A stretch of DNA of 62,391 bases, the filler included, from Perkinsus olseni (taxonomy: Eukaryota), in assembly GCA_013115125.1 (NCBI GenBank). It is 4 parts of 4 records of this genome, joined end to end, with 100 filler letters (N's around TTAATTAATTAA, not from the genome) between each part and the next. Parts side by side here need not be neighbours in the genome. Positions count along the whole stretch, not along the records: positions 46,952 to 62,391 come from JABANN010000700.1; 3 more parts are not named here. One strand, given 5' to 3'. Position numbers and translations under genes: made by a program. Below, piece after piece: positions 1 to 62,391 of this stretch. The notes under the pieces were generated by a model, which saw only the letters and a program-made list of their open reading frames with translations, searched no databases and was not told the DNA's origin. The first letter of the stretch is position 1, and each line of letters starts with the position of its first letter.

Positions 1-767
1 GCCCGACAGATGGCCGTGATGTTGAAGTACTGTGCTGTCACAGATCGCCTCGGGCACCGGACCATCTTCATCGGAGTTCATTGACGCCCGCAGTTTGTTG
101 GTACCCCTCTGGAACAAGTCTGACACCCGAAAAAGCTCACTCTAGGGAGGCAGGCGGATGAACTACCTTTTGGATTGGACTGAGGATGTGCCGCTTCCGT
201 ATGAATTTTCCAACACAGAATGAACCCTGTAATCGGGCGGAGTATCATTGTGAAGAGGAACGAGACTCAATTGTGGTGTAGAGTAGGATCATCACCTCCG
301 CTGGTAAATCCATGCACAGAAACCAGACCAGACGCGTCTCTGATCTGCTTAGCGAGCCCAAGAATAAAGTCTCGTCTCCGGAAATATATTCGCGCCCATT
401 CCAATATCTACTTCATGATGCTGATCCCATCAAAAAAAGGGCAAGTCTGAACAGTTCAGCGGGTGGATTTCCTCTCCAAAAATAACCCGATGATGTCGTT
501 GCACGCGAAACCCTGAGCAGATGGTATAAACTCGATTGACGCACAAAAGAACTCAGCTGACTCCTATTATTAGTTAACCGCTCAGCAATACCCACACCCT
601 GTCCTCGTAAAGGATGGATCATCGAAGTCGAGTACATGACTGTACTGACTAAACCTCCATTAGGGTGGGGTATACAACTCCTCAACACGGTTTAGGGTTT
701 TGTCAAGAGTACTCTTGTGAACGAAAGGTAATCATTACATAAGTGATCCTGTTCGAGTACAGTCGAC
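1..767 (-). mobile_element. Copy 1 of an interspersed, decayed coding repeat (probable transposon end), truncated by the contig edge
   Basis: Reverse complement aligns to 14736-15673. The outermost 73 nt are identical and the rest is diverged. Similarity stops abruptly at a shared inner end GTCGAC-TGTACTCGAACAGG. The outward-reading frame (ILEWARIYFRRRDFILGLAKQIRD...) carries an in-frame TGA. TE identity is inferred. Confidence 0.55.
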
Positions 768-977
768 ACTTCTCTCAAACTCAGACCCCCCGTAAGCATC
801 GTCAGATACGACAAACGAGTGGTATAGAACGCGACACAAAAAATACTGTCCCTCACCGTATGTCATATGCCGGAAATGAACCAGCTCTTAAGTATTTCAT
901 GAAGACATCCACAAGGAGTATGTTTAATTGACACTGCAACTGAAGGCCCCTTGACTTGTCAACTGAAAAGTTTTATT

Positions 978-1864
978 TTAGTCGACGACTCTTCCACGCC
1001 TGATGATAGAAACGCTCAATAAGAGCACAGTGACCGAGCTCTTCTTTCCTTCACCTTCTGTCTTCACCACGGCGGCGCTGTCGGCTGGTTGCTGCGACGA
1101 GTCCTGCGCTTTGATCTCGGTGCTTTGAAGTTTGCCTGCCGCCCGCTTCAACTGTACTTCCCTTTCGATCCGATCAACTGAGTGATATTGAAATTGGCAG
1201 CGAAGGCACGCAGAACAGGCTAACGATGAGCTCGGTGCACTCACTCTCCTGTCTGAGCCGTCCACTCTTGTGGCTCAACTCTTCGAGTTCAATGGACCTG
1301 CAGCCAGATTGCCCGGTGATGGCCAAGTGTCCGCTCACTTCACAACGTTGAACTTCCGTTTGGCCGCGTCTCGTCTAGTGGCCTCGCGGCACAGCTTAGC
1401 CTCCTTCTCTACTCCCGACACCCGCGCACCAACCGTGGCAATGACCTACATATCGTCGTCATGACTACTCAACCCGCCGAAGTAAACCCCCTTGCCTTGT
1501 CGAGTTGTACCGTGGAGTCGTCGGCGGTGTCTTGCTCATAGCAGGCATGGTAGGGCAGTAGGCGTTCCAGTGCACTACGCTCGGCAGAAGTGACGAGAGT
1601 TCGACTGATGACTGTTGACTTACTCATGAGCATCCTTGAAAGGCTCCATTGCAGCCGGCCAGTCTGCCCTTGCATTGTGCACGCATTCTCGAAGGTCGGT
1701 CGCAGTCACGGACTCGCTGCTATTCTGAAAGATTCCGCAGCTGGCTGACTCCGCCAGGCTGGGTAGCGGCCTCTCCGACCGCTCACCAAAATATCCTTTC
1801 TAGTGCGGGCAATACTCCGCTCGAAATCAGATAGTCTCGACCAGAGCATTCCGGGGTTCGCCAT
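978..1864 (-). CDS. GLTSCR1 (BICRA-like) domain protein, spliced; 3' end approximate
   Basis: Splicing GT-AG introns gives MANPGMLWSRLSDFERSIARTRKDIL|NSSESVTATDLRECVHNARADWPAAMEPFKDAHD|ALERLLPYHACYEQ. PFxxxxDAxERLLPYH is the GLTSCR1 domain signature. Confidence 0.7.
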
Positions 1865-2589
1865 CACTAAGATGATGTGCTGCTTCCTTCTGCTGACTGC
1901 GTGAAGAAGACCTACGCTCATCCTCGTTGGTGTCCACGGCCTTGCGGCTGTCGAGAGTCGTTGAGCCACTCGAGATGGTCTCTTCTCCTGTCTGTGATGA
2001 GGACATGACAAAAACCCGACCACTAGGGTACTATGAAAACTCCATGGGCGTCAACACGCTGTCCGATCGCACCCTTACAGGAACGACAATATGGGAGCGT
2101 TTCAATCAGCAGGCCATATGCTGTTGTGACGTTGAGCTGACACATGCGGGGTTTGGAACAAGCTACACGAGCTCTCGAGTATCCCCTCACGCCCGACACG
2201 CCTATCAAAACGGCAACATGCGGTTGGAATCTGAGAGATACTCCTGTGGCTCTACCACCGCCCTCCGCAGTCTGCTGGCTCGGAGCACCACGAGGACCGG
2301 AAAGGCTTCTGCTGGGGATGCGGTGTGGCCGTGGGTTTCGATCACCCGATGTGTGACAACTTGGTCTGGGGTATGCACCCTCGACAGGGAAGACGTCCGT
2401 CGCCCTCTCGGAGGCACACAGCTGACCTGTACGGGATGGCGTCCGGGAGGCTCGGCTTTGAAGAGCCGGTAATGAGATACTCGAGTGTGGCCGACGGTAC
2501 ACGCACTGACGACAGAGGTAGGGCCGACCTCTGTGCTCGGCAAGCAGCACTCCCAACACAACATCCCAGGACTTCAGAAACTGCATGTC

Positions 2590-5500
2590 TCAATGGCTCC
2601 ATCGCTTATTCTTATTTCTTCTATGCACTCTGGTGCCACCCTCCTTTCGGTCCTGGTCACCTCGCTGCCACCGCTTCTCTACACTCCCCTCACTCTCCTC
2701 CTCTCCTGATGGCAAAGGAGTGTCCACATCAAAGCCAGGTGATGGCTGATGATGATCATCATTAACGGGAGGAGCCTGTTCAGCGTCCTTCGGAGGCAAC
2801 GTCCATTCCTCCGGCCCATCCTCTCGTGGATGATCCCTGTCGGTGTGATGATCGAATATGCCGTCCTTGCCTGCCTGCACGCCCCCACTGTACTGTGCTA
2901 CCAACTTTTCCACATCAAATTCATCATCATCCTCACTCGAGAGGTCTATCTCCTCCTTATCCTCATCAATGCCAAGATAATCTCGACTACTATCGTTACT
3001 CCTTTGCCGCCTCTCCTCCGCCCTCCGGGCCTCTAAGGGATCGAACTTCCTCTGCATAACGAGCACTACGGAGCACTCCATTGTGTGAGGTTTGGTGTCG
3101 AATCCCTTCAGTTCGACTACCTCATACGACAGACCATCCCGCGTACTCTTCGCCAAGTCTTTGACATCGGCTGTAGCGCTTTTAAAAGACGCATTATAAT
3201 ACACTATCCTCTCTGGTTCAACTTCATCAACCCACTTCCGAACCCACGGAGACACTCCTTCTTCCGGAAGGGGCGTCAGCAGGACCGTGTGGACAGGGCC
3301 TTCGATGCTCATCTCCTTTAGGCCCTCCTCGGTGGCTAGGCTAGACACTTCAATGAAATTAGCATCTTCATCATCAAAAGACGAGGCGATGGTGTGATTG
3401 CCTTCAATCATCGAGGAGTCCACTACACAGGTGACGTTGGGGTTGCCAATAGCGACCAGTAACCTGAGATGTGAACTGTCAAAAACGGAGGAAGCCTTAT
3501 TGCTAGACCCGTCCGAAGATGCACGCACGAATCAATATTTCCATCAGTGATACGTCGATCGCGTGAAGAACTCGTCAGTTTCCGATACCACATTTCCGCC
3601 AACTCCTGAGCTTACCCAGTGAAAAGGCCGTGTGTTCGTGATGCATACAAATCCACAATGTGAGCATCTGTCTCGCACATCCCCACAATAGTGTTGAGGA
3701 GCACCGAAGTAAGACCAGCGTGGGTGGGGAAGTGACCACTCGTCTGGAGCATGTACGGACTAACAAGTACTGCATCTGATGAGATCTCCCGGGAGTCCAA
3801 GTACTTGTCGAATCCCTCTATCGCAATGGCCAAGGACCCATCACCGACAAGTGGTACATCTCCTGTATGAGGACGGGAAGGGAGGTCATCATCCTCAACT
3901 CCTGGATACCACTATCAACAGCCGCCGACTTGGACGCCCTCACCCGAGTATTGGAATCTTTCGATCTTCACCACTCCCACTAGCAGGTCCCCGCAAATAT
4001 CCTTCATACTGCGGGCCAGGCCTACGAGTTTTCTCATACCTGCAACAAGAGCCAAGCATTGCCCCCCCCCCTGAGAAGGCAAAAAAGATCGTCAAAAAGC
4101 TTGCAGTGAGATCAGTTGGGACGTAGAGGAGTCGATTATCCCCACTTAGCGGCCACTACGATCTCGTTGGTAATGAGCTTACACTCTCCAGAGACCCCCG
4201 GTGATACTTCCAGCCCAACTATGGCCTGTGTGTCCGTATCATTCACACGAACCCACAATCGCCGTAAGATGCCTGAGAAATCAGGACTGCTGTCACCAGC
4301 GGGACAGTGCAACTACGCCTCACCCGATCCATTCCGTGCACTATAGACGGTGATTCTATTCTGCCGAGGTCCCCTGGTGTCTCTCACGGCCTCTTCGATC
4401 TTATCCATAGCAATTCGGCGGACTTTTGCCGCTAGAGGTGTCAGTAAAGCGCAATCCGCGATGGCCATGTTCTGCTCCGTATCGAACTTCACTGCACCGA
4501 ACTGCAAGGACGTTGCGCACCCGTGAAAGTTCGGCTGCCGACGAAGCATCCACTCGGCCAGCTTACCTGCACGTCTGGAGACACCCCTCCAGGCGTTGTC
4601 TTGGGTTCGTTGAAGACAACGTCTACGCTGAGGGTGCCTGACAGGGAGAAGCTGAGACTGCCAAGACCACCACCGGGGCAGCGGAGCGCGAAGTCTCATT
4701 ATTCCACTCAAGCCATTTGCCCGCGCGGTTCACTTGTAAACCTGCGAACCGAAAGACCCCTCGATATATCCCCGGGTCCGGCTAATGCGCCAGACTGTCT
4801 CCGGCTACAGCTACGGCTACACCATTGATCATACTCATGCAACTGTCAACTACTGTACATAATATAAAAATTTCCTTCATTTCCTCATGACCGACTTCGC
4901 ACTCAATTGCGACTAAGTAAAACACCAATGATTCGGACATGGTGAGAGCGCGATCATTCCGACCAACAGCTACGAGACAGGTGGCTTACGGAAGCCCAGC
5001 TCCGAAGTGCTCTTGTGAAACTCCAAGGGTTGGGTCGGGCACAGTTGACTCAAAAAGCGAATCTTACGTCGGACCTGGCATGAGAGACGACTGTAGGGCA
5101 AGGTACGGTATGAGTATTCGTAATGGTGGTCGAGTCGGGCAATACCTGCTCATCATACTTCAGGGGAAGAATCTTGCAGCCACCACAGCCCTCATCGAAG
5201 TGCTTGCATGGGATTTCCGGCACTCGGAGGCCGCTAGGCTTCACTCCTGATTGCCTGAAGTTGGATAAGAATTTGCGAAGGGCCCCTCGTTCGATATGAC
5301 TTACACAGTGAGAGCGTATCTTGGCGACGTCCTCCGATCCCAAAAGTCGACCTTTCTCTCAACGCTGAGATCGACTGTATCACCCGGAAGCACTCGTGGA
5401 TGCTTCGGCGTGTAAAGATACTTACAAACTCGAGAATACACCGGCACCTGCGCATGCGTGCATCCATCATAGTCGTCGTCGTCGTCGTCTGTGCACTTAC

Positions 5501-6283
5501 CACGCCATTCCCTTCGTAATCCAATCTTGTGCATTTCTTGCCGTACAGCATCGTCCCAGCATGGAGAGGCTTCGTCACGATATTCCTCTCCTTAGTGTCA
5601 TCTTCGAGCTCATCGATTACCTGATCGATTAAACTACGCCGTACAAAACTTGAATAGTTTCCATTTCACATCTACGAAGTTAGTGAACACCCTTCGAAGC
5701 AGCAGCAAGGGTTTAGTCGGAACCTCCTACCCACCCAAAGTGGCGTCGTGCAAGGGAGTCCAATCCGACTTCCGAGTCAATGGAGGTCATTCAGCAACGA
5801 CCAGTGAGGGATCGAGATTCACAAATTCACTTCGATGATGCCTGTGCCGTTCTCCGGTGGCTGTGTGCGTGCGCGAGTTTATCGTCAATCACCGGAACCG
5901 ATTCGGTCGCACTTTCATCGCCGACGTGCTCTTCTCCAGTGGCCATTTTATCAAAAGACCGAGATCATAGCTCCCAACGATGGCCGTCGTTGTATCGACG
6001 AAAATTCTCTTGAAGGTGGAGAGTACAAAGGGGACTGATGATGGCAGCGACTCGGAAAGGCTGCTAGCGAGTGTGCTCTCCCATCGATACATATACGAAT
6101 ATAAGAGCCACGCACCAGCAACCCGCCCCTCACAGGCTTCTTCGGATCCTTATTCCACCACTGCTTATTCACACCCAACCTCAAGACATCTCCTCTTCTC
6201 GTTGCTGCTGCTGCTGCTGTCGTTAGAGGTCTGATGTTGGCGACTTGAGTGTGAGCGAGGGTAATGCTGCATCGCCTCATCAA
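2590..6283 (-). CDS. RlmD/RumA (TrmA family) RNA m5U methyltransferase-like protein with degenerate active site, multi-exon, probable mitochondrial presequence
   Basis: Exons give a TRAM-like segment (KCTRLDYEGNGV...PRVLPGDTVDLSVERK), the Fe-S motif PCKHFDEGCGGCKILPLKYDEQ, a fourth Cys in IADCALLTP, a motif-I-like IVDLYAS, and a C-terminus RIVYYNAS...YEVVELKGFDTKPHTMECSVVLVMQR. The N-terminus MMRRCSITLAHTQVANIRPL is Arg-rich and lacks acidic residues. Confidence 0.8.
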
Positions 6284-6545
6284 CTAGTGCTCTGCATCAT
6301 CAGACCTTCACAAGTACCAATCAAACGTGGTGAACGCCTCCCTTCAACTCCTCTCTGAGATAGGTGGTATCGAGCAATGAAAAAAGGAGCCCACAGCGTA
6401 CGTTATTGAGGCTTCCTCAATGATGAAGCTACAGTATCTACGTACCAACCTACGCCCCGAGAACTCGTGTCAGACTAAGCCTGAATAATTTTGAGAAACC
6501 CTCGCTCGTCATTTCGAAGTTTAGAGGAGCTACATAGAAATGACC

Positions 6546-6608
6546 AGTGAGTGTCTATGCGGAAATTTGAGTGAGTGTCTATGCCATAGACACTCACTGA
6601 AATTTCCG
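6546..6608. repeat. 49-bp near-perfect palindrome plus an adjacent 15-bp direct copy
   Basis: CGGAAATTTGAGTGAGTGTCTATG (6560-6583), C, CATAGACACTCACTGAAATTTCCG (6585-6608), with one mismatch. AGTGAGTGTCTATGC is also present at 6546-6560. Confidence 0.95.
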
Positions 6609-6618
6609 ATACGAATCG

Positions 6619-7544
6619 ATGATGATAATGGTCGCAGCTTTGATGATGCTACCGAAATCTAGTCCTCGGCGAAGAGGGAGGACTCGACGGAGGCTCCAAG
6701 ATGACCCCAAGTCACTCGAACACAACACCGGAGGGCTGTTAGCATACCCGAGTAGTGTCGTCTATAATAGGCCCCTCCTGCTGCTGATGCTGTTGCCGGC
6801 GCCAACTACTCCTCTGACGCCGGCTAATGGGCATCAGGAGAGAAGAAGTGAGCAGATCCAGTACGATGGCTCAGCGGCAGCCGCAGAGGGGGGAAGGTAT
6901 GCTGAATTCTCAGCCACTATCATCAGTACTGTACCGTAGGATAAAATGAAGATATGGTTGTCCCCTCCTCATTATTGTGGGGTATGAATACTAATACGTC
7001 AATAGTCACAATGATGGTGCATGGTGGTGATGATGAAGAACATGTATTGAACGGATCGTCCTCCTCATTGATACCGATAACAATGGCAGCAGCAGCAGCA
7101 GCAACAACAGCGTTATGATGATGATGATACTAATTATATAGCAACTGTCAGAAGAGGATGAGCTTCTGAAGGATGACTGTTGCAGCTTCTACCGCTGCCG
7201 CTGCCGTGGGAGTCGAAGGCTCGGAGTTTACATTGAGGTGATGATCATAAGACGGTAATTAGTCGCCGCACCGACTACTATGACAGTGGAGTGATCAGCA
7301 TTGGAGAGGTTGCTGCTGTTAATGAGGGTAAGCACTACTGTCATACTGTATGGAAAGCAATGAGGTGAAATTGAAGCAGTTCAAGATCACCACCTTCGCA
7401 CAGCCGGCCGCCGCTTCAGGACAATCGAAGGACTTAACAGATGATTATGATGACGGCCACAAGCAAGCCTCGCTTGAGCGAGGACAAGATGGACTCTTCT
7501 TCTACGATTACGAAAAAAAGTATACGAAGAATGAACGACAATAA
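6619..7544 (+). CDS. Possible hypothetical low-complexity protein; exon structure unresolved
   Basis: Plus-strand ORFs 6619-6939 and 7350-7544 have protein-like composition, but no family is recognised. Confidence 0.3.
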
Positions 7545-8532
7545 CATCAACTTGGCAATAGGTGGGCCGAGATAAGACAGCTTGAGAATATTGCATCAGA
7601 ACTTCGGCCGTGGACCCCACGCATTAGCGTGGGGTTTACGTCTCGCTATAGTAGCGTCCCTGTTGAGAAGGATGGGGCGGAGGCGGGAGGGTCCCCACAG
7701 GGCCTGGAGACGTTACTGGAGGAAAAGGGCTCTGAGATGAAGAATGGGTACAATGCTGACACACAAGGAGGACGCTACCATAGCAGGGCCCTCTTGCTGG
7801 TACTGTGAAGCATGTCCGACCAGTCCGGTAAGTGGATTTCCCGTACCTGACAGGTGAGTCTATCGTATGGGGCTAGTCATCAACCAAGATTGCCTCGGTA
7901 TGCCGCTACATTCTCTACGCCCGCTGCTATGTTCAGCTCACCTTCCTGTCTTCTCAGATAATCCGGCTGGTGAGTCGTTGGTGATCGCCATGGGGACGCG
8001 GGCGTCGTCATGATTCTTGTGAACCCCACTTCCGGTGGTTGTGAAGGAGAGAAGTGAGTGGACGGTGTATCCACGCCAGAGCCCACCGTCACCGACGAGG
8101 AGGAGCCAAGGCCCCAGGAGGTTGTGGTTGTTGCAGTAGTAGGATACCCGCGGGGGGGCTCCTGAAATCACAACGACAAATCCTCATGTTCATGCTCGTT
8201 GTTTTCGAATATTTGTAATTTTATCGCGATGCGCTCGGTATGATGATGATAGATAAACCCCCACTGGACAACTAAACACTATCTCTGAACTAGCCGTCTC
8301 CTCCTCCTGCTACTACTAGTGAGAATCTTGCAAAGGATGGGGTATGATAATAGGGAACATTGGCGGGTATAATATTATTCTAGTGTACGTGTAGGTGGGA
8401 GCAAAGGAGCTGGCGGCCTCCTCGTCCTCATCCTCAACAACATCAGGTCATCACAAACCGATAACGATGACAACGACGAAATAAACCTTCTAAAAGAGAC
8501 CGCCACAACAGCCAGGCCACAAACCTTGAGCT

Positions 8533-8875
8533 ACTACTATTATCATCGGCATCATCACTCTTACTATACTGGATGGTGATGAAGACGATAACAATAATAA
8601 TGGAGGGGATGAAGATGTACCAATACTCAGAAAGCCTCAGATCATTATTATTAACTACTATTATCATCGGCATCATCACTCTTACTATACTGGATGGTGA
8701 TGAAGACGATAACAATAATAATGGAGNNNNNNNNNNNNNNNNNNNNNNNNNNNNNNNNNNNNNNNNNNNNNNNNNNNNNNNNNNNNNNNNNNNNNNNNNN
8801 NNNNNNNNNNNNNNNNNNNNNNNNNGGGGATGAAGATGTACCAATACTCAGAAAGCCTCAGATCATTATTATTAT
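8533..8875. repeat. 121-bp tandem duplication interrupted by a 99-N scaffold gap
   Basis: Copy 1 starts at 8533 and copy 2 at 8654. Copy 2 stops at GGAG before the Ns (8727-8825) and resumes GGGGATGAAG in register. Confidence 0.85.
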
Positions 8876-9060
8876 TATACAAAGTCATCCAATATACCCG
8901 TCGCTGCTTCTCTACTTCAAGTAGTGGAAGTAGTTGTAGTAGTGGCAGCAGAAGTAGAAGAAGAAAATAAACAACAGAAAAAACATCATCATCAACAACA
9001 ATGATAAGAACAACAACGTAGTCATCATCACCATCATCGTCATTAGCCTCATGAATAGTA

Positions 9061-11303
9061 TCAGAATATAGGGCCCCAGGGTCCAGGGGCGCCACCAGAA
9101 TAGTAATAATCGGATGGGTAGGGCGGTGGTGGAGGTGGAGCATGGCTCCGAGATGTTGTGCTGGCACCTCCCACAGGCCCAGGGGACCATCCAGGATGGT
9201 GGAGTGGACCACCAAGAGGAGTCTGATGATAGTCACGATGCATTTGCCTATGAACTATACCCTATCACCGAGCTCTTGTCGTTGGTAAATTACAATTTTC
9301 ATTAGTAATCCCCAGAGAAGACTTACTTGCATTTGTTGCTGTTGCTGCTGCTTAGGGCCTCCACTCTCCATCTGATGGCGCGATTGGCTTAGCGGCGATT
9401 GATCACTCCTCGTGGTTATGTCCTGAAAATCACGGACATATTGCTCGAACTGTAGGCCGGCCGAGTCTCCATCCAAAAGGTGCACGGATCGATCTCTTCA
9501 GCTGTTCGTAATGGAGAACTTACACCCATGGGGGACTCGTGCTGTTGTTGCTGTGATACTCGCATCGAACCTGCTTGCGACGCAGCCTGCGGCGGCGGGC
9601 CGGTAGAGTATCTAAAATGCGGAACAAACAACACTACCGAGAATTGGACCGGGATAACAACATCCGGATAACAACGACGACCTGTACTGCTGGATGACCA
9701 ATGACCCACCCTTTTCTGTGTCCTTTCCCGCCTGGAGTCCTATCGCCGCCTCCCATTGATCCGCTACGAGGGATTCCACCGCTCCTGCCGGCTGGAGAAT
9801 GACCCCGAGGCGGCCGAGAAGGGCCAGCAAAGTTGCTGCGGGATCGGCGATTACCGTACTCCCCACCTGAACCAAAAGGTCCCGGGTTCAATCCCACGCG
9901 GAGGCGTTTTCTGCTAACAACTTACTTCCACTTGCACCGCCAGCACTGCTACTTCCTTCAGAAGCCAGATGAGTAAATGTCATTCGTCCATCGACCGTTT
10001 TATGAGGTTCCTGTGACAACAATGTCTACTCCTCCTGTTGCTGTGCTGATGGCGACGGCCTACCTCAAGACAAACCCAAGCATCTTCTACATTACTGTAC
10101 GTAACAAACGCGTATCGTTTGCTCTTCCCGGCCGAGTCATAAACTACTATGCACTCATCCATTGGACCATACTTCCCAAACACTTCCTGAAAATCAACAA
10201 CAACAACAACAACAACATCATCAACAGCACCTACACACCAGCGTAGACTCCTCACTCACCCTAAGCGTCTCCGACGTAGTGTACGGTGCTAGATTGTATA
10301 CGAATAATTTACGCATGCTCTGATTAGAGTATGTTGCCGCGGCTCCCCTATTCCCAGTGTCCGAAGACGACACTATCGCTGCCTGCCCACTGCCACCACC
10401 AACAGACGAGGCCGCAGATATCTGATCCATAAGACAAAACTAGTCTGACCAGCGGCGGGATAACCATGCCAATACCTCGGCCGACTTCTCCCTCTCGCCA
10501 CCACTAGGCAGGGCTTGAATCACTCCCATCTGTTGATCATGATCTATCTTATCGGCAGCGAACTTGAGAATCAATTGTCGACCGTCAAGGTAAATCTGAT
10601 ACGGCCAAGAGTGACGAAGAGCTATATACTCGCAATTTGAACTCACTTTCCCCTGGTTGGAGCAGCTCACTGCTTCACATGCACTTTCAACTCGTTCAAA
10701 TGTAACAAATGCAAACCCCTTACTTCTCCCAGTATGACGATCATACACGACCGTGCCCTAATGATGTCAAGAGCATGAAAACAGACGATGACGATGAGGA
10801 TAGCTATTACCTCTTCGATCATACCAAATTTACCAAGGGCATTTTTGACAGTATCACTCGAGCTTTGAAAACTGACATGTTAAAGAGCATCACGGAAACG
10901 CCCTCCTCCTCCCAGCTTATAACCTTATATTTCTAACCAGCAGCCTCCTGAAGGTCGCGTTACTCCCTACAACCGCCCTCAAGGCGTCCCGCACCTCCTT
11001 GCTTATAGTAGATGCATGGGCCAGAAGCTCCACTAGTTGAGTCTTCTCGAAATTGTTTATGATGGTTCTGACACATACCACCCCATGCCCAAATCCTCAC
11101 CCAACCACTCCCAGTATTATCACCTAACATCATCTCTCGCAACTTCATCTGGTCGGTCCAAGAAAGTTCTGATGGTCTCCGGCAGCTCGGCCCGGCGACG
11201 AGGCCCACCCGTTGTCCCTACCGGTTGAACGTCCGATCCGCCGCCCTCACCTGCCGAAAATAGCCATTGGATTTCCCAAACGACCCAAACGTATCAGCAC
11301 CAT
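9061..11303 (-). CDS. Two-RRM RNA-binding protein of the UBP1-associated protein 2 (UBA2)-like type; ends approximate
   Basis: Spliced: TIINNFEKTQLVELLAHASTISKEVRDALRAVVGSNATFRRLLVRNI|SFQSSSDTVKNALGKFG...DRHTGRSKGFAFVTF (RRM1) and MRKLFVYNLAPYTTSETLR|EVFGKYG...SKRYAFVTY (RRM2), followed by a Gly/Pro/Gln-rich tail. Confidence 0.8.
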
Positions 11304-12474
11304 CTTCGGATGCTCAAGGAGCGAATTTGACCCAACGAGTCCCTATGGTCGTCCACAAGGGGGAAATTGAACATTCGACCTGCCCACCGGCCGCCGCCCA
11401 CCCAAGTGTGACGCGGACCATCTCTCAATTGGGATAGGGAATCTTACTCAAACGCAGGCGCCAATCGAATACTAACGTGTCGATCCCTTATGTAGAATAT
11501 TCACACACGCCCGAGGTTACCAGAATTTGGATGTCGTTCTTGAATGTCACTTCGGCTGCTTCCCGGAGCCCCAATTCCCCCATTACGCTGCGAGTCCTCC
11601 CCCTCCGATCCAAACTGCTGATGTTGCTGCCCTGGCGTAGTACTGCTCATATTTACGCTAAATAGAGTCCACCAATGAATGGTCGAGCAACTGTTGCTCT
11701 AATGCTTCCAAGATGCTCAGTAAGGTAGTTGCAACATGAACCCAAAATTGCAAGAAAACTTGCACAAACACAAAAGCGCGCGCCCTAACAATCGATTTCG
11801 ACAAAGGTTTACTCTTCTGAAGGGGCACAGACGTGTGTTCCTAGGCCATTCTCGAAGTTGCGAACGGTCGTCATGCGTATCTTGATGGATTTAACAATTC
11901 CCGCTGGAAAATGCAGCTCGAGTAAGCCCGTAAAGGCCCTTACGGGGCGTATGATGGGAATTATCCGGTCCCTCACTAGCATCCAAAAGAGTTATGAGCT
12001 GACACCATCTTCGTAGTGTTGAACACTTGCCAACCCTCATTCGTCGCATAGAGAGAACAGAAAGCTCTCATAGAAAACTGACAAGGGGGCGCAGGACAAG
12101 GACCAATTAACGTCAACTCGAAACTCAAGCTCTGCCACTTAGGGTAGTACCTGCTCGTGTAAGAAACGCCATGTAAAATATTTCACCCATCGTATAATCG
12201 GTGAATCGACCGCCCCAACCCGGCCTCCCCTGACACACTAGACAACACTCTTCAAGTAGCTTTGTGTTGCCGCTAATGTCTGATAGATCAAGTTGTCGCG
12301 CGCAATGAACAGCGCAATTTCTATGCACTTGAATCGTGTCTAGGCAGCGGCCGCTAGCACCTGGTGTCTGTGACATCTCATAGTCGTCCTGCTAGAGCAG
12401 CGGTGCTTACGTTACTGAACGCTATGGGGAGTAGGGACTTGGTGTTTGCCTTGTAATGAGTACTACAAAGTTAT

Positions 12475-14316
12475 ATGATGGTGACTGCGATGGGTGTGGA
12501 TATGCCACAGAGATGGAGGTCGCTCGGCAAGGCTTCCTGTGTGAATAGAGGGGGTATGTCAACCTTATCAGGTCGAAGATGCCTCGAATCGTCCAGGAGT
12601 ACCGCCAGCCCCTCAGGAACCTTCGAATGAGGGTGTAGCGCTTGATCTCCTGCTAGGAGGCTTCCCACAGTAACGTGCTGCTGCATCACGACTTGAGTCA
12701 TCATCCACTACGACAGATCCTTTATTGACTTCAACTATATAACACAACGATATAACGGAGATCGAGTACACAGGTATTCGCCCAGGTTTTCGTGATGCCG
12801 CAACCGCAACCACCAGGCCGACTCCCTCCAAGCCCAGCAGCCTGGATACAGTGAAAACCTTACTAACCAACGCTGAAAGTCGACTCGCAGGTGGCAGACC
12901 ACTAGAGGCCCTTCAGCATTACATGGAGCTCGCCAGGTAACAGTCCTGCATTTGCCACTCCTTGGCGTTGGTAGTAGTTGCTTCGCGTCAGTTACCTTCA
13001 CAAGGGGGGCGACCTCGCCGCTGGGATTTACTTCTACTGCCGATCAGCCAATGTTGCCTCGTGTGAAGCTACGCCAGTCGCCGCCGAGGCCTTCTATAAG
13101 ATGGGTACTATGACGATGACGGGGACTGAGTAGCTTCGTAGCGTCTTTGGTGGCTATTGCCTGGGCAGGTATGATTAAAACTGAGCTGATGGACTTGCAA
13201 GGAGGCATCATCACTTTGGAGAGGGCACTGGAGTCATCCAGTGACTCCGACAGCAGCACCGCAGGGCCTAACCTCAGTCATCTCATCGCAGCTGATCTTG
13301 CTACTTTGTACATGTGAGTTTTCATGTTCTCTCGAGTGACCATCTCGACACCGCATCTTTCGAGTGTCCGCCTTAGGCGTCTTGCCGATGATGCCGACTT
13401 TTGGGCGGCCGACTCAGAACAGCCGCTACAGCAATCGAGTGCGTCCCTCTGCGTCTCCTTGGTTACATCGTTGCTATGCAGATGCCGAGAAGTGCGATGC
13501 TCTGGTCGTAGCTGGCCGGGTATGGTCATCAATGGCGTGCTACGAAAGAGCTCTCGAATGTGCCCAGTTGAGCTCGGACGAAGTCATCGAAGGCCTCGCC
13601 AGTTTCAAACTGGGGACAGCTAGGTTAGCCCTTGCTGCACTCGCCGCAAAGGAGAGCAGTCCCTCGGTTCAGACTACAGGATGGTGACCTGGAGGGGGCT
13701 CTCGCCCTTCAGCGGCGGTATCTAGAAATTTCGCAACAATTTGCGGATCTTAAGGGGGAGGCAGCGGCGCGGGCAGTACTATCTAAGATTTACCAGCGCT
13801 TAGGAGACAAGTGAGGGAATGTGGCCTCCCGATGTTATCGGCACAAGTATGATGCTGGCAGGAGAGCGGCTATTGAAGAGCTGGACATTCTGAGGAAGGT
13901 TGCAGAGGATGCAGGAGAGATAACCACAGCTGCTGATGCGTGCCTCGATCTTGCATTGCTCACATATCGAGAAGATGAGGTGAATTGAATAGCCATTGAC
14001 TTACACTTCTGCGCTCACGCCTACATGGTTGAACCTGACGTATCTTTGCTTTTCAGGTTAAGGCGGCTAAGTTGTTGGAGGGATATTATCAGCTGTCTCG
14101 TCGAGCGGCGGACCGTGGTCGTCAGGGCTCCGCTGCGGTTCTTATGGGGCTCGCTAGCGGGTAGGCCTCCGTGTAGCTGCTGAACTGGACACTCCTTTCT
14201 TCAGACGGGCAATGATGCATCATGTGGCTAAGATTTTCGAGGAAGATCGCGGTATTTATGAGCTACTCAGATGGAAAGATACTCCTTTGATTGAACGCTT
14301 GCACGATGATGTCTAA
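12475..14316 (+). CDS. TTC29: Tetratricopeptide repeat protein 29-like (flagellar TPR protein); start approximate
   Basis: VALDLLLGGFPQ|SFIDFNYIT near the N-terminus, TPR helices (ACYERALECAQ; GDLEGALALQRRYLEISQQFADLKGEAAARAVLSKIYQRLGD) and C-terminal LLRWK, ending ...LHDDV-TAA. Confidence 0.7.
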
Positions 14317-14735
14317 TCCCAACCACTACGGTGTTGAGAATAATAGCAGCATTTCTTGTGTTCGTGATGAGTAAATTTCACGCACTGTGTCATCATGCAG
14401 GGGAAAGCAGTTTTCAAGGAAACCGATAAGATATTCACGTTTCATGAGGGAAACAACGCGATGCTCGCGGACTCGAGAGCTTCGTAGCAGGGCTGGGCCA
14501 TCGAGGTTTATGCGTAAATAAGAGAGGGCGATGAGACTGGTTTTTGTTTGAGCGATCACAGCCGCCACTGGGCTACTGAGGGACACGACTTGGTTTCCAA
14601 AGCAATGAATAGAGCAGTCATTTTGAGCTCTCGTACGAGACGGCATATCAGGGGACAAATCTTTGTGTCGGGCTCTCCTACCACTCCTCGTAGAGAACAG
14701 ACTGAGTAGGGGCCACCTCCGAGGCATATTTTGCC

Positions 14736-15673
14736 GTCGACTGTACTCGAACAGGATCACTTATGTAGTGATTTCCTTTCGTTCACAAGAGTACTCTTGA
14801 CGAAACCCCAAACCGTGATGAGGAGTTGTATACCCCACCCTAATGGAGGTTTAGTCAGTACAGTCATGTACTCGACTTCGATGATCCATCCCTTACGAGG
14901 ACAGGGTGTGGGTATTGCTGAGCGGTTACTTATCAATAGGAGCAGTCACTTTCATCCTTCAGTGCGTCAGATTGAAACGATCCGCAATAACGAGCAGTAC
15001 ATGAATTAGTTATCACGTCTTCCTGCTCTGAGGCTTCGACCGACTTCTCCTGCGTCTTCCTCCATCCTCGCGGTCACCGTCCCAGTCGCCAGTCCTCCGA
15101 GTCGACGGCTCCGACGCTTGCTCCCGCTGCTTTAGTGCGTCGGTCGAGTTTATACCATCTGCTCAGGGTTTCGCGTGCAACGTCATCATCGGGTTATTTT
15201 TGGAGAGGAAATCCACCCGCTGGACTGTTCAAACTTGCGCCTTTTTTAGTGGGATCAGCATCATGAAGTAGTTACTGAAACGGGCGCGGATATATTCCCG
15301 GAGACGAGACTTTATTCTCCGGCTCGCTAAGCAGATGAGAGACGCGTCTTGTTTCTGTGCATGGTTTCACCAGTGAAGGTGATGATCCTACTTTACACCG
15401 CAAGCGAGTCTCCCTCCTCTTTACAATGATACTCCGCCCGATTACAGTGTTCATTCTGTGTTGGAAGATCCACACCGAAGCGGCAGATCCTGAGTCCAAT
15501 CCAAAAGGTAGTTCATCCGCCCGCCTCCCTAGAGCGAGCTTTTTCGGTTGTCAGACTTGTTCCGGAGGGGTATCAACAAACTGCGGGCGGCACTGAGCCT
15601 CGATGAAGATGGTCCGGTGCCCGAGGCGATCTGTGACAGCACAGTACTTCAACATCACGGCCATCTGTCGGGC
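14736..15673 (+). mobile_element. Copy 2 of the interspersed decayed coding repeat, inverted relative to 1-767, truncated by the contig edge
   Basis: Aligns to the reverse complement of 1-767. It has an extra 173 bp between AGTGCGTC direct repeats (14961-14968, 15134-15141) and a 4-bp frameshifting deletion near 15350. Confidence 0.55.
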
Positions 15674-15773
15674 NNNNNNNNNNNNNNNNNNNNNNNNNNN
15701 NNNNNNNNNNNNNNNNNTTAATTAATTAANNNNNNNNNNNNNNNNNNNNNNNNNNNNNNNNNNNNNNNNNNNN
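15674..15773. other. Artificial contig linker (Ns plus the six-frame stop TTAATTAATTAA)
   Basis: Identical 100-nt spacer design appears three times in the window. Confidence 0.98.
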
Positions 15774-15843
<70 letters not shown>

Positions 15844-15844
15844 C
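15774..15844. repeat. (AAC)n microsatellite at contig start
   Basis: Direct reading. Confidence 0.97.
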
Positions 15845-15860
15845 TCAACACGTTCCGCAG

Positions 15861-16160
15861 GTATTCGCCACACTAGGGTTTGATCAGGATCTAACCGAAC
15901 AGGAAATGGACCTATTGGCTAGGAAATATACCAATATGGGGTACTAGGGCTCACATCATCACGCCTCTATCGTCACCACATCATCACATGCTCTCTATCA
16001 GGAATACTCTAGAAGTGAATTACCGAGATTTCTGTTCGACAGTTGACCCGTCACCACCACTGTGTGTGGATAATTCTCTAGCTAAGAATATTCTACCCAG
16101 TAATTATCATGATAGGACTGGACAAGTTATACGCCAGCAGTGACAGCAGCATCATGTTGA
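15861..16160 (+). CDS. 3' exons of an EF-hand-like protein (partial)
   Basis: VFATLGFDQDLTEQEMDLLARKYTNMG|NTLEVNYRDFCSTVD shows a degenerate EF-hand pattern between GT-AG introns. Confidence 0.55.
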
Positions 16161-16412
16161 ATAGTATCCTGCGTAATAACCATAATGTTGTTGTTTTTGT
16201 TGTTGTACACATGTTATAACGGCAGAGTTTAGTTATTCATCCATGTGGTGGGGAGGGGAGGGTGATCGATCATAACGGCGAGCGCGAATAACACTGCGCT
16301 GTTGTTGTTGTTGTTGTTCGGTCCACATTCAATGCTAAGGTTATTCAATGTATGGATGCTAGGTTGTTGACCCCTTTATCGTTCATCCTCTTCCTTCAAT
16401 CACCACATCTCC

Positions 16413-17229
16413 ATGTTCCGTCGTACTCCTGGCATGCTACTCAGTGCTGCAGTAAGGCCTCGTGTATTCTTTGATATCAGTATAGCGGGAAGTAAATCTG
16501 GTAGAATAGAAATGGAACTATTCAATGGTAAGTTGTAGTATATTGTCAACGCTAGCCACTCGTCATCGTTATTATTTTCAGATGTTGTACCTAAAACAGC
16601 TGAGAATTTCAGATGTCTATGTACTGGTGAGAAAGGTGTCGGACACAGTGGTAAGAACCTGACCTACAAGGGATCAGCATTCCACAGGATAATACCACAA
16701 TTTATGTGCCAAGTAAGATCACCAAGTTACCCCTACTCACGGAATACTCGTAAATTGTATTTTTTGTCGATTGTTGTTGTTGTTGTTTCCTTCAGGGTGG
16801 TGACTTTACCAGAGGTAACGGGACCGGTGGAGAATCTATTTACGGTATGAAGTTTAGGGATGAGAACTTCAAACTACGTCATACTGAAGTAATGCATTCG
16901 CATCACTCTTACGATAAGTAGCAGCGCACTATTGCCGCTCTTCTCGTTCTATTCTCAGCCTGGTCTATTGTCTATGGCCAATGCTGGTCCCAACACTAAT
17001 GGTAGTCAATTCTTCATTACTACTGTACCTACACCCTGGCTGGATGGTAAACATTGTGTATTTGGTAAAGTAGTATCTGGTATGGATGTAGTGAAGAAGA
17101 TGGAGGCAGTTGGCAGTCAAGGTAATTCATTATTACAATAACTATCAAGCATACCTCATGGCTTTAGGCGGACAACCGCGGAAACAAGTTTCCATCCAGG
17201 ATTGTGGTGAGATCAAGTCGACAGAGTAG
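16413..17229 (+). CDS. Cyclophilin peptidyl-prolyl isomerase with short presequence-like N-terminus, 5 exons
   Basis: [26 protein letters not shown]...[17 protein letters not shown]...[28 protein letters not shown]...[19 protein letters not shown]...[12 protein letters not shown]...[11 protein letters not shown]. Confidence 0.97.
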
Positions 17230-17363
17230 CAACCGATGTCTACTATTGCCACTACCACAACAACATCGATTGCTCATTGACAGTGTTTCAGTTTTTGCTC
17301 CTTGGGTTGAGTTTGTAGTGGTGTTCAACTGCCAAGGTTCATGACAGATTTCCGTCACTCATA

Positions 17364-17488
17364 ATGGCACCTGCCGCCGCCGGCGAATCAGCTCGGGAAC
17401 ACGGTAGACAAGTGTTACTTGCTGCTGGTAATGCTGCACAAGATGGCTTTATTGAGGTAATGTGCTACACTATGTTCTTGTGTACTCA

Positions 17489-17525
<37 letters not shown>

Positions 17526-18160
17526 ATTGTTAGATACATCATTACATCGAGCAAGGGCCTAATGGTTTGAGTGTAGCATGCTTTGTTGGAGGTGTTCTCT
17601 TATCAATAGTGTCTCTTCTCTCAATCATTGATGTATTCTCAATACCGTTCCATCCATTTAATTATCTACTTAACTTCTTCATACTGGCTATGGCCCTTAT
17701 TACAATATTAATAGAGGCGACACCTGATATGCTCAAAGGAAGACAAGAATACCAAACTAAAGTGTAATACCATGCTGCTCATCCTCCAACAGTCGGAGCC
17801 TGAGGAAGTCCGTTGTTATCACGACATCATCCGCATCAGGTTTGATAATGCAAAGATATTGACCTACATATGGGGAAGGGGTATATTCTATTTATTCCAA
17901 GGATTGTTGGCAATGGTCGAGTCTGGTCTGCTGTATATGATCGTTGGTATTATACAACTTGTATTGGGTGTGAGCTGTATTGCCATTTGGAAAGGGTAGT
18001 AATCATCAACGAGCAGTAATCATGATCATTAATACCACCCGGCAGGTATAAACCACGTTTAAGTGTATTACGTGAGAAGGTAGCAGCTGGTACAGGAAGA
18101 GTAGCACAATGCATAGAGGATGGTCGTGGTAATGGCAGTCGGCACGTTCAAGTTCAGTAG
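17364..18160 (+). CDS. COPI-associated (TVP15-like) multi-pass membrane protein
   Basis: Four exons with hydrophobic helices and the motif KILTYIWGRGIFYLFQG, typical of the COPI_assoc family. Confidence 0.75.
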
Positions 18161-18363
18161 AATGGACATAAGCAGATAATTATTATTCAACAGCCTTTCT
18201 TCTACCAACAGTCGTTGTGTTGACATTATAGTCAAAAGCACAACACAGTGGGTGTAAGAAAATCGTGGTTCGTTAGTATTGATGTACTACCAAAGTCGAT
18301 AACGGTAGTGTGATAATTATTACCAAGAAGTAGTATAATGATGATAACAATTAATCATTATTT

Positions 18364-19447
18364 TCACTTATGTCTTACCATTCTTTTCTTCTTTTTACCA
18401 CTTTTACTACCAGACTGAGGTTCTTTCTCCCTTTTTTTACTGCCACTTGCTGGAGCATTAGGACACCAGCCGTCACGATCGAAAGTCTACATATGGACAA
18501 ACAACAGTGAGAACAACATTGATGATTGTAATAGTGATGATGATGATGATAGAAAGTACTATTATTATTACCTTACAGCAAGCATATCCCCATCTATGAG
18601 TATCTTTATCGAAATAACTACCCCATACTGAAGTATGACCCTAAACAATACATAATGATATCAGCGAGTAGTAGTGTAGCATTACCTGTGTATAATTATC
18701 CTCTTCATATCGACTGTTTAAGACGAGTCGAGATTCCCTCCCATCATTATCCAAATCTTCATCATCTATTGTCTGATAAATGATATCCAATTATCTATGC
18801 TATAATTATTGTTGTATAACCTCATCTTTCTTATCTTGCTTAGCAAGTGCCAGAAGCCTTTTCTTCGTCTCCGATGCTGCTGCTTCTTCCGGTGATTCAG
18901 CATTGTGATGATGATGGTGATGGGCAGCAGATGATGAGGACTAAGTAGTGGTTGTTATACACTTACCATCATGTGATATATTACATAGTCCTGTTGTTGT
19001 TGTTGTTGTTGTTGTTGTTTGGTATCACCGGTAATAAGACCACCTCTTCCTGACTTCAACTCTTGAGCTATCCTAGTAGCCTTGGCAGCACCGCTCCCTC
19101 CCTCCCCGGTAGCCCGATACATTTCTTCACGCAATAATTCTACTCTCCTCTCCTCTTCTCTTCTTTTCATCAACTCCTCTTGTTGTCTCTCATGTTTTCT
19201 CTTTTCTTCCATCTTTAACCATAGTCTACAACAAGTGACATCAAAAACGAATAATATGAGAACAACAACACTGTAATTACTTTTCTTGATTTTTCAGATT
19301 AGATGGGTGGAAGAATTTCTTAGCAATAAATCCACCAGCCTTATGACCCACTCTTCCACCGAAGCTACCAACAGCAGCATTCCTTATATGTTGTTGTTCA
19401 TCACCACCATCTCCACGCGACGATGATGATGATGATGATGATGACAT
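18364..19447 (-). CDS. Splicing-factor-like protein: N-terminal CIR_N/CWC25-like domain plus Slu7-like C-terminal motif
   Basis: [35 protein letters not shown]...EEERR (CIR_N) and [31 protein letters not shown] (Slu7 C-terminal motif). Confidence 0.75.
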
Positions 19448-19866
19448 GACAATAATAATGATACAAGGAGACTATCAAGGATCATCATCTTCATCATCAT
19501 TAGTTTTATCATACATGTAGCTACTTTACGCAATAAGCCTGCCTCTCTGCGACTACCTTTCATTGATGTAATATTAACACAAGATCCGATATGATGATTT
19601 CTCGTAGTAGCAGCATCTTGATGTTGATCGATAGAAGAATGGTGGTAAACTAGTAGTGATAATAATATAGCAATAACAACGGCAGCAGCTACTCGTCTTT
19701 AACATCCTAACTCCATCATCAGCTCTAATGAGTAGTACTGCTATTATCATATTAAACCACTACTACCAACTTCTTCCACGATCGTCATCATCATCATTGT
19801 TGTTAGTGACCACCGCAGTAATCGTCGTCGTAGCCGGCGAATAATGATGTGAGCAACAGCAGCTTC

Positions 19867-20414
19867 TTACTTGAGAGGCACGAAACGAGCAGCCATACCA
19901 GCACGTCCGTGACTAATAGGCTTGTAAGTGATGGAGAATTCACCCAAATAATGACCAATCATATCGGGCTTGATCTCGACGTTGATGAAGTTCTTACCGT
20001 TGTAAACACCAACAACAGAGCCAACCATCTCCGGTACGATAGTCATATTACGCATATGAGTCTTAACTGCCTCCGGCTTCTCACCTAATACGAATAATCA
20101 TTCATACAACATCATTAATGCGTCGTCGTGATGATTACCATAGGGAGTGGCCTTCTTAGCCTTCCTCAACTTAGCGAGTAGAGTGATCGGGTTGGACTTG
20201 ATACCCCTGCTGAACTTACGGCGTTGACGGGCCTTGAACAAAGGCATCAACTGCTCAGTTGAGTAGTCGAGGATCTGATAATAATGACAAGTAATAATAC
20301 CATCCCTCCCGTTCATCATCGCCTTATTATTACATCATCGAGATCCACACCCCTGTAGGAGTAATGACGGAAAGTACGCTTTTTATGCTCAACAGGAGCG
20401 GTAGTGTCAGCCAT
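19867..20414 (-). CDS. RPS15: 40S ribosomal protein S15 (uS19)
   Basis: [26 protein letters not shown]...[10 protein letters not shown]...[23 protein letters not shown]...[13 protein letters not shown]...RFVPLK*. Confidence 0.98.
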
Positions 20415-20628
20415 GGTAATAGTCAACAACAACAATGACTACTGATGATGAGTAAACTTCAATACGTCCAAGTATTAAGGGGAGGAGGGTCTTCTGCACC
20501 AAGGGAGGTCATCATCCACCATCGCACGGATAGCGTGATCGATTATGGTAATTTTGATCGATTTGGTGCAATGAGGCTTCCCCCCCTGCTGCTCCGACGA
20601 CTACGCCGTTGTTGCTCATCTTGTCATT
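20415..20628. promoter_or_regulatory. Putative bidirectional upstream region between RPS15 and RPL6
   Basis: 214 bp between two divergent start codons. No defined motif recognised. Confidence 0.45.
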
Positions 20629-21285
20629 ATGGTCAAGTCCACCACCAAGACTACTTCTACTCGCAAACTGCAGATTAAGGCTGCCAAGCTTCGATCAACC
20701 ATTACCCCCGGTAATAATAATAATCATAAATCATCGTCGTTCATCGTCGTGGCGCGCACAGTATTTGTTATGATGACGATGTTGATCGTGTTAGGTACTG
20801 TGTTGATTCTCTTGGCTGGCCCTTATCGTGGTAAGCGTGTGGTTTTCCTGAAGCAATTGGACTCCGGCCTTCTGTTGGTTACCGGTAATATGAATAATAG
20901 TTGTCAGGTCGGTATCGTTGTAGTACTGTTGTTGGTATTATTATCAGGTCCCTTCCGTCTTAACGGTGTTCCTCTTCGTAGAGCCAATCAAGCTTATGTT
21001 ATCGCCACTTCTACCAAGATTGATATCTCTAAGGTGAACACTGATAAGTTCACTGATGAGTATTTCGCCAAGTCCAAGGCTGATAAGCGTAGTGGAAAGA
21101 AGACTGAGGAGGAGTTCTTCGCCCTTGAGAAGGAATCTCAGCTGTCTGCTCAGTTCATTGCTGATCAGAAGGAGATGGATAAATCTCTTATGACTGTTAT
21201 TGCTAAGGATAAGATGATGCCTCGTTACTTGAGGTGCCGCTTCACACTTAGCAATGGTATGTATCCTCATGAGATGAAGTTCTAA
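20629..21285 (+). CDS. RPL6: 60S ribosomal protein L6 (eL6), two in-frame introns
   Basis: [62 protein letters not shown]...YPHEMKF*. Confidence 0.98.
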
Positions 21286-21667
21286 GAAGAAGGACAACAA
21301 CAACAATCTCACAGCTATCATTCCGAAGACTATGATGATAATGCTGATTCAGGGGTATTAATGTCAACATCATTATGAACAACCCTCTCGTCGTCCATAA
21401 TCATTATGGCTACCCATCAGAAGCAGCAGCAGCGGCAGCATCAACAAGAGTTCTCACTGTGTAGTGTTAGTATCAGTTAGTTGGGGGAGGGATGGGTTAT
21501 AATAGGTGATGATAAGTTCATACTCATCATCATCATCATCATCATCATCATTATGATGATACCTTCTACTACGACTACTCCCGTGGGGCAAGGAATCGAG
21601 GTGAGGATCTTTCATAGGGACTTGTTGTTGTTATGATGAGCATGATGATGATGAATAGGTACGTGAT

Positions 21668-25262
<3,595 letters not shown>

Positions 25263-25448
25263 TAACAAAAGGCTATTCACTATTCTTACACTTGTAATAA
25301 TATGGAAAATTGTTACATCAACAACCCCATTATGTGGAGTTTGTTAATGGCCCTTCATCCGCAGTAAACGCAGGGTACAATCGATTAGAGTGGCGTGCGC
25401 TACTTCCTGCTGCGCAATTTTAGTCTCTGAGCCCCAGTCGTTTTTTTA

Positions 25449-25955
25449 TGGTGCGATGTTGATAATAATAATAATCGCCGCCTATTTAACGTCGACAATA
25501 CATCTCCACGTTGAGGTAATTTGTGTCGATAACAATATCTTGAATAATATTATCATATCAGGCATCGCAGAATGTAGTACAACAACCTAGACCACCACCA
25601 CAACCACAGGCACCATCACCACAACAACAAGTATTGTTGCCATCTCCACAGCAACCCCCGCCCGTTGCTGCTGCTGGTCCAGTGGTGATGCCGGGGAGTT
25701 CTCCTGTTGAGAGCAATACTAGATCAGACCAACAACGAGATGAGGGAGATAATAATAGGATAGATCTTGGTAGAGTATTATTATTAATCGGAGGAGGAGT
25801 TGCTATGGCATTCTGTGGTTGCCTTTTAGCTCATCATGTGTAAGTAGCTGAAGGGACGATAACAAGCACAACAACAACAGCATTGCCATCATCATGTTCT
25901 CTCTGTAGGTTCCAACATTTTCAAAAGATTCATCATCATCCGCGTCGGAGTGGTA
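25449..25955 (+). CDS. Possible small Pro/Gln-rich single-pass membrane protein
   Basis: Exon QQPRPPPQPQAPSP...DLGRVLLLIGGGVAMAFCGCLLAHH bounded by AG/GT sites. No family recognised. Confidence 0.4.
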
Positions 25956-26259
25956 GTAGTAATCCCAATAACAGCAGGAAAGTTTTAGAATAATGTTGAT
26001 GACAAGAAGAATGACCCATGAACCAGTCCTAACACTACTACTCATGATCCACAATAATAATGTCGTTGTAACCCTGATCATCATCATCATTGTTCTTGTG
26101 TTATACTCATGCAAGGAGAGGGGCAGCAAGAGCAGCATATTGGAGATGCATTAAGACAATAGAGTGTGGATGTATTACTGTGATTATTATTACTACTATT
26201 ATTGAGTTGCAGTGTAACATCATCACTGTGGGCCATAGAGGAGGGTCATTATCATCATT

Positions 26260-27490
26260 ATGACCACGCCAACATCACTTGGCAGTAGTACTAGTCATCA
26301 TCCGTTATTATTACCACAACAAGGGGGCGCCGTGGCAGCAGGTGGTGAAGGGGGTGGAAGAAGAGGTTATTATTATTATTACCAACAACAACAACAACAA
26401 CCGGAAGTAGATCAACAATCAAGCGAGCAGCATGCATATATTAATGGAGGGAAACATGATTATTATAATGTGTATAATACACAGGGCGGAATTATTATCA
26501 GAGATAACAACAACAATACCAATCACCCATCTCAACAACAACAAGATGACGGCGACAACGAACAGGTAGAGAGCAGACAGAGCACTACCTACTATGATAG
26601 GATACAACGTCTGAGGTAATATTACTACTACTACCACTACAGTCATCAATACCATCATCATCAGTCTTCATTCAGTACCCGTTTGAATGGGTTACAACAA
26701 GGGATGGATAATCATCGGGCTGTGAAGTAATGCGTTCGGCTTTATCATCATCATCATCATCATCATCACTGATGATGGTACCATTATTATTACCAGCACT
26801 CTTCTACCTCAACCCTACTCTTATTATCGTCATTATCGTCAGGTTAGCGAATCTCAATGAACATCTTACTGATATTAATAGTAAACTAGATAATCATCAA
26901 GCGAGTATATCCTCCAATATGAATACCTTGAAGGAAGATGTAAGAATAACCTCCCCCGATACACTCATGATACTCTCCCGACAACTTGACAATGCTGCCA
27001 GTAGTATCATCATTACTAGATACTACGTTTACACAAGATCATGGATGATGAAAGGGAAAAAAGAGATGTACGTCATAATCATAACGTTGTTCTTGTTCTT
27101 GGTGATATCGTAATAATTCTTCTAGGGCATATCTAAGGTGCAAGAGGAGGAGATGCAGAATCTTGATAAGAGGTAATACTGAAGGGTGTCGAGGTGTGAG
27201 GCGTTACCACGCCGGCATGATGATGATGACGGGCTTTCATGAAGAATAGCATTGTGAACACTAGTGTTCGTGGTAGATTGCAAGAGGCGATAGAGAAAGA
27301 ACAGGAATCACGGAGAGAGGCGGAGAATGAACTCATCACTAAGTTGAAAGACAAAACTGATAAAATAAGGTAAGATATATATTAATATCATTTGGAAAGG
27401 TTAATATTTAGATGTGAATTTGACAAAGATATTGAAGATGATGAATCAAGAGAGGTATCAACATTGCGGAAGTACATCGAGGTATGGAGT

Positions 27491-27553
<63 letters not shown>

Positions 27554-28057
27554 GAATGTTCTATAATTGTGATGATACTAATAGTGGCAATCCAAAGTTT
27601 AGGTTGATCTTCCCAAGTTAGAAGATACCCTCAGGGAAGGGGATTTATCGAAAGAGAACATGGAACGTGAATTACTGGGAGAAGCCAATGATGAGATAAA
27701 AAGGCTCGAAGAGGCTCTCAACAGAGAGAGAGCTCAAAGGTAGTAGTACTAGTACCACTACTGGTATTAATAATTATGATACTAATGAATTGGTAGTAGG
27801 GAGGAGACAGAAGAGGCTATGTTGAGAATGATGGAAGATGTTGTCGCTAAAATGCAATCCGAGATGGCTGAAGTAACAATATTACTGCTGCTCCTATTAA
27901 TGATGATGATGATGATGATGATTGTCAGGAAAGACGCAATAGAGAAGCTACAGAAGAATCGTTATTGAAGTTACTCGAGGAGACTTGTAATAAGTTAAAT
28001 GATGCAGCAAGAGAGGTAACAACAGTAGTAACTGATGATGATAATAATTACTATTGA
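26260..28057 (+). CDS. SF-assemblin/beta-giardin family (striated fibre assemblin) protein; ends approximate
   Basis: Coiled-coil exons ending VDLPKLEDTL...EALNRERAQR|EETEEAMLRMMEDVVAKMQSEMAE|ERRNREATEESLLKLLEETCNKL, the characteristic alveolate SFA C-terminus. Confidence 0.8.
27494..27553. repeat. (CAT)n microsatellite, intronic
   Basis: Direct reading. Confidence 0.95.
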
Positions 28058-28082
28058 TCCGGGTTGAGTCTATACAACATGC

Positions 28083-28083
<1 letters not shown>

Positions 28084-28147
<64 letters not shown>
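28084..28147. repeat. (CAT)n microsatellite
   Basis: Direct reading. Confidence 0.95.
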
Positions 28148-28148
<1 letters not shown>

Positions 28149-28248
28149 CAACTCCACAACAGATAGGGCTATTGGGTTGTTGTTGTGAATGTTCGTAGTC
28201 TCTGTTGGGTATATAGTACGAGTAGTAGTCACGGGATTATCTCCTGAT

Positions 28249-29260
28249 ATGATGAAGTTATCATCATCATCCAATAACGAGGGGAAGGTCCAAGCCGACC
28301 CGTATGGTCTCACACTGTCAGTACACACACATTACGACTATCAATCCACCACTCACTCCCATACCGGTAGTAGTAGTAGTAGTAAGAATAACAGTTCCAC
28401 TCGTACAACCATGTTAGAACATCACCGTACTGATAATAGTAAGTATGAATCGACGAATAAGGATCAGAAGGCAACATCATCATCATCAGCAATGGAAGGA
28501 GGACAAGGAGCATTAGACAATAACAACAATACTGCTGATATGATGATAATGTTGGGGTCATCGATGGGCCGTAAATGGCGAATGCTACAGAATAAGTTAG
28601 ATGAGGCGACAACTAATGTATCCATGAGAGAAGTAATATAGTATCGTGGTGGTGGTGGTGGTGGCGGAGCTGATAATATTATTATCATCAGACTGAGTAC
28701 GAAGAGAGAGTAGCAGAACTGGAATGTGATGTGGCGAGCAGAGATCATCAAATACTCATATTGAAGCTGACCATAAGGGACCTGATGCAGCAAGCAGACA
28801 AAATCAATGATGATGGTGGAACAACATTACCAATGGAACGAAGTATCTCGCTAGGAGAGCAACTAGAGAATAATAGCAATGGTAGTAATAGAAGTAGTGG
28901 TAGTCACATTGTTATTATATTATGTAGTAGAAGGAAGATTACAAAACAATATGAAACATCTACGTACGAAGATGAATAATATCCAACGGCAAAATGTAGG
29001 TATAGATCATGATGAAGTTGTGAATCACATTAGGACAGATGATTATGATTATGTTAGGATAGACTGAAGAGGAAGAATAAAGAGTTGAAGGCTGAACTGG
29101 TACGAGTGAATGATGAGGTGAAAAGATGGTATAATAAGATAGAAAACATCACGGCTGAGAGGGATGTTCTCATTAATGAGGTAGTAGTGATGATGGCAAT
29201 AATAAAGTAACAGGTGAACTTTTTAGGTAGAGGGAACAAGATCGGAGATCGATATTCTGA
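28249..29260 (+). CDS. Hypothetical coiled-coil protein; ends approximate
   Basis: Spliceable exons: RKWRMLQNKLDEATTNVSMRE|TEYEERVAELECDVASRDHQILILKLTIRDL...DRLKRKNKELKAELVRVNDEVKRW. Confidence 0.55.
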
Positions 29261-29613
29261 GACAGTACTATCGCTATCAGCAGCGAAACAGCATACGTAA
29301 GAGGAGTAACGACAACTAGAGACGGTGGTGGTGGTGGTGGTGGTGGTGAGATTGGTTTAAAGCGACGAGATAACATTGGATATTCAGTAGTTGTGATATG
29401 GTACACAGAAGTGACCATCTCTGATATACCTCATCCTGTGTTGTTATCGCCCGCGTGTATTGGCATCTCACTATTGGCCTGGTGTTGTTAGTATATTCAC
29501 TCATAACACAAGATGTAATAATATTGCCATCAGTATTATTATTAGTACAAATAATGGTGAAGATAGTAACGGTAATGTGTTAATGATAATAATAATACTG
29601 ATCATGATCATCA

Positions 29614-31087
29614 TCATATAGATGATATTAACATATACAAACCAGCAGTGGCAGCTAATGCAGTAAACGCATACACTTTACGTTTTAAGGAGGTATCCCT
29701 CTTATCTGTTGCTTGTTGTAATTCAATATTTGTCCTTTGTGTAGTATCCAATGTTCTCAGCATAGCATCATGAATACTATCAATATTATCCTGTTGTCTA
29801 GCCATATCACTATTTAATGTAGTATAAATATCTTGTAATTCTCCCATCTCAGCCCCAATCCTTTTTATATCATCCAACTTATCCCTTGATAATCCTTCTT
29901 CTAAATCGATGCCCCCACCCATCTGCTGTTGTTGTTGTCGATCTTGATGATGCTCTTCTCGTTGAATGGGCGATGTTGATGATTTAAGTAATTCCGCTGC
30001 AGCAGCGGCAGTCGATCGTAACTGATTTAAGTATTATTATAATCACAATAAGAATAGCTCGATTATATATATTATAATCATTACCTTCCTTTCTCCATAC
30101 TCATAAACAGCATTACTATTCTGAGATATCACACTGGATATATTCTTGTGCTGCTGTTGCCACAGGCCATCACCACCGATCTGCTATTGTCATAATATAA
30201 CCACCAGTATACAAGACCAGTAATGATACTACCTTTGAATCACTGTTCCTCGAAGAATCATCATTTCCTCTCCTGCGTGATGTAGATGATGATCTTATAC
30301 TGCTAGTAGTAGTAGCAGTAGTACTATGGTGATGATGGCTTCTAGACGATGATGAAGATGTTGTTGATCGTGGTCCTCCACTATTGCCTGTTAACGTTAG
30401 AATCATACAAAGTATCATCACCATTATTACCTCTCTTATTAGTCTTCTTCTTCTTGTTACTATACCCTTGTTGCTGCTCTGCTGCTGCTGCTGTCTCCTT
30501 CTTTAAAGTAGCATATCTCCTAACCACATCTTCTAATTGTTTAGCAAGTGTCGATACATTATTAGTAAACTTATTCAACATCTGTTGACGGTTCATAGCA
30601 TCTTGTGGTGTTGGTGCATTACATACATATTCTTTAAACCTGATTATTAATAAACATCTACTAGTCTATACTATAATACTAATCATTATTACTCATTAAC
30701 ATCCTTCTGTGCACATGATGTTAATGTAACAGCTTTATCTATCATGCTTCTAACATCGTCCAATGCATAACCACCGCTACTACTGCTGTATGATGATAGC
30801 TCAACATTACCACCACCACCACTACTAGTAGTAGTAGCATTATCATCCAACCGTTTTGATATACTAATAATATGTTGATTGATGTCTCGTATCTAATACT
30901 AACAGCATTATGTTATTCATCATCCTCCAGCTATTGTCGTTACCTCCTTCTGTAGTGTTCGAGAATCTTTAATATAGAAGGAATCAGCCGACGACCGTCC
31001 ACCACCACCATAGCCATCATCATCATAAGGATTATCGGCAGCACGACCGCGGCCGCCCTCGAATGATGGATGTTGATAATAAGACAT
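29614..31087 (-). CDS. Syntaxin-family t-SNARE (Qa-like)
   Basis: Helical N-terminal exons, SNARE motif DDIKRIGAEMGELQDIYTTLNSDMARQQDNIDSIHDAM...TNIELQQA with a Q zero layer, and a C-terminal TM anchor. Confidence 0.85.
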
Positions 31088-31237
31088 TACAACAACTACA
31101 ATCACATCCTCATACAACCACCACTATCTAACCTAATCGTCGTCATCATCATCATCATCATCATCATCCATTTTCAGTAGGGCGAGCGCTAAATCCCTCC
31201 GCCCGTCCGCCGCCGTCGCCTACGGAAAGGACGTTGC

Positions 31238-31238
31238 G

Positions 31239-31309
<71 letters not shown>
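31238..31309. repeat. (GTT)n microsatellite at contig end
   Basis: Direct reading. Confidence 0.97.
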
Positions 31310-31409
31310 NNNNNNNNNNNNNNNNNNNNNNNNNNNNNNNNNNNNNNNNNNNNTTAATTAATTAANNNNNNNNNNNNNNNNNNNNNNNNNNNNNNNNNNN
31401 NNNNNNNNN
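31310..31409. other. Artificial contig linker
   Basis: Ns, TTAATTAATTAA, Ns. Confidence 0.98.
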
Positions 31410-31655
31410 AAGTTCAATACCGTATGCCCCGCTGTGGCGCCGCCTCAGTTCATCATGTACCATAGTCAACAGCGACTCTGACAGTCAGAGTCTGACCTCC
31501 TCTAACCTCAACAACCTCAACAGTGCCTATTTGAGGCCGGGCCACTTTCTTATAAAGACAGGAATATGCGGGTCGAGCTTTATGTTTGGAGACCATATGA
31601 TATTGTGGTCAACGATCCTTCGGAATTGACAACTAAAGTCTACGTGTAACGCTAA

Positions 31656-34600
31656 TTACAGATGCGGAGTATGGCATAAAGTGCAGACGATCTTTCCAAT
31701 ATCCCCCGCGACAGCGGCTTCGTGTCTGAGATAAAGAGCCTACAGGAGATACGGCGCATGATACGTTCACTTGCAAATTCTGCATGAGAAAAACTCGATA
31801 CCGTCTCCTGCTCGTGTGCCTGAGGAACTCGCGTTTAACGACTGATGGAATCTGTCGAAACAGCTATTGCCAGTACTGGGAAACAGAGGCTCGCCCGTAA
31901 CGACACACCACGGAATCGGTTGGTGACAAATCGGGCATGAACCTGAAGCAATTACCTTCCTGTTGCAAGAGCCTTGCATACACAAGTCGGATGGGCCTTA
32001 CAAGATAACTCATGCAGGTTGTTCGCCGAACATCTCGGGTGAGAGCACTTCACTGCCTTAGCTACAGGGGGATCTCGTGGAGGATACTTTGTGAAAATTG
32101 CAAGGGCCTACGTGTCACCGCTCCGGAGCGACAAGCCGGCGATTGACAATTCAGGCACTTGCTATCGAGGTAACAGTGGACGTGGAACTTACCAGGTCGG
32201 AGTATCGCTTTCTCCGATGAGAGGATACTTCATCCGATTTTTTCAGCTTCACGAAAGCTCTGCTGCAAAGCGCGAAACGCCTGCATGGAAAACGGTCCCG
32301 TTTGTGTGTTCATCACCAAATCACAGCGCTGCGGACGAAGACGTGCAGGCTTTTCAAAAGCCGCTTTTGCACGCCGCGCACTGTGCACAGAAATTCCCGT
32401 CTCGAAACGCGGATAGTCGATAACAAGTTTATCAATGAGGTGCACGCGGATGCGCTAGATGCCTCGGAACTAACAGAATGGCACAGGAGGGCTTATAGAT
32501 GAGTAACACTAGCTTGTAATTCACCAACGACTCTTCTAATTCTTGTATCTCACTTTGACTGGAAAGCTGCAATGGCTAGTAACACCCATGACCTCTCGTA
32601 TCCTGGATATAGGAGTAATCTGTCGCTTCGGGTTACTCGGCGTGCTACCAATTATGTCCTCGAAAAACTCGGTCAGCCGAAGTGCGGTCTTGAGAGCGAG
32701 GCTGGCCTTCCCAGAGAATAGCTGTCGATGACATAACATGTATCTGATGCCATGGTATTTGAGTTATGAACTAAAATCCCCAAGGCTTCTCGATAATTGA
32801 TCTGGCTACGAGCAAAAAGATTTCCAAGCGAAGCTGGAACATACTGGGAATTCAAGTCTGGAATAGCAGCCAAACAGAGAACCTTCAGAGATCACGGCGA
32901 TGAACACGGCGCTTTGCTACGCAACGAACTAACGAGAGACTTGTGAAGTCACCCGTTTACAAGTGATAGCCCTCGCATCCTCTCCAGGGAAGCTCCAATA
33001 GGTTATCTCTCATCAACTGGAAAGACGCGGCAATTCTCAACGCAATAGGTTGTACTATCGACCTCCTTATCTGCCGAAACTAACTCAGCCAACGTGGAAA
33101 TGGTCTCATTACCGCGGCTTGAAGCTGAACCTATGGCGAACCTTCAAGGCGAAACGAAGAGCACGTGTAGCAGAGCGACCCAAAGTCTTTTTCTTATGAG
33201 ATTCCATCTCCAGTGCGGAAAGAAGATACAATTTCTTCTTCCGCGACGGGAAAAGACGGTTGTGAAAGGCGATCGTATCAGCCCCTCGATGCTCCAGTTC
33301 AGTGCGATCTGCCATCCTGACCTGAAATACTCTATCACTGGCTCGCTCCTGGATGCAACATAAAATCTCTATCATACTGCCGACATTACTGCCGAACTTG
33401 CAGTTGTCCAATCTAATACTTATATGATGAGCAAGCCTACCAGCAGCTTCGCTGCATCCACGTGTCTACCGGCCTTCTGCCAGAGTTCCACGGCGGAGAA
33501 GATTCGATTGGTTTGAATCAGATGAGCTGCGTATCTACCAAGTCTCCCATCCACCATAGGTTTTCGAGCCGTCGCACTCGCAAAGAGACGGCAAAACGAT
33601 AGAAGTTCACTTTTCCAGTATCGTTTCAACCATAGGGGTTTTGTACTTCTCCGCGAGCTCGATGGCCTTGGACCAGTGATTCGAGGACACACACTCTTTG
33701 ATCGCCGCGTGCACCTGGAGTGGGCAGAATCAGTTCCCTGCGCTGTTACAGTGAGAGAGAGGCCAGAGACATGTAGTTTTCCATCGGGTTACCAAGTTCG
33801 ATCCCAGCATCAAAAGACGCTACCACCCATACTACCTCTCCAGTCCTGAAGAGAAGGTTTGCCGCTTGGTCGACTTGTCCAACACCCGAAAGTATTCGTG
33901 CCACATCTGATTGCAGCAAAGCTGCGGTTGTGGGTAGCTGGCGAAAAGCTGTTTGGTAGAGTGACTCGAAATCTTCCAAAGCTGCGTACCTACGTAGCTC
34001 ATCGAGCACTACATCCCGATCGAGCTTCGGTGAACCGTATGGAATTGGTACACCAGCAGACCTACGCCGCCGCGAGCTTCTCCCATGCCGATGCGCTCAG
34101 ATGATACTGAAGGAATTAGCAGCGATAACCTCCCATCCGCCAAGTGCTACAATAACACGGCTAGCGGTACTTCATCGGTATCGCTCACTCAGACTCTAAA
34201 TGAGCGATAACTCTGAATTTCTGAGACACCTTCCTGGCCTCACGGATCACAACAGCGGCAGTGAGCGAGACTAGACGACTTAGTAACCTGCCTGGACCGC
34301 CAGGTTCCATCTCCCTCTTGTCGCATAGTAGTCACCGCATTCAACATACGCTTGCTTGAGGAGGTCCTGTTTGCTAACGGACTTCAGCACGGACCCAAGG
34401 TCCTCCACCAAATTACAAACTCCCGAGGGATCAACTTGCGGAACGTGCTCGGGCTGAAAAGTTATGTCCTAGCGCCTTTCAGCTGCCCAGAAACACGTTT
34501 CCGCACATGATAGCCAGCGTTGCACTAGATTAAAGAGCTTAGACACATTTTGGTGGATATGCCCCAACTAGCTACACCTATTTCAGCGCCCCAGCACCTC

Positions 34601-37600
34601 GAGAAGCCGAACCACTCGGAGCCAGTCCCCGAGTTTTAGCCTCAGCGCAATAGCCAGGTCTTTGCGGTCAATGTCCTTGTACAAAGCCTCAGCTTCTTCG
34701 AACCTCTGGGAGTATACGGCACATATCTAAATCGCCTAGAATGGGCGGCGCACGCGGCGATATTGGGTTCCGACGACACCTCAGCACGGCGTTTGACATC
34801 GTCATCCAAATCTCTCAACCTATGACAGAGCTGAATTCCCGAGTAGGAGGAAAACCTGCGAGCGAAGTTGCATTGCGAGTGTCACTGAGCAACGTATATG
34901 TTCACCTCACGAAAGCTTTTTCAGCTACGCCAACGTCCAATTGTTCAAGTGCCGACTCCGCGAGGAGGCGCCAGAGTCCTGAGGGAAGCGGCGGGATGGC
35001 TGGCTGAGATTCGAAGCTCGATGACATTCCATTCCGCCACGAATCAAGGGGCATTTCTTCTTCCCAGCGACCTCTAGAATCAGCCGAAGTCGCTCTCGCA
35101 GTGGGCACGTGGGCATACTATCGTTGAAGTGAGTACCTCGCCCGCAATTCACCCGATTGGAGGACGTCGTTGGTAGCGCTGCGGAGTGAAGAGTAATCAC
35201 TCTAGTGTGTTTGCTACTGCGCCCTAACTATGCAGGGCTTGTAGTGTTTGGAGCACCACGCCTAGGAGCTATAGGACCTTGCCTACTCTTGTGAGGGTTT
35301 GCCTCAACATAGTTGAAGGCATCCTTCAGATTCGAAAGCTTGGCTAGGATCTCTCTTGTGTCTCGAAGAGTTTTAGTCTCAGACTCGATAAGATAGCTCT
35401 GCCAACTTGGCGTAGCCATTGCAGAGCTAGCAAAGTATGTTCTCTTGTGGTCTGTTGTATGTTCTCTTCCCGCATATCCTCTCTCAATCTCCATTCCAGC
35501 CGTAGGTTGCAAGTCCGACCTCGACTGCATCAATCGCAATAGCTGAAAGCGAGGGAGACTCAGCGGAGTCGGAAAGCGGCGAGAGACTATCAGGCGGCAA
35601 AACTGGCGTGACTCTTCAAAGTTCGAGCCGAATGATTGATTGCCAGCATATAAGGCCGGTGGCATCAGACAAACCGAGAACCGCCCTTGAGAGTAACGTT
35701 CCTACACCGTCGAGCATGACGCCTTTGATTTGCAAATCGCTAAATCCGTAGATGTATCTAAAAGTTCAAAGAGTCATAAATTTCTCAAATGGAATTCTGC
35801 TCCATGCTGGACGCACGCCTCGCTAGTCACGGGTTCCTCCGGTTTCATTGATCGCAAGATGTACATGCGAGATTTCTCCATTATCGCGAGGAGATCTGAA
35901 GAGCAGCGTCCTAGATAAACGTTGAAAACGACGTCTCACCTGGCTGATCTGCCGCCCACTCAGACTGCCAGATGTCTCTTCGATCTCCTCTTGATACTGC
36001 GTTTACAAGGATGACCGTTGAAGAGCCTTCTGTGTGATTGGGAAGCTCAAATACATGCAACCAACCCTCTACGTCGATAATCGAGAGCCTCGTAGCATCG
36101 CAGTTAATGGAGATCCTCTGAGGGAGCGAGTGCCACTCTTGTGCATGAAGGTAGAGGTGGATTTCCCAGCTCCAAATAGGTGCTGCAGATCGACTGACTT
36201 TCTCACGAAGCTTTATTTGACTCACATCGATGAGTTGGACAACACCGCAAGCAACGAGCGAACTTCACGAAACGGAATAACCTAGCTTCATTACCTGCGG
36301 CCGGCACTCGGCGTCGAATGAACCCTGGTAAGAGAGCCTTAGTGATGAGTACCTTGCTGAGAGCAATGCCGTCAGCGAATGTGCTACCTCAAAACCTACT
36401 GCTGAACGATCCCACTAGCACGGCAAATGAACAAGGCCTTGCCACGAGCTATCGCGGCATCGACGATTGGGTCCTTAGTCCCTATGACTCCACCGGGAGG
36501 AACGTAACTGAACGTAACATACCACGAAAATCCGACCAAACCCCTAACCTGTCCACTTCGGCTGCTACTCCGGCAGAACGGTCATCCACATGCCGCATCG
36601 ATTCGGACCGCACACGGATTGTTCCGCCGAAACCTACCGCGACCCCGTAGCGCCAAGAGCGGAATCGTTAGACATGACAAGTTTCGGGAGGTCATATGAA
36701 CCCTCGACAGCGGCTCACCGAGGTATCCACGATCAATACTCGTCCCGCTGCCTTGAACCGCCTGAGCCGATCTAGAGTGTCGGGCGAGCAACATAGTTCG
36801 TTCTACTGAGCTCGACTTCCCGTAATTCCATAAGTAGATCTCATCATCGCTAGCGACAAGCAAATGCTCTGGGGTCATCGCAACGCTTCTAGGCGCGATC
36901 GGGCAGCTGCGTCCCTCTTCATCAACTGGAGCGCCAATATCTGCGTCACCCACGTGGTTGATTCTTTCCGTTCCCATGGAAAGACTAAACTTTACCGTTG
37001 TACAGACGAACGACGAACTGGAGGTTGGCCATGCCTGTGAGGTTCGAGGCAGTTGAATAAGCCTCAGCTGAAGATTAAACGAGCAAATGTGAGCTGTATT
37101 AAGCGAGCTGTATTTCGTCCACAAAAGCATTATCTGAGCGACTATATGTGATTACGGCGTAGAATGATGAGTCCGCCCCAGACGATGCTGCTTTATTTGC
37201 GAGAACCCTAATGATTTTATCCGAGATGTAGGAACGGGCGGATAAGAAGCGTTGCACATTCGGAGGCAACCTACACGGCAATTCGCCGGTGAATATTGCG
37301 CAGACCTCGCTGGTGTCACAGGTTGCAATGGCAACAACGTCTCGGATTGACTTCACATGTTTCAGATCCTGAGAATGCAGCCCTCTAAGAGTCGGCAATA
37401 TCTGTCGCCAACTTACTTTCTCGGTATCCCAAAATGTGACTGTAGCCGGGTCTTTACCGATACCCTGCACTCTCTCGCGAGACTGCGTTCCCGCACTGTG
37501 CGAACTCGCGGAGTTCCCACATACACCCTTTTGCACGAAGAGCAGAGTGCGCGAGGCAAAGTAGCCCCACAAACGGTCGACCCTGAAAGTAAACGCTTAC

Positions 37601-40600
37601 GTAAGGATGACCGGAGGCAAGGCAGATTCTCAACGGGGGATAAACCCCGCGCGAGAGCGCATGCTACAGTCCTTCTCCGCTGACGCGGAGCCTTGCGCCG
37701 TAAGGTTGAGCATTTCGACGGGGAGGATGCCACTAGGATTGGCCGTAGACTCACTCAATATCATCCAGCGAGACGCACCTTATGGTGGAGAAGTATATGT
37801 ATGAGTCGACAGCGAGCGCCATCCTAGCGCCCGAACCTTCCCAAGATATTGACTTCAGACCATGGGCTCTGCCAGTTAAGGTCGGGATCTGAGGCCGGCA
37901 GCATATCTACCGAGCCCATCTCGAGGGCACGGTGAATAGGGAAATAAAGTGGAAAGAGGGAGTTGCCGCTGACATCAAGGAGCTATATCGAGGAGGAACG
38001 CCGATGAACGACCACACTCACAACCACGAAGCTCGATGTCTCCATTAGAGACTCTACAACGAACAATTACGACGGGTCACTGACCTCAAAGCACCATGCG
38101 ATATCGAAACCCACCTGTTGGTTGCATAGATGCTGCCCGAACGCGGAGTAAATCTTGACAACACCAGAGTCAGCTGTCGAGCCCGACGATAATCCTTGAT
38201 GGGCCGTCGAAGCTCCGCCTAGGCCACCGTATGCCTAAGAGAACACAGAGGTAGCCGCTCAGAGCGAATGTGCTAATATAGACGCTTCAGAGATCGAGTT
38301 ACAAGCTGGGACAGAGCACTTACTGAGATTCCTGCGATTGCAATTGTCTGACCCGAAGGTGACCACTTAGCGTCCACGATGTTGAGACCAGTATCGAGTA
38401 TAACTGGCGAGAGAAATAACAACGAGCTTGAATACAATGAACAACCCGTCTACAAGGATCCGGTTCCATTGTGATAACACGTGGTAACATAATACCTCGG
38501 ATCAGTCACTTACTGGGATGGCTGTCCTGAATCCCGCGCATCAGCTGCGCTTTACCGTTGACGAAGGCAATGCATAGGTTGGGAGTCGAGTAGACAAGGT
38601 GAGGTGCATCACTCAGTTTTGCGGCCAATTTCACAGCCGGTAAAGCTGAGTGTTTCTCAACTGCATGTAACAGGCCTGATAAGGAAGACGACAAAAACCA
38701 CAACCTTCGAGGGCACAAACTAGAGAGCTGTCGGTGTGCATTTCGCACGTGCATATTTCCAGGTTGACCCGCTGAAGACTAATAGGCTATTTGGAATAGC
38801 TGGATTTGCTGGGTATCAGGAGTCAATGAGGTTTTCGGGCTCGCGAGGCTGCCGGCGAATTGTGTTCGGACCAATGAAGTCGGTAAACCTCTGGTAATTG
38901 CTTAGAGCCCGCTGACCCTTCCGGTTATGATGGAATGGTACAAATTATTCTTACATAATTGTGCGTCGCAGTCATTGAGAAAAAATGTCGGTAGCGGGGC
39001 TCAACCCTGTTCGACCTCGTGGGAGCCATCAGCAATCTGAACTGAGTTCAAGTAGTCCCTCACACCTCGGCGGTTTCGCAGCGTAGGACGCGGAGGATTC
39101 ACGTGCGATTTTGTCCGCAGATGCAAGCGTTTTCAACCTGGTCCATGAAATTCGATTTGTTTCAGGTGTCGGGGAATGAGTGAGACGCCTCCGCTCTTGT
39201 TTCATCTTCCGCTTTGCTACCGTGGCCAGAAAATGAACGACATTACAAGGTGTCGTCAAGGAACCCAAAAAACCGCTCCATGTCTGATCCTCACGGACAA
39301 GGATGCCGCTGTGACACTTCTTGGAGTATTGGAGGTTTACATCATCGTTGCGAGGAGGCCACGACGAAAAGCGGTTTCATTGCACACGACGGATCACTCA
39401 GTGAATCATCTTACCAGAAGAATCAGAGGAACCCCACCATTCTATTGAGGAGACCTCGACGTTGGGTGGTGGCATGTGCTCTGGAGATTGAAAGCGCGTA
39501 GAGTCGCCGGGATCGAGGCAAGCGGTGGGGATCCGATGGGAGAAGATCCCTTCAGAATCATAAATCTGAGGTCTTCGCATCTCCGTTGAGTGAACAAGAT
39601 ACTATCCCATACCTGAACTTCGCCTTTGGAAGTGCAGAAGATGAGTCCCCTGCTGTCCGGTAACCACTCAACCTTCGAGAGTTTGCTATTCATCTCTTTG
39701 CCCCAGAGACGTTGGCCATCCACCGTCCCAACTATAACTGCTCCATCTTCGTATCTGATAATCAGCAACTCGGTCGCTTCCAGCAAGCCGGTCTCAGTCA
39801 CAGCTGATGATCTTCAGCCGTCAACGACGAGCATTCTGAATGTTGATATCAGAGAAACAGACCGGGAGTAGGGGTACAGCGCGAACAGGTAACGGAGCCG
39901 AAATAGTTTGTAACCACAGGGACGATAACTTGGCTGTGTTCCACCCGACGCACAGGCTCTTACACAATGCAGATCCTTTGGCCGTCCTTGCTCCACCTCA
40001 TATCTGTGACGACTGATCGGTTGCGATTATTAACCATCTCCTCAAACCAAGCTCCTTGATTTAATGACCACACTGGCATATGCCAACTCGAGCACAATCT
40101 GACGTGCATTGTTGCTTACCGATGATCAGACCTTTCGCGTCAGATGTCGTCAGCTTCCGAAAGTTTTCGTTCCACACAATGACCCGTATGGAATGCTGAA
40201 GATGGATGACGGGGAACCATAGAATCGCATCATAGCTGCGTCCCATCTACAGTATATCCAGGTCCATGAATTTCACATACCATCGAACTCTCTTAGAATA
40301 TTTCCTATTTCTGTTAAAAGAAGAATTTCCATCGTAAAAAGCTGAGCCAGTACCGAGGAGGCCGCGCTTCGGACGCAAAGGATCAATGCAAAGAGCGATC
40401 CAGAGTGACGATATCCAGATGACTGAGATGTATAACGACTATCAGACATACAGTATATATTCAGACGTCCGCTATCAGAGCGGAGAACGAGAGTCTGACG
40501 CATGCGGGAGGACAGTCCCTCTAAATCGGGTGCCCGATATCGCGCAAGTCGATCGGATTGTCTGTGATTCCCAGCAGATACAGGTGAGAGCCTTGAGGGC

Positions 40601-40987
40601 ACACCGCGAGCGTGTATCGAGGGCAACGACGCTTGGGCGGTAGGCCGACCTGATGTCCTTCGAGTGTCTGGTTCATAGAGATGTCGTTGCTGTTGCTACT
40701 CGATAAAGGACCGTTGGCGGCACTACCGTCAAGCTTCAGAACCTACCGAAGATCTATTATCCGCGCGGCACAACGATCATGCTATTTTCGAGTTAATGAG
40801 AACTAGTTCCATGAAAACTCGCCCTGGATAACAGAAGCATTTCACCCTTGATTGACAGTCATAAACGGACCTTGAGGAAGCCATTCGCTCCTCCAATAGC
40901 CAGCCAGCCTTGACCGACGTTCCAGGATACGACCTCGACGGCAAGGTTCTGTGGGACAGCGATCTTCTTAGAGAGATAGGAGAACAT
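31656..40987 (-). CDS. WDR35: WD repeat protein 35 / IFT121 (IFT-A complex), many exons
   Basis: [14 protein letters not shown]...[14 protein letters not shown]...[67 protein letters not shown]-terminal Zn-finger [13 protein letters not shown]...CTLCHTPHL*. Confidence 0.95.
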
Positions 40988-41871
40988 TCTCGTTAATGCG
41001 AAGAAGTCTGAACTCTGGCCACGCTACAACTGTACTCGGTACAGCCAATCACGGTGCGCGGTAGTTCCGTGCGGTATAACCAGAAACTTCTCTACAGGTA
41101 CGCACCGACCCCATCGAGAAACGACGTGACACTATTGCGGTGAAGTATGCTAATATCCTAATGTTATCAATATTACATAATGTTATATTGATACTACATA
41201 TTAGGTTGTCATAGTCGTGTGAGCAGCGACTAATTCCGCCCGGCGAAGCTCGCCGGCCAGCGAACACGGAGTGGTTTAACTGTCGATTGCCGAGTGAAGA
41301 ATCTGCAGTGCTTGTTCCTCAGGAACAGTTCCTGAACATCCATCTCTTCATGACAAACGCAACGATATGTCAAGGCCTTTGGAAAATTACGGCTGCACTG
41401 CGCTACAGCGGACTGCTACAACGGCTGTGATCTATCCACACTTGGCTCGCCTTCATCACGCCGCCGACTAGTAAGTTCTCGAATACTCTTCACGACATTC
41501 CGCAAGGGGCTACGGAGACGGCGTACTGATCCGTCATCCGAGCTTGCAGGCGACACCGGGGGAGGGACTGTTAGAGACTAAGAATAGGGCACGAACTCGA
41601 ATCAATCCTCAATAAAGCACCTAGCGTCTAGATGAAACGGTAATCCCATCTTAGGTTATAGTAACAACTACCGCCACCTTAGACCAACTGCGGAATTATC
41701 CTGCTAGCGCCCTTCCCTATACGAGGGAATGCATTGGGCATTTTGCGTCCAACGCAGCGCGAACTTCGAACTGCAAACGACTAACTAGCTCGTACACCGA
41801 TAGGAAGAGATCTCTGACAGTTCTCCAGCAATAGTGAATATATTAGCTTCGCACTCAAAAGAATGAGAAAA

Positions 41872-44044
41872 TCAGCGGGAGCACCCTTTTCCGCATCGCC
41901 ACCTATATGAAACAACCATCTGAATTGGTAATTCTACTAGCAACATCATGATAGCGACCCTTACACGGTATCCTCTGCTGATTCCTCTAGATGGCGACTC
42001 AGTATCCGACTGAGATCCACCACCACGCATACGCGCCGTGATGCTAGGTGGGCTGTCGCCCGATCCCGAACAGAGACTGTTCGCTCGGAATCTATTGTAC
42101 ATGAACCGGTTGCTCGACAAGTCGATGCTTGTTATGGCATTGTCGTATCTGTAGCGCATTGTGGAGTACCAGAATTCTTCACTTATCATGCCTACTTGCC
42201 TCGCAATTCGATGGCTAGGCTAATGATCTCTTCAACCCGGAATGGGGGATAGTGTTGGAGTGTGCGCAAGATGACCTGATAGGCGCCACTAATGACTGCG
42301 TTATGATGGCGCCACTCCAAGGGGCTGCTGGTGAGCAATGACGTCAAAAATTCCAAATAGATCATCCCTGAGAAGCTTCAGTGAAATCCTATGGCACAAT
42401 GGTTGAGATACCCGGATTCGGATTTACACACTCAGCGAATAAAAGTAATCAGTGGGAAATGAGATCGACGAGCACACGCCTCCTCCCCCCCGCACCTCCC
42501 GCCTGTCTTACAGCAAAATCTCCGGCGAGCAGAACTGCCCGCACTAGCTCAACCATAGCAGCACAAATGTAGTAAATGATGGCCACATGCCCAGTCTTGT
42601 GAGGATTCGACACGCGAGCTCGGCGTCGATACAAATCAGTCAGAATACAATCCCACAAACGCCAAACCTAAGATAAGCAGAAAGAGTGGAAGGCTTACAC
42701 AAAGGCCAAGGTTCTGCCTACATCTTGTAGAGATTCAAACTCTTGACTCAGCAATAGGGTGAACCATCTGAACGCAAAATTGTCCGCCGACACCTACGAG
42801 AGGGTCATCGAACTCATCGGGCCAATAATCAGGCGATCTGAATTTCAGGCTTACTTCTTCCTTAGCAAGATGGGTGTAGACCTCTTGATCGATAACCCAC
42901 AGAACTGCATCAAATCGTTGTAGTGTTCCAGCGATCCCGGCATCGCTTCTATCAAGCTGCCTCAAAAACATATCACGATGATGCTGTGCCATCAGGTTGG
43001 TCAGACAGTAGAAAGCGTCGGCTTCGGCTAGTTCTGCGGCGCACGACGAATCAGTCTCGGACCTCAACACGTGATCTTGGCAAAACAGTAGGTACATGAC
43101 GGCGAGTAGCTCGTGCATACCTTGTACGTAACTGACAATCGCAACTGTGAATCTGCGTTCTTGCCAACCGAAACGCCACTTCAACCTAACTTACCCAAGC
43201 CCGGGATTGAGAGTAGCATAAACGAAAAGGATCCGCCCCATTCGGTCGAAGTGAGTCGTTGGATGGACTATGTCGATAACCATGGTACCATCACCTAGGC
43301 GGAACTTCCGAGAAACTAAGTAGAACCGCCAATGGGGGATATGTCATAGTATTAACCTCTATCACAGACACGACATTCCAAGTCATGATTCTTTCCCGAC
43401 GTAGGCGAGTTTGTCGGCCCAGAACACTCCTCAAAGTCACCTCATCACTCACCTCGAGCCATAGCCCTCATTCGATCATCGTCCAGCCACACGAGCTCTG
43501 GCCTAGTCCGGTACACATCCTTGTTTATCTGGTCCAAGAGGCGCTGAACCTCAATCACGTCCTCGGTTTGTGGTGGTTGCCCCTCCCTCGCCAGGGACCT
43601 TCGGGCTACTTCTATGGCGCTCTCCCGAGCAACTACAGTGTCGTGGACGAACCCCACCCGTTCGTTTAGATAATTACCACGCAATTCGGCCAAAGTGGCA
43701 TCCCAGTCGCCTGATCGCTGTGGTAGGTAACCCAGTAGAAGCTTCCAAACGACTGAGCGGAGGCTCGGACCTCCAAGGCCAACGCCGGTGAGGAGGCACT
43801 CTTCTCGCAGCTCATCCATGTTGATGTATCCACCCCTCCCTCCGCGCAAGGTCGACAACACTTTGAGAACTTTATCGAAATCTTTATGCCGCTGCTCCGA
43901 AAATCCGCCAAGGCTACCTAGCATGTAGCGATTCGACTCCATTATGACTCGTGCAAGCAAGTCAAGGTCATCCTCATCCCCCCTTCCATTCGACGAGCTC
44001 CGGGATGGCCCCGATGGACATTCATTATTTGAGCCGCACTCCAT
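41872..44044 (-). CDS. TBC-domain Rab GTPase-activating protein (TBC1D13/22-like); ends approximate
   Basis: LRSVVWKLLLGYLP, QINKDVYRTRP (Arg finger), ILFVYATLNPG|YVQGMHELL (Gln finger), EADAFYCL, FAFRWFTLLLSQEF, RLWD. Confidence 0.92.
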
Positions 44045-44582
44045 TCAAACTGCTTTTCAACGGTAATCTTCTTTCATGGGCATACCAGGTACCTCATTTC
44101 GGTGATATACATAGGTGGGAACCCGAGTGTTCATCGGTCTAATTAGAGTGTGCGCCGTCTACTACTTGTTATACTCGAGGGTTATACTTATATATTACAA
44201 CTCGTTATATTCTCACCATGCAGTAACCTGGTAGGCGAGAGCTAATCGCGTGTGTACAACTAAGAAGATCCCGCTGAGCGCGGCATGAACAGGAAATGAC
44301 AGCGTTGCGTACCATCACACTCAGGTCACTTCTAAAGAGACTTCAAGCGTTGGGCGAACCAGGGGAGAAAACGGAGGCGATGTGTTAAGCCTCACTACAG
44401 TAGTGATCACTCATGCGAACTCCACGCGAGACTCTGCCTCCGATGGGATTGAAAGAGATACTCATACGCAAAACCGTGGAGACTATTCAGAGAGAAAAAT
44501 CTTTAAGAAATCGATTGGACAGCACCGACCAGATCTCCAGATGCCAAGAATTGATCGAAGTCAAGCCAAATTCTCGTAGCGG

Positions 44583-46670
44583 TCATGTTTGCACCGCTGG
44601 AGCCGCTCCTCTTAACGCCGATACCACTATGGCTATGACCGTTGCGCTCAGTGCGGCTCCAACAAACAAGACATCACCTGGCTTCTTTTCCTTGATCGCA
44701 TTTTCATGCTCTGCCTGGGCCGTGTTCTGTGCCGCTGCATGCGAGCGATCGACGGATGCGGGTTCCGACCCAGCGCCACTCAACCTTAAGTTCGCCGTGA
44801 AGCTAGCAAAAGTAGCATCTGAAGAGAGTATCACTGAAGCTCGCCCATCGAGAGTACAATCCAATGCTGGGACATCCTATGAGGGGCCGTAGGGTGCCAC
44901 GTGGAGATTGCAGCCGCAGAACTAGTATCAATGGAATACAAGGGATCACCTGAAAGCCCTAGCTCATCACTGTCGCGCTCCTGCAGGTACCGCTCAAATG
45001 TGTCGAGGAATCTGACACGTAATGCTCATCCATTTTAAAAGATACACAGAGCGCTCCTGTAGAAACGTGGGACGATATCACACACATTTTTCGATCGCAA
45101 ATCACAGGAAGGGAATTCCACAACGAACTGTGGGTAGACCGCGACCACACAACGGAACGTCCGGTCGGGCCATTGTAATACTCCACAGTTCCGTCAACCC
45201 ACAGCGGGGTCCTCAGATACTACTTTTTATGGCCGCGGAGTAGCAGCATAATATTCGGCTTGTCTTGTTTGCTTTCCTCACTACTCTGGGTCCAGCTAGA
45301 AAGATATTTCTCCGGTATATTGTGAAGAGCCCTCAAATATGCGTACAAGACCGCGTCGAAGTAACTAGGAGGCCGGGCGCAGCTTTCCCCACTCGGGAAA
45401 TCTTCGCGAGCGAATAATGGGAACTCGATCTCGACGTAAGATTGAAGGGCTTTCAGCAGGCTTTCGAGCTGAAGAAAAACATCGACCTCGCACGTATAAA
45501 CTACAAAAATCCACGGAGGGAACCCAAGAACTATTAGGATGGGTAATGCGCACGATGGGCCGCGGCTAAGGATGAAGGCGCTCGAGGAAGCCTCAGTAGA
45601 CATATGAAAGACCATGATTGACGATGGAATGTACGTCATTTGTCGATGAAGGATCAAGATGGAGGCGGGCACGCGGACAGCTAAATATACTACTCGTATC
45701 ATAATTATGCTCATGCCAAATGCTACAACAAGGAAGAATACTGACACTATGATTCAGCTCGTTGACTCACTCCGGCTGCATACGATGACTGCCAACAGCG
45801 AAACACCTATACCAAAAACGCTTCAACCTCACGATAGAAAATATCCATTCTTTTCTACAACGAAGACCCGAGCACTACTCTCATAACAATTCTGCGTCCG
45901 TTCGCTGAAGATTCTCCTTCTTCATTCGTTGACTGTTTCCATTTATGAGCTATCTCTGCTCGATGGGATCGAAGGTAAATGTAGTTGACTGGGAACGGTA
46001 TGCTCCGCCTCATTGTAGGAGTCGTAAATTCCTTATAACAGCTTGGGTAGACCCAGGTACAGAACCTGACCGTGAGACAGTAGCGACTATTGGTTCGACG
46101 ATGGAAGCGACAAGCTACATACTAGTACTAGCGATTACGACTCAATATAAACGAAACTAAATAAAACCATCAGACATATTACTCAATCGCATCTTCTATA
46201 GTCTCTTTTATCCAGGTAATAGGAACCATTCCATTCTCAGACTCGAGAATGCCGTTTTCTTTCTCATCTAATAATTCAGGGCTCTCGTGATAGGCACGAT
46301 CCTCCTTCATCTTCCCGAACCTAGCTCTCATCGCTTGTAGCAGCCCTTCAGAACCGACGGGGTCCGCCATGTCATCTAGGAATGCGCCAGGCATCACCAA
46401 GCCCGCAAGAGCGATGGGATTGGGCTGTGACGAGCCCACGAACACGACATTTAAGCGTGATACTCGCGCGTAAACCTAATGAACGGAATAACAGAAAAGT
46501 CACATGAAGACTATTACCCGGAGAAGCACCACTCGTGGATCAATATTCACCTCCCTTCTACTCTCGTCAAAAGTACGCAGGTAATGAATACACAACGGTT
46601 CTGATGATGGTGATGTCATTAAGATGAGTCTCAACTCGCTGCCAATCGAGTCGTCAGAGTTCAAATTCAT
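44583..46670 (-). CDS. Metaxin/Sam37-like GST-fold protein with C-terminal membrane anchor
   Basis: IPFPVNYIYL, LESLLKALQSY..., PSYFDAVLYAYL (GST-C N-cap motif of the metaxin family), and terminal hydrophobic VLFVGAALSATVIAIVVSAL. Confidence 0.65.
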
Positions 46671-46813
46671 GGATATGCAACATGAGCCGAGAGCGTTAAG
46701 GGAACCCAAGGGAGCAAGGCAATGGACCCCACGCGACTTTAGTAGCGCACGCCCCGTATTACGTATTCTCGGCTCCGTCGGGCTGTTCAGTAAAAGACCT
46801 ATAAACCAGTCCC

Positions 46814-46851
46814 AGGATCGATCTTGAGGATTGATTTTGAAGATCGATCTT
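46814..46851. repeat. 13-bp tandem repeat running into the contig end
   Basis: AGGATCGATCTTG / AGGATTGATTTTG / AAGATCGATCTT. Confidence 0.8.
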
Positions 46852-46951
46852 NNNNNNNNNNNNNNNNNNNNNNNNNNNNNNNNNNNNNNNNNNNNTTAAT
46901 TAATTAANNNNNNNNNNNNNNNNNNNNNNNNNNNNNNNNNNNNNNNNNNNN
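46852..46951. other. Artificial contig linker
   Basis: Ns, TTAATTAATTAA, Ns. Confidence 0.98.
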
Positions 46952-47287
46952 TGAGGTCCTGTCGACCTTTCTGACGCTAGCGCGGTACCGCGCCTTGCCC
47001 CATCTCGGAGACCAGAGGTTTTACTTGCAGCACTTGAAGGACGGTTGAGCGTTTGACAGAAGGCTGTGTGTGAAGGTCTAGCCATAGAGCAAGTTCTAGG
47101 ACGAACTCGAGTAAACCCGCCACGCGCGGGCATGGGAAACGGTCAGGCGAGCGAGCGAGCACGGGGTCGTGGGTGCTGCCGTGGCTTGGCCTTCCCCTGC
47201 CGCTGGTTGGACGACACTCTGATATTGGACCCATTTAAGCCCCAGTTCGAGAAGGTCGCCCAACTTCCGTCTTTATTTTTTTTTTCT

Positions 47288-47536
47288 TCCTAGTGTTGGA
47301 GAGGGCGTTCACTCCGGTGTGGGGAGTATGGTTGTCTAGCGGTAGGCGACCAGGGGCATTAGCCATCGGTGGCGGAGGCCAGGACGTACGCCAAGGCGGC
47401 GACACTTCGGGTCAAACAAGTGTGGGGCCGCCTGGGTTGGCGTGATGGGCACCAGAGATGAACGCGTCACCTCAGCGGTGGAAGCGAAGGAGCTTGCCGC
47501 TGGCTGACCAATTCCCGATACCTCCCAACCCTAGGA
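47288..47536 (+). ncRNA. Candidate structured RNA of unknown family (or structured UTR of a repeat element)
   Basis: Nested helices read by eye: 47288-47304 with 47521-47536, 47305-47320 with 47449-47465, plus four internal stem-loops. G-U pairs favour the + strand. Confidence 0.45.
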
Positions 47537-47713
47537 CAGCGGGTGTAAGGGTCACGAGAGGAGGAGTTGATTCCAGACGAGTGTCTTCTTAGGTGTATTT
47601 TCCGAAATTTTGCAAAAAGGAATTTTCGGGAATTTTGCCGGATTTCCTTGCAGCACTTGATTAACAACGTTAGACGTTTTGTGCTCTCAGATCGCGACCA
47701 CGAGCAGTTCTGC

Positions 47714-47779
47714 GAGATGAATCATCTCAGATGATTCGGTTCTTGAAGAACCGGGTTTTTAAAACCCGAAAACTAAGTT
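47714..47779. repeat. Chain of overlapping perfect palindromes, each with a 1-nt centre
   Basis: GAGATGA-A-TCATCTC, GAATCATCT-C-AGATGATTC, CGGTTCTT-G-AAGAACCG, CGGGTTTT-T-AAAACCCG, AACT-A-AGTT. Confidence 0.95.
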
Positions 47780-48106
47780 CCAACGCCACCATTATAACTC
47801 CTTATTTTCTTAATTATTCGACGCGGCTCGGCAAACGGAACCCCTCAGCTGGTTTCGAGTCTACCAGTTCACGGGTCCCAGTCAACCGCTGCCCTCGCGG
47901 GGAACCCCGGCGCAATGGAGGCGGTATGCGACCTACACCAGAGTGCCTAAGGTAGGGGTGGCTACTCCCTAACTAATTCTGGAACGAATATTACTCCTTC
48001 TATTATCCGCGTGCATTCGATCATAGGTGGAGAACACTAGGAACGCGCTCGACGAGTAGCAAATCGTATTGACGTTCAACTGGCGCACAACCTCAATCAG
48101 CTCTGA

Positions 48107-51100
48107 TTACGTATTACTATGGAGGAAACTAAGTTGGACGAATCCTTTCGGGATTGCTTGTCCACACTCTGGACACCGCGCACCCGCCTTGCACCGGCAA
48201 TTCTCACACAGGCCGTGGCCACAATCAACCGTGGCGTATTGGACTTTCGCACCACACCGGCAGGCTAGCTTGCGCCTGTAACGTGCGAGCAATCGCCCTT
48301 GTCGAGCAGCGTTGTTCTGAAGCCATAATCGAGTCAAGATTTTAACGATGCGGCGGCTCACCTCCTCGTCCACGTCCTTCTCTAGTGCGCTCAACTGTTC
48401 TCTCTTCACCTCGACCACATTCTCGAGGGACTCTATATTGGAATGGAGCTCTCGTGTCTCGGATCCCTAGGGGAGAGTAATGGCGCTCGTTAAGGAACTG
48501 TTGCTCGACAGGACACTCACTCGTCGTTCATCAAGGTTGGAGAAGAGCCCTCCCAACTTGTAGAGGGCATCTTCTGCCGCGTGAGCCCGCTCGCTCAAAA
48601 CCTGGCACAAATCTTCTGTTGAAATTCCTAGGGAGTTTCGGCCCCTCGTAGCCCAAAACGATTGCCAGTACCTCGATCTTTCTCGGCCACCCCGTCCCAT
48701 TCGGGAGCAGGTGTCTCGAAGGATACATCGCCAGCGCACGTTCTCTCGGCATTGATAGAAGCCGTCTGACCCCAGTGGAAGTGAGGGAAGTACCGAGGAG
48801 TAGGAGGCATCTACACGTCTCCTGGTCACCGCGGATGAGCTGAAAAAGTAGCCCGTCTAGTTGACACAGTGGGTGGTGAACGAATCGTTGGAAAACGAGA
48901 GCCCGCCTCGAGCCTACAGCAATATCGGCAGCTGTCTGGCCTTGGCATAAGGCGTTCATATCAGCACCCGACCGATGGAGTAACTTCACTTGCATTGGGC
49001 TGGTACAGGAATGAATAGGGAAGAGCCCTTCCACACTCGCCCACCCTGCGAGGACCACTCAAGCAGCTGTGGAACAGTGCACGCTCTTCCTACTTCCTTC
49101 CAGTGGTATATTCGGGTCGGCGCCTTCCTCGAGGAGCCTCTTCATCTCCTTTAGGATTTCATCGTCGTCAGTGCCGTCGGGCCGGTACACCAGTAGTTCA
49201 TTCAGCTGCTGAGACCTGTCGTATTTCATCCACTCTGCCCGGCTCACTTCGTCCTCCCCTTCGGCTATCCGAGCAAGATTCACCCAAACCAGTGGTTCCA
49301 CGTCTGGGGTCAGGGTCATCCACCGACTACAAACTCTACATCTGCACATGCATCGCGTCGGCTGAGCACGAACTCTCGAAGCCAGATGACGATACAGTCC
49401 CATAATCGTGCATGACCGCCGCGCCCCGAATTTGATCAACTCGTCCACGAGACAGCTTGCCCCCTCTCCCACGCCCGCTATGGGCCGTAATGGCTGGAGA
49501 GACCGCAGGAGAGGAGCAGAGCCCACGAGATCGAGGCATTGCACGTCGACAGGGCCGAGATCTTGTTGAAGGGCGAGCTGAGCCTGCCAGTGAGACATGA
49601 GGTGGGGTAGCACTTCGCATACTCCTTCTATCCCTCTATCGAAGCAGACGAGGAGTAGGTGGGCCACACTGGCTCCCGCAGGCAAGTAGTCAGCGTACTC
49701 GAGCATTGGCGCACGTGCCTTCAGATTCACCATCTCTCCGTCCAACAGACTTAGTAATTTTTCCGTTTTCAGATAATTGGTAAAGTCCAAGGCGAAAAGG
49801 AACTCAGCAATGAACTCTCCCGTCTGCGCAACTTCAGTGGAAGAAAGGCCCCGGAGAGTATCGAGAAGCTCTCGAGACCTGGGTGTAGCGAACTTGAGGA
49901 CGCAAAAATGGGCAACGGCCATATCCCCTTCAGTGACGACACTCATCGCATCATCATGAACCTTCAACAGCGCACCAACCACCCCAGCGTCCTGCATGTA
50001 CACTCCGATTTGCAGAGCCGATATCGCACCCGCAATCTCCCTCCGATGCTCCAGAGGCAGTAAGTGCTTCACTTCCCTCGACAGCTTCAATGCTCGCTCG
50101 CTCAAAGGCTTCGAGCAAACCTTCGCCAGTGGAATTATGGTATGAGCAGCAGTCCTACCGGCATCCTTCGTCCGGGCCAGGAGACGAATAACTAACACCA
50201 AGTTTGCCTCCGCTGCGTCACTGAGATCTCCTTCCACGAGTACGCTGGGAGAGAGGACACGTTGCACTTCCCGAGGACCAACTCTCTCAGGAAGACCGCC
50301 TCCTCGCATGCCGCTGATAGCGTTCCGTACAAGCGCTTCTGAGAGAGTGCCCATCCACGAGACACCCGAGTCCATCAGGAAGCCAGTGCTCTCTTGAACA
50401 GCGCGGAACTCTGCATGAATATTGCTAAGCGCCATGTCGTCCTCAGAGCACATAGCCAGGGCGACTTCCCTAGCCGAAGGGAGGGCAGCGGCAGTAGAAA
50501 CCGGAGGTCGACTGGTGACCATAAGAGGGGATACAAAAATCAGTGATTTGAGTTGTATCATCAGCGAGCAACGTGATACAACTTTTATCGTGTCGAGAAG
50601 TTGAAAGCGCGGTAGCGCCCTGCAGTACTCGACTGCACGATAGTCTGGAACGCAACATGAGCATCTTGCCGTCACTGCGGACCTTCCTCAGAGGTTGTTA
50701 GTCCCCATACCGAGGCGTGCAATTGCCACAGGTCACGTTTCCTGGCCTCTACATCAGTGTGAACTGTGAAGGGATGATTGCTCATAAAGTAGTAACAGTT
50801 TTCTGGTGGCAAGGCAGCCGCAGCGGGAGCTGGCGGCTCCAATTCTACAGTCTCAAAAGGAACACCGAGTTGAACGTAGAGGAACCTGAGCCGAAAGGTC
50901 ACTCCGCCCAGCGACGGGTCCCCGGCTATCATACCGTATTTCGTCCAACTCGTTTGGGTCTTCTAGAAGGGTGATGCAGGTGCCGGGACGACCAAAACGC
51001 CCACAGCGACCAGATCTGTGCAGGTACCTGATTGTTCAGGAAATGACGAGCCAATGACAAGCAGCCTAAGGTACGTTTCTTTGGCCTCCGGGAGGCCAAT

Positions 51101-52996
51101 GTTGATGACCAGATCCACAAGTTGGCCATCGACCCCTCGAGCGAAGACTTCATCGGTGGCAACTACTATGCCATGCTCTCGCGAGTTGAGGAACTTCATC
51201 GCCGCCGAACGGTCTGCAAGACCTGACCGGAACGGCCCGCTGCATGCACAGCATACTGGATGACTCGACCGTTGTGCCAAGTGTCGAGCGAAATCCTGGG
51301 CTCACTGTGGTCTTCAGAGGACTCCATGACCTTGCATGGCGATGGTGCGTTCTCACGCAGGTAGGCAGCAACCGTCTTAACCAGCACAACAGACGTACAG
51401 AAAACGATGCACTGGTGATACCTGAGGATAGGGGGTCGTTGGGATCTGCTGTTGTGGATAAATCCGAGTTGCCACCATCCGGTCATGTGAGTTCACCCTG
51501 ACAACGTCGCAATAATTGAGGGTGAAGCGAGTCACATAAAGCAACTCCCCTATTGATGCTTTTCGCTCCTCAGTGAGATACGGAAGCAGTTATGCAGAAT
51601 CAATTTCAGCAATATCAAGTGCTGTCAATTCTGGTATTGAAAGTGTCGCACCCTTCCTCGGGAGAGATTCTAGAGAGCTCTTCTCCCCCGCACTTTTTTT
51701 GTGATTCCCTTCGGTGCTCTCTATACGATGCTGGGGTATGCCATTTCGCTAGACTCGCACCCGCTGGTGTCCTCGGTGATTATCGCTGAGAGCCGTGAGT
51801 GACCCAATCCTACTCACCGCTGCATCCCCAGAAGCATCTCTAATCCCCATGGTATATCGCCGTTGGCTGCTCGGGGCAAAACACAGACTGCGTGGGTGAT
51901 GTGAGTCAACAACGCGTTCTCTCTGCACACGCCAAACAATCCCCTTCTGGTATTTCTTAAAGGACCTTACGCTGGATTGGTGGTGTCGCTCCTGCACAAA
52001 GTGGCCCTGGAGAACTCCCGGCCGCTCTTTGGCTCCAAATACTCCAAGAGATCCTCTGCATACGGCAATACCTGTGGTCCTAGCATGGAGCTCGGATACC
52101 CCTAGATCACCATTGCTTACGTGGGGAGGCATTGTGGCCGAGGAGAGCACTAATTTAACATCCGCACAAAGATAGTGGAGACCACGGCTTATGTAAGTCA
52201 ACCACTGAGTAGAACCGAGGCAGCTCGGGAAGCCTGCTCGAGCGGCGGCAGTACCTTCCGGTCCCTCGGGTTGTCTAGCATAATGTCAGCCTCATCGAAG
52301 ACGAGCAGGGCAGCATGAGGGCACACCGGCACACCTGAGACACAGTGCGTACTGTGAGCCCATGGACTCCGAAGCCGGGCTCACGTCGTTGTCGAAATAG
52401 GAGGTACACCTGCTTGCTGGTGCCAATAAGAATATCCGGTATCCTCACCGGCTGCTCTTCTTCCTGCTTGGATGTTAGCTCTCCTACAGTGGATACAACT
52501 TGATGGGAATAGTGGCAGATTTGCAGCATCTCGTCCCGTATCTGACCGCACGCTAATACCACTCGCTATACGCTCATAGTAATCGATAGGCCAAGGGAGA
52601 CGGAAGAGCACCTCGGTTACCCAAGTGAGCAAGGCATGACAGGCGGCGATGGACTTACTTGATTAACTATCTCCCTACTCGGAGCGATGACAATGCTTTG
52701 CACCTGTCCCATCTCCGGTGTGGTCAGCTCGCAGATGATAACCCCGAAGGCACACGTCTTGCCGCTCCCCGATTTAGACTGGATAATTAAATCGGTCCAA
52801 GACAAACCTGACAACAGGAGATGCGTGGTCGCCGGAACTGCCACCAGGTCTCCCCGGAGAACTCACCCAAGGGGATGGCCTGCCTCTGGACGGGCGCAGC
52901 CTCCTCGTACCCCATTCGAGCGAGTGACCGCAGAGTGGTCGACGACAAGCCGAGACCAGAGGCAAACCCTCCTCCTCCTGCTTCTGCTGGAGACAT
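48107..52996 (-). CDS. DEAD-box RNA helicase, probably fused to a helical region, ankyrin repeats, coiled coil and C-terminal RING finger
   Basis: Q motif APVQRQAIP, SGSGKT, PSRE, FDEAD, SAT, ARGVD, HRSGRCGRFG. Ankyrin-like LLEEGADPN and VKLLHRSGADMNA. RING CRC...CGHGLCENC...CPEC. A 38-nt GT-AG intron at 50645-50682 links the halves in frame. Confidence 0.8.
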
Positions 52997-53111
52997 ACCT
53001 CCGGCAACTCTCTAGAAACTGCACAGGACTCTCTACCACCAGTCACTCCGGGGCGAGAATGCCCGAATAGCCGAACACAAGGCATGCTAGGGAATGAACA
53101 GAGGGCACTCT

Positions 53112-54273
53112 ATGCAGCCAGCCGCTGGGCAAATCATCCATCCCGCACAACCGTCTCTGTGTCAGAAGCCTCCTCTTCTTCTACGCCTCCAGATACCTCC
53201 TCCTCCCTTGTTGGCGAGACCTCAGCTGGCTGAGTTTCCGGTTCAACCTATCGAATGTTGAATCCCGAGAAGGCGAGAAATTGAGTACTCACCTCAGGCG
53301 GCGTGCTCGACGATGGTGAGGTAGTTGCCGCGGGAATGGGGGGAGCCAGCCCGATGGCCGCGTCAGGAACCAAGTAGAGGTTGGACTCCACAGGCGACCC
53401 ACTACGAGATGACTCGGCGCCAGAACTCGAAGGCCCGAGAAGACCGTGCATCCTCACCTGACGCTGATGAAGTGACCGCCGCTCTGACCAGCACACGTAC
53501 GAATTGGGTGAAGCGCGCGCACATCCTGCTTTGGCTCTCAACCTTGAAGAACACTGCTCGATGGTGATGGAAGAGATGCCCGAAGATACGATAGAGGCGA
53601 CGGTACAGAGTCGGGATAAACTGAAGGCTTGCGGTAGAGCACCACTCGTTGGAGCAGTCCGCTCAAGGCCAACTGCCGGTCGGAACTCATTACCTTCAGG
53701 CTGGCTTGTGGGACCTTGGTTCTCTCAGGGAAGTTCTTGGAGCTCAGAATGAGGTTAGTAGAGCCGTCCACTGTATGTACCATGTAGTCGATAGCACAGC
53801 ACTAAACGAGGAGGACCGGGTGAATGACCCTGGGTCCGTTATGGCACTGCTCGTTATGGCAAGAGAAAAGACGACAGAACGGTTGAGATGACAGCCGCTA
53901 GAAGAGTACTACATCCATCGGCTTCCTGTGGGCAGCGCAAAGGAAATGCCACTCGTCAGTGGCGCTCATCCTCGGGCAGGTCTCCTCATTGCATTCATGC
54001 TGGACCTCCGCGATGACCCTGTTGAACTCGACCATGAACTCCCTAACGCAGGATGTCAGTCAGTTAGCCGGCATCCCAGCGGACTGTGAAAGCTCGGTGG
54101 ATCCACCAAAAGCCACCGAGGAGCCGATCAAGCACGATCGCTTCAGAAGCACCCGGTTTGTCAGACATGATATAGCGCTGTCAAGCCCGAAACTGTACTC
54201 GTTAAAGCGAACACAAGTGGTCACGTACGTTGGTTCCCTCGGTGGGCGTTCCACGCCATCCCCCGCCCTATAA
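53112..54273 (+). CDS. Hypothetical multi-exon protein; start approximate
   Basis: Series of plus-strand exons with GT-AG boundaries (LALNLEEHCSMVMEEMPEDTIEAT|AGLWDLGSLREVLGAQNE|...VSSLHSCWTSAMTLLNSTMNSL). Confidence 0.45.
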
Positions 54274-55065
54274 ACGCCATTTACGTCACGTAAATTACGT
54301 GTATTGCTCCGCATGCGACTATCACAACGGGAAGGGTCGCGCTATCTCAGACCCGAACTTGCGGCGCTGATACCTCACCTTATGTTCTCGACACACCAGA
54401 GAGATGGGCTGACTCCGGAAGGTACGCGACACAGTTCGATGAGCGCTGGCAGAGTCGGGTCGCGAACTGACAACAAGTTCTGCAATTCCACATGCCCAGC
54501 CGAGATCCAGTCGGATATGAGTGACCAGCGGCCCCATACTACGGAAGGCCCGTATTCGTCCTTTCAAGTACTCTCCTACGGCCAGTGGCCGCTCGTCCGT
54601 CAGAACCAAGTCCGGCTCTCCTCCGTGAAGAAAGTCGCACCTGAACCCACGAACCTGTCGAGTCCAAGACGCTAGCCGTACATGAAAGAGTGCGCTTCCA
54701 CTACCGCCCTATAGAACCTATAGGGCGCCAGTGGGCGCGAATCTTTAGTATAGATGCCTAAGGAAGGACCGTAGGCCACACCGAGGGGGTGTAGCGTAAT
54801 TCGGATGATGCTAGCATCAGTTCCCGGCACGACGACTACCTCTTCTGTCCAGGTAGAACTATCTCTCCGTAATGGCCTCCGCTGTTCATAGTAGTCGCCG
54901 CGGTCGAAGCCATCTTCAAAAATCAAACGCCGGTTTACCTAGCCGAACGCGGCCCAAAGCTACCACGCGATGCACTCCCCTCGGTACAGTTACCAACACA
55001 ACACTACGAGCTGAGGAAGCTTAAATACTCACAGATACAGCGCGGTGTTTTGTGAACCACACGAT

Positions 55066-57261
55066 TCACGCTCCTTTAGTCTTCCCCTCATTCTCCTTAG
55101 CCTTCGGGCCTCCATTGCCGAAGAGCATCGTGGTTGTCTTGGTGTACAGGGAGTCCACTACGTTCGAGCAAGCATCGATGGTCGCTGACATGAAAGCAGA
55201 TCATCATCGACTCGTCCCAACTTCCATCCAGATTGTCGACACAGCAGCTAAGGAGTAGCTGGACGAGCACCCGACGAAGCCATCCCGCCCCCATCACCTA
55301 GTGCGTCATCATACATGCTAGTACTCTCCTCCGCCTTCCGTTTCTGCACTCTCTCAACCTGAAAACCCCAACCTGACCTCAGCCCGCGGCTGACAGCTGC
55401 TACCTCTAACTCATCGTAAACCACCAATACACCGATTCCCTGATCCAGAGTGCCCAAGAGGGTCTCGTCGAGGATCATCTCCGACAACCTGGTGAGGCGG
55501 TTAGGCAGAGCGACAACCCCAAGCAATGCCTACTTCTTCTGCACACGGGCGAGTGGCAGATCGATAAGTTCGGCCACGTGCTGGATTTCAATGCGATCAA
55601 AGGGTTCTGCATATGGCATGTGACTATCGACCAGCTAGTGCTCCTCGGAGGGAAGGCTACCTATTATTTTGAGTAAGTTTTGCTCCAACAGGCTCTCGTT
55701 AAGCTCCGTCAAATGGTACTTCAAAACAGCATCATCATCCATCAGCTCCTTTTTGTATCTACAACGCATGAGTAGGTGTAGACAGCAGCGACCGGCGGCA
55801 ACATGGTTCGCTGACACTTTAAATATTCCATCCCACTTACTCTTCCATAGTATGTTCGAAATCATGTAAGCTCCTCTGCTTATGTGCTTTAGCTACCATC
55901 TCGAGTCCCTCAAAGCATCTTCCTTCACCGTATCTTACAAGGAGCAACGTACCACACCATCACAGAATCGATGTCCACACCCAATACTACTTAAGGCCAG
56001 CCTTGCCCTTGAGAATATTGAAGACCTCTCCCGGCTGGTCCCCCATTATCCGCGAAAGTACCATATACCTGTGTAGAGTTGCAACGCGCCAGAGTTGTCC
56101 TCCATGTACTACTTCAAAGACTGCTCGGCTCTCCTCCGATCATGCTGGAGATTGAAGGCTTCGAAGGCCTCATAGAAGTACGAGTATCCTGTACGATAAT
56201 CCTGAAGGGTATAAATGATAGACGTTGTAAAGAGACTAACAGAGACTACATTCTCTCGGCAGCTTATAACGCCACTGAGCAAGTCCATTTCAGCCTGCAT
56301 CAGAGGAGGACAGTGGATGGCATTGGCATTGGTCTTGGCAGCGGTAAGGGAGGCCTTGGCTCTTGGTATATTTTGAAGGGCAAAGTGGACCTACTCGGGA
56401 GGGTGTCATCGCATGCAAGCGCGGAACGACGCGCATCCCTACCTTAGTCTCGATGACGTGGATCTCCACCAGTAGCAGTTTATCGTCAATCTTCTTAACT
56501 TCCTTCACCAACCCCGTGAGGATCTCCAGCGCTTTGTTATACCTTGGGAAGTGAGCTCTAACCGGCATGGAACCCACCCCTGGCTACTACTGGTGAATCT
56601 GCAGCTCCAAATCCGCCAGTCGTGTCTCCACCCGGTGTCTTAGAAAACTACGCTTCCCTTCTCGACACCACTCAATGCACTCCTCGCAGGCCTTTATTTG
56701 GAGGTCGGTCGCGCCTGAGCGAACCACGACAGTGGTGATCAGGTATCGAGGGACCTTGAGCGACCATGATATTACCATCAATCTCGGCTAGTTTGTCTAT
56801 AAGTGTCCTGACTATCTTAGCTGTTTTTGCCTTAGCCATCAAAGTCAACACAGGACGCAACTCCTTCTGCAGCCCGACTGAGCATCAATGGCATACCGAA
56901 CGGTACAGTCAGCCGATCAATCACGTACAAAGTCTCTGAGAGTCCTTCTTGGCTACGAGACAGTCGGCCATCCCATAGATAGAGTTCTCGGCCCACTTCA
57001 CAGCATCAGCACTCGGGTCGGTCTCAAGATTGGCTATGATCTTCTCGAACCTGATGGCCCGATCGATCCCCTTCGCCTCGTTCGTCCCCTTCTGGTCACT
57101 CTCGAATCACATCCCCACCAGGCCCCATACTACATGGTGATAGCCTTATCCTTGTCTCCCTTTGCTGACACTTCCTTCGCTTCCTCGTATGCAAGCTGCA
57201 AAGCACTCTTCTCAGGCTCCTGCGAGTCCAAGTCCATCGGCTCCGGTGATTCGCTCGACAT
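55066..57261 (-). CDS. RPN6: 26S proteasome lid subunit Rpn6 (PSMD11)
   Basis: KAKTAKIVRTLID, CIEWCREGKRSFLRHRVE, KEVKKIDDKLLLVEIHVIE, DYRTGYSYFYEAFE, LLEQNLLKII, LSEMILDETLLGTLDQGIGVL (PCI domain). Confidence 0.96.
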
Positions 57262-57639
57262 AACACTGATACTCACCCAAGAGAAAAAACTCCAATCGAT
57301 CGTCCCTCACAATGCGCCCATATCGACTAGGCTCCCTGCCAGCAAGGCTGAACCTTCACTCAACTCAATCCTCGAATGAACTCGAAACGTCTCAGTAGTA
57401 TCTCTAGTGAGTACATTAACGTTACAGAAGTTGTTAGGAACACCACCGCTGGTTCTATAGTGACAATGAAGGAATACAGCCAAGCGGCAGCGGAGTATTG
57501 AGAGTAGCAGCAGTACCAAATAAACAGCCATCGGGAAGGCTCAAATGAACGGCGGAAGAAGGATACCGCACTCAGTTGCAGCGATGACAGCATACGGGTG
57601 AACATGCAGGGGATGTGGTGCCCCTCAAGTAGAAAGACT

Positions 57640-61922
<4,283 letters not shown>

Positions 61923-62391
61923 TCATCAACACCTACACAGCCGTCTCATAACCCTCCAAAGATATAGAACAGGTTATGGTTCCCAGCTCGTCAAAGTAAA
62001 GTCATGTGCTGACTCCGAGGAGAGAGATCGATCAGAATGGCGAGCGCGATGGCTTCTACGCATCGGGCTCTTCCCGATTTTACCCAAACCCGGATTTAAC
62101 CAACCCGAAAGAGCGCGCCAATGTAATCGATAAATTAATCGTTGGCATTTATTTACCCAATCGCTGTTTTATCCAATTTGCTATATATTTTCATCGTCCG
62201 GCTGTAAATGCCAAGTATTTCTCTTGAGAGTCTATGGTGTGGACGTTAGTGTGATGAGACCGAAGACAGTCTCATAGATGAGCCGCTTCCCTCTCGTGTT
62301 GGGATGCGCATCTCTGTTGCTACTGGTGTCTCAGCTGGTGTTCGACGTCCCCGCCGTTACTGGTCGTCAGGTAGGGTCTGTGGCGTGCGCA

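Follow-up and report, generated by a model that had tools for sequence, protein, structure and literature searches.

A recurrent 22-nt double-palindrome pattern in Perkinsus olseni and its possible origin as a repair scar of hAT-type excision

In the present study, a 22-nt pattern of fixed geometry was found to recur in the genome of Perkinsus olseni with a different sequence at each site, and its excess far beyond chance was confirmed. Each 22-mer is built from a local 8-base word, k, and consists of the first seven bases of this word, its complete reverse complement, and its last seven bases (k[1-7]+revcomp(k)+k[2-8]). On balance, we lean towards the view that each 22-mer is the repair scar of a departed cut-and-paste element that made an 8-bp target duplication through hAT-type chemistry. 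We infer the former transposon, its hAT-like nature, and the repair route from the geometry of the products that are described below.

The DNA analyzed (hereafter the window, 62,391 nt of assembly GCA_013115125.1) comprises four contigs of approximately 15.5 kb each, the joints of which are N runs with a TTAATTAATTAA spacer. Contig 1 occupies 1-15673, with an inner gap at 8727-8825, and is followed by contig 2 (15774-31309), contig 3 (31410-46851), and contig 4 (46952-62391).

Geometry and frequency of the 22-mers

An exact scan of the window at k=8 returned four matches, at 32348, 41313, 47714, and 54280, whereas perfect k=8 22-mers were absent from the shuffled controls, and the rarity by chance that had been claimed in a preliminary description of this DNA was thereby borne out. 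When the general form k[1..k-1]+revcomp(k)+k[2..k] was scanned at other word lengths, 284 matches were found at k=3, 19 at k=4, and one at k=5, the last of which is close to the chance expectation, and there were none at k=6, 7, or 9-15 across the 62 kb. A peak restricted to k=8 relative to shuffled controls was the check that the preliminary description regarded as decisive, and it was obtained within these 62 kb. With mismatches tolerated, the observed counts at k=8 were 4, 2, 3, and 8 for 0, 1, 2, and 3 mismatches, against expectations from 20 shuffles of 0.00, 0.00, 0.20, and 3.10, respectively, and mismatch-tolerant counts at k=6, 7, 9, 10, and 11 were close to chance.

A reflection-distance scan found mirror centres 7 nt apart (d=7) at five sites versus none in 50 dinucleotide shuffles, and perfect double reflections at d=5, 6, or 8-15 did not occur in the window. 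The base just outside an arm was the complement of the far centre in nine of the ten outer positions, and, therefore, the repeated unit is the full 8-mer. Palindromes with a 1-nt centre were counted overall at 14 versus 3.5 expected for an arm of 7, 7 versus 1.0 for an arm of 8, and 4 versus 0.4 for an arm of 9; 11 of the 26 such palindromes that were listed fall in the 22-mer sites.

The copies with 0 or 1 mismatch (n=6) were all located in contigs 3 and 4 (31 kb), and none were detected in contigs 1 and 2, which also amount to 31 kb. A dense record of such sites throughout the genome had been proposed previously; a genome-wide density is, however, an extrapolation, and contigs 1 and 2 have no copies at this level of mismatch.

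Several other palindromic structures were observed in the window. The segment at 44392-44411 reads TCACTAC A GTAGTGA and then TCACT, which is a forward/flipped/forward arrangement with no centre base at the second turn, and it may represent another outcome or a coincidence. Direct and inverted copies are combined in a complex manner at 6546-6607. The 14-mer AGTGAGTGTCTATG is present there in two copies, 24 nt apart, the second of which stands at the head of a palindrome of 49 nt that is centred on a single C and has one G/G mismatch (arms of 14+1+9); the structure represents a further palindrome-forming event, with a geometry unlike that of the 22-mers. At 51081-51099, an odd palindrome of 19 nt, TTGGCCTCC G GGAGGCCAA, is perfect and lies within a stretch (51069-51220) that RNA-like contigs cover as an exon.

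Individual sites, genomic context, and presence in reads

Regarding the perfect copies, the 22-mer at 47714-47735 (8-mer GAGATGAT) reads GAGATGA ATCATCTC AGATGAT, exactly the letters of the preliminary description, and forms two overlapping odd palindromes centred on 47721 and 47728. The copy at 32348-32369 (8-mer GGCTTTTG) falls inside the region occupied by IFT121/WDR35; possible GT..AG introns of 44-80 nt would include this copy, none of them with a consistent frame, and PDB sequence searches returned no IFT121 match. The copy at 41313-41334 (8-mer TGTTCCTG) is located between the IFT121/WDR35 and RabGAP-TBC coding pieces, and that at 54280-54301 (8-mer TTTACGTG) lies immediately 3' of a TATAAA sequence, between the Mob1 and RPN6 coding pieces.

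Two further copies match at 21 of the 22 positions. At 31476-31497, which reads CTCTGAC AGTCAGAG TCTGACC, the mismatch is the last base, while at 47746-47767, which reads AAGAACC GGGTTTTT AAAACCC, copy 1 carries G and copies 2 and 3 carry A/T. Recurrence at 41313, 54280, and 31476 had been noted previously; the first two are exact and the third is the 21/22 copy given above, whereas the perfect copy at 32348 had been overlooked. The mismatch-tolerant k=8 scan added three weak candidates with two mismatches each, at 38779-38800, 55379-55400, and 6406-6427, the last of which is the sole candidate in contig 1.

The surroundings of some of these sites raise the question of whether the 22-mers are functional palindromic sites under selection, such as protein-binding sites or RNA or DNA hairpins. 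The copy at 54280 carries three ACGT cores beside TATAAA, and the focal cluster at 47714-47768 is located just past the 3' end, or the covered part, of a minus-strand transcript according to the contig depth table. However, the six good 8-mers share no common sequence, and no Rfam family was found at the 22-mers. Only the geometry recurs, built each time from the local word, which therefore indicates a mutational process rather than a recognized motif, and we consider selection for function to be a very improbable explanation of the pattern.

The focal cluster is composed of two 22-mers, at 47714 and 47746, separated by 10 nt, rather than of one scar and two free palindromes. The preliminary description reported two additional palindromes at this site, and both are indeed perfect, with 8-nt arms and a 1-nt centre over 17 nt. 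They are not independent because they are part of, or overlap, the 47746 22-mer: the palindrome at 47737-47753 (CGGTTCTT G AAGAACCG) comprises the 10-nt spacer together with the first arm of this 22-mer, and that at 47752-47768 (CGGGTTTT T AAAACCCG) is its second reflection, extended by one pair. The suggestion that this site was hit repeatedly is thus retained only in part, in the form of two 22-mers 10 nt apart, and not as one scar with two independent palindromes. When both scars were undone in the sequence between 47680 and 47800, a palindrome with 7-nt arms was left that simple repeated events do not explain, nor could the 17-nt palindrome at 47737 be traced back to such events by nested undoing of the same region. 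The chance that two of the six good copies fall within 50 nt in 31 kb is approximately 0.05 by our own arithmetic, which hints at a local hot spot but does not prove one.

A multi-copy repeat at 46952-47630 ends approximately 85 nt before the cluster, with a depth of 232-473 versus 42 in run X1, and neither a transposase nor terminal inverted repeats were found in it. Both ends of contig 4 (46952-47660 and 62100-62391) are multi-copy repeats, in which the depth is 5-20x that of the unique part. Direct repeats of 21 nt, namely GGTTTTACTTGCAGCACTTGA and a variant, are present at 47017 and 47640, 623 nt apart, and 47143-47347 is missing from some copies. A metagenome scan with a bait from the repeat neighbouring the focal cluster returned no matches.

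Independently built Logan contigs (k=31) were compared with contig 4, in which they cover the 22-mers at 47714, 47746, and 54280. A contig of run X1 extends over 47636-62094 with one differing letter, and a contig of run X2 over 47631-62094 with none; both are free of gaps and even in depth. These two DNA runs belong to separate studies, of 2022 and 2020, and have depths of 42 and 77, respectively, and no differences inside the 22-mers were listed for either. A low-depth contig of run X8, from a third study, covers 54015-54374 without differences. Because the three 22-mers of contig 4 are unchanged in independently built contigs of two studies, they are not assembly artefacts. The window does consist of short contigs ending in repeats, which speaks for a sequencing or assembly artefact; considering the even depth in the two studies and the recovery of 54280 in the third, we regard this origin of the pattern as extremely improbable.

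Since a single strain may underlie the runs, and the source data may be among them, this comparison shows that the sequence stands in the reads, and not that it is widespread. Neither an empty allele (a single 8-mer) nor an occupied allele (8-mer-element-8-mer) was seen, both DNA runs that cover contig 4 carrying the 22-mers, and no alternative allele was seen in the contigs of runs X8 and X10. The latter two runs yielded spliced, RNA-like contigs, from which the introns were called.

The window is eukaryotic and contains two U3 snoRNA genes of the ACEA type, together with coding pieces for IFT121/WDR35, RabGAP-TBC, a helicase C domain, Mob1, RPN6, and alanyl-tRNA synthetase. The RNA-like contigs contain many introns of 47-60 nt, all GT..AG and on the minus strand; such genes with many very short introns were observed at 49093-52865 and 57381-58642, where one intron of 83 nt, one of 117 nt, and one of 396 nt are also present. 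Runs labelled with a second organism (organism B), metatranscriptomes among them, contain RNA-like contigs that are identical to the window. A 542-aa exon used as a query had no match in a search of longer proteins and only weak, unrelated ankyrin-type clusters in an atlas search; the same exon used as a bait in the metagenome scan matched 49 stretches by pattern, none of which were related.

Contig 2 has a G+C content of 39-44%, versus approximately 50% elsewhere, and contains long intron-less ORFs (RPL6e, DUF747, and cyclophilin), many CAT/ATG triplet runs, (ACA)n at its start, and (TGT)n at its end; scars are absent from it. Because of the deviating G+C content and the long uninterrupted ORFs, this contig may originate, judging from its composition, from another organism, genome, or compartment. 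The termini of contig 1 (1-940 and 14736-15673) are inverted repeats of approximately 940 nt that are 91-95% complementary, each of which carries a U3 snoRNA gene (576-766 on the minus strand and 14737-14927 on the plus strand).

A proposed excision mechanism and competing explanations

The proposed mechanism was simulated strand by strand on a donor of the form L-k-element-k-R. The transposase would nick one base into each flank. On the left, the top strand would be nicked, and its 3'-OH would join the bottom strand at the flank border to form a hairpin with the tip comp(k8), while the mirror-image reaction on the right would place the tip base k1 on the bottom strand; the hairpin tip would in each case be the complement of the base that had touched the element. 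Both hairpins would then be opened by the host, 8 nt or more away from the tip, for which a resection-type cut on the 5'-ending strand would suffice. The 3' tails would then read k8'..k1' and k1..k8, namely inverted copies of the target duplicates that are exact complements over 8 nt. Annealing of the tails over exactly 8 nt, followed by flap trimming and gap fill-in, would always yield k[1-7]+revcomp(k)+k[2-8].

At all four perfect sites, the simulated top strand was identical to the observed 62-nt stretch, with 8 nt annealed, in agreement with the earlier proposal that the opening of both hairpins and their joining through the duplicated target produce this scar. The product is the same for any hairpin cut beyond 8 nt, which explains its fixed form. 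An 8-bp duplication with a one-base offset was the sole fit, and hAT-type chemistry is therefore favoured over generic template switching. The even form, k+revcomp(k)+k without the offset, was absent from the window at n=8 or more, which argues against an offset-free hairpin such as the Muta1 product. Among the other outcomes of the hAT model at spacings 1-24, the classical 16-nt form was found 4 times versus 1.4 expected, which is not significant, and all remaining spacings gave none. Both geometric properties of a hAT footprint, a unit length of 8 and a complemented end base, were thus found in the 22-mers.

Regarding the 21/22 copy at 47746, the mismatch between copy 1 and copies 2 and 3 would be expected under the model if the target duplicates had differed by one base, and it would also need inheritance of the strand carrying the right-hand tail. 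Because the scars are uniform, the model implies that the longest microhomology wins here, as in microhomology-mediated or single-strand-annealing repair, and not end joining near the hairpin tip. Such uniformity would require a special repair bias.

The hAT-excision reading put forward in the preliminary description is supported in part, by the geometry and the simulation, but not by the presence of an element. A transposase or hAT domain was found in none of 150 of the 151 ORFs of at least 90 aa and in none of 52 of the 282 ORFs of 60-89 aa in the window, and a search of the window for terminal inverted repeats bordered by duplications of 2-9 bp yielded no element. The 8-mers also depart from the target preference of Hermes, nTnnnnAn, which is given in the available portion of PMC10368747. 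Among the six 8-mers, T was found at position 2 in two, A at position 7 in one, and both in none. Target-site preference varies among hAT families, and, therefore, this mismatch weighs little.

The geometry sets only the 8-bp duplication and the one-base offset, leaving the protein free, and a different enzyme that cuts with an 8-bp stagger and leaves an offset hairpin on the flank may thus be considered, either from a different transposon superfamily or as a domesticated transposase. In the extreme form of this explanation, many elements would be eliminated in a programmed manner, always with the same outcome of repair, and the uniformity and density of the sites (six good copies in 31 kb) and the lack of a visible element suit a programmed or highly efficient process. 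Transib elements duplicate 5 bp of the target, and the single match at k=5 is at the chance level. The Mutator duplication is 9 bp (PMC4423477, Table 1, from a partial text), and k=9 gave no match. According to the part of PMC5499845 that was available, flank hairpins are formed by hAT, Transib, and MULE elements alike, which speaks for a wider choice of enzymes; however, the Muta1 hairpin is symmetric (43+43 nt) and has no offset, whereas the scars in the window have a one-base offset and those with even geometry are absent. The RAG-generated P nucleotides at V(D)J coding joints and the footprints of Transib and MULE elements come from flank hairpins opened off-centre (PMC5499845, same portion). 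Both the 9-bp and the 5-bp duplications differ from the 8 bp seen here, and the MULE and Transib geometries are absent from the window. Germline and soma versions are not evident either, the DNA contigs of the two studies being identical. Taken together, we regard a different enzyme as an unlikely alternative to the hAT-type reading.

An origin without any transposon would involve polymerase template switching or snap-back synthesis, first backward and then forward, with a step length set by some feature. The inserted 14 nt are fully templated by the local sequence, as this explanation requires, and the structure at 6546-6607 shows that other palindrome-making events occurred in the window. 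Short-range template switches under the four-point model, by which a local stretch is re-copied as its reverse complement, are known to have left inverted local copies in other genomes (PMC7954356, in the part available). In that class, the length and the switch points vary, whereas the inverted re-copying seen here has a length of 8 and both switches are exact reflections, with the centre being the complement of the original base; among d=5-15, only d=7 occurred. Generic template switching therefore fails on length. We know of no polymerase process that fixes such centres, as a transposase with a fixed active-site spacing does. We consider this origin to be unlikely.

Relation to known footprints and significance

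The hAT-type chemistry on which the preferred reading is based is backed by the available portions of PMC5873905, PMC1978519, and PMC10368747. As proposed for the 22-mers, the footprints of hAT elements (Ac/Ds, Tam3, hobo, and Hermes) involve an 8-bp target duplication, the length of which is determined in Hermes by how far apart the two active sites are (PMC10368747). The footprints of Ac/Ds are insertions of palindromic form with the complement of the element-adjacent base at their centre, and the opened hairpins are joined mostly through microhomology (PMC5873905, PMC1978519), which was present in 85-100% of Arabidopsis and 88-89% of yeast footprints in the part of PMC5873905 that was available. 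The same source gives footprint arms of up to 20 nt in yeast and 28 footprint types among 128 Candida revertants, and 8 of 94 excisions across all superfamilies in rice were perfect (PMC4423477, likewise in part). The published footprints, to the extent of these sources, differ from one another, and their arms are mostly 1-3 nt long, whereas a single full-length product recurs here, in which the arms measure 7 nt on either side and the annealed stretch 8 nt. No element is known for the genome studied here.

In addition to hAT elements, mPing/Pong elements of the PIF/Harbinger group offer a parallel in that the product of repair is decided by homology from the duplicated target (PMC4561436, in the part available). 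The direct duplicates of mPing restore the original site, whereas hairpin opening would first invert the duplicates here, and a 14-nt gain would result. No description of a uniform 22-nt duplicate/inverted-duplicate/duplicate scar was found in the literature at the level of titles and the beginnings of abstracts, and the novelty of this product is provisional.

A further-reaching view is that thousands of scars of identical format are spread over the genome as a sequence-independent archive of excisions that may be read from one genome, which we consider quite unlikely. It would entail that transposase-made hairpins are repaired almost solely by the annealing of inverted target duplicates, for example after the loss of classical end joining. 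In a bolder form of the same view, elements would be cleared in bulk by a domesticated hAT-like enzyme, always leaving the same product of repair.

The excisions of DNA transposons are normally invisible unless a second genome is compared because their footprints are short and varied. If the excision reading is true, a deterministic 22-nt scar would be countable in a single genome by a simple geometric scan, and the history of elements that are now gone, together with their choice of targets, could be read from the scars, which would also report on the host repair of hairpin-capped breaks. The value of such a scan hinges on genome-wide confirmation and on finding the element. Each scar adds 14 nt of perfect palindrome near genes, and that at 54280, beside a TATA-like box, multiplies an ACGT core; therefore, the process could create regulatory sites.
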